Assembly: GCA_043757045.1 (NCBI GenBank)
Contig: JAYVQC010000179.1
Location: 1 to 57,344, forward strand
Reading direction: 5' to 3'
DNA length: 57,344 bases
Origin: Akkermansia sp.
GTDB lineage: Bacteria > Verrucomicrobiota > Verrucomicrobiia > Limisphaerales > SIBH01
Under the pieces are notes generated by a model. It was given only the letters and a program-made list of their open reading frames with translations. It was not told the DNA's origin and made no database searches. The position numbers were made by a program, and so were the translations under genes. Shown here one piece after another: positions 1-57,344 of this stretch. Position 1 is the stretch's first letter. Every line of letters starts with the position of its first letter.

Positions 1-765
1 CTGAAAGCCGCTTGGGAAAAAAGCGACCTTTGGCCCAGATTAGCGGAACAGTCTTCAAGTGTTGGAAAGTGGAGTGGGAAGTTTGCGGACATATCCAACT
101 TTTGCCCCGAAGTGGCTTTCCTTCGGTTTGGATATTTCGCGAGGTATCTCGCTCGCTACGCAGATGAGTTAGACAAAGTTCAGGCTCACCAACGCCTTCA
201 TGCAGAAGATGTTCCAACAGACGACCTGCGATGGACTTGGGGTTCAGCGGAACCGAGCCACTACACCGAATGCCCTCTGTATTCGATGTTGGCGTATCGG
301 AACGGTGATCCCGCGAATTTTATTGTGTCTTCCACAGTTCCAGGATCGTTTGATGTCTTCGTCTCTCACGCGAGCGAAGACAAAGAGGATTTTGCCAAAC
401 CGCTCGCCAACGCATTAAAAGAAAAGGGACTCAGGGTCTGGTTTGATGAGTTTGAAATCACCTTTGGCAGCAGTTTGCACCGCTCGATTGACAAGGGTTT
501 GGCGCAATCCCGTTTCGGCATCGTGGTTCTCTCCCCCAACTTTTTTTTGAAGCCTTGGCCTCAGCAAGAGCTTGATGGTTTAACCGCTTTGGAGATCAGC
601 GGTCGGAACCGGATTATTCCGGTGCGACATAACTTTACTCACGAACAGCTCTTAGCAAAAAGTCCCATGCTGGCCGCCAAGTACGCGGCAGATTCCGCCA
701 AAGATTCGGTCGAGGAAATAGCCTCAAAAATCCTCGCCGTTGTCAGATCGGTCGAGGAAAAGTAG
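1..765 (+). CDS. TIR-domain protein (uncharacterised Cys-containing N-terminal domain + C-terminal TIR_2); 5' end outside window
   Basis: Frame 1 is open from base 1 (LKAAWEKSDLWP...). C-terminal FDVFVSHASEDK...GLRVWFDEF...SRFGIVVLSPNFF..PWPQQEL is a classic bacterial TIR with the putative catalytic Glu. Confidence 0.88.
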   Translation: MKAAWEKSDLWPRLAEQSSSVGKWSGKFADISNFCPEVAFLRFGYFARYLARYADELDKVQAHQRLHAEDVPTDDLRWTWGSAEPSHYTECPLYSMLAYRNGDPANFIVSSTVPGSFDVFVSHASEDKEDFAKPLANALKEKGLRVWFDEFEITFGSSLHRSIDKGLAQSRFGIVVLSPNFFLKPWPQQELDGLTALEISGRNRIIPVRHNFTHEQLLAKSPMLAAKYAADSAKDSVEEIASKILAVVRSVEEK

Positions 766-778
766 CGGCAATTAAGCG

Positions 779-1522
779 ATGGCAACCCCGGGACACATCT
801 ACATCTTGCTGAATGCCGCGATGCCGAAGTTGCTCAAGATCGGCAAAACCACGAAATCGCCTGAAGCACGAGCTGCCGAGCTTTCGTCGGCCACAGGACT
901 GCCAACAGCCTTTGTTGTAGCATTTGACGTATTCGTTGCCGATTGCGACGAAGGAGAGGTTCGCGCACATGCTCAACTTCAAACTTATCGAGTCGCAGGT
1001 GGTCGAGAGTTTTTTGCTGCGCCGCTGAAATCCGCAATTGCAGTTCTGTCCAAGATTGCTGAGGAAATTCCATACGTTGAGAAGGTCGAGCCGCAAATAA
1101 GCAAGGCGGAAGAGCAACGACTAAAGGTTCAGGAAGATTTTACAGCAATCCAAAATGCCGCGTTCAAAGGAGACCCCAAATCGCAGCGCCTAGTTTCTTC
1201 AGCGTATGAAGCGGGCGCGGGGATCTCACGAGATCTTTCCAAGGCACGAGCATGGCTTGAAGTCGCTGCTGCAAGTGGACACTGCGGAGCGCAGATCGAA
1301 ATTGCTGAACAACACGAAACCGCAGGCAACATCATTGAATCCCTCGCGTTTTATACGCTCGCATGTCGCGGTGGCCTGACCTCTGCAATTGAAGCTCGAA
1401 AAAGACTTTCGCTAAAAATTACTCGTGAAGAAGTGGAAAAGGTTCGTCGGCGAGTTTCAGAAATTCTCGCTCAAAAAGACCGGCTTTTAGCAAACCTCAA
1501 AACTCACCCCGGTAAATTCTAA
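779..1522 (+). CDS. GIY-YIG (T5orf172-like) domain protein with Sel1-like repeats
   Basis: GHIYILLN..MPKLLKIGKTT.SPE.RA.EL...TG.P...E...H..L...R....REFF, then Sel1-like helices (AAFKGDPKSQ...Y..G.G...DL.KA..WLE.AA..GH). Confidence 0.8.
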   Translation: MATPGHIYILLNAAMPKLLKIGKTTKSPEARAAELSSATGLPTAFVVAFDVFVADCDEGEVRAHAQLQTYRVAGGREFFAAPLKSAIAVLSKIAEEIPYVEKVEPQISKAEEQRLKVQEDFTAIQNAAFKGDPKSQRLVSSAYEAGAGISRDLSKARAWLEVAAASGHCGAQIEIAEQHETAGNIIESLAFYTLACRGGLTSAIEARKRLSLKITREEVEKVRRRVSEILAQKDRLLANLKTHPGKF

Positions 1523-1528
1523 TCACTC

Positions 1529-2410
1529 ATGCAAGACCTCATCGCCAAAGCTGCGACGCTGCTCGAAGCGTTGCCGTACATTCAGCGGTTTAGCGGCGAG
1601 ACGTTCGTCGTGAAGTATGGCGGCTCGTTCATGGACTCGACGGAGCCGGCGGTGCGCGCGGGCGTGGCGCGGGACATCGTGTTTCTCGAAGCGGTGGAAA
1701 TAAATCCCGTGGTCGTGCATGGCGGCGGCAAGGCCATCACGCGCGCGATGGAGAAGGCGGGCTTGGCGGCGAATTTCATCCAAGGTCAGCGCGTGACAGA
1801 TGCAGCTACGGTGCAGGTCGTGGATCAAGTGCTCTCGCGCGAGATCAATCCCGAGGAGGTGGCGGCGATCAATTCACTCGGCGGAAAGGCGAAGGGTTTT
1901 GCCGGCACGGAAATTTTCACCTGCCGCAAGCTGCTGCTCGACGACAAGGAAAAGCCCGGCGCGAAGATTGACGTGGGCTTCGTCGGCGAGGTCATCGCGG
2001 TGAACACTGGGCCGCTGCTGGAGTGCATCGCGCAAGGCATCGTGCCGGTCATCAGCCCTACGGCGCGTGATGCGAGCGGACAGATTTACAACTGCAACGC
2101 CGACGTGGCGGCGGCGCAGGCGGCCATCGCGCTGAAGGCCAAGCGCCTCGTCTTCATGAGCGATGTGCCGGGCCTGATGCGCGACCCAAAGGACGCGGGC
2201 ACGCTCTTCACGCAAGTCACCACCGGCCAGATCGAGGAATTGAAGCGCAGCGGCGTGATCGACAAAGGGATGATTCCGAAGATGGACAGCGCGGTGGCGG
2301 CGATTCGTTCCGGCGTGGACAAAGTGTCGCTCGTGGACGGCCGCGTGCCGCATTCGGTGCTGATGGAAATTTTCACCGACGCCGGCGTGGGGACGGAACT
2401 GGTGCGGTAG
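1529..2410 (+). CDS. argB: acetylglutamate kinase
   Basis: LLEALPYIQRF, VVKYGG, VVHGGG, YNCNAD, SDVPG, GMIPK motifs. Confidence 0.96.
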   Translation: MQDLIAKAATLLEALPYIQRFSGETFVVKYGGSFMDSTEPAVRAGVARDIVFLEAVEINPVVVHGGGKAITRAMEKAGLAANFIQGQRVTDAATVQVVDQVLSREINPEEVAAINSLGGKAKGFAGTEIFTCRKLLLDDKEKPGAKIDVGFVGEVIAVNTGPLLECIAQGIVPVISPTARDASGQIYNCNADVAAAQAAIALKAKRLVFMSDVPGLMRDPKDAGTLFTQVTTGQIEELKRSGVIDKGMIPKMDSAVAAIRSGVDKVSLVDGRVPHSVLMEIFTDAGVGTELVR

Positions 2411-2518
2411 TGGGACAGGCGCCCCCGCCTGTCATAGTCCACCGGGCGCCCCCGCCCGGTGTTCTGCAAGCGGTGGCGCTTGCCGGACTAGGCCAGCCGA
2501 GGGCGGCTGGCCCACTAC
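2407..2518. repeat. REPIN-like palindromic element, family A (GTAGTGGG...CCCACTAC), copy 1
   Basis: Terminal inverted repeat plus four internal hairpins with GCGCCCCCGC-type loops. Overlaps the argB TAG. Related copies at 22989 and 49283. Confidence 0.85.
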
Positions 2519-2591
2519 GAAGCGCGTGGCGATAAAGCGTCGCCGCGTTTCTTGAGTTGCGCGGCGCGCATGGCTTCCTCACGATGCGCGC

Positions 2592-4115
2592 ATGTTAGCC
2601 CGGGTTTTTTCCGCAGCGGTCCAGGGTATTGAAGCCTATCCCATCGAGGTTGAAGTCAATGCTGGCTGGGGCGAAACCATCATCGTCATCGTGGGTCTGC
2701 CGGACGCGGCGGTGAAAGAATCGCGCGACCGCGTGACCACCGCCCTCGGCAACTCCGGTTTCAAATTCCCGATGGGCCGCACCACCATCAATCTCGCGCC
2801 CGCCGACGTGAAGAAGGAAGGGCCGAGCTTTGACCTGCCCATCGCCATCGGGATGCTCGCGGCCAGCGAACAGATCGAAACGGATCAACTCGACAACTTC
2901 ATCATCGTGGGCGAACTCGCGCTGACCGGCGCGGTGCGGTCGGTAAAGGGCGTGCTCTCAGTCGCGATTCGCGCGAAGGCAGAAGGGAAGTTGGGCGTGC
3001 TCGTGCCCGCCGAGAACGCCGCCGAGGCCGCCGTGGTCGAAGGGCTGCGGGTCATCCCGATTCAGAATTTGCGCGAGGCCACGGACTTCCTCGAAGGCCA
3101 GATCAAGATCGCTCCGACGCAGGTTGATCTGGTGAACATTTTCAAAAATCACGCGGACGAGGAACTCGACTTCGCCGACGTGAAGGGCCAGGAGTCCGTG
3201 AAACGCGCGCTCGAAATCGCGGCGGCGGGCGGTCACAACGTGCTCCTCATCGGCCCGCCCGGCACCGGCAAGTCCATGCTGGCCAAACGGCTGCCGAGCA
3301 TCCTGCCGCCGCTCACGCTCGCCGAGGCGCTGGAGACGACGAAGATTCACAGCATCGTGGGCCTGCTCGCGGCGGGACAGGCGCTCGTGACGCAACGTCC
3401 CTTCCGCTCGCCGCACCACACCGCGAGCGACGCCGGTTTGCTGGGCGGAAATATCAATCCCACGCCCGGAGAAATTTCCCTCGCGCACCACGGCGTGCTG
3501 TTCCTCGATGAATTGCCCGAGTTCAAACGCAGCGTGCTGGAGACGATGCGCCAGCCGTTGGAGGAGGGCCGCGTGACCATCTCGCGCGCGGCGGGCACGA
3601 TGACTTTCCCCGCGCAGTTCATGCTCATCGCCGCGATGAACCCGACGCCCGATGGCAAGATGCCGCACGAGTCGCGCAGTTCGCCGCGCGAGATTCAGAA
3701 TTATCTCGGACGCATCTCCGGCCCGTTGCTCGACCGCATTGACCTGCACGTCGAGGTGCCGCAGGTGAAGTTCCGTGACATGACCGGCGAGCGCACCGGC
3801 GAATCTTCGGCGCAAATTCGTGAGCGCGTGATCGCTGCTCGCGAGCGGCAGCAGCAGCGCTATGCCGGCACGCGCGTCACCTGCAACGCACGCATGGGCA
3901 CGCGCGAGTTGAAAAATTTCTGCGCCCTCGACGCCACCGCGAACGACCTCCTGAAGTTCGCCATGAGCGACCTGAACCTGAGCGCCCGCGCCTACGACCG
4001 CATCCTGAAAGTGGCGCGCACGATGGCCGACCTCTCCGGCCACGAAAGCATCCAGAACGACCACGTCTCGGAAGCCATCCAGTACCGCTCACTGGATCGG
4101 CAGTTGTGGACCTGA
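2592..4115 (+). CDS. comM: ComM/YifB Mg-chelatase-family AAA+ helicase
   Basis: IVGLPDAAVKESRDRV, INLAPADVKKEGPSFDLPIA, GPPGTGKS, RPFRSPHH, LFLDELPEF, LLDRIDL, LSARAYDRILKVART. Intact. Confidence 0.96.
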   Translation: MLARVFSAAVQGIEAYPIEVEVNAGWGETIIVIVGLPDAAVKESRDRVTTALGNSGFKFPMGRTTINLAPADVKKEGPSFDLPIAIGMLAASEQIETDQLDNFIIVGELALTGAVRSVKGVLSVAIRAKAEGKLGVLVPAENAAEAAVVEGLRVIPIQNLREATDFLEGQIKIAPTQVDLVNIFKNHADEELDFADVKGQESVKRALEIAAAGGHNVLLIGPPGTGKSMLAKRLPSILPPLTLAEALETTKIHSIVGLLAAGQALVTQRPFRSPHHTASDAGLLGGNINPTPGEISLAHHGVLFLDELPEFKRSVLETMRQPLEEGRVTISRAAGTMTFPAQFMLIAAMNPTPDGKMPHESRSSPREIQNYLGRISGPLLDRIDLHVEVPQVKFRDMTGERTGESSAQIRERVIAARERQQQRYAGTRVTCNARMGTRELKNFCALDATANDLLKFAMSDLNLSARAYDRILKVARTMADLSGHESIQNDHVSEAIQYRSLDRQLWT

Positions 4116-4136
4116 GATGATCAATCCCTGAAAGCC

Positions 4137-6671
4137 GTGCCGAAGAAAGAAGCCCAAGCCCGCATTCGCATCAACCGCCTGCTCGAACAGGCGGACTGGC
4201 GTTTCTTTCCCGAGGGCGGCAAGCCGGACAACATCATCTGCGAGCACCGGACGACGAAGAAAGTTTATCAGCCCGCGTTCGATCTCGGTTCGGATTTCGA
4301 CAAGGCTCCGGATGGATTCATTGATTATCTGCTGCTAAATCTGGAGCGAAAGCCGGTGGCGGTCGTGGAGGCGAAACGCGAGAGCATCAATCCGCTCGAT
4401 GGAAAAGAGCAGGCCCGCGCCTACGCGCTGAGCATGGGCGTCCACCATGTGTTCCTCTCGAACGGGCTGGTTCACTACTACTGGGATCTCCGCCACGGCA
4501 ATCCCACACGCATCTCGCATCTGCTCTCGCTCGATCAACTGGGTGAGGCAACGAAGTGGAATCCTGACCCGGCACTCCTGATCGGCACGAAGGTGGATGA
4601 GAATTACATCGCCGTTTCGCAAGACGCGGCCTGGCTGACCTACACGGCGGAACAGAAGAAGACCGCGATGGTCAACCAGAAGATCAAGTTGCTGCGTGAT
4701 TATCAGGTGGACGCCGCAGGTGCTTTGCAAAAAGCCTATGCGAAGGGGTTGCGCCGGTTCCTCTTTGAAATGGCGACCGGCACCGGCAAAACGCTGTTGA
4801 GCGCCGCCGTCACCAAGCTGTTCATCCGCTCCAACAACGCGAACCGCGTGCTGTTCCTCGTGGACCGTCTGGAATTGGAGCATCAGGCGTGGAAGAACTT
4901 CATCGCGTATCTGGCGAAGGATGCGATCTCCACCGTGATCTACAAAGAGAAGCGGGATGAGTGGATGAAGGCGGACGTGGTCATCACCACCATTCAAAGC
5001 CTGTCGGCGCGCAATCGTTACCTCGACGAATTTTCGCCCAACGATTTCCAACTCATCATCTCCGACGAAGCCCACCGCACCATCAGCGGGAACAACCGGG
5101 TCATCTTCGAATACTTCATCGGCGCGAAGCTGGGACTCACGGCCACGCCCAAGGATTACCTCAAGGGAATTGATTCGGACAAAATGCGCGAGGATGACCC
5201 GCGCGAACTGGAGCGCCGGCTCCTGCTGGACAGCTACCGCACGTTTGGCTGCGAGGACGGCCGCCCCACTTTCCGTTTCAGCCTCGTGGACGCGGTGAAT
5301 CATCGTCCACCGTATCTGGTCAACCCGAAGGCGATTGATTGCCGGACGGACATCACCACCGAACTGCTTTCAGAAAAGGGCTGGTCGGTGAAGCTGGAGA
5401 AGGACGAGGGCGAGGATGAGGAAGCCACGTTCTACAAGCGCGACTTTGAGCGGAAATTTTTCTCGCCGGAGACGAATGCCACCTTCGTTCGCACGTTCTT
5501 GCAGAACGCCAAACGTGACCCCATCACGGGCGAAATTGGCAAGACCATCATCTTCGCTGTCTCGCGCTCCCACGCGCGGAAGCTGGCGGAATTGCTTAAC
5601 ACGGAAATCGAGAAGCTCCACCCCGGCCAATACCATTCGGACTTCGCGCTGCAAATCACCTCGAACATCCCGGACGCGCAGGCGATGACGATTCAGTTCG
5701 CCAACAACAACCTGAACGGCTGGACGAAGTTCGACGCGGCGAAGATCGACTACCCCAGTTCGCGCACTCGGGTCTGCGTGACGGTCGGCATGATGACCAC
5801 GGGTTACGACTGCGAGGATTTGCTCAACGTGGTGCTGGCCCGGCCCATCTTCTCGCCCACGGATTTCATCCAGATCAAAGGCCGCGGCACCCGGCTGAAC
5901 ACGTTCAAATACAAGAACGGCGCGGACGTGGCCGAAGTCGCGAAAGACAATTTCTTCCTCTTCGATTTCTTCGCCAACTGCCAGTTCTTCGAGAAGGAGT
6001 TTGATTACGACCGCAGGATCGAGATTCCGAAAGAAGGCGGCGACGGACCCGGCGGTGGTGGTGGCATCAAGACTGACCTGACCTGGACCGGGCCGGATGA
6101 GCTGCATGAAAAGCACGAAGAACAGATCGGCCTGCAAGGGATGCGCGCGGATCGTGAGGCGTTCTCCAAGAGCTTCGAGCACCGGACGCGTGAGGAAGTC
6201 GGCAAACATCCCGAATTGACCGAGGCCATCGAGGCCGGCGACTGGCACCGGGTCGAGGCGTTCGTGCGCGATCACCTTTTCAACCAGCCGCAGGAGTTCT
6301 GGAACATCGAGAAGCTGCGCCAGGTGTATGAGGCGGATCGCCGCCTGTCGTTGCGGGAGATTTTGCAGAAGGTGTTCGGCAAGATTGACCGCTTCCCCAA
6401 CCGGCAGGAACTGGCCGAGGAGGATTTTGAGCGGTTCCTCTCCATCGAAGGCGTGGACGGCTCCAAGGTTCACGAGCTGCAAACGCTCTTCACCGCGTAT
6501 CTGCTGTATCCCGACATTCGCGCCATCGTCGATGCCGGTGAGTTCAGCCGCTTGAGCACGGATGCCCGGCTGAATTTGAAGGAACTGAAAAACCTGGGTG
6601 AACCGCAGCGCAAGCTGGCGCTCAATTACATCAAGGACACCATCGTGATTAACCGGTATCTCGCGGAATGA
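4137..6671 (+). CDS. hsdR: type I restriction enzyme, R subunit
   Basis: Nuclease motif IDY...VVEAKR, Walker A MATGTGKT, LFLVDR, DEAHR, GLTATP, QIKGRGTR. Confidence 0.92.
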   Translation: MPKKEAQARIRINRLLEQADWRFFPEGGKPDNIICEHRTTKKVYQPAFDLGSDFDKAPDGFIDYLLLNLERKPVAVVEAKRESINPLDGKEQARAYALSMGVHHVFLSNGLVHYYWDLRHGNPTRISHLLSLDQLGEATKWNPDPALLIGTKVDENYIAVSQDAAWLTYTAEQKKTAMVNQKIKLLRDYQVDAAGALQKAYAKGLRRFLFEMATGTGKTLLSAAVTKLFIRSNNANRVLFLVDRLELEHQAWKNFIAYLAKDAISTVIYKEKRDEWMKADVVITTIQSLSARNRYLDEFSPNDFQLIISDEAHRTISGNNRVIFEYFIGAKLGLTATPKDYLKGIDSDKMREDDPRELERRLLLDSYRTFGCEDGRPTFRFSLVDAVNHRPPYLVNPKAIDCRTDITTELLSEKGWSVKLEKDEGEDEEATFYKRDFERKFFSPETNATFVRTFLQNAKRDPITGEIGKTIIFAVSRSHARKLAELLNTEIEKLHPGQYHSDFALQITSNIPDAQAMTIQFANNNLNGWTKFDAAKIDYPSSRTRVCVTVGMMTTGYDCEDLLNVVLARPIFSPTDFIQIKGRGTRLNTFKYKNGADVAEVAKDNFFLFDFFANCQFFEKEFDYDRRIEIPKEGGDGPGGGGGIKTDLTWTGPDELHEKHEEQIGLQGMRADREAFSKSFEHRTREEVGKHPELTEAIEAGDWHRVEAFVRDHLFNQPQEFWNIEKLRQVYEADRRLSLREILQKVFGKIDRFPNRQELAEEDFERFLSIEGVDGSKVHELQTLFTAYLLYPDIRAIVDAGEFSRLSTDARLNLKELKNLGEPQRKLALNYIKDTIVINRYLAE

Positions 6672-6696
6672 AAGCGAACCGCACGCCATCGTTTCC

Positions 6697-6891
6697 AGCC
6701 CCATCGGGGCGCAATCCGATAGCCCAGGGCAAAGCCCTGGGTTGCGGTTCCGTTTGGGTTCAAGCCCTGAAAGGGCGACACCACGCCATCCTCCCAATGA
6801 CCGTTGTTCCGCCCTTTCAGGGCTTGCTCTCCGGTTGCCATTTTTCCCAGGGCTTTGCCCTGGGCTTTCGACTGACCGGCCTTTCAGGCCT
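6697..6891. repeat. multi-hairpin palindromic element, family D (AGCCCAGGGCAAAGCCCTGGG / AGCCCTGAAAGGGCG)
   Basis: Arms CCCAGGGCAAAGCCCTGGG and CAAGCCCTGAAAGGGCG recur in reverse complement (CGCCCTTTCAGGGCTTG, CCCAGGGCTTTGCCCTGGG). Fills the hsdR-hsdM gap. Confidence 0.85.
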
Positions 6892-6901
6892 CCGCTGACC
6901 C

Positions 6902-9820
6902 ATGCTGACCAAAGAAACCAAAGCCCGCATTGACCGCGCCCGCGACATCCTCGTCGGGCAGTTGCCGCTCCCGTCCGATCAGGTGGAACTCATCACCATC
7001 GCCCTGATCTACAAGTTCATGGACGACATTGATGAGGAGTCGCGCTCGCTCGGCGGCAAGCCGACTTTCTTCGTGGGCGAGTTGCGCGACCTGAACTGGC
7101 GCAGCCTCATCGCCAATACCCTGAGCGCCGGGGAGCGGGTCACGCGCTTCATCCAGGGCATCGAGGCGGTCAGCACGGCGAAGCACATCCCGGAACTGTT
7201 CAAGAGCATCTTCAAAAACACGTTCCTGAAGTTTCGCGACGGGCGCATCCTCAAGCTGTTCCTCGACGAGATCAACGGGTTCGCCTACGACCATTCGGAG
7301 GAACTGGGCAACGCCTTTGAATACCTGCTCGATACGATGGGCGCACAGGGCGACAACGGCCAGTTCCGCACCCCGCGCAACATCATTGATTTCATCGTCG
7401 ATGTGGTGGACCCGCAGAAGGAGGACACCATTCTTGATCCCGCGTGCGGCACGGCCGGGTTTCTCATCTCGGCCTACAAGCACATCCTGGAGGCGAACAC
7501 GAGTCCGGTGCTGCCGGGGGAAGGGAGCGCGGCTGTGTCCGAAGGACCAGCCGCAGCATGTGGAAAAGGTCAAACCGCTGCGGCTGGGTCTGCGACCACA
7601 GCCGCGCTCCGTCGCCTCGGCGATCTGCTCACCGGCGCGCAGCGCAAAAGGCTGACCGAGAACATCATCGGCTACGACATCACGCCGCTCATGTCCCGGC
7701 TCTCGCGGGTCAACATGTATCTGCACCACTTCGCGAATCCCGTGGTGCATGACTACGACACCCTGACCAACGACCAGCGCTGGGACGAGAAATACGACTG
7801 CATCCTGGCCAACCCGCCTTTCATGTCGCCCAACGGCGGCGTGAGCACGCACAGCCGGTTTCGCATCGCGGCCAAACGCACCGAGGTGCTCTTTGCCGAT
7901 TACATCCTCGAACACCTCATGCCGGGCGGGAAGGCCGGGTTCGTGGTGCCCGAGGGCATCATCTTCCAGAACAACGACGACTACGTGGCGCTGCGGAAAT
8001 GGCTGATCAACGAGGCCGGCCTGTGGGCGGTGGTGTCGCTGCCCGCGCAGATTTTCCAGCCCTACTCGGGCGTGAAGACCTCGGTGCTGCTCATTGATCG
8101 CGCGCTGGCCCGCAGGCGCAACGACGTGCTGCTGGTGAAGGTGGAGAACGACGGCTTCTCGCTGAACACCAACCGCAATCCGATTCCAGAAAATGATCTG
8201 CCCGCCGCGCTCAAGCTGCTCACCACGGCGCGGCGCGCGGATTACGTGGCGCAACTCGCGGCCTTGAACTCGCCGCTGCAACACCAGCTCGTGCCGCGCG
8301 AGGATTTCGCGAAGCTGGACGCCTACAAGGCCGGCACCGCCGCGTTCGATTTCTGCCGCAAGTTCCGCACGCGGGCCGACAAGGCGGAGAAGACGCTGGC
8401 CGAAGCGCGGGCGCAGAAGAACGCCGAGGACGCCGCGAAAGCGGAGAAGTCGCTGGCCGCCATCCGTAAAGAATTTTCCACCGTCACGGGACTGGGCGCG
8501 CTGCCGGACACGCTGGCGGAATTGAAGACGCGGTTTGAGACCATGCTCAAGGAACCGGCCATCGCCTACGGCGCAGATGCGAAGGCGGAGACGGCGCTCA
8601 CGGTGGCGCTCAAGGAGCATCTGGACAATCAGCGGGATTACAGCCTCACACTTGATCGTCAGGAAAGCCTGACGACCGTTGCAATGCTTCACGCCTTGGT
8701 GGAACTCGGGGAGATTTGTGAAATGTATCAACCTCAAACAATTTCCGGGCGCGACATGATTGCGGATGGCCCTTACCCGGTCTTTGGCGCGAACGGTTTG
8801 ATCGGTCGCTACGACAAATACAACCATGAGAAACCCGAAGTGTTGATGACATGTCGTGGTGCGACATGCGGCACAATCAATGTTTCGGAACCACGCTCTT
8901 GGATAACGGGAAATTCAATGGTCATCACTCCGAAGGATGATCGCATCGACAAAGCATTTTTGCGTTGGGTTCTAGAACTGCACCCGAACAAAGCGCCGGT
9001 GATTACCGGATCGGCACAGCCTCAGATTACTCGTACGAGTTTGACTTCGCTCCGCATTCCCCTGCCGCCGCTGGACGAGCAGCGGGCGATGGTGGCGGAA
9101 CTGGAAAGCTACCAGCGCGTGGTGGACGGCTGCACCGCTCTGCTCGCAAGCCACTGCATCCGATTTCTACCTGATCCAGATTGGCCGACTGAGGCGCTCG
9201 GTTCGATTGCCGAGTTGAAGAACGGCATCAGTTACCTGGCAGAAAACAGGGGCCGAGGAATGAAAGTGGTGAGCGTGGCCGACTTTGCTGACAATCTGAT
9301 CACGCCAATCGACGGGCTGGACGAAATCAATCCGACCGGCGTGGTGAGAAATTCCGATCTGCTCCACGACGGCGACATCCTTTTCGTTCGCTCCAACGGC
9401 AACAAGAAACTGGTCGGTCGCTCGATGCTGGTGCAACCCGGAAAAGAGCGCGTGACGCACTCCGCGTTCACCATCCGTCTCCGTTTCACGGAGCCGAATA
9501 TCGTTCCGATGTTCTACGCCCTGCTATTCAAGCATCCTGACTATCGCGAACAGTTGACCGGACGCGGTGCCAACATTTCCAATCTTTCCCAGGATTTGCT
9601 TTCGAGTCTGGTGGTGCCGATTCCACCGGTGGAAGTGCAGCAGGCAATCGTCGCCGACCTGCAACGCGAACAAGCCACGCTGGCCGGCGTCCGGGAACTG
9701 AAAGCCAAGTTCGAGGCCCGCATCACCGCGCGCCTCGCCGCCGTGTGGGGCACCGCGCCCGCCCTCGAATCAAATCCGGCCCCGGCAGAAGCCGCCGCCG
9801 AACCCGCACTCCTCACCTAA
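6902..9820 (+). CDS. fused type I N6-adenine methyltransferase / specificity subunit (HsdM-HsdS)
   Basis: GQFRTPR, DPACGTAGFL, NPPF, then two TRD + conserved-repeat units (IPLPPLDEQ, VPIPPVEVQ). Confidence 0.92.
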   Translation: MLTKETKARIDRARDILVGQLPLPSDQVELITIALIYKFMDDIDEESRSLGGKPTFFVGELRDLNWRSLIANTLSAGERVTRFIQGIEAVSTAKHIPELFKSIFKNTFLKFRDGRILKLFLDEINGFAYDHSEELGNAFEYLLDTMGAQGDNGQFRTPRNIIDFIVDVVDPQKEDTILDPACGTAGFLISAYKHILEANTSPVLPGEGSAAVSEGPAAACGKGQTAAAGSATTAALRRLGDLLTGAQRKRLTENIIGYDITPLMSRLSRVNMYLHHFANPVVHDYDTLTNDQRWDEKYDCILANPPFMSPNGGVSTHSRFRIAAKRTEVLFADYILEHLMPGGKAGFVVPEGIIFQNNDDYVALRKWLINEAGLWAVVSLPAQIFQPYSGVKTSVLLIDRALARRRNDVLLVKVENDGFSLNTNRNPIPENDLPAALKLLTTARRADYVAQLAALNSPLQHQLVPREDFAKLDAYKAGTAAFDFCRKFRTRADKAEKTLAEARAQKNAEDAAKAEKSLAAIRKEFSTVTGLGALPDTLAELKTRFETMLKEPAIAYGADAKAETALTVALKEHLDNQRDYSLTLDRQESLTTVAMLHALVELGEICEMYQPQTISGRDMIADGPYPVFGANGLIGRYDKYNHEKPEVLMTCRGATCGTINVSEPRSWITGNSMVITPKDDRIDKAFLRWVLELHPNKAPVITGSAQPQITRTSLTSLRIPLPPLDEQRAMVAELESYQRVVDGCTALLASHCIRFLPDPDWPTEALGSIAELKNGISYLAENRGRGMKVVSVADFADNLITPIDGLDEINPTGVVRNSDLLHDGDILFVRSNGNKKLVGRSMLVQPGKERVTHSAFTIRLRFTEPNIVPMFYALLFKHPDYREQLTGRGANISNLSQDLLSSLVVPIPPVEVQQAIVADLQREQATLAGVRELKAKFEARITARLAAVWGTAPALESNPAPAEAAAEPALLT
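7524..7610. repeat. REPIN-like element, family B (GGAGCGCGG...CCGCGCTCC), in frame inside hsdM
   Basis: Arms GGAGCGCGGCTGTG-n9-CCAGCCGCAGC and its reverse complement. 87 bp = 29 codons. Confidence 0.85.
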
Positions 9821-9842
9821 ACCTTCCAAGGAGAACTCTGAA

Positions 9843-10301
9843 ATGCCTTTCCGCTTTCCTTCCCATCGGCTGCACGAAATCGTCAAGGCGCGGAAAGTGG
9901 CCGGTGCGGGACAACGGGCCGAGTTCGAGAGCGAAGGTTCCAAAGGCAAGAAACTGTCGCTGACGCTGGAGTTGCCCGAGGGGCAGATGATGAGCCTGCG
10001 CTTCCTGGTGGCCTGCCACGACGCGAGCCAGCCGGAGAGTTACACGGCGGCGCTGGTGCTGGAAGGCGAGCGCGTCCGGGGCATTGATCATTCCAAGATC
10101 CGGCGGCTCAAACGCTACAAGGAGCACATTCCCAAGGGCTGGCACGAGAACGTGATTGACCCGAACCGGGCGACGGACGATGACGACCGAAACCGGCATG
10201 TGCCGTTGCAGGATTTTGCACCCACGGACTTGAAACACTTTCTCCACCTCGTGGCGAAGAAGTGGCATATTGAACTCGAAATGGAGAGCTTGTTACTGTG
10301 A
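9843..10301 (+). CDS. hypothetical protein, DUF6978-like partner of DUF1828
   Basis: 152 aa, GGAGA RBS upstream, RGID...WHE motif. Stop overlaps the next start (GTGA). Family assignment is from recalled gene context. Confidence 0.6.
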   Translation: MPFRFPSHRLHEIVKARKVAGAGQRAEFESEGSKGKKLSLTLELPEGQMMSLRFLVACHDASQPESYTAALVLEGERVRGIDHSKIRRLKRYKEHIPKGWHENVIDPNRATDDDDRNRHVPLQDFAPTDLKHFLHLVAKKWHIELEMESLLL

Positions 10302-11101
10302 AAACCATCAACACCATTCACACCCTGGCCACGGAGTGCCGCGCGGCCCTGAATTGCTTTTGGGGCGAGCAGTTGGCGGTGGAATCGACGCGCACAGGCG
10401 TGAGCATCGCCCTGCCACTGATGTATCCGGATGGCTTGCAGGTGGTGCTCGCGGTGCAGCCGGTCTCCGCGACCCGGGCCGTGGTCTCCGACGAAGGCCG
10501 GACGCTGGGGCAATTCTTCAACGCGGGCTTCAACGTGGACGCGAGGGCGAAGCAGTCGCACACGTTGTTGCAGGAGCGGATCCGGGCCTTTGAACTGAGC
10601 AAGGATGGCTTCGAGTTGAAGAAGGAGATCCGGCTGCCGGCGGATGGCATCGACCTGCATCTGTTTGGCGAAGCGCTGGTGAGCATCTCGCATCTCATCT
10701 ACCGGCACGAGCCGGAGAGTTTCGTCGAGAGCGCCGCCGACCGGACGGTGCGGCAGGTTTTCAAGGATCGAAAGGTGGTGCCGCTGGAGAACGTGGCGCT
10801 CGAAGGGCGGGTGGAGAAGAAGATCAAGGTGGACTACCTCGTCACCGGGAAGCACCGGCTGGCGATGGAAGTCATCAAGCGGCGCGGCTCCGATCTCGGC
10901 TACATCGAGCGCTGGGCGTGGCGCTGGACGGATTTGAAGAATCGGGACGGCACGCTCCTCAACGCGATGGTGTACGACCCGGACGTGCAGGACTACGACC
11001 AGACGGCGCTGGAGATTGGTCGATCCGTGTGCGACGTGTTCTGCCCCTATTTCGAGACGGAACGGATTCACAAGTTGGTGCAGCGGGCGGTGAATAATTG
11101 A
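10298..11101 (+). CDS. DUF1828/DUF1829-like protein
   Basis: I.LP..YPDG.Q......VSDEG.TL is a DUF1828-like N-terminus. C-terminal VD(YLV)...EV.K resembles a restriction-endonuclease-like fold. Confidence 0.75.
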   Translation: MKTINTIHTLATECRAALNCFWGEQLAVESTRTGVSIALPLMYPDGLQVVLAVQPVSATRAVVSDEGRTLGQFFNAGFNVDARAKQSHTLLQERIRAFELSKDGFELKKEIRLPADGIDLHLFGEALVSISHLIYRHEPESFVESAADRTVRQVFKDRKVVPLENVALEGRVEKKIKVDYLVTGKHRLAMEVIKRRGSDLGYIERWAWRWTDLKNRDGTLLNAMVYDPDVQDYDQTALEIGRSVCDVFCPYFETERIHKLVQRAVNN

Positions 11102-11114
11102 ATCGCAGAAAACC

Positions 11115-11546
11115 ATGAACACTCGGGAAGAAAAAGATTTCGCGCTGCGCCAAGTGGCAGCGATGGATCGTTTCCTTTCGTGGGCCGGAGCCGACCCGCT
11201 GATGGGACCGGGGCTGAGACAACGGCGCGAGGAATTTGAACGACTGGCGAAGGGGTTACCTGCGGCGGAGCGCGTGGCGGCGGTGGAGACAAAGCCGGAG
11301 AAGGTGGAACTGGCCGGGCAATTTCGCGGGGCCACGCTCGACACTTGGCGCTTCGACTTCCGAACGGACGCAGGGGCGAGCATTTCCGGTCGGCTGGCTG
11401 ATGACGTGAGCGAAGAAACCGCAGCGGCCATGAACCAATTCACAAACCAGGAATGCGTGGGGAAATTCAACCGCATCCAGGTGATCGCGCGTGGTGGTCT
11501 GCCGAAAGTGCGATACGAACTGCTTTCCGTTTCGGCCTCCGCGTAG
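11115..11546 (+). CDS. hypothetical protein
   Basis: 143-aa ORF, ATG 13 nt after the previous stop. Helical N-terminus, beta-rich C-terminus. Confidence 0.65.
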   Translation: MNTREEKDFALRQVAAMDRFLSWAGADPLMGPGLRQRREEFERLAKGLPAAERVAAVETKPEKVELAGQFRGATLDTWRFDFRTDAGASISGRLADDVSEETAAAMNQFTNQECVGKFNRIQVIARGGLPKVRYELLSVSASA

Positions 11547-11658
11547 AGGGCCAAGCAATAGCGACGGTCAGGTTTAGAACGCTCCCTCCGATTTTGTTTC
11601 AAGTTTGCGCGCTGCCGCTGAGTTTTGTCTTCCCCCCTCGAAAACACCTTCGCCTGAC

Positions 11659-11813
11659 CGGCGGCACGTTTCACCTTGCCGCGATTCGGCTTGCCCGCTA
11701 TCCACGCACGCATGGAATCCCGGGAAGCATTTGTCGTTTTGAACATGGTCGAGCACGTCGGGCCGGTGCGCGTGCGGCAGTTGCTCCAGCATTTCGGTGA
11801 CGCGGTTTCAATT
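11659..11813 (+). repeat. diverged direct repeat of the dprA promoter and first 34 codons (copy 1)
   Basis: Matches 12884..13038 at a constant offset of 1225 bp. Encodes MESREAFVVLNMVEHVGPVRVRQLLQHFGDAVSI from ATG 11712. Confidence 0.95.
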
Positions 11814-11861
11814 GCTCTGAACTTTCGTGCGTCCTATCGTCCAGGCAGAAAGAGTTCCACG

Positions 11862-12089
11862 ATGCCAAACCAAGAAAGCGACATGCAAAAGCTGGAGAAC
11901 CAGTTCCCATCGGCCTCGGGTTCGGCCTTTGCCGCCGCCCGTGAGCAGGTGCTGGCCTCGGGGCAGAGCGTGCTGCAATCCGAGCACGGGGTGATTTACG
12001 AGGTCTTCCCCAATGGGACGCGCCGCCGCGTGAAGAACATTGAGCCGCCGACTCCGGTGGTGGCCGGGAGCAAGATTCAGATCGATTGA
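11862..12089 (+). CDS. small putative antitoxin (also in frame with the upstream DprA fragment from 11712)
   Basis: 75-aa MPNQES...AFAAAREQVLASGQSVLQSEHGVIYEVFPNG. Stop overlaps the start of the P-loop gene. Confidence 0.65.
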   Translation: MPNQESDMQKLENQFPSASGSAFAAAREQVLASGQSVLQSEHGVIYEVFPNGTRRRVKNIEPPTPVVAGSKIQID

Positions 12090-12832
12090 GCGCTGTCACC
12101 CCGCGATTGCGTATGTTCGCCGGGCCGAACGGCTCCGGCAAAAGCACGCTCAAGTCCGTGCTGCCGATCGAACTGCTGGGCGTTTATTTGAATCCCGACG
12201 AATTGGAGAAGGAAATACGCACGACGGGTTTTCTGGAGCCGGCTGCTTATCGCGTCACCACCACGGCGGAGGAGATTCTGGAACATTTCCGCACTTCGTC
12301 GTTTCTCCACAGTGCCGGTTTGTCGGGCGGGGCGGCGCAACTCCAGTTCACCGAGGGACGATTGCAGTTTGGCAGCGTGGAGGTGAACGCCTACTTCGCC
12401 TCGGTGGCCGCGGATTTCCTGCGGCAGCGACTGCTCGCCCGAAAAATCCCGTTCACTCTCGAGACGGTGATGTCGTCGCCGGACAAGGTGCGCCTGCTGG
12501 AACAAGCGCGGGGGTTGGGCTACCGGACCTATCTCTACTACATCGCCACGGACGATCCGGAGATCAACATCTCCCGCGTGCGAACGCGGGTGAGCCAGGG
12601 TGGCCACGACGTGCCGGAGGACAAAATTGTGAGCCGCTACCATCGCTCGTTGGATTTGCTGATGCCGGCGGTTCGCCAGACGCACCGCGCCTATGTTTTC
12701 GACAACTCCAGCCATGCTGAGAACCGGACGTGGCTGGCGGAGGTCACCAATGGCCGGACGCTGGAGTTGAAAACAGACCGCATACCCGCCTGGTTTAAGC
12801 GGGCGGTTCTGGACAAGATTGCCGGTGCGTGA
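12086..12832 (+). CDS. zeta-toxin-like / AAA P-loop kinase (COG4185-like)
   Basis: MFAGPNGSGKST, YLNPDE, FTLETVMS, RV..RV.QGGHDVPE.KI..RY.RS, FDNS. Confidence 0.88.
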   Translation: MSAVTPRLRMFAGPNGSGKSTLKSVLPIELLGVYLNPDELEKEIRTTGFLEPAAYRVTTTAEEILEHFRTSSFLHSAGLSGGAAQLQFTEGRLQFGSVEVNAYFASVAADFLRQRLLARKIPFTLETVMSSPDKVRLLEQARGLGYRTYLYYIATDDPEINISRVRTRVSQGGHDVPEDKIVSRYHRSLDLLMPAVRQTHRAYVFDNSSHAENRTWLAEVTNGRTLELKTDRIPAWFKRAVLDKIAGA

Positions 12833-12883
12833 GTATTCCCGGCCTTCCCTGGTCTGTGCCCCGTTCCTAACTCCCCGCTGGAT

Positions 12884-13038
12884 CGGTGGCACGTTTCACC
12901 TTGCCGCGATTCTGCGCCGCCGCTATCCACGCAAGCATGGAATCCCGGGAAGCTTTTGTCGTCTTGAACATGGTGGAACACGTCGGGCCGGTGCGTGTGC
13001 GGCAGTTGCTCCAGCATTTTGGGGACGCGGCTTCCATT
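12884..13038 (+). repeat. direct repeat copy 2 (functional dprA promoter and 5' end)
   Basis: Counterpart of 11659..11813. Confidence 0.95.
12901..12929 (+). promoter_or_regulatory. putative sigma70-type leaderless promoter of dprA
   Basis: TTGCCG-17 nt-TATCCA, 7 nt before ATG 12937, no Shine-Dalgarno. Both boxes are conserved in the duplicate at 11676. Confidence 0.5.
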
Positions 13039-14043
13039 CTCAAAGCCTCGAAGCAGCAACTGATGTGCGTGCGCGGGATTGGTGAGGATACGGCGGAGGC
13101 CATTGCGAATTGGGAGAAGAACGTGGACCTCGCGGCGGAGTTGAAACGCTGCGAGGAATTCGGCTGCCACATCGTGACGCAGGACGACGTGGAGTATCCC
13201 GAGATGCTGCGGCAAATTTACGACCCGCCCCTCGTGCTCTACGTGAAGGGCGCACTCACGGCGGCAGACAAGAATGGCGTGGCCATCGTCGGCTCCCGGC
13301 AGACGACGCACTACGGGATCGAGGTGGCGCGCAAGCTCGGCTACCAGCTCGCCTACGTGGGCGTCACGGTCGTGAGCGGCGGCGCGCGCGGCATTGATAC
13401 GGCGGCGCATCAGGGCGCATTGAGCGCGAAGGGGCGGACGATTTGTGTCTTGGGCACGGGCATCAACATTGTGTTCCCGCCGGAGAACGCGGAACTGTTC
13501 GCGCGCATTTCCGAGAGCGGCGCGGTCATCTCGCAGTATCCGTTCAACCGCAAGGCGGACAAACAATCCTTCGCCATTCGCAACCGTATCGTGGCCGGCA
13601 TGACGCTCGGCACCGTCGTCGTCGAGGCCAACTTGACGAGCGGCGCGCTCATTACGTCGAACTTCGCCATTGAGTATGGGCGGCAGGTTTTTGCGGTGCC
13701 GGGGCGGATTGATTCGCCGCGCAGCAAGGGCTGCCACGACTTGATCAAGAAAGGCGCGAAGCTCTGCGAGGGCGCGGAGGATATTCTGAGCGAGTTCGAG
13801 TATTTGTTTCCCGCCAGCAACCGTCCGCCCACCGTGAATGAAACCGGCGTGCTCCCCGCGCTCACGCTTTCGGAGAACGAGCAGAAAGTTTATGACGCGC
13901 TCGACAAGGAGCCGACGCCGATGGACGACGTGATTCGTGCGTGTGGCCTGCCCGCGTCGGCGGTGTCAGTGGCGTTGCTCAGTCTGGAAATGAAGCGCGC
14001 GGTGCGGCAGGTGCCGGGAAAATTATTTTTGCGGAACACGTAG
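12937..14043 (+). CDS. dprA: DNA-processing protein DprA
   Basis: YP..L.QI.DPP.VLY, VAIVGSR, VSGGARGID, RNRIVAG, VVEA...SGALIT, GRQVFAVPG, C-terminal winged helix. Start moved to ATG 12937. Confidence 0.96.
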   Translation: MESREAFVVLNMVEHVGPVRVRQLLQHFGDAASILKASKQQLMCVRGIGEDTAEAIANWEKNVDLAAELKRCEEFGCHIVTQDDVEYPEMLRQIYDPPLVLYVKGALTAADKNGVAIVGSRQTTHYGIEVARKLGYQLAYVGVTVVSGGARGIDTAAHQGALSAKGRTICVLGTGINIVFPPENAELFARISESGAVISQYPFNRKADKQSFAIRNRIVAGMTLGTVVVEANLTSGALITSNFAIEYGRQVFAVPGRIDSPRSKGCHDLIKKGAKLCEGAEDILSEFEYLFPASNRPPTVNETGVLPALTLSENEQKVYDALDKEPTPMDDVIRACGLPASAVSVALLSLEMKRAVRQVPGKLFLRNT

Positions 14044-14062
14044 TTATCCGCGCTCCAGCGTG

Positions 14063-14122
14063 AGTTGGAGTCCAAGCTTCAGCTTGCTCCGGCGGGGACA
14101 CGCTGAAGCGTGAACTCCAACT
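14063..14122. repeat. palindromic element, family E (AGTTGGAGT...ACTCCAACT)
   Basis: GTTGGAGTCCAAGCTTCAGCTTG and CACGCTGAAGCGTGAACTCCAAC form an imperfect inverted pair after dprA. Confidence 0.75.
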
Positions 14123-14166
14123 AATGGTTTGAACGTCCCCGCCTCACAACCCTAGCCTCGCCGCCC

Positions 14167-15441
14167 GTGACTTTTCGCCACCGCATCCTGCTCGACCGCC
14201 TGCTCGCGGTACCCTCGTGCTTGGCGTGCGATCTGGCGGCGCGGCTGCTGGGGAAAATTCTCCACCGTGATCATTCCCTTTCCCCGGCGGGCACGCGCGA
14301 GATTATCGTGGGCAAACTCGTGGGCATGGGCAGCATTCTTCAAGCGACGCCCTTGCTGCGCGCCTTGAAGAAACAGTTTCCCGAAGCGCGGCTGACGTTC
14401 CTCACGCTGGAGAGCAATCGCGGGCTGGTGAGCCGCCTGGAGCATGTGGATGAGTTGCTGTGCCTGGATGACCGGCGGCCCGGGATTTTTTTTTTAACCA
14501 CCTTGCGGGCGCTCGGGAAAATCATCCGCCGGCGGCCGGATCACTATTTTGATTTGGAGGTTTATTCCGGTTTCACGTCGTTGCTGTCGCTGTTCAGTCT
14601 CGCGCGGAACCGGCTGGGCTTTTGCCGCCATTCGAGCCGGTTCAAGCGCGGCCTGTTCACCCACCTCGTTTATTTCAACACGCGCATGGCGGTGCGCCGC
14701 CTGTATCTGCAACTCGGCTGCGTGGCGGGCGTGCCGACGGATGCGCCGGAGCAACTGGGCGGCATCCGCATCGAGCCGGCGGAGCGCGACGCGGTGCGCG
14801 AAAAGCTGGCGCAGCTCGGCCTGCCGCCCGGCCGGCCTTTCGTGTTGGTAAATCCCAACGCCTCGGACTTGCTCATCGAGCGGCGCTGGCCGGAGGCGCA
14901 TGTGGTCGGGGCTGTGACGCGGTTGGTGCGCGCGGGGCAGAGCGTGGTGCTGATGGGCGGCCCTTCGGAGACCGCGCATGTTCAAACCATTTGCGCGCAA
15001 CTGCCTGCCGAGACGCAGGGCCGCGTGTTCAACGTGGCGGGGCAATTGTCCTTGGGCGAAGCCTTCGCGCTCATTGAAGCCGCCGCGTGCGTGCTGACGA
15101 ATGACACCGGGCCGATGCACATGGCCTTCGCGTTGGAACGTCCGACGGTGTGCCTGTTCGGCCCGGTGGACCCGGCGCATTACGGCATGACGGCGGCGAA
15201 CATCGTGACCTTGTCCGCGCCGGTGCCGTGCAGCCCGTGCGTGCATGAGATTGACGAGCCGCCGTGCCACGGCAACAACGTGTGCATGCAACGGCTGCAA
15301 CCTGATTTCGTCGTGAGCCATGTGCTCGCGCTGCTGGAGCGGCGCGCGGCCGGCTCCAGTCCGCGCCTGCCGCTCGTGTGGCAGGCGGAGAACGGTCCGC
15401 CGCTGGGCCTCGTGCAGCGGCACTTGTCGCAGGAAAACTAG
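14167..15441 (+). CDS. glycosyltransferase family 9 (heptosyltransferase-like)
   Basis: GMGS.L.ATP.LRALK..FP.A, R.WP, TNDTGPMHMA.A...PTV.LFGP, C.PC...C..M. Confidence 0.88.
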   Translation: MTFRHRILLDRLLAVPSCLACDLAARLLGKILHRDHSLSPAGTREIIVGKLVGMGSILQATPLLRALKKQFPEARLTFLTLESNRGLVSRLEHVDELLCLDDRRPGIFFLTTLRALGKIIRRRPDHYFDLEVYSGFTSLLSLFSLARNRLGFCRHSSRFKRGLFTHLVYFNTRMAVRRLYLQLGCVAGVPTDAPEQLGGIRIEPAERDAVREKLAQLGLPPGRPFVLVNPNASDLLIERRWPEAHVVGAVTRLVRAGQSVVLMGGPSETAHVQTICAQLPAETQGRVFNVAGQLSLGEAFALIEAAACVLTNDTGPMHMAFALERPTVCLFGPVDPAHYGMTAANIVTLSAPVPCSPCVHEIDEPPCHGNNVCMQRLQPDFVVSHVLALLERRAAGSSPRLPLVWQAENGPPLGLVQRHLSQEN

Positions 15442-16314
15442 ATGAACACACCGGTTTGCGAAGTGTGCGGCGGCACCGATTTCCGCCACCTGTTCCGCAA
15501 GGACGGGCACGAGTTTTATCGCTGCCGTTCCTGCCAGTTGATCCGCAGCCAGCCGCAGCCCACGGACGAGACGCTGGGAAACATTTACGGCGGAAAATAT
15601 TACAACGCCTGGGGCGTGCAGCACGACGCGGAGCGCGTGCTGGCGTTGAAGAAGGCGACCTTCCGGCAGCATGTCTTCAGCGCGGTGAACCTGCCGCCCG
15701 GCGCGCGGGTGCTCGATTGCGGCGCGGCCTTCGGCACGCTGATGACGGCGGCGCAGGAGATGGGATGGGAACCGTACGGCATCGAGCTGGCTGCCGAGGC
15801 GGCGGCGAAAATCGCGGAACGATTTGGCGCGGAGCGCGTGTTCTCCGGCCCCTTCGAGCAGGCGGTGTTTCCGCAACTGGGCGCGGCGGCGTTCGACGCG
15901 GTGTTCATGTGCGATTTCATCGAGCATGTGCGCGACCCGGTGGCGGTGTTGAAAAAGGCCGCGAGCCTGCTGCGTCCGGGCGGCTGTCTGGTCATGACCA
16001 CGCCGGACGGCGGCTCGCTCTCGTGCCGCGCGCTGGGCGCGAGCTGGCCGCATTACAAGGTCGAGCACATTTTCTATTTCAACCGCCGGAACGCCGCGGC
16101 GTTGCTGGAACGCGCCGGCTTCCAACTCGAGCAGACGGGGGCCGCGCACAAAGTTTTGAGCTTCGACTACATCCAGCACCAGTTTAACACCTACCCACGC
16201 GCGGTGGTCACTCCGGCGCTCAACGCGCTGGCGACCCTGAGCACCGCCGCCGCGCGGAGCCGTCCACGCTCCTTCTCTTTTGGCGAGATGATTGTCGTGG
16301 GGAAAAAATTGTGA
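15442..16314 (+). CDS. class I SAM methyltransferase with N-terminal Zn ribbon
   Basis: CxxC...CxxC, VLDCGAAFG, IEHVRDP, LRPGG. Confidence 0.88.
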   Translation: MNTPVCEVCGGTDFRHLFRKDGHEFYRCRSCQLIRSQPQPTDETLGNIYGGKYYNAWGVQHDAERVLALKKATFRQHVFSAVNLPPGARVLDCGAAFGTLMTAAQEMGWEPYGIELAAEAAAKIAERFGAERVFSGPFEQAVFPQLGAAAFDAVFMCDFIEHVRDPVAVLKKAASLLRPGGCLVMTTPDGGSLSCRALGASWPHYKVEHIFYFNRRNAAALLERAGFQLEQTGAAHKVLSFDYIQHQFNTYPRAVVTPALNALATLSTAAARSRPRSFSFGEMIVVGKKL

Positions 16315-17624
16315 GCGAAGCGCTCAGCAAAACATCTTCCCCCGCCCGCGCTTCCTGGACCAGCGAGGTCGCCGCGCGCCGCCTGCTGTGGACGATCTTT
16401 TTTCTGTTCGCGCTGGTCCAGGTGTGGCGGCTCCATTCCCTCGGCAACGATCTGGGGACGGACGTGCATTCGGAGTCCGACGCGCTGCGTTCGGCGGACG
16501 CGTATGCCCGCGAGGGGCTGTGGTCGCATCATGGGCTGCCGAGGATTTTGCACGGCGCGCTGTTTCCCAAGGTCGGCACGGTTCTCGACCACACGGACGC
16601 CAGCGGGCTGGTGCCGGAAAAATTTCGGAAGGGTTTCCCGGCCGGCCTGGCTCATCGCGACGCGTGGGTTTACACGCATTATCCGCCGGGGCCGAATCTG
16701 CTCTGCGGGCTGTGGGCGAAGATTTGCGGGCTGGAACGGCTCTGGGTGTTGCGGCTGTTTCCGCTGGTTTTCGGACTGGGCGCGGTCGCGTTTTTTTTCT
16801 GGGCGCTGGCGCGGGCTTTTGATCCAGCGCGGGCGCTCGTCTTGGCCGGGGCGTGCGCGGTGTTGCCCATGTTTGGCGCTTACTTGATCGGGCTGCACTA
16901 TCAAGGCTACTCGCTGGCGCTGCTGCTGGTGCAACTAGCCTTGCTGCTGCGGATTTTCAGGGGCCGGAACCGCTGCGGTGCCGGGCTGGGCGCGGCGTTT
17001 TTCACGCTGGGCTTTCTCCAAGGCTGGCTCTCGTTTGATCAATTTTTTGTGGTGAGCCTGCTGGCCGTGCCGTTTTGGTGCCTGCGCCGCGAGGAGGGAG
17101 ACGCGCCTTCGTTCAAACTGCTGCTGTGGCTGGTGGCGTTGCCGTCGGCGGGTTTTATTTTGGCTCACGGCCTGCATTTTCTCCAAGTCGCGGCGGAACT
17201 GGGCGGACTGCGGGCGGCGCTGGGCGAGTTCCACGCCACCGCCGCTGAGCGTGCGGGCACGACCGGCGGCGAATTCACGCGTTATCATCAGTTCCTGGGC
17301 CGGGCCGTGTATCTTTATTTTCGCGACACGGTGAAACCCACGAACGCGCATTTTGGACCGTTGATCCTGCTCGCCGCCGGGTGGGTCACGGTGCTGGCCG
17401 CTCGCGGCCGGAAACTGCCCTGGCGCGCGCTGACCGCGGCGTTGGTCATCTCCGTTCTTTGGATGCTCTTCATGCCGCAGCATGCGGTGAGCAACCTGCA
17501 CGTCTCCATCCGCCATCTGTTCGTGTTCTATTTTTTCCTGCTGCTGGTGGTGGCGGGCGGCGGGACGAGGCGGTCGATGGCTCCCCCACAGACTGATTTG
17601 TCCGTTCGTTCAACCGGTGGTTGA
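16311..17624 (+). CDS. multi-pass membrane protein, possibly a GT-C-type glycosyltransferase
   Basis: Many hydrophobic helices and a YTHYPPGP loop motif. Overlaps the previous stop. Confidence 0.6.
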   Translation: MSEALSKTSSPARASWTSEVAARRLLWTIFFLFALVQVWRLHSLGNDLGTDVHSESDALRSADAYAREGLWSHHGLPRILHGALFPKVGTVLDHTDASGLVPEKFRKGFPAGLAHRDAWVYTHYPPGPNLLCGLWAKICGLERLWVLRLFPLVFGLGAVAFFFWALARAFDPARALVLAGACAVLPMFGAYLIGLHYQGYSLALLLVQLALLLRIFRGRNRCGAGLGAAFFTLGFLQGWLSFDQFFVVSLLAVPFWCLRREEGDAPSFKLLLWLVALPSAGFILAHGLHFLQVAAELGGLRAALGEFHATAAERAGTTGGEFTRYHQFLGRAVYLYFRDTVKPTNAHFGPLILLAAGWVTVLAARGRKLPWRALTAALVISVLWMLFMPQHAVSNLHVSIRHLFVFYFFLLLVVAGGGTRRSMAPPQTDLSVRSTGG

Positions 17625-19142
17625 AGAGGCGGGCTGCAGCGAGAGCGTGCGGCGAAACACGACGGGTTGCGGGCTGCGGGCCGCCTTGCGGCAGACACCT
17701 TTGTTCAAGGCCACGCTCAGGGCGATCGTGCCGGTGAAGGTCGTGATCTCACCGCCGAAATCGCCGAAAGCCGTCATGAAGAACAGCGTGCGCCCGATAA
17801 AATACGCGAGCAGAAAACGGTTGATGGTCCGCAATTCCTCGTCGCCGTTCCGGTAATTGAAATAGAGAGAACGTATCGAGACTCCAAGGAAGATGAGGAA
17901 CGCCACGCAGCCGGGCGCACCGAAAGGCACATACAAGGTCAGTGGCCCGCTGTGATAGCTGCCCGACTGCAAGGCCACCTCGTGCTGGGAGACGCGATGC
18001 CGGTGCTGCGCCTCCTGGACGAGATACAAGTCGGTGGGGTTGAGCGTGTAGCCTTTGCCGAGCCAGAAATACTTCGGCAAATCCGGCAGCAAGGCCCGCC
18101 AAATTTGCAGACGCCACTCGATGGACGAGTCCGCGTTGGCCCGGACGACCGGGTTGATGTCGAGGGGCAGAAAACTCAGCGAGCGCTGCATCGAGAAAGG
18201 CAGATTCGGAGCGAGAGGAATCAGCGCGGCGAAGGCCAGCAGCCCCAGCCCGCACAGCACGGGAAACAGACGGGATCGGAACAAGCCTTCCAGATAAAAC
18301 AAAATCAGAAAAATAAGGCCAACCAGCACAATCACGGACCGGTAGCCACCCATCAAGCCCAGGCCCAGCAGTCCGATCAGCAGCAATAGACGCCACCATC
18401 TTGAGAACACCCCCCGGATGCCATGCACGCACAGCATGTAAAAACAAAACGCCACCGTCCCCGTGCTGAAACCCGCCACCCGCGACATCGAGCCGGACGT
18501 TTCCGAGATGGCCTGCACGCTGGCGAAGCCGGCGGGGAAGACAAGATACAAAAAATAAAAGGACGGACCCGCAAAGTAGATGAGGCTGCTGACAATGCTG
18601 ATCAGCGTGGACAGAAAAAACAGGCCCACATACAGCTTCGCCTTCTCGACCGGGATGCTCAGGCTGGTGATGCCAAAATACCCGACGATGCCGGCCAGCA
18701 GCAGGATGTATGTTTTCCCGCCCACTGTGGAACTGCCCATGATGTTCAGGCCGATGCCTCCGCGCAACCAGGCCGTGACCAGAATGACGGCTCCAAGCAG
18801 CAGCAGGGAAAAAGTGATGGCAGGCGCTGAAACGAACGCCTGACGTTTGAGAATGATCCGATGCAAAACCGCAACACTCACCGCGATCAGGGACATGAAC
18901 ATCCACAGCGCCGGCTGGCCCGGCAGAAAAAACAGCGTAATGAAGGACGACCAACTGAAAATAAGCACCGGGTGATGCCACTTCAGCAATAACGGCAGCA
19001 GCAGCACAAAGATGATCCCCGCGAAGACCGCGAAGGAGGTTTTGTCGAAGTCCGCCAAGTCCACCGTCATCCACCCCACCATCACTGCCAGCGGCAGGAT
19101 GACGGCATAGATGACCAAGGTTCGGAGCAAGGTGCTGTTCAC
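17610..19142 (-). CDS. O-antigen polymerase/ligase-like membrane protein (Wzy/WaaL-like)
   Basis: About 12 TM segments, S.EWRLQIW, WLGKG, YHSG...FG..G. Likely GTG start at 19142 after a TACCGT -10-like box. Confidence 0.75.
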   Translation of the reverse strand: MNSTLLRTLVIYAVILPLAVMVGWMTVDLADFDKTSFAVFAGIIFVLLLPLLLKWHHPVLIFSWSSFITLFFLPGQPALWMFMSLIAVSVAVLHRIILKRQAFVSAPAITFSLLLLGAVILVTAWLRGGIGLNIMGSSTVGGKTYILLLAGIVGYFGITSLSIPVEKAKLYVGLFFLSTLISIVSSLIYFAGPSFYFLYLVFPAGFASVQAISETSGSMSRVAGFSTGTVAFCFYMLCVHGIRGVFSRWWRLLLLIGLLGLGLMGGYRSVIVLVGLIFLILFYLEGLFRSRLFPVLCGLGLLAFAALIPLAPNLPFSMQRSLSFLPLDINPVVRANADSSIEWRLQIWRALLPDLPKYFWLGKGYTLNPTDLYLVQEAQHRHRVSQHEVALQSGSYHSGPLTLYVPFGAPGCVAFLIFLGVSIRSLYFNYRNGDEELRTINRFLLAYFIGRTLFFMTAFGDFGGEITTFTGTIALSVALNKGVCRKAARSPQPVVFRRTLSLQPASSTTG

Positions 19143-19311
19143 AAGGCCGCGACGGTAGCGGAGCGCGCGCGGCCCGACAAAAAGATTCTTCAACTCCAGT
19201 TTGCTGAATCGCTGTTTGCTTTTTTCCAGAGCTTTATGGGATCAATCCGCCGCTCACGACAGCAACCAAACGCCGCGGTGCATCGCGGCCGGCCTGGCGT
19301 GCCACGACAAC

Positions 19312-21006
<1,695 letters not shown>

Positions 21007-21031
21007 GCCGGGGGTCGCCACGCGTACCACC

Positions 21032-22201
21032 ATGAAAGTCGCGTGGATTTCTGATTTTCCCATCGAGTGGATGGCGGACTTGCCCGCCGAGTTGCGCCAT
21101 CTCCCGCGCGAGCATCCGGCGACGTGGGCGATGGTGCTGCTGGAGGAATTTCAAAAACGCGCGGACCTGCAACTGCACATCCTCGTGCTGCGGAAAAAGA
21201 TCGCGCGCGATTTCACGTTCACGCGCGGGAACGCCACCTTCCACATTCTGAAAGTGCCGCCCGCTTCACGCGCGCCGTCCGTGTTCTGGGTGGATACTTT
21301 TTTACTCGGACGCAAGTTGCGGAAAATCCAGCCGGACCTCGTTCACGCCTGGGGGACGGAACGCGGCGCAGGACTCATCGCCGCGCGACTGGGCTATCCG
21401 TATCTCGTCACCATTCAGGGGCTGCTGACGTGGTATCAGCAGCTCGTGCCGCTCGGGCGTTACGAACGCTTCGCCACTTTTCTGGAACGCGCGAGCCTCA
21501 AACGCGCGCGGCTGGTCACGACGGAATCCACCTTTGCCGTGAACTTTCTGCGCGAGCGGTATCCGCGGTTGAAGATTCACCAGGCGGAGCACGCGGCGAA
21601 CTGGCGTTTCCACCGCGTGACGCGCCAGCCGCAGACCACGCCGATGCGGTTGCTCTCCGTCGGCACGCCGGGCTTTCGCAAAGGCACGGACCTGTTGCTG
21701 GCCGCACTGGACCGATTGACCGGCGAGTTCAATTTCGAGCTGACGATGGTCGGCACGGTGAGCGGCGCGTATTTCGAGGCTGAGTGCGCGAAGGTTTCTC
21801 CCGAGCTGCGTCGCCGCATGGTCTTTCGGAAAAATTTGTCACCGCTCGAAGTCGCGGAGGAAATGGCGCGCGCCACCCTGCTCGTGCTGCCGACGCGCGC
21901 GGACACCAGTCCAAACGCGGTGAAGGAAGCCGTGGTGGCCGGCGTGCCGGTCGTGGCCAGCGCCATCGGTGGCGTGGTGGATTACGTGGTGCCGGAGAAG
22001 AACGGGCTGCTCTGCGCGGCGAATGACGTGGCGAGTCTGACGGAACAGTTGCGCCGCGCCTGCGCGCATCCGCTGTTCTCGTGCGGCGAGGTGGACGCCG
22101 CGACGCTGGCGAAAATGCGGGACTACCTTTCGCCGCGCGAAATGGACCGCCGCTTCTTCGCGGCCTACGAGGACACGCTGGCGTTGGGGAGGGACGCATG
22201 A
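21032..22201 (+). CDS. glycosyltransferase family 4
   Basis: PDLVHAWG, RKG.DLLL.A, DTSPNAVKEA...GVPVVAS.IGG. Confidence 0.88.
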   Translation: MKVAWISDFPIEWMADLPAELRHLPREHPATWAMVLLEEFQKRADLQLHILVLRKKIARDFTFTRGNATFHILKVPPASRAPSVFWVDTFLLGRKLRKIQPDLVHAWGTERGAGLIAARLGYPYLVTIQGLLTWYQQLVPLGRYERFATFLERASLKRARLVTTESTFAVNFLRERYPRLKIHQAEHAANWRFHRVTRQPQTTPMRLLSVGTPGFRKGTDLLLAALDRLTGEFNFELTMVGTVSGAYFEAECAKVSPELRRRMVFRKNLSPLEVAEEMARATLLVLPTRADTSPNAVKEAVVAGVPVVASAIGGVVDYVVPEKNGLLCAANDVASLTEQLRRACAHPLFSCGEVDAATLAKMRDYLSPREMDRRFFAAYEDTLALGRDA

Positions 22202-22230
22202 AGTGGGCACATCTTGCCGGTCCTACCACT

Positions 22231-22341
22231 GGAGCGCGGGCGTCCCGCCCGCCGGACGGCACGAAAGACATTCGCACTCCCCGCGCCTGCTGGGCGGAGG
22301 GGCGTCTGGTTCCATTCGGGCGGGCGGGACGCCCGCGCTCC
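22231..22341. repeat. REPIN-like element, family B variant (GGAGCGCGGGCGTCCCGCCCGC and reverse complement)
   Basis: ~22-bp terminal inverted repeat, intergenic between two GT4 genes. Confidence 0.88.
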
Positions 22342-22391
22342 GTCGGGCCAAGGATGGCGTTCCATTCCAAAACCATTTCCCCTCTGCGGCC

Positions 22392-23672
22392 ATGAAACTC
22401 GCGCTCTGTCTGGAGTATCCCATCGAGCAGCCCGGCGGCACGGAGGTGCTGGTGCGCGAGCTGATTCACGGACTGGCGGCGCGGCATCAGATCGTGCTCG
22501 TGTCCGGCGACAGCGCGGAATCTTTGCGCGCGTCCTCGGTGGCCGACAAAATTGTGGCGCATCTGCCGTGGGATTTGACGGCGGTGACGCGCGAAAAATC
22601 CCGCTCCTTGGCCACCGCGTTGCACAAGCAGAAGATTGACCTCGCGCATTTTCATTTCGGCGGCAACTACGCGTGGGGCAACCGCCTGTTCAACGTCTGT
22701 CCCGTCATTTACCTCGACCGCCTCGGCACGCCGTGTCTCGCCACCAACCACGGCGTGTTCGGTTTGTGGGAAGGCTACATCGGGGCGCAACGCCCGTGGT
22801 TCGTGAAGGCCGCGCTGCTTCCGCCCGCGTGGGCCAGCAAGCTGCAAATGCTCGCGCATCTCCGCGCCGAAATCGCCGTGTCGCAGGCGGACTGGCGCAC
22901 GCTGCGCCGCCGCTACTGGCCGGCGCGCGGGAAGTTTCTCCAGATTTATCACTCGCGAATTCAAGAGCACGAAGCGTCGGCTGATCCGGCAGTGGGACAG
23001 GCGCCCCCGCCTGTCTTTAGTCCTGCAAGCGCCCCCGCTTGCAGACCAGCAGGCGAGGGCGCCCGCTCCACTACGACTGGCGGGGGCGCCAGTCCCACTA
23101 GCCAAGTGCGTGCGCGCAAAAAAATAATCCTCTGCGCCGGCACGCTCGGACCGCGCAAGGGCCAGCCGTATCTCGCCCGCGCCTTCGCGAAAATTGCCGC
23201 CGAGTTTCCCGAGTGGAAATTAGTTTTCATCGGACGCCCCGGCGACGCGCAGACCACCGCGGAGTTGGAGGAATTGTTGCGCGGTCCCGCGCTGCGCGAT
23301 CAGGCCGAGTGGCGGTCCACGTGTTCGGACGCGGAACTGCGCGAGTGGCTGGCGGGCGCGGAAATTTTCGCCATGCCCTCGATGCACGAGGGGCTGGGGC
23401 TGTCGTTGCAGGAGGCGCTGTATTCCGGCTGCGCCTGCCTCGCCACGCGCATTGGCGGAATTCCTGATTTGATTCAAGAGGGTGACAACGGAATACTCGT
23501 CGAACGCGCGAATGTAGATGAGATGAGTAACGCCCTGAAACAACTGATGAGCGACGACGCCCTGCGGGTCCGTCTCCGCGCGCAGGCTCGCGCGTCGGTT
23601 TTGGAAAAGGGCATGACGGCCCCGCGCATGGTGGCGCGGCACGAGGAGCTTTACCGCTCGCTACTCACCTGA
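22392..23672 (+). CDS. glycosyltransferase family 4 with an in-frame palindrome-derived insert
   Basis: Start ATG 22392 (MKLALCLEYPIEQPGGTE). RKG, EGLGLSLQEA..SG, T.IGGIPDLI..G.NG. Confidence 0.88.
   Translation: MKLALCLEYPIEQPGGTEVLVRELIHGLAARHQIVLVSGDSAESLRASSVADKIVAHLPWDLTAVTREKSRSLATALHKQKIDLAHFHFGGNYAWGNRLFNVCPVIYLDRLGTPCLATNHGVFGLWEGYIGAQRPWFVKAALLPPAWASKLQMLAHLRAEIAVSQADWRTLRRRYWPARGKFLQIYHSRIQEHEASADPAVGQAPPPVFSPASAPACRPAGEGARSTTTGGGASPTSQVRARKKIILCAGTLGPRKGQPYLARAFAKIAAEFPEWKLVFIGRPGDAQTTAELEELLRGPALRDQAEWRSTCSDAELREWLAGAEIFAMPSMHEGLGLSLQEALYSGCACLATRIGGIPDLIQEGDNGILVERANVDEMSNALKQLMSDDALRVRLRAQARASVLEKGMTAPRMVARHEELYRSLLT
22989..23101. repeat. REPIN-like element, family A copy 2, in frame inside the GT4 gene
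   Basis: AGTGGGACAGGCGCCCCCGCCTGTC is identical to 2409..2433. Ends in GTCCCACTA. Confidence 0.9.
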
Positions 23673-23688
23673 TGATTTTTTCAACCGC

Positions 23689-24477
23689 ATGGTAAAAGCC
23701 CTTCGCTCCCTCGCCCGCCGGCATCTGCCCGAGCCGTTCCGCAAGAAGCTGGGGAACCTGCTCGGCCCGCTGGAGCATCGTGTGGCCAAGCCCCTCCAAG
23801 GTTGGCTCTTCGATTTGCGGGGCGGACAGTTTCGCGCGGACGGCTGCGTGTTCGACATTCCGAAGCACCTGACCACGCGCACGTACCGCTCGTGTTTTCT
23901 GGATGCGGATTACGAGGACGACGAGCGCGCGCTGATCAAACGCTTCCTGCGGCCGGACGACACGGTGCTGGAATGCGGCGCGTGCCTGGGCATTGTCTCC
24001 TGCGTCACCAACTCGCTGCTCCGCGACAAAACGCGGCACGTCGTGGTGGAGGCGAATCCGAAAGTCATTCCCTCGCTCTACCGCAACCGCGAGTTGAACA
24101 AGGCCGGCTTCCTCATCGAGCACTGCGCGGTGAGCAACCGGAGCGAGGAAACATTTTATCTGCACCCACATTTTATCGTGGGCGGCACGTCGCAGCGCGC
24201 GACCAACGAGGCGGTGCGGCTGCCGGGGCGCTCGGTGCGCGAACTGGACGCGCGCTACGGGCCGTTCACCGCGCTGATCATGGACGTGGAGGGGAGCGAA
24301 CTGGACGCCTTTGCGGCCGCGCGCGAGGTGCTGGCCCGCACCCGGCTCGTCATTGTCGAGATGCACCCGTGGGCCATCGGCGAGCCGGCGGTGCAAGAGT
24401 GCCGGGACCTTCTGACCGCGGCGGGATTGTGCCAGGTCGGAACGGCGGGCTACACCGAGGCGTGGCAGCGGGGCTGA
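23689..24477 (+). CDS. FkbM-family methyltransferase
   Basis: YE..E, VLECGACLG, VEANP, MDVEGSE. Confidence 0.88.
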   Translation: MVKALRSLARRHLPEPFRKKLGNLLGPLEHRVAKPLQGWLFDLRGGQFRADGCVFDIPKHLTTRTYRSCFLDADYEDDERALIKRFLRPDDTVLECGACLGIVSCVTNSLLRDKTRHVVVEANPKVIPSLYRNRELNKAGFLIEHCAVSNRSEETFYLHPHFIVGGTSQRATNEAVRLPGRSVRELDARYGPFTALIMDVEGSELDAFAAAREVLARTRLVIVEMHPWAIGEPAVQECRDLLTAAGLCQVGTAGYTEAWQRG

Positions 24478-24484
24478 CGCGCGC

Positions 24485-25642
24485 ATGAACGCCCGCCCGA
24501 AATTTGTCGTCGCCACGCCCAGCCGCTCGGTGTGCGATGACAACGCGCGCGCCCTGTCGCGCGCGGACGCGCTGCGCTTCCTCGCGCTCGGCACGCGGCG
24601 CGGCACCGCGGGCGTGCCGGCGGAGCAGACGCGTCTGCGCCCCATCTACGGTCTGCTGAATTACGCGGCGGTGAAATGTTGTTCGCAGTTCCGCGCCGAG
24701 TCCTTCCGTTTCTCGATGCTGCCGTCGTTTGATCGCTGGGTGAAAAAGCAGCTCACGCCCGGCGACCACATCCTCTCCAGCTTTGGCTACGCCAACGAGT
24801 CGTTCCGCTGGGCGCGCGAACACGGCGGAAAAACTTTTCTCGATGGCGGCAATTCTCACCCAGCCCACTTCTGGGAATTGTTGAGCGAGGAGCACAAACG
24901 ATGGAACTGCGCGCTGCCGCCCGTCTCTCCGCAGTGGAACCGCCGCGCGCGGGAGATGATGCCGCAGGTGGATTACGTGCTCTCGCCCAGTTCGTTTGTC
25001 ACGCGCTCGTTTCTCGAACGCGGGTTCAAGCCGGAGCAAATCCTGCGCAACATTTATCCGGTGGATCTGTCGCGCTTCGCGCCCGCCGCCACGCCGCGTC
25101 CGAAGCACCGCCCGCTCACCGTCGTGTCCACCGGCGGGCTGTCGCTGCGCAAGGGCGCGCCGTATTTGCTCGAAGCGTTGCGGCTCGTGCATCAGCGGCA
25201 TCCTTCGGCGCGGTTTCTGTTGTCACGTCTGATCGCGGACAGCGCCGCGCCCATCGTGGCGCAGTATGCCGACCTACCCATTGACTGGGCACCGGGCCTC
25301 TCGCACGCGGAACTGGCCGCGCGCCTGCAAAGCGCGGACGTGTTCGTGCTGCCCTCGCTGGAGGAAGGACTCGTCCGCACCGCGCTGGAGGCGATGGCCT
25401 GCGGGCTGCCCGTGGTGCTGACGCCGAACACGGGCGCGAACGACTTCGTGCGCCCCGGCGTGAGCGGCTCGGTGGTGCCAATCCGCGACGCGCGCGCGAC
25501 GGCGGACGCGATCCTCGAATGGGGCGACCGGGCGCTGGCCGCGGACGCGCCGCCGCAAAGATTGATTGATGCGGAGGTTCTTTCCTTCGCACATTTCGAG
25601 CGTGAGTTCATCGCCCAACTGAAAGACCGCGACCTTCTTTGA
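24485..25642 (+). CDS. glycosyltransferase family 4
   Basis: SLRKG.PYLLEA, DVFVLPSLEEGL....LEAMACGLPVV. Confidence 0.9.
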   Translation: MNARPKFVVATPSRSVCDDNARALSRADALRFLALGTRRGTAGVPAEQTRLRPIYGLLNYAAVKCCSQFRAESFRFSMLPSFDRWVKKQLTPGDHILSSFGYANESFRWAREHGGKTFLDGGNSHPAHFWELLSEEHKRWNCALPPVSPQWNRRAREMMPQVDYVLSPSSFVTRSFLERGFKPEQILRNIYPVDLSRFAPAATPRPKHRPLTVVSTGGLSLRKGAPYLLEALRLVHQRHPSARFLLSRLIADSAAPIVAQYADLPIDWAPGLSHAELAARLQSADVFVLPSLEEGLVRTALEAMACGLPVVLTPNTGANDFVRPGVSGSVVPIRDARATADAILEWGDRALAADAPPQRLIDAEVLSFAHFEREFIAQLKDRDLL

Positions 25643-25643
25643 T

Positions 25644-26576
25644 ATGCGCTACCGACTCCGAATGCTGGCCGTGCGGGTGACAAGCTGGATTCCCGTCTGG
25701 CTGTTGCGCGCGTTCTTTAAAAGTTTCGACCTGCGCCCCGCCATCGCGGAGGCCGCGGGCTACAACGTGATCGAGCGGACTTTTTACACGCCCATACCGG
25801 ATGTGAAGACCATTGACATGGCGCGCATCCGCGCCAAACGCGAGCTGCCCGGCGTTGATTTGAATTTCCCCGGCGCGGCGGAAACGCTGGCGCGGCTGGC
25901 CCCGCGCACGCAGGAACTCGACGCGATCCCGGAGCACGAAACGCCCGGCACGCCGTTCTGGTTCGACAACGGTTCTTTCACGCACTTCGACTCCGCCGTG
26001 CTCTACACGATGCTGCGCGAGCTGAAGCCCAAGCGGTACATTGAGGTCGGCTGCGGCTTCAGTTCGCTGGTCAGCGCGGCGGCGTTGCAGAAAAACATCG
26101 CCGAGGGGCATCCGTGCCGTGCGACCTACATTGACCCCGAGCCGCGGCTGGACTTGCGCGAGAAACTGGGTTTCGCCGAGCTGCTGCTGCTGCCGATTCA
26201 AAGCGTGCCGCTGAACACCTTTCGCGAACTGGAGCCGGGCGACGTTTTGTTCATTGACACCAGCCATGTTCTGAAACTGCAGGGCGACGTGGAGTATGAA
26301 CTGGTTCACATGGTGCCCGCGTTGCGCGTCGGCGTGTGGGTTCACATTCACGACATTTTCACACCCTACGATTATCCCGAGGACTGGCTGACCAAGCATC
26401 TGCGCTTCGTGGGCAATGAGCAGTATGTGGTGGAATGCCTGCTCAGTGGCGGCGACCGTTTCCGCGTGGAACTGCCGCTCTACGCCCTGTGGCAGGATCT
26501 GCGGGAGCCGCTGCGACAGTTTTTCCCGCGCGGCCACACCCGTCCGCAGAGCTTCTGGATCCGTCGCGTCGCATGA
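25644..26576 (+). CDS. class I SAM methyltransferase (Methyltransf_24-like)
   Basis: PKRYIEVGCGFSS, DVLFIDTSHV, HIHDIF.P.DYP, NEQY. Confidence 0.85.
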   Translation: MRYRLRMLAVRVTSWIPVWLLRAFFKSFDLRPAIAEAAGYNVIERTFYTPIPDVKTIDMARIRAKRELPGVDLNFPGAAETLARLAPRTQELDAIPEHETPGTPFWFDNGSFTHFDSAVLYTMLRELKPKRYIEVGCGFSSLVSAAALQKNIAEGHPCRATYIDPEPRLDLREKLGFAELLLLPIQSVPLNTFRELEPGDVLFIDTSHVLKLQGDVEYELVHMVPALRVGVWVHIHDIFTPYDYPEDWLTKHLRFVGNEQYVVECLLSGGDRFRVELPLYALWQDLREPLRQFFPRGHTRPQSFWIRRVA

Positions 26577-27766
26577 GCGCGGGCGTTGCTGAGGTGCCGC
26601 TGGTCGCGGTCACGGGCTGCCTGCCACTGGGCGGCAGCTCGACGTTTCTCGTCAACTTCGCGCGGGCGCTGCGGCGGCGCGGACAGGTGCTGCCGGTCGT
26701 AGTGCTCGACACGGAGAACGTGTACGCGGCGGACTTCGCGGCCCTCGGCAATCCCGTCCATGTCCTGCCGCCGGGAAAAATGATCTTCGAGGACCGCCTG
26801 CTCTGGGCCTACCGGCAGGCCGCGCAGTACCGCCCGCGCGCGGTGCTCAGTTGTCTGTCGCCGCAAAGTTTCGAGATCCTCCGCGTGGTGCCAGAGGGCG
26901 TGCTGCGCATGAGTATTGTGCAGTCGGACGATCCCGGCCCGTACTCGGTCGTGGCGCAGCACGCGGCGTGGACGGACGTGGCGGTGGGGGTGTCGCGGCA
27001 GATCGGTTTGAATTTGCAGGCGCGGCCCGAACTGCGGAGCGCGCGCGTGGAGGTGATTCCGTACGGCATTGATTTTACCGCGCCCGTCCCGCGCCGGCCC
27101 CGCGCGGCAGACGCGCCGCTGCGGTTGATTTACCTGGGGCGCATCGTCGAGGAACAGAAGCGCGTGAGCCGCCTCGCGCAACTTGCGAAACAGTTGCAGG
27201 CACACGGCACGCCGGTGGAATTCTCCATCGTGGGCGAGGGGCCGCAGCGGGAGGCCTTGCGCGCGGAATTGCGGGACTGCGCCTGCGTCCGCTTCGTGGC
27301 CCCCGTGTCCTACGATCAGGTGCCGCGCCTCTTGCAGGACTACGACGTGTTCGTGCTGCTCTCGGATTTCGAGGGACTGCCGCTGAGCCTGTTGGAGGCG
27401 ATGGGCGCGGGCGTGGTGCCGGTGGTTTCAGATCTGCCGAGCGGCCTGGCGGAAGTGGTGGATGACACGCGCGGCCGCCTGGTCCCGGTCGGGGACGTGG
27501 CGCGCGCAGTGGAGGCGATCCTGGAACTGGATCGTGACCGGGAGAAACTTCACGCCTGCGCCACGCGCGCGGCGCAGTTTGTGCGCGCCCATTTCAGCGC
27601 GGATTTAATGGCGGAAAAATATCTCCGTGTGGTGGACGAGCTGGCCGCGCCGCCGCGCGACTGGCCGGCGACGGTGGCGATACCCCGGCCGTGCGGCGTG
27701 ACGCCCGCGTGGCTCTACGCCGGAGCGCCGCGCGTCCTGCGGCGCTGGTTGAAGCCGTGGCTGTGA
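26573..27766 (+). CDS. glycosyltransferase family 4
   Basis: ATGA overlap at 26573. YLGRI..EQK, SDFEGLPLSLLEAMGAG. Confidence 0.9.
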   Translation: MSAGVAEVPLVAVTGCLPLGGSSTFLVNFARALRRRGQVLPVVVLDTENVYAADFAALGNPVHVLPPGKMIFEDRLLWAYRQAAQYRPRAVLSCLSPQSFEILRVVPEGVLRMSIVQSDDPGPYSVVAQHAAWTDVAVGVSRQIGLNLQARPELRSARVEVIPYGIDFTAPVPRRPRAADAPLRLIYLGRIVEEQKRVSRLAQLAKQLQAHGTPVEFSIVGEGPQREALRAELRDCACVRFVAPVSYDQVPRLLQDYDVFVLLSDFEGLPLSLLEAMGAGVVPVVSDLPSGLAEVVDDTRGRLVPVGDVARAVEAILELDRDREKLHACATRAAQFVRAHFSADLMAEKYLRVVDELAAPPRDWPATVAIPRPCGVTPAWLYAGAPRVLRRWLKPWL

Positions 27767-27828
27767 ATCACGGGACCGGCTTTGCAGAATTCTTGCCGCC
27801 TTCTCCGTGCGCCCTTTAGCATTCGCGC

Positions 27829-28626
27829 ATGAACGCCGAGATGAGCCGCCTGCAAAAAATCCGTTGCGCGCTGCGCTTGCGCACGCGGGCGCGCGAGGCA
27901 TATCGCCGCGTGATGCGCCGTCTCGGATTTCTGGGGCAGGACTGGGACCAGGGTTTGCCCGAGGAGTTGCAGGCCTGGGAATTCATGCTCTCGAACCAGG
28001 GCCGGAACTGGGTCGAGTCCGAATATCGCTACCGCCTCGATCCCGGTTCCGAGTTGCAGGACGAATACAAAAAGCTGATCGAGGCGCCCGCGGGCGGGCC
28101 GCCGCTCCGGCTGCTGGACGTGGGGGCCGGGCCGCTGACCTCGTTTGGCAAACGCTGGACTGGCCGGTCGTTGGAAATTTTCCCCGTGGACCCGCTGGCC
28201 GACGAATACAACGGGCTGCTGGCGCGGCTGGGCTTGCGCGCGCCGGTTCCGTCCGCGCCCGGCCACGGCGAGAAACTGTCCGCGCAGTTCGAGAAAAACT
28301 CCTTCGACCTGGCGCTGGCCAGCAACTCGCTCGACCACTGCTACGATCCGCTGCTGGTCATCCGCCACATGCTCGCGCTGGTCAAGCCGGGCGGCCACGT
28401 CTTCCTCGGGCATTTCGCGAATGAAGGCGTCCAGGCCGGCTACACCGGGCTGCATCAATGGGACTTCAGCATCCAGCAGGGCGACATGATTTTAAGTGAT
28501 GGCCGCGGGCAGCGCCATTCGTTGCGCGCCGTGTTCGGGGATGTGGCCGTGCTGGAGTGCGAGCGGCAACAGTGGGTCGGACGTCCCGCCGTCATCGGAC
28601 GGCTGAAAAAATTGCGGACGCCCTGA
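27829..28626 (+). CDS. class I SAM methyltransferase
   Basis: LLDVGAGP, VDPLA, FDL....NSLDH..DP, VKPGG. Confidence 0.85.
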   Translation: MNAEMSRLQKIRCALRLRTRAREAYRRVMRRLGFLGQDWDQGLPEELQAWEFMLSNQGRNWVESEYRYRLDPGSELQDEYKKLIEAPAGGPPLRLLDVGAGPLTSFGKRWTGRSLEIFPVDPLADEYNGLLARLGLRAPVPSAPGHGEKLSAQFEKNSFDLALASNSLDHCYDPLLVIRHMLALVKPGGHVFLGHFANEGVQAGYTGLHQWDFSIQQGDMILSDGRGQRHSLRAVFGDVAVLECERQQWVGRPAVIGRLKKLRTP

Positions 28627-28644
28627 TCCTTTACTTTTCCTGCC

Positions 28645-29367
28645 ATGTCGTTGCTCAAAAAAATTCTCGAAAGCCGCTGGCGGTGGGCCTTGCACGGGCT
28701 GCCCTCGCCGGCGTGCGTCCAGGCGCTTTTCTCCGTCCGGCGTTACACCATGACCATGCCGGGGCGCTGCCGGAAGCTGTGGGATTTGTGCGGCGACGTC
28801 TTCGCCCGGCGAGTCCCCGGTGGCCTGGTGGAGTGCGGCGTGTGGCGCGGCGGTTCCGCCGCCATCATGGGGCTGGCTGCGCGGCACGCAGGCGAGCGGC
28901 GGGTGTTGCACCTGTTCGATTCGTTCGAGGGGCTGCCGGAGCCGGATGAGCGCGATGGCGCGCAGGCCATTTCCTACAGCCACGGCAAATCCGGCGGCGC
29001 GCTCTCGTCCATTCATCAATGCGAGGCGGGCGTGGAGGAAGTGCGCGCGGCGTTGCTGGGCCAAATCGGGCTGGCGGAGGAAGGGGTCGTGTTTCATCGC
29101 GGCTGGTTTCAGGACACGGTGCCGGTGGCGGCCGGTTCCCTGGGGGCCATCGCGGTGCTGCGGCTGGATGGCGACTGGTACGAGTCCACGGCCATCTGCC
29201 TGAAACATTTGTATCCGCTGCTGGCTTCTGGCGGCGTGCTGTTGCTGGATGATTATTTTTGCTGGGAAGGCTGCCGCAAGGCGACGGACGAATATCGCGC
29301 GGCCCACGGCATCACGACGCCGGTGGTGCAAATTGACGAGGGGGCGGCTTACTGGATCAAGCCGTGA
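28645..29367 (+). CDS. TylF/MycF-family sugar O-methyltransferase
   Basis: VECGVWRGGS, LFDSFEGLP, GWF.DT, LRLDGDWYEST, DDY..W.GC.KA. Confidence 0.92.
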   Translation: MSLLKKILESRWRWALHGLPSPACVQALFSVRRYTMTMPGRCRKLWDLCGDVFARRVPGGLVECGVWRGGSAAIMGLAARHAGERRVLHLFDSFEGLPEPDERDGAQAISYSHGKSGGALSSIHQCEAGVEEVRAALLGQIGLAEEGVVFHRGWFQDTVPVAAGSLGAIAVLRLDGDWYESTAICLKHLYPLLASGGVLLLDDYFCWEGCRKATDEYRAAHGITTPVVQIDEGAAYWIKP

Positions 29368-29397
29368 GCGTCTGCCCGCCGCCCGGCCGGAAACTCT

Positions 29398-30348
29398 TCA
29401 CGCGGTTTTTTTCCTGCGGGCCACGAGGCAGAGGCTGAGGCCGAGCCGGGGGAAGAAAAATTTGGCTCCCAGTTTGCGGTAGAAAAAACTGAGCCAGCGC
29501 GCGCCGGTTGCATCCAGAGGATGGGTGCGCCGGCCAATGGCGGCGGCCAGGCGGTTGTGCATGGGGATGAAAAGCTCCAGGTCCGAGCCGTGCAGGCGGT
29601 CGCCATGCAGCGAGACCAATTCCAGCCCGACGAGTTCCACCAAGGCGCGCAGATCACGCTTGCGCCAGCGGCTGAGGTGGTGCGGCGGCCAGTTCGCCGG
29701 GTCCAAGGGAATGAGGCCGCAGATGCGATGTTCATGCGGGACGGCGATGACGATGAGTCCGCCCGGGCGCACGAGCCGCGCAGCTTCGCGCACGAAGCCC
29801 ACGGGGTCGGGGACGTGTTCCACGACCTGGTAGAGCGTGAGCAAGTCCACCCCGCCCCCGGCTTCCTCGGGGGTGATTTGTTCGAGCGGCTTGCGGATCA
29901 TGCGGTGGCCCTTGGCGGACGCGCGCTCGGCGGCGGCCTCGTTCAGTTCCACGCCCCAGGTGGTGAGACCTTGCTGCCGCGCCTGATCCAAAAAGACGCC
30001 GTCGCCACCGCCCACATCCAGTACGCTACGCACGCCCTGCTCGCGAGCCAGGCGGAGGGTGAAGGGAAATTCCGGGCGTTGCGCGACGTAGTATTCCCGG
30101 GCCATCAGCTCCTCGTAAAATTTCCCGCCGCCGGCCAGTCGCGGGTCATAGAACCGGAAGCCGCACGCGCGGCACCGCCAGAGCGTCACGCGGCTGGTCT
30201 CGTCCATCGGGGCCAGGGCCGCCGGGCTGAACTCCCGGCCGGCCGCGCGCCACAAGGCCACGATGTCCCGTCCGGTCAGTTCATCCGCCGCCGCCAGGTC
30301 GTGGCCGGAGCAGAGGAGACAGCGGAGTTTGGATGCGGGGTCAGTCAT
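29398..30348 (-). CDS. class I SAM methyltransferase
   Basis: CxxC...CxxC, VLDVGGGDG, QVVEHVPDP, PGG, PPHHLSRW. Confidence 0.87.
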   Translation of the reverse strand: MTDPASKLRCLLCSGHDLAAADELTGRDIVALWRAAGREFSPAALAPMDETSRVTLWRCRACGFRFYDPRLAGGGKFYEELMAREYYVAQRPEFPFTLRLAREQGVRSVLDVGGGDGVFLDQARQQGLTTWGVELNEAAAERASAKGHRMIRKPLEQITPEEAGGGVDLLTLYQVVEHVPDPVGFVREAARLVRPGGLIVIAVPHEHRICGLIPLDPANWPPHHLSRWRKRDLRALVELVGLELVSLHGDRLHGSDLELFIPMHNRLAAAIGRRTHPLDATGARWLSFFYRKLGAKFFFPRLGLSLCLVARRKKTA

Positions 30349-30398
30349 GGATTAAATCGTTTCCGGTTCAATAGGGTTTTCCTCTGGCAAGTTTCAAC

Positions 30399-32003
30399 TC
30401 ATTCACCACGGCCGTCTGGTGCGTGCGCCGACGACGGGCGGAATTTTTTTTGCCCGTGCCCCAGAATGGTGGCGGCCCACGGCCAGCGCGCCGGGATGCG
30501 GGCCAGCATTTCCGAGCGCAACTCGCCGGGCAGGCAAAACCGCAGCATCACCCACGCGCCCGCCAATGCAGCGGGCAACGCGCAGCCCAGCAGCCGCAGC
30601 CACGCCGAGTCGCGTGTCCACCAGGCCAGGGCCAGGGCGGGGGGGGCCACGAGCGCGAGGAAGCGCGCCGCCGGGCGCGACCATTCCAGCAGCACCACCG
30701 TCACGGGCTGGCCCGCCAGTTTTGCGATCCGCCGGTTCAAGTACGGCACGGACAGCAGGCTGGTGCTGAGGATGGAACAGGCCAGCATCCCGGTGATGCC
30801 GCCCCACGGAATGACCACGCAGGCCAGCAGGACAAATAAAAATCCCTCGGCGAGATACACCGCCTTCAGCCGGCCCACCTGTTTGAAATGAAAAAGCAGC
30901 GAGGTGTGGCCGGATGACTGGATGAGTAGCAGGAACCACAGGGCCAGCAGCCCGTTGTTCCACTCCGGCCAGGTGATCGGCTGGCGCGTCCAGATTTTCA
31001 CGAAAGCATTGTTGCCCAGGGCGATCAGCAAGCCCAGATACGCGCTGACCAGCAGGGACAGCTCCACCATCGTGCGGTAACGCCGCCAGAGCCGCTCCAT
31101 CTCTCCGCGCACCACCATCTCGGACAACGCCGGACCCGCCGTCATGACCAGCCGGGAGGCGAGCTGCGTGCCGAGCGTGAAGAGCTTCGTCATCACCGAC
31201 CAGACCAGTACCGCCACGAACGCGGCCTCTGTGGGCAGCATTTTTTTCAACAGCAGAATCTGGCTGCCCGTGGTCAGCAGCGTGCCAATGGTGATGAGGA
31301 AAAATTCCGTGCCGAATCCAAACACGCGGCGCACCTGCGCGCGCGAGAACGCGCCCCACGCCCCGCGCGCGGGCAGCAGCCCCAGCCGCGCGCAGGCCAC
31401 GCCCATGGCCGCCAGCATCACGACCAGGGACACGCCCTGTCCGAGAATGAAACTGTCCAGCCCCAGGCCGGCGTGCAGGCCCGCGACCAGCAGCACCAGA
31501 TTGAGCAGGAACGATCCCGCCAGTGCGTAGTTCGCGAAGTCCATCCGCTGATGCGCCTGGAGAATCTGGTTCCCTATCCGGAAGATAAAATTCAGCGCCA
31601 GAAAAATGACCTGCCACACCCAGAGCCGTCGGAAGGCCGCGGCCTGCTCCCCGGCCAGCTCAAAAAACGAGACCAGCGCGCCCGTGCCGGCCAGGCCCGC
31701 GATCAGGATGAGCGCGGCCTGCATCGTCGAAAGCGCCCACATGGATTTGATGATGCCGCCGTAGGCGTCCTGGGCCGGCGCGTCCTTGTAATCCACGAGC
31801 AGCCGGATGCCCGCGCCGCTCGTCCCCAGATCGATCATGCTCAAGTAACCCGCGACCGAGGCCACGAGCAGCCAGAGCGAGTAATCCGACGGGGCCAAGT
31901 AATGGAGCGCCACCGGCAGCGAGACCAGCGTCCAGAGCGTGTTGAAGGAAATCAGCAGGTAGCTCGTGCCGAGGCCGGAAAGAAATTTTTTTGCCCGCGC
32001 CAT
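30399..32003 (-). CDS. polysaccharide flippase (Wzx/MATE-like)
   Basis: About 14 TM segments and Y.LW........YL...DLG motif. Lies in the polysaccharide locus. Confidence 0.8.
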   Translation of the reverse strand: MARAKKFLSGLGTSYLLISFNTLWTLVSLPVALHYLAPSDYSLWLLVASVAGYLSMIDLGTSGAGIRLLVDYKDAPAQDAYGGIIKSMWALSTMQAALILIAGLAGTGALVSFFELAGEQAAAFRRLWVWQVIFLALNFIFRIGNQILQAHQRMDFANYALAGSFLLNLVLLVAGLHAGLGLDSFILGQGVSLVVMLAAMGVACARLGLLPARGAWGAFSRAQVRRVFGFGTEFFLITIGTLLTTGSQILLLKKMLPTEAAFVAVLVWSVMTKLFTLGTQLASRLVMTAGPALSEMVVRGEMERLWRRYRTMVELSLLVSAYLGLLIALGNNAFVKIWTRQPITWPEWNNGLLALWFLLLIQSSGHTSLLFHFKQVGRLKAVYLAEGFLFVLLACVVIPWGGITGMLACSILSTSLLSVPYLNRRIAKLAGQPVTVVLLEWSRPAARFLALVAPPALALAWWTRDSAWLRLLGCALPAALAGAWVMLRFCLPGELRSEMLARIPARWPWAATILGHGQKKFRPSSAHAPDGRGE

Positions 32004-32174
32004 GTGAGGGTCAGGCGTCCAGGCGGGCGGTTTTCATCCGGCACTTCACGGGTTCACAGTTCATTTCGTCAGAGGCACGGACAGGTTCTCCCGCGTTTTC
32101 GTTCATCGGCAAAGTTTTTTCCGGTCGGCCCGCGCGCTTGACGCTGCTCCGCGCGTCGCCGTTCAATCGGCGCC

Positions 32175-33659
32175 ATGCCAACGAATCTTGCCTGCGCCTT
32201 CGTGGACTCCGCCGCGCGGCATGGGGCCAAGACCGCCGTCTTCTGGGGCGCGGAGGAAATCAGCTACCACGCTCTGCTGCTCCGCGCGGCGGGCGTGGCG
32301 ACGACGCTGGTGGAGCAGGAGAAGATTCAGCCCGGCGACCGCGTGGCGTTGTGGATGAAAAATTGTCCCGAGTTTATCCCGGCGTGGTTTGGCATCCTCC
32401 TCGCCGGCGGCGTGGTCGTGCCGGTGAACAATTTCCTTAAGCCGGACGAGATTGCCTTCATCCTGCGCGACGCGGCGGTGCGCGTGGTGATCCACGACGA
32501 GAGCCTGCGCGAAGGCGCGGTGAAGCTGGCCACGCTCCTGCCGGAGTTGCGACAGCTTCGCGCCGAGGAATTCACCTCGCCCTCGTCCCTGCCGTCCTTC
32601 CCCGGCGCGCACCGCACGTCCGCCGATCTCGCCGTGCTCGTGTACACTTCCGGCACCACCGGCCATCCGAAGGGCGCGATGCTCTCGCACGGCAACCTGC
32701 TGGCGAACGTGGAAAGCTGCCGCGAGAAACTCGCCGCCGTGGACCACGACCGCTTCGTGGTGCTGCTGCCGATGTTCCACAGTTTCATGATGACCGTGGG
32801 CATGTTGCTCCCGCTGCTCGTCGGCGGCTCCATGCTGCTCATCAAGTCCGTGAGTCCGCCGAAGAATGTCATCGCGGAAATTCTTGCGCGGCGCGCGACG
32901 ATTCTCCCGGCGGTGCCGCAGTTCTTCCGCGCGCTGGCGCATGGCGAAGCGCCGCCGGATTTTCCGCTCCGCCTCTGCATCAGCGGCGGCGCGCCGTTGC
33001 CGGCGGAAATTCTCAAGGAGTTCAGAGAGCGGATGCCCGTCCCGCTCATCGAAGGCTACGGACTCAGCGAAGCCAGCCCCGTGGTCACGCTCAATCCCAT
33101 CGATGGCTCGGGCAAGGCCGGCTCCATCGGCCTGCCGATCACGGGCGTCGAAGTCTCCGTGCAAAGTGAGGACGGGAAAATTCTCGGCGTGGGCGAGACG
33201 GGTGAACTTTGCGTGCGCGGCGCGAACGTGATGCAAGGCTATTGGAACCAGCCCGACGAATCCGCCCGGGCCTTGCGCGACGGCTGGCTGCTCACCGGCG
33301 ACATCGGCCACGGTGACGCGGACGGCTACTTCTTCATCACCGACCGCAAGAAGGACATGCTGCTCGTCAATGGCATCAATGTTTATCCGCGCGAGATCGA
33401 GGAAATCATTTACCAGTTCCCCGGCGTGAAAGAGGCGGCGGTCATCGGCGTGCCGGATGCGCGCCGTGGCGAGCAACCAGTCGCGTACGTCTCCGCGAAA
33501 GACGGCGCGACGCTGGATGCGAAAGCCCTCCAGCATTTCATCCGCGAGCATCTCGCCGATTACAAAGTGCCGAAACACGTCACCGTCCTCGCTGCTCTGC
33601 CGCGCAACGCCACGGGAAAAATCCTCAAGACGGAATTGCGTAAACTGGCGGCCGCGTAG
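32175..33659 (+). CDS. long-chain acyl-CoA ligase (FadD-like AMP-binding enzyme)
   Basis: YTSGTTGHPKG, EGYGLSE, TGD, DRKKD, PRNATGKILK. Confidence 0.92.
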   Translation: MPTNLACAFVDSAARHGAKTAVFWGAEEISYHALLLRAAGVATTLVEQEKIQPGDRVALWMKNCPEFIPAWFGILLAGGVVVPVNNFLKPDEIAFILRDAAVRVVIHDESLREGAVKLATLLPELRQLRAEEFTSPSSLPSFPGAHRTSADLAVLVYTSGTTGHPKGAMLSHGNLLANVESCREKLAAVDHDRFVVLLPMFHSFMMTVGMLLPLLVGGSMLLIKSVSPPKNVIAEILARRATILPAVPQFFRALAHGEAPPDFPLRLCISGGAPLPAEILKEFRERMPVPLIEGYGLSEASPVVTLNPIDGSGKAGSIGLPITGVEVSVQSEDGKILGVGETGELCVRGANVMQGYWNQPDESARALRDGWLLTGDIGHGDADGYFFITDRKKDMLLVNGINVYPREIEEIIYQFPGVKEAAVIGVPDARRGEQPVAYVSAKDGATLDAKALQHFIREHLADYKVPKHVTVLAALPRNATGKILKTELRKLAAA

Positions 33660-33729
33660 GTGACGAGGCAACGAGTCTGCGATCAAAAAGCACGAGGCAG
33701 ATCAGAAACTCCTTACCTCGTCTCCTACG
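33655..33729. repeat. GTAG-type palindromic element, family F
   Basis: CGTAGGTGACGAGG...CCTCGTCTCCTACG. Overlaps the ligase TAG. Confidence 0.75.
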
Positions 33730-33775
33730 AGCACCCATTCAAGCCCCCTCTCCACGCCGCCGATGATCTGCGGCA

Positions 33776-34726
33776 GTGAAACAAGAAGGCTGGTCATCAT
33801 CTCAATTGGATGAGCATTCCATCGCGCCGGTTGTTCGTGAGAACAATCGGGGGAGAATTTTTTCCCAGACCTGCGCCGTCCTCGGTTTGCTGGCCGTGCT
33901 GTTTTTCACGGGCTGCGCCACGGCCCCAACTCAAGCTCGTTCTGCGGCGCGCGTGAAAGTGCTGACGGAATGGACCGGGCACCAGGCGCGCTTTTTCCTC
34001 CGCAACTCCGACACCGCCGACATGACCGCGACGCTCGATGTCGGTGCGATTAACATGCAACCCAATGTCCAACTGCCGCGCACCGTCATCGTCCCGGCGG
34101 GCGCGACCGTAGAAGTGTTGCTGCTCACCGGCGTGACGAACGCCGGCGGCCACTGGTCGTTTGGCTATACGAATCACTACACGATGGGGCGCGGCGACGC
34201 GGTGCATGACGACACGCAGCTTTACGCGCTGCCCTACACGGCGGGCCGCAGCTTTGAGGTCACGCAGGGGCATCACGGCGGATTCAGCCACACGGGCGCG
34301 GATGAGTTTGCGATTGATTGGAAAATGCCCGAGGGCACGCCGGTGCTGGCGGCGCGCGCGGGCGTGATCGTGGCGGTGAAGGATGATTCGGAGAAGGGCG
34401 GCCCGCGCCGCAAGTTCGAAGACCTGGCGAACCATGTCATCATCCAGCACGCGGACGGCACGATGGCGCACTACTGCCACTTCGCGCCGCGCACTGCGCA
34501 AGTGCGCGTGGGCGATGAGGTCGCGGTGGGCGCGGCGCTGGCGTCCTCGGGCAACACGGGTTTCAGCAGCGGGCCACATCTGCACTTCGCGGTCTTCAAG
34601 GCGCGCGGCGGTTATGGGCGCGAGACCATTCCGGTGAAGTTCCTCACGGCCGAGGGCCGGGGCATCACGCCGGTGACGGGCGAAAGTTATCGCGCAGTGG
34701 ATTCGTCGGCGCTGGCCAGCCACTGA
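33776..34726 (+). CDS. M23-family metallopeptidase, probable lipoprotein (start uncertain)
   Basis: Lipobox-like FFTGC, H....AIDW..PEGTPVLAAR.G, SGNTG.S.GPHLHF. Confidence 0.87.
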   Translation: MKQEGWSSSQLDEHSIAPVVRENNRGRIFSQTCAVLGLLAVLFFTGCATAPTQARSAARVKVLTEWTGHQARFFLRNSDTADMTATLDVGAINMQPNVQLPRTVIVPAGATVEVLLLTGVTNAGGHWSFGYTNHYTMGRGDAVHDDTQLYALPYTAGRSFEVTQGHHGGFSHTGADEFAIDWKMPEGTPVLAARAGVIVAVKDDSEKGGPRRKFEDLANHVIIQHADGTMAHYCHFAPRTAQVRVGDEVAVGAALASSGNTGFSSGPHLHFAVFKARGGYGRETIPVKFLTAEGRGITPVTGESYRAVDSSALASH

Positions 34727-34736
34727 CGCGCAGAAT

Positions 34737-34868
34737 CGTGCTTCTCCGGTTGGTTGACAAAAGCAGCCCGCGCTGGAGCGCCGAGCATTGCTCGGCCTGA
34801 TAACACTGCGTTGCCAGACGAGCCGAGCCATGCTCGGCGCTCCTTTGTCAACCCACCGGATATGCAGG
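34737..34868. mobile_element. MITE-like element: 25-bp TIRs, 8-bp target duplication, internal REPIN
   Basis: Left TIR CGTGCTTCTCCGGTTGGTTGACAAA vs right TIR reverse complement CCTGCATATCCGGTGGGTTGACAAA (21/25). CGCAGAAT flanks both sides (34729-36, 34869-76). GGAGCGCCGAGC...GCTCGGCGCTCC inside (34775-34843). Confidence 0.75.
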
Positions 34869-34917
34869 CGCAGAATTTACTTCATGGCTCGCGTGCGGCC
34901 CGCGCACACTGCCGCGC

Positions 34918-35175
34918 GTGAAAGTAGTGCTGCGTTTTCTGCTGCTGGTTGTGGCCCTCGCCGGGTTGGTCGTCTTTCTTTCGTTTCATATTTCCAGCCT
35001 CGGGCCGAAACAGACCATCACCTTGGGCATCAGCCCGTATCCATGGCTGAAGTGGACCCGCCTGCACGGCCTCGGCGATCTCGGCCACAAGGTCGAGGTC
35101 AAGGCGCTCTCGTGGTCGTCGGCGGGCCTGGTCGTGAGCCTCGTGGCCTGCGGACTGCGTGCGCGGGTGAAGTGA
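34918..35175 (+). CDS. small membrane protein
   Basis: 85 aa with two hydrophobic helices. Fills the intergenic space in the sense orientation. Confidence 0.5.
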   Translation: MKVVLRFLLLVVALAGLVVFLSFHISSLGPKQTITLGISPYPWLKWTRLHGLGDLGHKVEVKALSWSSAGLVVSLVACGLRARVK

Positions 35176-35250
35176 CGTATCCCGACGCGGTGGTGGATTT
35201 TGAATCTTGGGATTTGGCGTTTCTTGCGCCTGCTTGCTACGGTCGCGCGC

Positions 35251-36270
35251 ATGGATGCGCCCGAGTGGATCAATCTTAGCGACGATGAGTTGCTGGAGAA
35301 AAAGATTTCCAAGCTCGGCCTCACGCTGGCGGGCAGTCCCGTCGAGCCGTTGGTGAAACAGCTTTACGACGAGCTGTCGCAGAAGGGTCTCGCCTTCCAT
35401 CCGCCCTGCCACATTGGTGACGAATGGTTTGTGCCGGTGGGCATCCCGGCCATCTTCATCCCGTTTTTTCTCACGCACGAACGGCTGCGAAAACTCGAGC
35501 GCAAGATCATCCTCGAAGTCGAAGGCGAGACGTCGGAGTGGTTCCTGCGTTTGATGCGCCACGAGGCCGCGCACGCCTACGCCTACGCCTATCAACTTTA
35601 CCGGAAGAAGAAATGGCAGCAGACGTTTGGCCTCACTTCCACGGAGGAGACACCACAGTTTTACCGTCCGCGTCCTTACAGTCGTTCGTATGTTGTCCAT
35701 CTCGATGACTGGTATGCGCAGAGTCATCCCGACGAGGATTTCGCGGAAACGTTCGCGGTGTGGCTGACGCCGGGACTGGACTGGCGAGCGCGTTACAAGG
35801 GCTGGAAGGCGTTGCAGAAGCTGGAATATCTCGACGAGTTGATGCGCTCGATTGCGGGCCAACCACCGACGCATCAGCCCGTGTATCGCGTCGCCGATCA
35901 CGACTGCCTCAACGTGAAGTTGAAGACGCACTACGCGCGGAAGCGGAAGCTCATCGAGGACACCTACCCTGATTTCTACGACAACGATCTGAAGCAGCTT
36001 TTCGCGGCGGGACCGGAAATCACCGAGCGCATCAAGGCTTCGGACTTTCTGCGCCAGCGCCGCCGCCCCCTGATCAAAGCGGTCGGTCAGTGGACCAATG
36101 AAAAAAAGTATCGCATCAACAAACTGCTCACGCGCCTGATCGCACGCTGCGACAAACTCGACCTGCATCTGCGCGGTGACGACGCGCAGGCGTATCTGCA
36201 AGTGTCCGCCTACCTCACCACGCTGGTGATGAACTATCTCTTCACCGGAAAATTCAAACGCACCAAGTGA
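35251..36270 (+). CDS. putative zinc-binding metallopeptidase
   Basis: HExxH (RHEAAHA) and YAQSHPDEDFAETFAVW. Start ATG 35251 follows a TACGGT box. Confidence 0.8.
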   Translation: MDAPEWINLSDDELLEKKISKLGLTLAGSPVEPLVKQLYDELSQKGLAFHPPCHIGDEWFVPVGIPAIFIPFFLTHERLRKLERKIILEVEGETSEWFLRLMRHEAAHAYAYAYQLYRKKKWQQTFGLTSTEETPQFYRPRPYSRSYVVHLDDWYAQSHPDEDFAETFAVWLTPGLDWRARYKGWKALQKLEYLDELMRSIAGQPPTHQPVYRVADHDCLNVKLKTHYARKRKLIEDTYPDFYDNDLKQLFAAGPEITERIKASDFLRQRRRPLIKAVGQWTNEKKYRINKLLTRLIARCDKLDLHLRGDDAQAYLQVSAYLTTLVMNYLFTGKFKRTK

Positions 36271-36312
36271 GCACGACTGGTCAATTGCAATGCGGGTTTG
36301 GTGGAGTGGCGT

Positions 36313-36448
36313 TCTCCCTCACCCCGGCCCTCTCCCGCTGGGAGAGGGGGAACGGCATTCAGCCTCACTGCTGTCAAACTCGCCCGACTCGACGAACGCT
36401 GCCTGACTGTCTCCCTCTCCCAGCGGGAGAGGGCCGGGGTGAGGGAGA
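36313..36448. repeat. REPIN-like element, family C (CCCTCACCCCGGCCCTCTCCC), copy 1
   Basis: Long inverted arms. Copies at 53215 and 57293. Confidence 0.9.
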
Positions 36449-36502
36449 GACGCGACTTCTGCCAAAAACATTTTTCATCCCACAGTTCACCCATCCAAAC
36501 CC

Positions 36503-37522
36503 GTGAAACGAAAACTGAAAATCCTCGCGCTCTTTGACGCCATCGCGCCGACCACGCTCGACCAGGACTTGAGCGCGGAACTGAAGACCGACGACTGGAA
36601 GACCGAGTGCAACGTGCTCGACGCGCTGCGCAGCCTCGGTCACGTCGTGGAGCATCTCGCGCTCTTTGATAATCTTGATCTGCTGCGCCAGAAGCTGGAG
36701 AGCTTCGCGCCTGATTTGATTTTCAATCTCGCCGACCAGTTCAAAAACAACCGCGCCTTCGACCAGAACATTGTTTCCATCTTGGAGATGCAGGGCATTC
36801 CGTTCACCGGCTGCGGTTCGACCGGGCTGACGTTGTGCAAGCACAAGGCCATCTCAAAAAAAATTCTCAGCTACCACCGCATTCACACCGCGGCGTTCAC
36901 GACCATCGCGCGCGGGAAACGCATCGCGCGTCCGCGCCAGCTCAAGTTCCCGATTCTAATCAAGCCGCTGAAGGAAGAGGCGTCGCTCGGCATTTCGCAG
37001 GCGTCATTCGTGGAGAACGACGAGCAGTTCAAGGAGCGCGTGCAGTTCATCCACGAGAAAATTGTCAACGACGCCATCGCCGAGGAATACATCGAGGGGC
37101 GCGAACTTTACGTGAGCGTGATGGGGCAGCACCGGCTCGACGTGTTTCCCATTCGCGAACTCATCTTCAAGGAAGTGCCGCCGGACGAGCCGAAGATCGC
37201 CACCTACCGCGCGAAGTGGGACGAGGAATATCGCAAGCGCTGGGGCTTGCAGAACCAGTTCGCGGAAGGACTCGACCCCGCCGTCGTCGCGAACATCCAG
37301 AAGACCTGCAAACGCATCTACCATCTGCTGACCATTGACGGTTACGCGCGTCTCGACCTGCGCCTCACGCCGAAGAACGAAGTTTATTTCATCGAGGCCA
37401 ATCCGAATCCCATCCTCGCGGCGGACGAAGACTTCGCGCAGTCCGCGCAGAAGGCGGGACTGACGTATCCGCAACTCATCGAGCGCATCCTCCGGCTGGC
37501 GATGAAGGCCGTGCGGGAGTAG
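36503..37522 (+). CDS. ATP-grasp ligase, D-Ala-D-Ala-ligase-like
   Basis: IPFTGC, IKP..E.ASLGIS, EEYIEGRE, Y.AKW, YARLDLR, IEANPNP. N-terminus differs from canonical Ddl. Confidence 0.85.
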   Translation: MKRKLKILALFDAIAPTTLDQDLSAELKTDDWKTECNVLDALRSLGHVVEHLALFDNLDLLRQKLESFAPDLIFNLADQFKNNRAFDQNIVSILEMQGIPFTGCGSTGLTLCKHKAISKKILSYHRIHTAAFTTIARGKRIARPRQLKFPILIKPLKEEASLGISQASFVENDEQFKERVQFIHEKIVNDAIAEEYIEGRELYVSVMGQHRLDVFPIRELIFKEVPPDEPKIATYRAKWDEEYRKRWGLQNQFAEGLDPAVVANIQKTCKRIYHLLTIDGYARLDLRLTPKNEVYFIEANPNPILAADEDFAQSAQKAGLTYPQLIERILRLAMKAVRE

Positions 37523-37656
37523 CTGGGAAGGCCAAATGGCTTTGGCCTGTCCACCAATGGCGACGATCCAATTCCCCTGTTGCTCCGGCGTCGGTTCGTC
37601 GCATAGGTTTCCGCCCCGATGACCTTCACGCAGAAAACTTTTTTGCTCCGTGCTGC

Positions 37657-38439
37657 ATGAAGCCGGCGCGCACGCAATTCAATCTCGTCCGCCGCGCCGC
37701 TGATCATTCTGCCGCGCAGGAGCAGCGCGTCGAGCGGCTGATGCCGGCCTGTGCTTACTACCCCAAGTCCGACCGCCCAATGTTCATGGCCGGGTATCGC
37801 GAACTGTGCCGCGTGGATTTGACCGGCAAACGGGTGCTCGAAATCTGCTGCGCCAACGGCGAACTGAGCCGCCAACTGGCGGGCGTTTTTCCGGGCGCGG
37901 AAGTCATCGCCATGGACCGTTACCCCGAGGGCGGTAGTTCCATCGTCCAGGCGCAGGCCAGCACCGGGTTGACCAACGCGCGCTACTACGCCGGCGACGC
38001 GACGCGCCTGGTGGAATTCGCCGACGCCTCGCTGGACCTCGTCTTCGGCCAGGCCACGCTGCATCATCTGGTGCATGACGGAGGCAAGCTTCGGGACGAG
38101 GCGGCGCGCGTCCTCAAGCCTGGCGGACGGCTCATCTTCATCTTCGAGCCGCTGGGCCACAACCCGGTCTGGGCGATGATTCGCGCTTACCGCATCGCCC
38201 GCATGGACTTGGTGGATGAGAGCAACGTGGTGCTGCGGGTGCTGGAGGAAATGGCCGCTCCGTTTAGCCGGTGCGAGGTGCAGCCGTTCAATCTCGTCGG
38301 CTACCCGTTCAAATCGTTGGGTCGTTTTGCTGGCGCGGGTTTCATGAACTGGATTGATCGCGTGGACGTGGCGCTCATGCAGGGGCGTCCCGGCCTCGCG
38401 AAGATGGCCGCGAACTTCAACGTGGTGTTCACGAAGTAA
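37657..38439 (+). CDS. class I SAM methyltransferase
   Basis: VLEICCANG, GDA, LHH, RVLKPGG, EPLGHNP. Confidence 0.85.
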   Translation: MKPARTQFNLVRRAADHSAAQEQRVERLMPACAYYPKSDRPMFMAGYRELCRVDLTGKRVLEICCANGELSRQLAGVFPGAEVIAMDRYPEGGSSIVQAQASTGLTNARYYAGDATRLVEFADASLDLVFGQATLHHLVHDGGKLRDEAARVLKPGGRLIFIFEPLGHNPVWAMIRAYRIARMDLVDESNVVLRVLEEMAAPFSRCEVQPFNLVGYPFKSLGRFAGAGFMNWIDRVDVALMQGRPGLAKMAANFNVVFTK

Positions 38440-38450
38440 CGCGCGCGCCG

Positions 38451-39251
38451 CTACAATTTCCGCACCCAGATATTCCGAAAGCGCACCGGGCAGCCATGCC
38501 CCGCGAAACCCAGCGGCCCTTCACTCACCGTCACCGCGCGCGGCAACACACGATGACCGGTGCCGCCGTAAATTTCCTGATTCGCCTGCACCAGCACGCC
38601 GTTGTGGAAAAGTGTCAGGCGCGCGGGCTGCACCACCTTGCCTTCTGCGATGACCGGCGCGGTGAAGGTCAGGTCGTAGCTCTGCCATTCGCCGGGCGGA
38701 CGGCACGCGTTCACCAGCGGCGGCGTCTGCGCGTAGATGGCGGCGCACTGGCCGTCCGGCGCCCACTTCTCGGTGAAAGAATCGAAAATCTGAATCTCGT
38801 AGAGGCCGTGAATGATCACGCCGCTGTTCCCCTGATTGTACCAAGGCCCTTTGAAGTTCGAGGGTGACTGCCATTCGAGATGAAGCTGGAAGCTGCCGAA
38901 CTTTTCCTTCGTGCGCGGCGCGAGTTCGCCCGCCGTCTCCAACGTTCCGTCCACCACGCGCCACGAATTGCTCCGCCACGCGGAAATATCTTTTCCATCG
39001 AAGAGCACGAGGGCATCCGCCGGCATGGGCGCGGAACGCAGGGCAGGGGCGGCAATCACACGCACGGGCGCGGGACGGTCCGGGTCATGCACCACGTAGC
39101 CGCACCACGGGAGTATGGGCGTGTCCTTGTAGCCGTAAACGCCCGAGCCATTCGTGGCGTAAATCAGTTTCGACTCCGCCGCGCACGCGCAGTCGAGTGC
39201 AGACGAAACGACGCCAGCAAGGAGGAGCAGTAAAATCAACCGGGCTTTCAT
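38451..39251 (-). CDS. DUF1080 (3-keto-disaccharide hydrolase-like) secreted protein
   Basis: Signal peptide, LFDGKD, FG.FQLHLEW, GNSGV, YEIQI.DS, GEWQSYD, VRFRNIWV. Confidence 0.9.
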   Translation of the reverse strand: MKARLILLLLLAGVVSSALDCACAAESKLIYATNGSGVYGYKDTPILPWCGYVVHDPDRPAPVRVIAAPALRSAPMPADALVLFDGKDISAWRSNSWRVVDGTLETAGELAPRTKEKFGSFQLHLEWQSPSNFKGPWYNQGNSGVIIHGLYEIQIFDSFTEKWAPDGQCAAIYAQTPPLVNACRPPGEWQSYDLTFTAPVIAEGKVVQPARLTLFHNGVLVQANQEIYGGTGHRVLPRAVTVSEGPLGFAGHGCPVRFRNIWVRKL

Positions 39252-39376
39252 GCGGGCGGGAAGTTACCCAGCCCGGTTCAGGGCGGACAAGATTCACCTG
39301 AACCGGATTGGCACATTTGTCCCTATAAAACGCACTCGCAAAAATGTGTCGAGTGGATAATTTCTCCCCGCGCCCT

Positions 39377-40057
39377 ATGAAAAAAAACCTCCTGCTTCTG
39401 GCCTGGCTTGGATTGACGGCTTCCACGTTTGCGCAAGGCTTCGTCAACACCACCTTTGAGCGGCCACCGTTTCAGCAGCCACCGGCCCCGACGGGCTTTC
39501 CCCAATTTTTGGACTGGGCCACTTGGGCGCCAGGCTGGTCGCACAGCAGCGGGAGCGACACCGGCGTGCTCTACTATGAGCTTCCGCATGTGGGGATCTC
39601 GCAGTGGTATCTGCTCGTGCGTAATCCCGGTTCGCTCAACTACGGCTCACCCCTGGCGGGCAACTACTCGCTGGCCCTGCACAGCGGCTATCAAAACAAT
39701 CAGGACAACAACTCACCCTGGGTCAATGCCTTCCTCTCCCAGACCGCCATCGTTCCGGCCGGCTCCCTGTCCATTCGCGTGCTGGCCTCGGGACCGTTCG
39801 CCCTCTACGTCAACGGAAATCCCATCTCCTTGTTCTCGCTCGGCGGCAACCAATTCGGCGGCGACATCTCGGCCTTCGCGGGCGCGTCCACGGAAGTGAA
39901 AATCATGAGCACCAGTCCCGTGGGTAACTTGAACCATCCCCCCCTCATCGTGGACAACCTCACCTTCTCCCCCGTCGCCGTCCCCGAGCCGGGCACGCTC
40001 GCCCTCTTCGGCGTGGGCGGCTTGATGCTCTGGGCCTTCCGCCGAGCGCGGGCGTGA
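39377..40057 (+). CDS. PEP-CTERM sorting domain protein
   Basis: Signal peptide MKKNLLLL...FAQG. C-terminal VPEPGTLALFGVGGLMLWAFRRARA. Confidence 0.92.
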   Translation: MKKNLLLLAWLGLTASTFAQGFVNTTFERPPFQQPPAPTGFPQFLDWATWAPGWSHSSGSDTGVLYYELPHVGISQWYLLVRNPGSLNYGSPLAGNYSLALHSGYQNNQDNNSPWVNAFLSQTAIVPAGSLSIRVLASGPFALYVNGNPISLFSLGGNQFGGDISAFAGASTEVKIMSTSPVGNLNHPPLIVDNLTFSPVAVPEPGTLALFGVGGLMLWAFRRARA

Positions 40058-40117
40058 TGTGGTCAGGGACGGGATTCCTCGGTTGCCGGACGTTTCGATT
40101 GGTGATTCCTTACCGGC

Positions 40118-40564
40118 GTGACCCTGGGCCGCAAAATCTTTTTCATCGCTGGAGTGGCCGTGGCGGTGGTGGCTTTGGGGTCGGTAGTGGTCAGCCAATA
40201 TCAGCCGCAGGCGGAACTCATGTCTTGCGGGCATCCCAATCAAATTTCGCTCAAGACCCGGATCAAAATCATGATGGGTGGTCACGACCGCCATTTTTGT
40301 CAATCGCGGGACATGGTGATGCGTTTGCAAATCCTCGCGGGGAACGATGTTTCTTACCTCGACGACCAGTTGGCGGGGGGCTCGGATTACTTCCGTGGAT
40401 TGAAATACATATTCGCCACGAACGGCTCCAACTGGTTCATCACCGTCCCTCGGCAAGACAAACTCGCCGGCCACTACCTACTCACCAGCGCCGGACGCCT
40501 GCACTTCCACACGACCCGCCCCGCGACCACGAATGATTCGGTGCTGCAGGATTGGTCGCGTTGA
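40118..40564 (+). CDS. hypothetical protein with an N-terminal membrane anchor
   Basis: 148 aa, one N-terminal hydrophobic helix, two Cys. Confidence 0.55.
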   Translation: MTLGRKIFFIAGVAVAVVALGSVVVSQYQPQAELMSCGHPNQISLKTRIKIMMGGHDRHFCQSRDMVMRLQILAGNDVSYLDDQLAGGSDYFRGLKYIFATNGSNWFITVPRQDKLAGHYLLTSAGRLHFHTTRPATTNDSVLQDWSR

Positions 40565-40616
40565 GCGCATCTCCCCTGTTGCCCTGCCTCCCCCCGTCCA
40601 TTAGTTTCCCGGCCCT

Positions 40617-40850
40617 ATGTTGAACATGAAAACCATCCGCGAGCGGCTGCACAAAGTGCCGTTCAAGCCCTTCGAACTGAGGCTGACGGATGGCCGGCGC
40701 ATCTCCATCGAGCACCCCGACTTCGTGGCCTTGGGCGGCAGCGTGGTTGTGGTCACGGATGAAACGGACGGAGTTCGAGAAGTGGACGCACTGCATGTGG
40801 TTTCGCTCGACCCGCTGTCGAAAGCAAAAAAACGGAACGGCAAACACTAA
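40617..40850 (+). CDS. small hypothetical protein
   Basis: PF.PF.L.L.DGR...I.HPD pattern recalled from small PVC proteins. Promoter-like TTGCCC-17-TAGTTT upstream. Confidence 0.7.
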   Translation: MLNMKTIRERLHKVPFKPFELRLTDGRRISIEHPDFVALGGSVVVVTDETDGVREVDALHVVSLDPLSKAKKRNGKH

Positions 40851-40854
40851 ATTT

Positions 40855-42228
40855 ATGACACTGACCGAAAAAATCCTCGCGCGCGCGGCTGGCAAAGCTT
40901 CAGTCCAGGCCGGGGACAACATTTGGGTGAACGCGGATGTGCTCATGACGCACGATGTGTGCGGGCCGGGGACTATCGGCGTTTTCAAACGCGAGTTCGG
41001 CAAGACGGCCAAGGTCTGGAACAAGAACCGCGTGGTCATCATCCCCGACCACTACATTTTCACCGCCGACTCGAAGTCGAATCGCAATGTGGACATCCTC
41101 CGCGATTTCTCACGCGAGCAGGAGCTGCCCTATTTCTACGACGTGATTGATGACCCGAACGGCCAGTGGCATTTCGACGCGAGCAAGGGCTTGCTCAAGC
41201 GCCAGTATGGTTCGCGCTACGCGGGCGTGTGCCACACCGCGCTGCCGGCGAAGGGCCACACGCGCCCCGGCGAGATTTTGTTCGGCACGGATTCGCACAC
41301 CTGCATGGCGGGGGCGTTCAATCAATTCGCCACCGGCATCGGCAACACCGACGCGGGCTTCGTGATGGGCACGGGCAAGCTGCTCATCAAGGTGCCGGAG
41401 ACGATGCACTTCCGCCTCGAAGGCGCGCTCCAGCCGGGCGTGATGGCGAAGGACGTGATCCTGCACGTCATCGGCGAAATCGGTTTCGACGGTGCGACGT
41501 ATCGCGCGATGCAGTTCGATGGCCCCGGCGTGGCGAGCCTTTCGATGGACGACCGCATGACCATCGCGAACATGGCCATCGAGGCGGGCGGGAAGAACGC
41601 GATCTTTGAATTCGACGCGCGCACGAAGGAATACGTGGACGCGCGAACGCAGTTGAACGGGACGAAGCGCAGTTACGAACCCGTCGAGGCGGACAAGGAT
41701 CAGAAGTTCATTTACGAACTCGTCGTGGATTTGTCGCAACTCGAACCGACCGTGGCGTGCCATCCCGATCCGGGCCAGCGCAAGAAGGCCAAGGACATGA
41801 GCACCATGAAGCTCGATCGCGCCTACATCGGTTCCTGCACGGGCGGCAAGACGAGCGACTTCGTGGAGTTCGCGCGCGTGCTGCAAGGCCACCATGTGAG
41901 CATTGACACCTTCGGCGTGCCCGCGACGCCGGACATCGTGAACGAGTTGCAGGCCACGCGCTGGGGCGACAAGACCATCTGGCAAATCCTGCTCGATGCC
42001 GGCGTGCGCATGACGGAGAACGCCGGTTGCGCCGCGTGCCTCGGCGGGCCGGTGGACACGTTCGGGCGCATCAATACACCCGGCATCAAGTGCATCAGCG
42101 CCACAAACCGCAACTTCCCCGGCCGCATGGGCGACAAGGAATCGCAGGTCTTCCTCGCCAGCCCGATGACCGTGGCGGCGAGCGCGATCACGGGCTACGT
42201 GACGGACCCTCGGGCGTATTTGAGTTGA
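40855..42228 (+). CDS. leuC: 3-isopropylmalate dehydratase large subunit (aconitase family)
   Basis: MTLTEKILA, DH, GVCH, GTDSHTC, IGSCT, C..C.G, TNRNFPGRMG. Start ATG 40855. Confidence 0.88.
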   Translation: MTLTEKILARAAGKASVQAGDNIWVNADVLMTHDVCGPGTIGVFKREFGKTAKVWNKNRVVIIPDHYIFTADSKSNRNVDILRDFSREQELPYFYDVIDDPNGQWHFDASKGLLKRQYGSRYAGVCHTALPAKGHTRPGEILFGTDSHTCMAGAFNQFATGIGNTDAGFVMGTGKLLIKVPETMHFRLEGALQPGVMAKDVILHVIGEIGFDGATYRAMQFDGPGVASLSMDDRMTIANMAIEAGGKNAIFEFDARTKEYVDARTQLNGTKRSYEPVEADKDQKFIYELVVDLSQLEPTVACHPDPGQRKKAKDMSTMKLDRAYIGSCTGGKTSDFVEFARVLQGHHVSIDTFGVPATPDIVNELQATRWGDKTIWQILLDAGVRMTENAGCAACLGGPVDTFGRINTPGIKCISATNRNFPGRMGDKESQVFLASPMTVAASAITGYVTDPRAYLS

Positions 42229-42246
42229 ACGGATTGATTTGAAAGC

Positions 42247-42276
42247 AACGCGCTGCTGGCAACAGCAGCGCGTTTT
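42247..42276 (+). terminator. intrinsic terminator after leuC
   Basis: Perfect 12-bp stem AACGCGCTGCTG/CAGCAGCGCGTT, GCAA loop, followed by Ts. Confidence 0.75.
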
Positions 42277-42332
42277 GCGTTAAAAAGTCTCCGCTTCGTT
42301 TTTGAAAATTCGTGTGTTAATCACTCCGCCTC

Positions 42333-44165
42333 GTGCCCGGTAAAAGCATAAATATTCTCGGCCTCTCCGCGTACTACCACGACAGCGCGGCGTGCCTGGT
42401 GCGCGACGGCGTGATCATCGCCGCCGCGCAGGAGGAGCGTTTCACGCGCAAGAAACACGACGAGCGGTATCCGCGAAACGCCATCGAGTATTGCCTGCGC
42501 GAAGGCGGCATCACCACGGCGGAACTGGATTACGTGGCGTTCTACGAGAAGCCGTTCGTGAAGTTCGACCGCCTGCTGCACTCGTATCTGGCCTGCGCGC
42601 CGTCCGGGATTCATTCGTTCCTGAAGGCCATCCCGGTCTGGATCAAAGAGAAGATCTGGATGAAGACAGAGCTGCAGAAGGAACTGAACTTCAGCGGCCC
42701 GATGATTTTCCCCGAGCATCACGAGGCGCACGCGGCGTCGGCGTTTTATCCGTCGCCATTTCAAGAGGCGGCCTTCCTGACCGTGGATGGCGTGGGCGAA
42801 TGGACCACGACGAGCTGGGGCACGGGGCGCGACGGTCATGTGCAGATCGCGGGCGAGCTGCACTTCCCGCACTCGCTCGGGCTGCTCTACAGCGCGTTCA
42901 CTTACTTCACCGGCTTCCGCGTCAATTCCGGCGAATACAAGCTCATGGGTCTCGCGCCCTACGGCGAGCCGAAATACGTGGATGTGATTCTGCGCGAACT
43001 GATTGACCTGAAGGAGGACGGCTCCTTCCGGTTGAACATGAAGTATTTCAACTACGCCGTCGGCCTCACGATGACGAACGCGAACTTCGCCGCGCTCTTC
43101 GGTCGCGAGGCGCGCAAGCCCGAGTCGAAGCTCACGCAACTCGACATGGACTTGGCGCGCTCGGTGCAGGACGTGACCGAGGAGGTCATGTACCGGATGG
43201 CAAAACACATTCGCAAAGAGACCGGGCAGAAGAATCTCTGCCTCGCGGGCGGTGTGGCGCTGAACTGCGTGGCGAACGGAAAAATTCTGCGCGAAGGCAT
43301 CTTCGACCGCATCTGGATTCAGCCGGCGGCGGGCGACGCGGGTGGCGCGCTCGGAGCGGCCCTGTTCACCTGGCACGAGTATCTCGGCCACGGACGCAAG
43401 GCCGATGGTGTGAAGGATTCGCAGCGCGGCTCGTATCTCGGGCCGGAGTTCCAGCGCGACGACATCCGCAAATTCTTTCAGGCGCAGAACACGCCCTTCG
43501 TGGAACTGGACGATGATCAAATCCCCGACCGCATCGCCGACTTGATCGCGAGTGACAAGGTGATCGGGTGGTTTCAGGGGCGCATGGAATTCGGCCCGCG
43601 CGCGCTGGGTGGCCGCTCCATCATCGGCGACGCGCGCTCGGCGAAGATGCAGGAGACGATGAACTTGAAGATCAAGTTCCGCGAAAGTTTTCGTCCATTC
43701 GCGCCTTCGGTGCTGCGCGAGCGCGTGAGCGAGTGGTTCGACTTGAACGAGGAAAGCCCCTACATGCTGCTCGTCGCACCGGTGGCCAAGAAGCACACGC
43801 GCGAACTCACGGCGGAGGAGAACAAGAAGTTCGGCCTCGAAAAACTTCTGACGCTGCGCTCGACCATTCCTGCCGTGACGCACGTTGACTACTCCGCGCG
43901 CGTGCAGACGGTGACCGAGGATTGGAACCCGCTCTACTACCGGACCATCAAACGCTTCGAGGAAAAGCACGGCTGTCCGGTCATCATCAACACGTCGTTC
44001 AACGTGCGCGGCGAACCCATCGTCGGCTCGCCCGAGGATGCCTACCGCTGCTTCATGCGCACGAACATGGATTACTTGATCGTGGGCAATTTTCTTTTGG
44101 AGAAGAAAGACCAGAAGCCGCTCGACAAGGACATTGACTGGCTCAAGGAATTCGAACTCGACTGA
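42333..44165 (+). CDS. carbamoyltransferase, SxtI-like subfamily
   Basis: ILGLSAYYHDSAA, AAAQEERFTRKKHD, DGVGEW.T, FPHSLGLLYSAFT, VNSGEYKLMGLAPYG, C-terminal FELD. Confidence 0.93.
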   Translation: MPGKSINILGLSAYYHDSAACLVRDGVIIAAAQEERFTRKKHDERYPRNAIEYCLREGGITTAELDYVAFYEKPFVKFDRLLHSYLACAPSGIHSFLKAIPVWIKEKIWMKTELQKELNFSGPMIFPEHHEAHAASAFYPSPFQEAAFLTVDGVGEWTTTSWGTGRDGHVQIAGELHFPHSLGLLYSAFTYFTGFRVNSGEYKLMGLAPYGEPKYVDVILRELIDLKEDGSFRLNMKYFNYAVGLTMTNANFAALFGREARKPESKLTQLDMDLARSVQDVTEEVMYRMAKHIRKETGQKNLCLAGGVALNCVANGKILREGIFDRIWIQPAAGDAGGALGAALFTWHEYLGHGRKADGVKDSQRGSYLGPEFQRDDIRKFFQAQNTPFVELDDDQIPDRIADLIASDKVIGWFQGRMEFGPRALGGRSIIGDARSAKMQETMNLKIKFRESFRPFAPSVLRERVSEWFDLNEESPYMLLVAPVAKKHTRELTAEENKKFGLEKLLTLRSTIPAVTHVDYSARVQTVTEDWNPLYYRTIKRFEEKHGCPVIINTSFNVRGEPIVGSPEDAYRCFMRTNMDYLIVGNFLLEKKDQKPLDKDIDWLKEFELD

Positions 44166-44168
44166 CCC

Positions 44169-44597
44169 ATGCTGCGCGAAGACATCAAAGGATTGCAGAA
44201 GGCCACGCCGCGCGACTTGCGGAAATTCGGGCTGATGGTGGGCGGCGTGTTTTGCGCGCTCGCCTTGCTCTTCTGGATTCCCAAATGGCACAAGCCGTGG
44301 TTCTGGTGGCTGCTGGTGCCGGGCGGGCCGCTGGTCGTGCTCGGTGCGATTCTGCCGCGCAGCTTGAAATGGATTTACGTCGGCTGGATGACGCTGGCGA
44401 TGATCCTCGGCGCGATTGTCTCCACGATTTTGCTCACGCTGCTATTCGTGCTGATGGTGACGCCGCTCGGGCTGCTCGCGCGACTGGTGGGCAAGGATTT
44501 CCTGAGTCAAAAGCTGGAACCGCAGGCCGCGAGCTACTGGTTGCGGCGCGACATCTCGAAACCGAAGGCGAAGCATGAGCACGAGCAGCAGTTCTGA
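44169..44597 (+). CDS. SxtJ-family membrane protein
   Basis: LRKFGL..G, W..LA..LG....ILL..LF....TPLG...R..GKD.L, SYW, EQQF terminus. Confidence 0.85.
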   Translation: MLREDIKGLQKATPRDLRKFGLMVGGVFCALALLFWIPKWHKPWFWWLLVPGGPLVVLGAILPRSLKWIYVGWMTLAMILGAIVSTILLTLLFVLMVTPLGLLARLVGKDFLSQKLEPQAASYWLRRDISKPKAKHEHEQQF

Positions 44598-45630
44598 GAT
44601 ACTGGCTCCTGCGGCCCGCCCGTCACGGCTGAAGAACGCGCTGAAGAATCTTGCGCTGTTCGGATTCACGCTGCTGCTCTGCGTGGGACTCACGGAGCTG
44701 GCGCTGCGCATTCTGGGTTACGGCAACGTGGAAATCTACGAGCCGCATCCGCAGCTCTACTGGCGGCTCAAGCCCAATCAAGATTGCTTCACGAAGATTG
44801 ATCGCAAGCCGGTGCATGTAAATTCGCACGGGACGCGCGGGCGCGAGTTTAGCTCGGCCAAGCCCGCCGGCACGCGGCGCATCGTCTCGCTTGGCGACTC
44901 GCGCACCTTTGGCTGGGGCTTGAGCGAGGCCGAGACTTATTCCGACCTGATCGAGAAGCAGCTTCAGGAACGGTTCGGCGCGACGGAAAAAATCGAGGTC
45001 ATCAACTGCGGCGTGAACGCGTGGTCGTATCCGCAGATGAGCGTCTTCTTCCGTGAGTTCGCACTGAAGTGGCAGCCCGACCTGGTGATTCTGGCCGACG
45101 CGAATCTGTGGACGCAGTTTTCCGAGCAGAGCGATCCGGCGTTCGTGAAAAAATTTCTCCACCGCGTGCGGCTGAAAAACTTTCTCCGGCGTTTCGCGCT
45201 CTATCACTACGTGGTGGAAGTGCAGCTCAAGAATTTCTATGAGCAGCACCGGTCGAAATTTGTTCCCGTGGACCCGAAGCAGGACACTCTTTTCAAGGCG
45301 CAGCAGCAGAAAGACCCGGACGCTTTCTTCCGGGCCGCGATTGAAACCCTGTGCGCGACCGCGCGCAGCAACGGCGTGCCGGTGGTGCTGATGTTTCAAC
45401 CAAACCAAAACACGCTGCTCGCCACCAACGCCCCGTCCGAGGGCGTGCTGCGCGCCAAGCAGCAGGTCAGCCATCAGTTCAACGTGCCGCTGATCGATCT
45501 CACGGACGATCTGCGCCCGCAGGCAAAAGACCTTTACCTCGATGCCGACCCTGTTCATCTTAACTCGAAAGGCAACGAAATCATTGGACGCCGCCTCTTT
45601 GAAGTCGTCCGTCCACTCCTGAAACCATGA
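44575..45630 (+). CDS. SGNH/GDSL hydrolase-family protein
   Basis: N-terminal TM segment, NS.G.R, LGDSRTFG, EVINCGV, D.VHLN..GN. Confidence 0.87.
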   Translation: MSTSSSSEILAPAARPSRLKNALKNLALFGFTLLLCVGLTELALRILGYGNVEIYEPHPQLYWRLKPNQDCFTKIDRKPVHVNSHGTRGREFSSAKPAGTRRIVSLGDSRTFGWGLSEAETYSDLIEKQLQERFGATEKIEVINCGVNAWSYPQMSVFFREFALKWQPDLVILADANLWTQFSEQSDPAFVKKFLHRVRLKNFLRRFALYHYVVEVQLKNFYEQHRSKFVPVDPKQDTLFKAQQQKDPDAFFRAAIETLCATARSNGVPVVLMFQPNQNTLLATNAPSEGVLRAKQQVSHQFNVPLIDLTDDLRPQAKDLYLDADPVHLNSKGNEIIGRRLFEVVRPLLKP

Positions 45631-45785
45631 GCAAGTTTGGCATCGCCCGAGAATTTTGGAGCTTCCTGCGGGTGCGGAAGAAATGGTGGATCACCCCCAT
45701 TGTGCTGTTCCTTGTGGTGCTGGGGGCGCTGCTGGTTTTTGCCAAGGGTTCGGCGCTCGCGCCGTTCATCTACAGCCTGTTCTGA
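45627..45785 (+). CDS. SxtK/DUF5989-family small membrane protein (absent from the ORF track)
   Basis: Translated by hand: MSKFGIAREFWSFLRVRKKWWITPIVLFLVVLGALLVFAKGSALAPFIYSLF (52 aa). ATGA overlap with the SGNH gene. Confidence 0.9.
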   Translation: MSKFGIAREFWSFLRVRKKWWITPIVLFLVVLGALLVFAKGSALAPFIYSLF

Positions 45786-45824
45786 ACGGCGGACCCCAGG
45801 AACGGGGCCGCCCCACCGCGTCGG

Positions 45825-47705
45825 ATGAATCGAGAAGCCATTGACACTTTTTTGGAGCGGGCCGTGCTCGGCCTTGTCCTCATTTTGATCACCTTCGGCA
45901 CGCTGGCCTTTGGCGGCGTGCGCCCGCTGGACGGCGCGGTGCTGGCCTGGCTGGTGCTCGGCGCGCTCGGCCTCTGGCTGGTGCGGCTGTGGCTGGCACC
46001 GAAGTTTCGTTTCCTCTGGCCGCCGGTGTGCTGGGCGGTGCTGGCCTTCCCGGCTTTCGCGCTCTGGCGCTGGCGCACGGCGGATGTGGAATTTCCCGCC
46101 CGGCAGGAGTTCATGATCGTCCTCCTGGTCGCGCTGCTCTTCCTGCTGGTGGTCAACAATCTCTACAGTCAGGAATCCGTGCGCGTCCTCACCCTGTTTC
46201 TCATTTTCCTCGGCACGCTCGTCGCCATGTATGGAATTTTTCAATGGCTCCGTCATTCGGAAACGGTTTGGGGACTGCCCCGGCCTGAAGCGTATCTCGA
46301 GCGCGCTTCCGGCAGTTTCATCTGCCCGAACCATCTGGCCGGGTTCTTGGAAATGCTTCTGCCACTCGCCCTGGCCATGACTGTCATCGGGCGCATGGCT
46401 CCGGCCGCGCGCGTCTGCGCCGGCTACGCCTCGCTCGTGCTGCTCATCGGCCTGGCGGTCACCCAGTCTCGCGGCGGCTGGATCGCCGGGGCGTGCGCAC
46501 TGCTTCTGTTGGTTTGGTGTCTCCTGCGTACGCGCGGGAGCCGTTGGGCGGCGTTGCTTTTGCTGGTCGTCATTGCGGGGACCGGTTGGTGGCTCTACCC
46601 GCGCGCGGTCGAGCAACGCATTGAGCTGGGCCAGTACACCGGCAACAACAAGGACACCCGCCTCCGCCTCTGGGACGCCGCGTGGCGCATGTGGCGGGAT
46701 CATCCGTGGGCGGGCGTGGGACCCGATCACTTCGACCTCCGCTACCGCCAGTATCGCGACGCCACCAACACCGCCCAGGGCCGTCCTGGGCGCACGCACA
46801 ATGATTACCTCAATACGCTGGCCGACTATGGCGCCGTCGGCCTGGCGCTCGCGTTGTTGCCCCTCGGGTTTGCCGCCTGGACGGTCCTGCGCTGCTGGCC
46901 GCATGTGCAGCGGGCCGGCTCGGAGTTCGGCGAGAAGAAAAGCAACCGCGCCGCCATCGTCCTCGGCGCGTCGGCGGGCCTGCTGGGCTTGCTCGTCCAT
47001 TCCTTCCTCGATTTCAACCTGCACATTCCGTCCAACGCCCTTCTCTTCGCCACGCTGCTCGCCGTGGTCATGACACACGCGCGCTTTGCCACCGAGCGTC
47101 ATTGGTGCACCGCGCGCTGGCCGCAGAAAATTCTCGGCACGGTCGCGCTGCTGACCGCGCTCGGCTGGCTCGGGTCGCAAACGCTGATCCGCACGAACGA
47201 AGCCCTGGCTTTGCGCCGCGCCGCGCCGCTGGCCGACGGATCGCCGGAGAAAATCGCCCTGCTAAAAAAAGCCTTTGCTCTGCAGCCACAAAATGCCGAC
47301 ACCGCCTACGCCCTCGGCGAGCAACTGCGCGCCCTCGCCTGGCTGGGCCAGGACGACAACCAGGAGCGCGCCCGGCAGGCGCTCGAATGGTTTCAACGCA
47401 CCGTTGCCCTCAATCGCTGGGATGAGCTGGCGCACATCCGTGCCGGCATGTGCCTCGACTGGCTGGGTCGTCCCGCCGAAGCGCAGCCCCATTTCACCCG
47501 CGCGCTGGAGCTGGACCCGAACCACTGGCATGCCCGCGCCATGATGGGCTGGCATGAATTTCAAAAGGAAAATTACGAGGGCGCGGCGGACTGGTTCAGA
47601 AAATCCCTCATGGTCAACTGGCTGGAAAATCCGCTGGCCTACAGCTACCTCCATTTGAGCGAGAAATTTATCCGCGAGGCGGCGGCGGGCACGAAGCGGT
47701 TTTAA
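45825..47705 (+). CDS. O-antigen-ligase-family membrane protein with C-terminal TPRs
   Basis: RASGSF..PNHLAG.LE, QSRGG, R..LW..A..M..DHPW.GVG, HNDYL..LA.YG, then TPR helices. Confidence 0.87.
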   Translation: MNREAIDTFLERAVLGLVLILITFGTLAFGGVRPLDGAVLAWLVLGALGLWLVRLWLAPKFRFLWPPVCWAVLAFPAFALWRWRTADVEFPARQEFMIVLLVALLFLLVVNNLYSQESVRVLTLFLIFLGTLVAMYGIFQWLRHSETVWGLPRPEAYLERASGSFICPNHLAGFLEMLLPLALAMTVIGRMAPAARVCAGYASLVLLIGLAVTQSRGGWIAGACALLLLVWCLLRTRGSRWAALLLLVVIAGTGWWLYPRAVEQRIELGQYTGNNKDTRLRLWDAAWRMWRDHPWAGVGPDHFDLRYRQYRDATNTAQGRPGRTHNDYLNTLADYGAVGLALALLPLGFAAWTVLRCWPHVQRAGSEFGEKKSNRAAIVLGASAGLLGLLVHSFLDFNLHIPSNALLFATLLAVVMTHARFATERHWCTARWPQKILGTVALLTALGWLGSQTLIRTNEALALRRAAPLADGSPEKIALLKKAFALQPQNADTAYALGEQLRALAWLGQDDNQERARQALEWFQRTVALNRWDELAHIRAGMCLDWLGRPAEAQPHFTRALELDPNHWHARAMMGWHEFQKENYEGAADWFRKSLMVNWLENPLAYSYLHLSEKFIREAAAGTKRF

Positions 47706-47735
47706 TTCCAGACGGATGACGAAATGTCCGGCGTG

Positions 47736-49262
47736 CTACTTGGCACCCGCTGCTGGTTTCTCCGGCTTGGTCGTCACGAAACTTTTTCCATCCCGGTGAC
47801 ACAAAATCTGAACAACATGCCGGCCTGAATACAGCACCGGCGGCACGCCGCCGCCGGGCATGATCCACTGGCCGGCCATGTAGAAATTCTCCAGCCCCGG
47901 CAGTGTCTTCGGCAGCAGCGTGCGGAGCGCTTTCGGCGTCGGCACCCAGCCCATGAACGCGCCCTTGTGATTGAGCGTGTAGCGCCACGTCGTGTAGGGC
48001 GTAGCCATGTCGGTGAGTTCCACTTGCGCCGAGACTCCTGGAAAGTGCGGTTCGAGACGTTCGAGCGCCTCGGCGATGACGCGCTTTTTTTCCACCTCGT
48101 AGCGCGGGCGGTCTTGCAACAGCTCCTCCCAAAATTCCCAGTCCGAGTGCAGCAGCACTTGCACAATGGTTTTGCCGGGCGGAGAAAATTTGTCGCTGTA
48201 ATTGAAAATGCGGACGGGAAAACCCTGGATGGTCACGTTGCCAATCGTCATCGGCTTTTTCAGCAACAGAAAACGCAACGGCTCGACGCCGGGAAACTCG
48301 CGCCCGACCACGAAGCTGATCGTCACGATGGGGACGAGGTGTTTCCAGTTCGCGTAACAGTCGCGCAGCTTCGGGCTGGTGAATTTGTCGCCGAGCAGCT
48401 TGAACAGCGTGCGGTGGCCGTCGCCCGCCGCGACCACCACGTCGGCGCGCTGCTCCGTGCCGTCGGCGAGCCGCACGCCCACGGCGCGGTTTTGCTCCAC
48501 GATGATTTCCTGCACCGTGGCGTTGAACGTGATCTCGCCGCCGAGCGCGCGGTAGCGCTCCTCGATGCTCGCCACGAAATCCGAGCAACTGCCCGCGAGC
48601 AGGCCCATCTGCCGGTTCGCCATCAGCGACATGATGAGCATCACGAACCACACCGGCACCTCGGGCAGAAAGAGATTCACCAACATGCGGCGCAGGTTGT
48701 CGTTCTTCAGGCGGCGCACGAAAACTTCCGTCGGTTCGTTCAGCGGCCCGCCGAAATACGGCAGCACGCGGCGCAGTTGCCACGCCTGTTTCAGCAAGCC
48801 AGTCACGCCCAGCAACTCCGGCGGCAACTCCAGCGTCCCGAAAATATCCGTGCGCTGAAACGCCCGCGCCCCGCGCACGAATTGATCAATGAAGCGCGCG
48901 TCCTCCGGCGCGATGGCTTTCAACTCGCGCGCCAGCTTTTCCAAGTCGCCGCTGAAGCTGACCTGATGCCCGTTAATTTCATCCGAGAAGTGGACGAAGG
49001 TTTTGAGATCGGGAAAGTGGCGGCCGTGCATCAGCCCCAGCTCACGATAAATTTCGTGGCACGCGAGCCCGGGCCGGTGGCCCATGAGGTAGTGAATGCC
49101 GCCATCGATCAGGTAGCCGCGATTCTTCCACGCCTTCGCGACGCCGCCCGGTTCGCTGTGATGCTCCACAATGCGCGTGCGATAGCCGTTCATCCGGCCA
49201 TAGCAACCCGTTGCCAGCCCGGCCAGCCCCGCTCCGATGATGATGATGGATTTTTCAGCCAT
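47736..49262 (-). CDS. phytoene-dehydrogenase-like FAD oxidoreductase (COG1233)
   Basis: IIIIGAGLAGL, E....PGG, ATP.T..RYT....G, L.NFYMAGQW..PGGG.P....SG. Start ATG 49262. Confidence 0.88.
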   Translation of the reverse strand: MAEKSIIIIGAGLAGLATGCYGRMNGYRTRIVEHHSEPGGVAKAWKNRGYLIDGGIHYLMGHRPGLACHEIYRELGLMHGRHFPDLKTFVHFSDEINGHQVSFSGDLEKLARELKAIAPEDARFIDQFVRGARAFQRTDIFGTLELPPELLGVTGLLKQAWQLRRVLPYFGGPLNEPTEVFVRRLKNDNLRRMLVNLFLPEVPVWFVMLIMSLMANRQMGLLAGSCSDFVASIEERYRALGGEITFNATVQEIIVEQNRAVGVRLADGTEQRADVVVAAGDGHRTLFKLLGDKFTSPKLRDCYANWKHLVPIVTISFVVGREFPGVEPLRFLLLKKPMTIGNVTIQGFPVRIFNYSDKFSPPGKTIVQVLLHSDWEFWEELLQDRPRYEVEKKRVIAEALERLEPHFPGVSAQVELTDMATPYTTWRYTLNHKGAFMGWVPTPKALRTLLPKTLPGLENFYMAGQWIMPGGGVPPVLYSGRHVVQILCHRDGKSFVTTKPEKPAAGAK

Positions 49263-49282
49263 GTGCGTGCGTGGAAAAAAGC

Positions 49283-49393
49283 TAGTGGGACCGGCGCCCC
49301 CGCCGGTCGCTAGTCCGACAATCGCCCCCGCTTGTCGAACTGCAAGCGGGGGCGCTTGCAGGACTATGACAGCCGAGGGCGGCTGTCCCACTA
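49283..49393. repeat. REPIN-like element, family A copy 3
   Basis: TAGTGGGAC...GTCCCACTA with four internal hairpins, in the divergent intergenic region. Confidence 0.88.
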
Positions 49394-49496
49394 TGCAGAG
49401 GAGCGGCGCGCGTCACGATTTTATGCGCGTCAGCAAACGGGCTGGCACTTGCTTGTTCAAGCCGCGAGTTGTAGAAAGCCGCTCCCTTTTCGCTCG

Positions 49497-51080
49497 ATGA
49501 TTGCACTGGATGGTCACCATCTCTCCATCGCCGACGCCTGGCACATTGCCGCGCGTCAATCACCCTGCGCCCTCGCCGATTCCGCGCGGCCCCTGATCCG
49601 CCGCAGCCGTGAACTGGTCGAAAAAATCGCCGCGCAGCCGCGCGCCGTTTACGGCATCAACACCGGCTTCGGCCCGCTCAGCGGCTTTCGCATCTCGAAC
49701 GAGGATTTGGGCCAGCACCAAATCAATCTTCTTCACCACCTCACCGTGGGACAGGGGCCGCTGTTCTCGCCGGCGGAAACGCGCGCCATCATGCTCACGC
49801 GTGCGAACGCCCTCGCGCGCGGTTACTCGGGCATTCGCGAGGAGTTGATCGAGCTGCTGCTGGCCGCGTTGAACAAAGGCGTGCTGCCGGAAATTCCCAG
49901 CGAAGGTTCCGTCGGCGCGAGCGGTGATCTCGTGCCGCTGGCGCACATGGCCGGATTGCTCGTCGGCTTTGGTCACGCGTGGTTGAACGGCGAACGGTTG
50001 CCCGCGACCGAAGCGTTGCGCCGCGTGGGACTTACGCCCGTCGTGCTGCAATGCAAAGAAGGGCTCGCGCTCGTCAACGGCACGTCTGTGATGACCGGTC
50101 TCGCCGCGCTCTCCACGCACGAGGCGGAGAAGCAACTGCACTGGCTGGAGCTGCTCACGGCCTGTCTCTTCCAGGTGCTCGGCGGCGAGCCGGAAGTCTT
50201 GTGCCAGCAGATTCATAAGGCGCGGGGCTTTCGCGGTCAGGCTCTTGTCGCGCGGCGCATCAGTGATTCGCTCCGCACGCATCCTGATTTCGCCCGCCGC
50301 ATTGATGACCATCAGTGGGGTTCCACGCACAAGCCCGTGGACCCCGGCGCGGAGATTCAAGACCCCTACTCGCTGCGCTGCACGCCGCAGATTCTCGGCG
50401 CGTTTCAAGAGGCGCACTGGCACATCGCGGAAGTCGTCACGCGCGAACTCAACGCCAGCACGGACAACCCGCTCATCTTCGCCGACACGGAAATGGTTCT
50501 GCACGGCGGCAATTTCTACGGCCAGCAAATCGCGATGGTCAGCGACTACCAGCGCTTTGGTTTGATCAAACTGGCGCTGCTCGCCGAGCGGCAAATCGAG
50601 CGGCTCGTGAACTGGCGTTACAGCCGTGGCCTGCCGCCGATGCTCGCGGGCGGCGCGCCGGGATTGAACTCCGGTTTCTCCGGCGCGCAACTGCTCGCCA
50701 CGTCGCTCGCCGCCGACGCGCGCTTGCTCGGCACCGCCGCCTCCATCCAGACCATTTCCACCAACGCCAACAATCAGGACGTGGTCAGCATGGGCTGCAC
50801 GGCGGCGAAGATGACGCGCACCTGCCTGCCGCTCGTCTGGAAAATTCTGGCGATTGAAGCGATCACCGTTGTGCAGGCGGCGGACCAGCGCGGCGCGGAA
50901 AAAACTTTGGGCGGCGATTTCCGCAAGCTCTACGAACTCGTGCGCGGCGTGTCGCCGGTGCTTGGAGCGGATCGTCCGCTCGCCGAGGACATCGCGCGCG
51001 TGACCGCGCTGCTGCAAACCGAGGAGGCCCAGCGCCACTGCCTGGCAACGGCTGGCGGAGATGATGGAGAGCGAGACTGA
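49497..51080 (+). CDS. MIO-dependent aromatic amino acid ammonia-lyase, tyrosine-ammonia-lyase-like
   Basis: YGINTGFG, GSVGASGDLVPLAH, KEGLALVNGT, QDPYSLRC, DNP, HGGNF, NQDVVSMG. Selectivity segment reads NLLHHL. Confidence 0.9.
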   Translation: MIALDGHHLSIADAWHIAARQSPCALADSARPLIRRSRELVEKIAAQPRAVYGINTGFGPLSGFRISNEDLGQHQINLLHHLTVGQGPLFSPAETRAIMLTRANALARGYSGIREELIELLLAALNKGVLPEIPSEGSVGASGDLVPLAHMAGLLVGFGHAWLNGERLPATEALRRVGLTPVVLQCKEGLALVNGTSVMTGLAALSTHEAEKQLHWLELLTACLFQVLGGEPEVLCQQIHKARGFRGQALVARRISDSLRTHPDFARRIDDHQWGSTHKPVDPGAEIQDPYSLRCTPQILGAFQEAHWHIAEVVTRELNASTDNPLIFADTEMVLHGGNFYGQQIAMVSDYQRFGLIKLALLAERQIERLVNWRYSRGLPPMLAGGAPGLNSGFSGAQLLATSLAADARLLGTAASIQTISTNANNQDVVSMGCTAAKMTRTCLPLVWKILAIEAITVVQAADQRGAEKTLGGDFRKLYELVRGVSPVLGADRPLAEDIARVTALLQTEEAQRHCLATAGGDDGERD

Positions 51081-51121
51081 TGAAACTCGTGCAACACAGC
51101 GAAGGCGCGCGGCTGCGCCGC

Positions 51122-51279
51122 GGGTGGCACGGGCAACCTGCCCGTGCCGCCGGGCTACCAGCCCGGCGGAAGGGTGAGGGCATCGCACGTCAGGCAGGCC
51201 GGACTTCAGGCGAGGGCGGCTCACCTTCATTCCGCTGGGCAGGTTGCCCAGCGGGACGGGCTGGTAGCCCGTTCCACCC
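51122..51279. repeat. REPIN-like element, family G
   Basis: GGGTGGCACGGGCAACCTGCCCGT...ACGGGCTGGTAGCCCGTTCCACCC, with double hairpins in each arm. Confidence 0.85.
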
Positions 51280-51357
51280 ATTGCGCGGGGAAGCTTTCAA
51301 ACTTGTCCCTGGTCGTTGCAGATTCCAGTGATTCAGATGTTAGACCACACAACGCGC

Positions 51358-51828
51358 ATGGAGTTACTTGCCACCAGAGACGAGAAGCAGATTTGGTTTC
51401 ACGAGCTTTCGCGACCGTACCGGCTTGATGCTCCTTTTCCGGGGGAGCTTTACGTCTGCATTCTTTTCGCGAACGACGAGACCATCACGAAGGAGGAGCA
51501 GGCAGCGGTGAGCGAGCAGTTAGTTCGCACCGGTTGTCGTTACGCCGTCTGTGCAGGCCACAACTGTTCTAGCTGGGACGATGCAGTGGACTTTGCTTAT
51601 CTTTCCACCGACGAGCATTTCTCTCCGCCAGACGAGACTTTTGTGATGACTTCGTGGCACGACGGCGACTCGGTTGAGGATGTTATCTTTCACGGCTTGA
51701 TGTGCACGATGTTTGGTGACCATGAGTTCACCCGTTATCTCGTTCTCTTCATTGGCCCACGCGCCGGTTTGTGTGACGAGGTCAGGAGAGGCATTCAGGA
51801 GGTTTGGCATGACAGCCGTGTGGCTTAA
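51358..51828 (+). CDS. hypothetical protein, possibly derived from an integron cassette
   Basis: AT-richer codon usage. GC.Y..C.G..C..W.D.VD motif. Alternative ATG at 51337. Confidence 0.7.
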   Translation: MELLATRDEKQIWFHELSRPYRLDAPFPGELYVCILFANDETITKEEQAAVSEQLVRTGCRYAVCAGHNCSSWDDAVDFAYLSTDEHFSPPDETFVMTSWHDGDSVEDVIFHGLMCTMFGDHEFTRYLVLFIGPRAGLCDEVRRGIQEVWHDSRVA

Positions 51829-51901
51829 CCATGCGCACGCGCCACCGACTTATCGCGTACGTGAAACGACCTGACCATGCGCGAGACTTGGAAGCATCAG
51901 T

Positions 51902-53155
51902 ATGAAGACTGACGTGGATGTTCTGATCATCGGTGCCGGCCCGGCTGGAGCGAGCGCGGCGTCGCTGTTGCACAAACAGGGCTTCCGCCTGCTCGTCACG
52001 GAGAAGCAGCACTTCCCGCGCTTCGTGATCGGCGAGAGCCTGCTGCCGCACTGCATGGATTTGTTGCAGGAGGCTGAACTGCTCGAAGCCGTGGAGCAGA
52101 AAAATTTCATCCACAAGAACGGCGCGGTCTTCAAACGCGGCGACGGGACGTGCAACTTTGATTTCTCCGCGCAATTCACCGCCGGCTGGAAATACACCTT
52201 CCAGGTGCCGCGCGCGGACTTCGACAAAACTCTCGCGGACACGGTCGCGGCGCGCGGCGTGGAATTCCGCTACGGCACTGGCGTGCAAGCGGTGAACTTC
52301 GCGGACTCGCACGCCACGGTGACGCTGGAGGACGAGAGCGGCGTGCGGCGTGACGTGACGGCGAAGTTCGTCCTCGATTGCAGCGGCTACGGTCGCGTGC
52401 TGCCGCGTCTGCTGAACCTCGAACGTCCGTCGCGCTTTCCCGTGCGCGAGGCGCTCTTCACGCACGTCACCGGCGACCACCGGCCCGAAGGTCGCGAGGA
52501 GGGAAAAATCTGGGCGTGCATTCATCCCGACGGCGCGTGGCTGTGGATCATTCCGTTCTCGAACGGCAAGACCAGCGTGGGCGCAGTGGCGTCGCCGGAA
52601 TTTTTTGCGAAATATCCTTCTGACCCTGAGCAGCGATTGCGCGCCATCATCGCATCTGATCCGAATGCCGGGCCGCGTCTCGCGAACGTGCAGTTCACCT
52701 TCGCGCCGCAGCGCATCGCCGGTTACGCCTGTGCGGTCGAGCGGCTGCACGGCCCGCGTTTTGCGCTGGCGGGGAACGCCACGGAATTTCTTGATCCCAT
52801 CTTCAGTTCCGGCGTCACGCTGGCGCTGGCCTCGGCGAATCGCGCCGCGAAAGTCATCACCCGCGAATTGCGCGGCGAGACCGTGGACTGGCAGGCCGAC
52901 TACGCTGACCACGTCATGCAGGGCATCAACACCTTCCGCGCCTACGTCACCGCGTGGTATGAAGGCACGTTGCACGAAATCTTTTTTGCCGCCGGCTCGA
53001 ATCCCGGCGTGATGCAGCAGATTTGCTCGGTGCTCGCGGGCTACGTGTGGGACAAGTCGAACCCGTATGTCGCGCAACCGGAACGCGCGCTGCCGCTGCT
53101 CGCGCGCATCGTGACCAGCCAGGCGAAGGCGAATGCCACGACGGTCGCAGCGTGA
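51902..53155 (+). CDS. flavin-dependent halogenase-like oxidoreductase
   Basis: IIGAGPAG, FPRF.IGESL, HKNG (candidate catalytic Lys), WLWIIP, F.DP.FSSG. Confidence 0.87.
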   Translation: MKTDVDVLIIGAGPAGASAASLLHKQGFRLLVTEKQHFPRFVIGESLLPHCMDLLQEAELLEAVEQKNFIHKNGAVFKRGDGTCNFDFSAQFTAGWKYTFQVPRADFDKTLADTVAARGVEFRYGTGVQAVNFADSHATVTLEDESGVRRDVTAKFVLDCSGYGRVLPRLLNLERPSRFPVREALFTHVTGDHRPEGREEGKIWACIHPDGAWLWIIPFSNGKTSVGAVASPEFFAKYPSDPEQRLRAIIASDPNAGPRLANVQFTFAPQRIAGYACAVERLHGPRFALAGNATEFLDPIFSSGVTLALASANRAAKVITRELRGETVDWQADYADHVMQGINTFRAYVTAWYEGTLHEIFFAAGSNPGVMQQICSVLAGYVWDKSNPYVAQPERALPLLARIVTSQAKANATTVAA

Positions 53156-53214
53156 AATTCTTTTTCCGGGTGAGTGCTGAAATTTATTTCGATTCGGACG
53201 TGAGGGACGCCGCC

Positions 53215-53351
53215 TTCCCCTCACCCCGGCCCTCTCCCCAGAGGAGAGGGAGAGCGGCATGTAGCCTTCAGCCATCCGAACGCGCTCGTCGTCGCTCAAC
53301 GCTGGCTGACTTTCTCCCTCTCCCCGAGGGAGAGGGCCGGGGTGAGGGGAA
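53215..53351. repeat. REPIN-like element, family C copy 2
   Basis: TTCCCCTCACCCCGGCCCTCTCCCC...GAGAGGGCCGGGGTGAGGGGAA. Confidence 0.9.
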
Positions 53352-53438
53352 ACGCGCGCTCCTTCCGCCGCAGACATCAGAATTCCTTCGCTCCACCACT
53401 CCATTTCTCCATCACTCCAACACTCCGCCCCCACACCC

Positions 53439-54506
53439 GTGAACTTCTTCCAACAAGATTCCAAGTCCGCCTTCGACGCGAAGTCCGAGGCGCAGCGCAT
53501 CGCGTATGCGCCGGTGGCGTTCCAGGCCTGCCGCGTGTTGCGCACCGAGGGCATTCTCGAAGCCGTGCAGAAAAGCGGCTCGACCGGCATCACGCTCGCG
53601 GAAGTGGTCGCGAAGGTCAGCCTGCCGCGCTACGGCGTGAAGGTGCTGATGGAAGCCGGGCTGGGCATCGGACTCTTCTGCATCAATGAAGGCCGCTACA
53701 CGATCACCAAGCTCGGCTACTTCCTGCTGCGCGACCCGATGACGCGCATCAACATGGATGTGGTGCATGATGTCTTCTATCGCGGCTTCTTCGACCTCGA
53801 CCGGGCGGTGCGCGAAGGGAAACCGAGCGGCCTGAAATCGCTCGGCGACTGGCCGACGATTTACGAGGGGCTTTCCTCGCTCGAACCGCGCGCCCGCGAA
53901 AGCTGGCTGGCGTGGGACCATTACTACTCCGACCAGGCGTTTCCCGCCGCGCTGCCCATGGTCTTCGCGGATGGCCCGAAGCGCCTGCTCGACGTCGGCG
54001 GCAACACCGGCAAGTTCGCCATCCAATGCGCGAAGCACAACGCGGACGTGCGCATCACCATCGCGGACCTCGACAAGCAGCTCGCGCTCGCGAGGACGAA
54101 CCTCGAGCAGCACGGCGTGGCGGATCGCGTGGACCTGCATCCGGTGAATCTCCTCGACGAATCCGCCGCGCTGCCCGGCGGCCACGATGCGATCTGGATG
54201 AGCCAGTTCCTCGATTGCTTCTCCGAGCAGCAGATCGTTTCCATCCTGCGCCGCGCCGCCGCCGCGATGTCAGCGGACAGTTCGCTCTACATTCTCGAAC
54301 TGCTCTGGGACCGGCAGCCGAACGAGACAGCGGCGTTCTGTCTCCAGCAGATTTCGCTCTACTTCACCTGCCTCGCGAACGGCAACAGCCAGATGTATCA
54401 CTCGGACGACTTGCTGCGCTGCATCGCCGAGGCCGGATTGAAGGTCGTGGAGGAACGCGACCAAGTGGGCCTCTACCACACGCTGCTCAAGTGCCGGAAG
54501 GCGTGA
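53439..54506 (+). CDS. SAM-dependent methyltransferase (Methyltransf_2, small-molecule O/C-methyltransferase)
   Basis: N-terminal dimerisation wHTH, LLDVGGNTG, IWMSQFLDCFS. Confidence 0.88.
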   Translation: MNFFQQDSKSAFDAKSEAQRIAYAPVAFQACRVLRTEGILEAVQKSGSTGITLAEVVAKVSLPRYGVKVLMEAGLGIGLFCINEGRYTITKLGYFLLRDPMTRINMDVVHDVFYRGFFDLDRAVREGKPSGLKSLGDWPTIYEGLSSLEPRARESWLAWDHYYSDQAFPAALPMVFADGPKRLLDVGGNTGKFAIQCAKHNADVRITIADLDKQLALARTNLEQHGVADRVDLHPVNLLDESAALPGGHDAIWMSQFLDCFSEQQIVSILRRAAAAMSADSSLYILELLWDRQPNETAAFCLQQISLYFTCLANGNSQMYHSDDLLRCIAEAGLKVVEERDQVGLYHTLLKCRKA

Positions 54507-54522
54507 GCGGGGGAAAAATTTT

Positions 54523-54803
54523 AACCACGGAAGACACGGAAAACACGGAAGGGGAAAGAATGGAACGGTGCGGGTAGGGCGCGTCGCTCCGCGCGCGCCG
54601 GGCGTGACTCAACCCTGCGCTCACGAATTCAAGTCCAGGAATTAGCCCCTTGGTGCCGGTCAAATGAGAGGTTTGGGGATGCGCTTTTCCGCTTCACGGC
54701 GCGCGCGGAGCGCGTCGCCCTACCCGCACGGTCGAATGGAAAACTGCCTGAGATGATCAGGCTCCTTCGTTCCGGTTCCGTGTTTTCGGTGTCTTCCGTG
54801 GTT
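54523..54803. repeat. nested palindromes: outer family H enclosing inner GTAG-type family I (54568..54729)
   Basis: Outer arms AACCACGGAAGACACGGAAAACACGGAA at 54523-50 and 54776-803 (27/28 match). Inner arms GTGCGGGTAGGGCG...CGCCCTACCCGCAC. Confidence 0.88.
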
Positions 54804-54814
54804 GAGAAATCTTT

Positions 54815-56062
54815 TCACCGGATCGCCATCTGCTTCGGGTCTTGATCCTTCAGCCCGTATTTCATCAGGAAGCGCATCAGGCCCATGCTGTAGGGCGCAC
54901 GCGCGGCGAGACCGGTGAAGATGCGGCCCATGTGCTTGTTGATGTGCCGGCTGGCCATCTTGATGAACAGGTTGTCCTTCATCATCTCGCCCACGCGGAA
55001 CGAGGTGAACATGCGCCCGTCGTAGAAGTAATTCACGATCTCGTGCCACGTCTTGAGATGGTGAACGACGTCCTGCTCGTAGCGTTGAAAGGCCGGCGTG
55101 CCGCCCTCGCGAATCGCCTCGACCAAGGACTCCGCGCTGGTCATGCCGATGAGCAGGCCGCTGGAGAAAACCGGATCAATGAAACCCGCCGTGTCGCCAA
55201 GCAGCACCCAGCCGTCGCCGAAGAGGCGGTCGGAGACGAGCTGGTAGTTCGTGTATTCCAGCACGGGCGTCAGGCGCTTGGAACCGGCGGTGGCGACGCG
55301 CAGCACGGAATCCTGTTGCAGCAAATTGTCGTAACGCTCCTCGGGCGTCGCGCCGAACTTCTTCGCCTCGTCCGCGCCGAGCACGATGCCGAGCGACACG
55401 CGGTCCGGCAGCGGAATGCGCCAACTCCAGCCGTGATCTAGGCGTGACGAATGCACGTAGCCGTCTCGGAACAGTTCCGTGCGGTCGAGATGCGCGAAGA
55501 GCGCGGTGTCCTTGCGCCCGCCTTCCTGGCACGAGAGTTCGAGCAGTTTCGGCAGGACGCGGGCGCGGCCCGTGGCGTCCACGAGCAAGTCGGGTTCGCC
55601 AAATTCTCCGAGCGCGGCGCGCGTTTCGGGCGCGAGGCGCACGCGGTCGGTGCCAGGCACGCGCTCCACTTTGGCTTCCACTTCAAACACCTTCGCGCCC
55701 GCACGCTGCGCGGCGGCAAGCAGCGTGGCGTCGAACTGAAGGCGCGGCACGTTGTAGGCGTAGTCCGGCAGCGGCCCGGCGAAATTGCTGAACGTGAACG
55801 AGTAGTCGCCGAACCCGGTCATGTTGAAGATCGCGCCCGGCTTGAGCTTTCCGTAGGCGCGCACTTCATCCTCCACGCCGAGCCGCCGCAGAATCGGCAC
55901 GATGGCCGGCACGAGCGACTCGCCCACGAGCAGCGTGGCCGGACGCGGGCGATGCAACATCGCAACACGCACCCCAGCGCGACAGAGATGCGTCGCCGCC
56001 GTGCAGGCGGCGGGACCAGCGCCGAGGAAGACGACGGATTGGATGGGGCGTGGTGAGTTCAT
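54815..56062 (-). CDS. second flavin-dependent halogenase-like oxidoreductase
   Basis: LGAGPAA, VGESL, LKPG, WSWRIP, GDTAGFIDPVFSSG. Confidence 0.85.
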   Translation of the reverse strand: MNSPRPIQSVVFLGAGPAACTAATHLCRAGVRVAMLHRPRPATLLVGESLVPAIVPILRRLGVEDEVRAYGKLKPGAIFNMTGFGDYSFTFSNFAGPLPDYAYNVPRLQFDATLLAAAQRAGAKVFEVEAKVERVPGTDRVRLAPETRAALGEFGEPDLLVDATGRARVLPKLLELSCQEGGRKDTALFAHLDRTELFRDGYVHSSRLDHGWSWRIPLPDRVSLGIVLGADEAKKFGATPEERYDNLLQQDSVLRVATAGSKRLTPVLEYTNYQLVSDRLFGDGWVLLGDTAGFIDPVFSSGLLIGMTSAESLVEAIREGGTPAFQRYEQDVVHHLKTWHEIVNYFYDGRMFTSFRVGEMMKDNLFIKMASRHINKHMGRIFTGLAARAPYSMGLMRFLMKYGLKDQDPKQMAIR

Positions 56063-56087
56063 CGAACGTTCGTTGCTCGTGTCTAAA

Positions 56088-57302
56088 CTATTTCAATCCC
56101 TCGGCCAGCGCGCGCGCCAACGTCTCGCGATAGTCACTGGAGCCGATGTTGGCCGCGTCGGAAGAGTTCGAGAGAAAGCCGCCTTCGACCAGCATCGCCG
56201 GACGGTTTTGATAACGCAGCACGCCCATGAAACGCGCGCGCTTCAGGCCGTCATCACGGGCTTGCGTGGTGGCGACGAGCGCGCGGTGCAGGCGAAAGGC
56301 CCAGGCGGTGTTCGCGGCGTCGAAGGCGTTGTTCGGGAAGACCGCGCGCTCGTCATCGGCGAAACCGCGCGCCAGCGTGGAGGCCATGCCGGTCGGAGTC
56401 AGGCAGTAGGTCTCGATGCCCGAGGCCTGCGTCTGCGGAAACGTGGAGTTGAAATGAAGACTGATGAACAGGTCGGCTTTCACGCGGTCGGCGAACGCGG
56501 TGCGCTCGGCCAGCGAAATCTCCACGTCGCTCCGTCGCGTCAGGAAAACTTTCCAGCCCGCGTTGGTCAGATGCCGCTCCGCGCGCAAGGCCCAGTCGAG
56601 CGCGAAATCTTTTTCGTTCCGATGCTGTGCGTCGCGCGTGCCGACATCCGCGCCGCCGTGGCCGGGGTCGAGGACGATGGTGCGCCGGGGCAGCGCGTGC
56701 GCGGACGGCGGTTCGGCCAGCGGCAGCAAGGTCTTCTCCGCATCGAGTCCGTGGATGTGTGGTTCGCCGTTGATGAGTTGTGGGGCGAACCCGAGCCAGA
56801 GCGCCGCGCCGTTCCATTCGGCGAGCCGCGTGCCGATGGTGAGCCTGCCCCAGCCATCGCGCGTCGGCACGCGATAGACCGTGGCGCTGCCGGCCGCGAT
56901 GCGCTCGGGCGCGGCCAGCCCCACGCGCTGGCTCCACACACGCAACGGCACCCAGCCGCGCCCGAAGGTCAGGCGCGGTTTCGCGGGGGGAGGTTTGTTC
57001 GCCACGACGGGCGCGGGCATCGGCTCGGCGTTCACGTTGTCGAGGCCGAGGACCGGCGCGGGATCGTGATGCAGCGTGACCACTTCTGGCAGGGCAGGCT
57101 TGACGGGCGCGGGTGTCGGCCGAGTGGCCGCAGTGGAAGAAACCTCGGTCGCCGGTGCGGGTGGTGCCAGCGGCGAATAAGTTTTTCCCGCACAGCCGCA
57201 CAACAGCAGGCCTGTCGCCAAGCAGGACAGGCTTCCAACCTGTGCCAACCATCTGATCGCTTTTGAATGCGGCTCGGCGAAGTGTGCGCGCCTTCCCCTC
57301 AC
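56088..57302 (-). CDS. N-acetylmuramoyl-L-alanine amidase (Amidase_3), probable lipoprotein; start uncertain
   Basis: LLLCGC lipobox, IVLDPGHGG.D.G, EK, LTR, ADLFISLHFN, PAMLVEGGFLSN. Confidence 0.9.
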   Translation of the reverse strand: MRGRRAHFAEPHSKAIRWLAQVGSLSCLATGLLLCGCAGKTYSPLAPPAPATEVSSTAATRPTPAPVKPALPEVVTLHHDPAPVLGLDNVNAEPMPAPVVANKPPPAKPRLTFGRGWVPLRVWSQRVGLAAPERIAAGSATVYRVPTRDGWGRLTIGTRLAEWNGAALWLGFAPQLINGEPHIHGLDAEKTLLPLAEPPSAHALPRRTIVLDPGHGGADVGTRDAQHRNEKDFALDWALRAERHLTNAGWKVFLTRRSDVEISLAERTAFADRVKADLFISLHFNSTFPQTQASGIETYCLTPTGMASTLARGFADDERAVFPNNAFDAANTAWAFRLHRALVATTQARDDGLKRARFMGVLRYQNRPAMLVEGGFLSNSSDAANIGSSDYRETLARALAEGLK

Positions 57303-57344
57303 CCCGGCCCTCTCCCGCTGGGAGAGGGAGAAAGTCAGCCAGCG
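57293..57344. repeat. REPIN-like element, family C copy 3 (cut by window end)
   Basis: TTCCCCTCACCCCGGCCCTCTCCCGCTGGGAGAGGGAGAAAGTCAGCCAGCG is the reverse complement of the right arm and spacer of copy 2. Confidence 0.88.

Follow-up and report, generated by a model that had tools for sequence, protein, structure and literature searches.

The locus studied here raises the question of how dprA, in an Akkermansia sp. genome (GCA_043757045.1), came to have a second promoter and 5' end upstream of it, with a toxin–antitoxin pair between the two, and whether the upstream copy now serves the antitoxin. We analysed it within a window of 57,344 nucleotides (contig JAYVQC010000179.1) and compared it with genomes of the same order.

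The start of dprA is present twice around a toxin–antitoxin pair

11659 to 13038, + strand: the pair of direct repeats, whose left member (copy 1, 11659 to 11813) holds a dprA promoter, ATG 11712 and dprA codons 1–34
11676 to 11681 and 11699 to 11704, + strand: copy 1 promoter, TTGCCG and TATCCA with a 17-nt spacer
12884 to 13038, + strand: copy 2, with a dprA promoter, ATG 12937 and codons 1–34 of the intact dprA
12901 to 12906 and 12924 to 12929, + strand: copy 2 promoter, TTGCCG and TATCCA
12937 to 14043, + strand: intact dprA, 368 aa (Pfam DNA_processg_A, 258 bits; DprA_WH; HHH)

The 155-bp repeats, 1225 bp apart, that the original prediction described were reproduced by repeat search, BLAST and codon comparison, as were its nine codon differences, eight of them synonymous. 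The two members (11659–11813 and 12884–13038) are 88–89% identical. A repeat finder placed them at 11651–11813 and 12876–13038 (spacing 1225, 88% identity), and whole-genome BLAST returned exactly two copies (11656–11813 at 89%); true homology begins at about 11659/12884. In the 34 codons starting at ATG 11712 and ATG 12937, the eight synonymous differences all fall on third positions and the ninth is V32A. Random placement of nine substitutions, repeated 200,000 times, gave P = 5.5e-5 for at least eight being synonymous, supporting the claim that both copies evolved as coding dprA. Copy 1 is free of frameshifts and stops, with promoter and ATG intact. The 61 nt 5' of the ATG contain 10 differences between the copies, and the longest runs of exact identity measure only 25 and 23 nt.

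The 53 nt of the repeat that precede the ATG appear to be the ancestral dprA promoter. A TTGC...TA(T/A)(C/T)(C/T) box ending 7–9 nt before the dprA ATG was found in 13 of 25 loci of relatives. In the 4.9-Mb genome the strict form of the motif is limited to the two copies and is therefore not a regulon-wide box.

The pair consists of a zeta-like toxin and a small upstream partner

11862 to 12089, + strand: antitoxin, 75 aa, with no Pfam, NCBIfam or PADLOC family
12086 to 12832, + strand: Zeta/PezT-like P-loop kinase toxin, 248 aa, with a TTG start overlapping the antitoxin stop

The putative toxin matched Pfam Zeta_toxin (PF06414) at 34.8 bits (cut-off 22.3), with a match covering residues 104–189 only, and AAA_33 at 28.4 (cut-off 27). 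Its Walker A P-loop (G13 P14 N15 G16 S17 G18 K19 S20) is invariant in 20 of 20 aligned homologues. The structural model (pLDDT 91.5) gave as top Foldseek matches PezT (2p5t), AvrRxo1-ORF1 (4z8t) and zeta (3q8x and 1gvn), with E values of 6e-6 to 5e-5, TM scores of 0.48–0.54 and 12–14% sequence identity. Searching PDB sequences with phmmer gave 0 matches, a profile search matched at the P-loop level only, and neither NCBIfam nor PADLOC had a family for toxin or antitoxin. No homology of the antitoxin to epsilon or PezA was detected with Pfam, NCBIfam and PADLOC at E values up to 0.01 or 0.001.

The antitoxin adjoins the toxin in 29 of 29 loci and measures 73–80 aa in 24 aligned homologues, the alignment beginning at its own start. 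The predicted antitoxin–toxin complex scored 0.77, a mark reached by 116 of 157 solved complexes and 2 of 215 mismatched pairs, and the best of three controls scored 0.00; solved zeta/epsilon complexes may have influenced the prediction. Three prediction runs agreed on at least 94% of contacts with a partner pLDDT of at least 85, and the antitoxin is predicted to cover the P-loop region of the toxin (residues 18–30). Among 401 genomes of the order the pair has a scattered distribution, and this genome and G009, the closest relative, are the only ones in which it neighbours dprA; homologues on proteobacterial plasmids are annotated as zeta toxin family protein. Overall, the pair is a real, self-contained mobile module with a conserved promoter and start codon.

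The interval between comM and dprA is filled differently in related genomes

2592 to 4115, + strand: comM, a YifB-type Mg-chelatase-like AAA ATPase (Pfam Mg_chelatase, ChlI and Mg_chelatase_C; NCBIfam TIGR00368, 643 bits)
4116 to 11658, + strand: island found in this genome only (Pfam, NCBIfam and PADLOC matches), comprising the next five genes
4137 to 6671, + strand: hsdR, type I restriction subunit
6902 to 9820, + strand: fused hsdM-hsdS
9843 to 10301, + strand: 152-aa open reading frame
10298 to 11101, + strand: DUF1828-like protein
11115 to 11546, + strand: 143-aa open reading frame, followed by a 112-nt spacer

comM adjoins the dprA locus in G008, G004, G005 and G009 and forms the conserved left flank of an insertion hotspot. 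The ancestral order is comM–dprA. Only 12 nt separate the two genes in G008 and G004. G005 carries a 63-aa gene and a PemK/MazF toxin (a MazEF-type pair) between them, with no repeat of the dprA start. G009 has comM, 16 nt, the zeta-like pair, the dprA promoter and dprA, with no copy 1. Of the five genomes with this gene order, two thus have nothing at the site and three have an insert. The original prediction had asked whether any relative carries the pair upstream of dprA, and G009 does so directly.

Only in the genome studied here do a 7.5-kb type I restriction-modification island and copy 1 stand between comM and the pair. The island is absent from G009, G008, G004 and G005, where dprA or a toxin–antitoxin pair follows comM after 12–590 nt. 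A donor-like order, with the island directly before the dprA promoter and no pair, was found neither in the 400 other genomes of the order nor in a metagenome scan. A DNA search of 401 genomes of the order with 9843–11658 gave distant matches only (the best 64% over 956 nt), none beside dprA. An exact-pattern scan with a conserved 35-mer of the dprA 5' end returned two metagenome contigs and five already known species genomes; comM, the pair and the island are all missing upstream of the match in both contigs. In one of them a kinase-like gene and, from reading of the translation, an ECF-sigma-like gene precede dprA.

Contigs from four runs join the pair to both repeat copies

The arrangement would be an artefact if two strains or species of the metagenome, one with the island before dprA and one with the pair before dprA, had been fused during assembly at the conserved dprA 5' end. 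The genome was assembled from a metagenome into 291 contigs, and the samples compared below also contain other dprA alleles, at depths 2 and 47. We compared the locus with Logan contigs, that is, short-read contigs, from four runs, all of one study and two perhaps of the source sample. In every run one contig covers 11000–11786, and a second covers 11757–13355 (two runs) or 11757–13017 (two runs), both with 0 mismatches. On the second contig, the final 57 nt of copy 1 are followed by the junction, the antitoxin and toxin genes and copy 2, which is complete in two runs and extends to 13016/13017 of 13038 in the other two. The check for a strain chimera suggested earlier therefore places the junction and both copies on one contig in four of four runs. 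All four runs do break inside copy 1, at 11757–11786, a 30-mer identical in several related species, which would suit a chimera; against it, the stretch of copy 1 on the second contig has private bases, the 30-nt overlap of the two contigs bears copy-1-specific bases, their depths are near-equal in each run (8.7–9.9 versus 9.0–10.7 overall), and no alternative continuation with at least 95% identity and similar depth was present among the contigs listed. Because a single contig in each of the four runs leads from within copy 1 across the junction and the pair into copy 2, we regard a chimeric assembly as unlikely. Separately, none of the Logan contigs showed a joint that skips the 1225 bp; since contigs drop rare variants, this is uninformative about an excised form.

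The left edge of the pair is a probable illegitimate junction

11811 to 11817, + strand: illegitimate junction
11812 to 11840, + strand: own promoter of the toxin–antitoxin pair, TTGCTC-17-TATCGT
11712 to 12089, + strand: open 125-aa frame of DprA residues 1–34, 16 junction-encoded residues and the antitoxin

The junction was read directly against copy 2 and the left edge of the pair in G009. The dprA sequence stops at ...TCAATT, and the −35 box of the pair, TTGCTC, begins at 11812, so that TT is common to both sides. Homology is lost sharply at 11811–11813, and the 2 nt shared there are below the 3–10 bp given for homology-facilitated illegitimate recombination (HFIR) in the accessible part of its description (PMC6382021). 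The break lies at nucleotide 102 of dprA on one side and at the −35 box of the toxin–antitoxin promoter on the other; this reading and the comparison with G009 support the single illegitimate junction previously placed at about 11813.

The TTGCTC-17-TATCGT element noted before at the junction is present, but was not created there: it is the conserved promoter of the pair, orthologous to TTGCCG-17-TATCTT in G009, and TTGCTN...TAT boxes stand at the same distance in homologous loci elsewhere. In G009, too, the −35 box marks the left end of the pair. A scan for E. coli-type promoters and terminators called none of the three promoters, which are assigned by conservation alone (the scanner uses the E. 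coli consensus), and found no + strand terminator between the genes.

The frame opened by ATG 11712 takes in the antitoxin ATG 11862 and meets no stop until 12089. A DprA–antitoxin fusion, as originally proposed, thus exists as an in-frame 125-aa reading frame, but it is not the native form of the antitoxin, since the 24 aligned homologues have 73–80 aa from their own start. The DprA(1–34)–antitoxin frame is probably an accident of the junction. The copy 1 promoter may add read-through transcription and an N-terminally extended 125-aa antitoxin, which would probably be a by-product. The −10 box of this promoter stands 7 nt from the ATG; we see only a slim chance that an active copy 1 promoter yields a leaderless mRNA for the fusion and ties antitoxin supply to the signal that induces dprA. 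If it did, the state of the zeta-like toxin would be coupled to that signal, and a toxin–antitoxin module would be wired to competence from a position between two competence genes. Excision between the repeats by RecA is possible in principle, but exact identity extends over 25 nt at most.

Copy 1 is as divergent as an allele of a sister species

Between copy 1 and copy 2, dS is 0.43 and dN 0.013. Between this genome and G009, dS is 0.41 for comM and 0.34 for dprA (97% amino-acid identity for the intact DprA). Because the dS between the copies is close to this species-level divergence (0.34–0.41), copy 1 is best taken as an allele from another lineage, and the earlier view that it came from a relative rather than from decay of a local duplicate is upheld. 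Copies 1 and 2 stand at dS 0.37 and 0.40 from G009, respectively. Copy 1 is identical to G009 at 94 of 102 coding and 49 of 53 promoter positions, and to copy 2 at 93 of 102 and 46 of 53.

An old tandem duplication within this lineage, with copy 1 retained because the fusion or an extra promoter was selected, could account for its intact promoter and ATG, its freedom from frameshifts and stops, and its frame shared with the antitoxin. However, in G009 the pair occupies this position without copy 1, and a local duplication would need to date back to the species split and to have been lost again in G009. It is unlikely that a 34-residue helix-hairpin-helix fragment would have changed by one amino acid only over such a time; a stop-free stretch of 16 codons in the right frame would arise by chance in roughly 1/6 of cases (an estimate); and the antitoxin homologues begin at their own start. 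We consider a local duplication quite unlikely. Very unlikely is the arrival of an element that integrates site-specifically at the dprA 5' end and supplies a replacement for it, in the manner of e14 or phage 21 in icd: gene-end direct repeats with synonymous differences and one intact gene are the usual trace of such elements, but the 1225 bp between the repeats hold the two toxin–antitoxin genes only, no integrase family was matched there or in the island, the copies share no identical core longer than 25 nt, G009 has the same pair without a displaced copy and G005 has a cassette without a repeat. In the island, Pfam, NCBIfam and PADLOC likewise matched no transposase family, and no integrase was detected beside the repeats.

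The original prediction had the pair captured together with a new dprA start, but the unit of change is larger than it described, including the 7.5-kb island and copy 1. The island with copy 1 is equally possible as the captured unit, since G009 has comM, the pair and dprA without copy 1 and the island is unique to this genome. Weak hints tip us, by very little, toward the pair with copy 2 as the incoming segment. Synonymous divergence of the toxin from G009 (pS 0.45) exceeds that of comM (0.31) and dprA (0.27), which could reflect gene-specific constraint, and promoter differences from G009 number 10 of 53 in copy 2 and 4 of 53 in copy 1, not a significant difference. A tree of the 102 nt left seven of eight inner branches unsupported and neither separated nor joined the copies. 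Along dprA and comM, neither sliding windows of identity nor counts of private substitutions revealed a recombination breakpoint.

Discussion

The structure is probably a recombination scar at an insertion hotspot between comM and dprA of this Pedosphaera-like member of Verrucomicrobiota, where cassettes are exchanged among related lineages. These lineages differ in what they carry there: some have no cassette, and others have a type I restriction-modification island, a MazEF-type pair or the zeta-like pair. In this reading, the DNA of one lineage would enter another and cross over by homology in one conserved flank, while its other end would be joined illegitimately, sharing TT only, connecting dprA nucleotide 102 to the −35 box of the toxin–antitoxin promoter. 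The cassettes would thereby be stacked, not swapped, in the order comM, island, copy 1, pair, and dprA promoter with the whole gene (copy 2). As the route we infer natural transformation with HFIR. What the data demonstrate of this reading is the repeat with its allelic nature, the junction, the existence of the hotspot and the standing of the pair as a self-contained mobile module. dprA is left intact behind its own promoter, and the promoter and start codon of the pair are likewise preserved.

HFIR in natural transformation is described for Acinetobacter baylyi, Streptococcus pneumoniae and Pseudomonas stutzeri (PMC6382021). As far as the accessible part of that source goes, the present case is similar in having one end in homologous allelic sequence and the other at a probable non-homologous joint with very short shared sequence, with foreign genes added beside a conserved anchor gene; it differs in the 2 nt at the joint and in keeping both 5' alleles of the anchor as a 155-bp diverged direct repeat. 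The event is known here from sequence alone, with competence implied only by intact comM and dprA. As at defence and toxin–antitoxin hotspots between core genes, the comM–dprA site is empty or variably filled; unlike the usual ones, it lies between two competence genes and in Verrucomicrobiota, and unlike swaps by double homologous recombination, the exchange left an allelic duplicate of a gene end. The locus is most likely a neat instance of an already known process and does not represent a new type of system. In the accessible portions of the literature on HFIR and microhomology, on dprA, comM and toxin–antitoxin hotspots and on zeta toxins and hsdS, no description of this arrangement was found.

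The locus offers a base-by-base natural example of accessory cassettes that are exchanged, and sometimes stacked, at a core-gene hotspot. The allelic duplicate of the dprA start records a source lineage at about sister-species distance and one end joined without homology. Since comM and dprA both belong to the transformation machinery, a hotspot between them fits the idea that mobile and selfish modules accumulate at competence genes.

The toxin shares a P-loop kinase fold with epsilon/zeta (1gvn, 3q8x), PezAT (2p5t) and AvrRxo1-ORF1:ORF2 (4z8t). As in epsilon/zeta and PezAT, a small upstream partner, here overlapping the toxin start, is predicted to lie over the P-loop. Unlike in those systems, the toxin has 12–14% identity and TM scores of 0.48–0.54 to the known structures, and the antitoxin has no epsilon or PezA family match. 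The zeta-like toxin with its new 75-aa partner forms an uncharacterised pair, common though patchy in the order and on proteobacterial plasmids. A link to ShosTA, whose antitoxin is DprA-like in the accessible part of its description, was considered and rejected, as only 34 N-terminal DprA residues are present here. As a side observation, homologues of the pair often sit behind hsdS of type I restriction systems.

Two copies of the dprA 5′ end flank a toxin-antitoxin pair

The repeat search gave a pair at 11651-11813 and 12876-13038, with a spacing of 1225 bp and 88% identity; by alignment, homology starts at about 11659/12884 and ends sharply after 11813/13038. Each copy consists of 53 nt of upstream sequence and dprA codons 1-34. 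Copy 2 used as a BLAST query was found at two places only in the entire 4.9-Mb, 291-contig genome. The 34 codons have nine differences, eight synonymous third-position changes and V32A (P = 5.5e-5 for at least eight synonymous among nine randomly placed substitutions). From the copy 1 ATG (11712) a single 125-aa frame stays open across 16 junction codons, joins the antitoxin frame at its ATG (11862) and ends with the stop at 12089; TTGCTC-17-TATCGT lies at 11812-11840. The elements on which the original prediction was built (the repeat, the largely synonymous differences, the in-frame reading and these boxes) are all present in the window.

Features of the comM-dprA region
2592-4115, comM
4116-11658, 7.5-kb island with hsdR, fused hsdM-hsdS and three small ORFs
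11659-11813, copy 1
11862-12089, antitoxin, 75 aa; stop overlaps the TTG start of the toxin gene
12086-12832, P-loop protein (toxin), 248 aa; Pfam Zeta_toxin (34.8 bits) and AAA_33
12884-13038, copy 2
12937-14043, dprA, intact; DNA_processg_A (258 bits), DprA_WH and HHH domains

The arrangement is reproduced in independent assemblies. Four sediment-metagenome runs from one study, two of which are possibly the source samples, contain the stretch, and their independently built Logan contigs match it with 0 mismatches. The first Logan contig spans 11000-11786 (depth 8.7-9.9) and the second 11757-13355 in two runs or 11757-13017 in the other two (depth 9.0-10.7), the two depths being near-equal within each run. 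The break at 11757-11786 is a 30-mer exactly common to several related species; the assembly graph branches because the same samples contain other dprA alleles (depths of about 2 and 47). A single contig, the second, joins the final 57 nt of copy 1, private bases included, to the junction, the two genes of the pair and copy 2 (complete in two runs, to 13016/13017 of 13038 in the others). A strain-chimeric assembly, for which the co-occurring alleles would supply the material, is thus improbable with the junction and both copies on single contigs in four runs.

Copy 1 is a dprA allele from another lineage

Among 25 loci of relatives across the order, 13 have TTGC...TA(T/A)(C/T)(C/T) boxes ending 7-9 nt before the dprA ATG. 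In the window both copies have a -10-like box that ends 7 nt before the ATG (box start to ATG, 11699-11712 and 12924-12937), and they are the only two places in this genome with the strict motif. Judged by sequence, the 53 nt upstream are the ancestral dprA promoter, and the box-to-ATG spacing suggests that dprA in the order is translated from leaderless mRNA.

The two copies and the allele of the closest relative (G009) are about equidistant.

Pairwise comparison of dprA 5′ ends (coding identity; dS; promoter differences)
Copy 1 and copy 2: 93/102; 0.43; 7/53
Copy 1 and G009: 94/102; 0.37; 4/53
Copy 2 and G009: 92/102; 0.40; 10/53

These dS values match those between the window genome and G009 for comM (0.41) and dprA (0.34), so copy 1 is an allele with a history as functional dprA in a different lineage, one at species-level distance. 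This bears out the proposal of an allele from a relative, not a decayed local duplicate. In the 102-nt tree of dprA 5′ ends the two copies are neither grouped nor set apart.

The pair is a mobile zeta-like module with its own promoter

The Zeta_toxin match of the 248-aa protein (cut-off 22.3) covers residues 104-189 only. Its AlphaFold model (pLDDT 91.5) best matched PezT, AvrRxo1-ORF1 and zeta in the PDB (E 6e-6 to 5e-5, TM 0.48-0.54), and plasmid homologues of at most 57.6% identity are annotated "zeta toxin family protein". Toxin matches at E ≤1e-10 occur in 101 of 401 genomes of the order. A small gene lies directly upstream in 29/29 best loci fetched; its product has 73-80 aa in 24 aligned homologues, the alignment beginning at its own start. 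The 75-aa antitoxin belongs to no family in Pfam, NCBIfam or PADLOC. Complex prediction for the two proteins scored 0.77 (best of three controls, 0.00), a mark attained by 116/157 solved complexes and 2/215 mismatched pairs; runs agreed in at least 94% of contacts, with partner pLDDT of at least 85, and in the model the antitoxin lies over toxin residues 18-30, in the P-loop region. The prediction supports antitoxin-toxin binding, although the model may owe something to solved zeta/epsilon complexes. On this evidence the pair is a real and mobile toxin-antitoxin module of the zeta-like kind, and its antitoxin represents an undescribed family.

The dprA-derived sequence ends in ...TCAATT (11813), and the -35 box of the pair, TTGCTC, starts at 11812, two T's being common to both. 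The original prediction placed this promoter at the junction, where it does lie, but it was not made there: G009 has TTGCCG-17-TATCTT at the equivalent place, and homologous modules in unrelated contexts carry TTGCTN...TAT boxes at equal distance.

Homologues of the module (loci L042, L048, L051 and others) are frequently found immediately downstream of a type I hsdS or of a short hsdS 3′ remnant whose C-terminus reads ...LLTGKTRLL, and at several loci the final two Leu codons of this upstream gene or remnant form the -35 box. At the window junction TTGCTCTGA is retained (11812-11820) and looks like an hsdS remnant. The junction also creates the palindrome CAATTG (11809-11814), probably by chance.

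A probable recombination scar between comM and dprA

The closest relatives were located by DprA search in 40 related genomes, and longer stretches of six were compared with the window.

Arrangement between comM and dprA
G008 and G004 (relatives): 12-nt gap
G005 (relative): 589-nt insert, 63-aa gene and PemK/MazF toxin
G009 (DprA 97% identical): comM, 16 nt, the same pair (85% nt identity), dprA promoter, dprA; without copy 1 and restriction genes
Window genome: comM stop, island, copy 1, pair, copy 2, dprA

The G009 arrangement establishes adjacency of the pair to dprA in a relative. The upstream context differs again in a metagenome contig whose DprA is 97.6% identical. Lineages thus differ in the DNA upstream of dprA, making the site a hotspot that is filled differently. 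The structure in the window is probably a well-preserved recombination scar at this hotspot.

Exchange between two lineages with different cassettes is the simplest account, with one crossover in a conserved flank, the other end joined illegitimately and transformation as the presumed route. The pattern is that of homology-facilitated illegitimate recombination, as described for transformable bacteria (PMC6382021). The 2 nt common to both sides of the joint fall short of the 3-10 bp given there. Family searches matched no integrase or transposase, neither in the stretch separating the repeats nor in the island. Copy 1 carries one private substitution, with neither frameshift nor stop, so that a recent event is probable.

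The direction originally proposed was capture of the pair with a new dprA start: a comM-island-dprA genome would have received the pair, together with a dprA 5′ end, from a donor resembling G009. Alternatively, a G009-like genome may have gained the island and, with it, the donor's dprA promoter and first 34 codons, with comM as the anchor. Two weak hints, neither decisive, would favour capture of the pair: pS to G009 is higher for the toxin (0.45) than for comM (0.31) and dprA (0.27), and the copy 2 promoter is farther from G009 (10/53) than that of copy 1 (4/53). Sliding-window and private-substitution comparison of dprA and comM gave no recombination breakpoints, and a donor-like arrangement was not found in 400 other genomes of the order or in the metagenome scan. 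Overall, the observation was confirmed and its interpretation supported in part: the allelic copy and one illegitimate end stand, and the direction has a competitor.

dprA is intact behind its own promoter, and the pair, too, keeps a promoter and start codon of its own. The promoter of copy 1 could additionally drive read-through transcription and production of an antitoxin with an N-terminal extension, 125 aa in all; chance alone could plausibly produce the in-frame join with its 16 stop-free codons. The pair could be lost through recombination of the two copies, though inefficiently, as their identical core is at most 25 nt.

Other variable DNA nearby

The G005 pair is MazEF-type (L035, its locus, 8516-9038; 63-aa gene and 117-aa PemK/MazF toxin). 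Within the island, an Rfam Acido-Lenti-1 RNA motif lies between hsdR and hsdM-hsdS (6697-6741, minus strand; 38.9 bits, gathering score 37), and a DUF1828-like protein (10298-11101) matches the PADLOC candidate defence family PDC-M24B (E 1.3e-9). Genes for a TIR-domain protein (112-765) and a MUG113/Sel1-repeat protein (779-1522) have GC3 of 0.55 and 0.44, against about 0.8 nearby, and G009 homology begins only to their right, at 1528; 112-1522 therefore looks like another acquired defence-like islet. Downstream of dprA (14044-17600) lie a GT9 heptosyltransferase, a methyltransferase and a PMT_2-like gene. All three are absent from G008, G004, G005 and the metagenome contig L082, where a 527-aa gene (window 17610-19193, minus strand) directly follows dprA, so that dprA has variable DNA on both sides.
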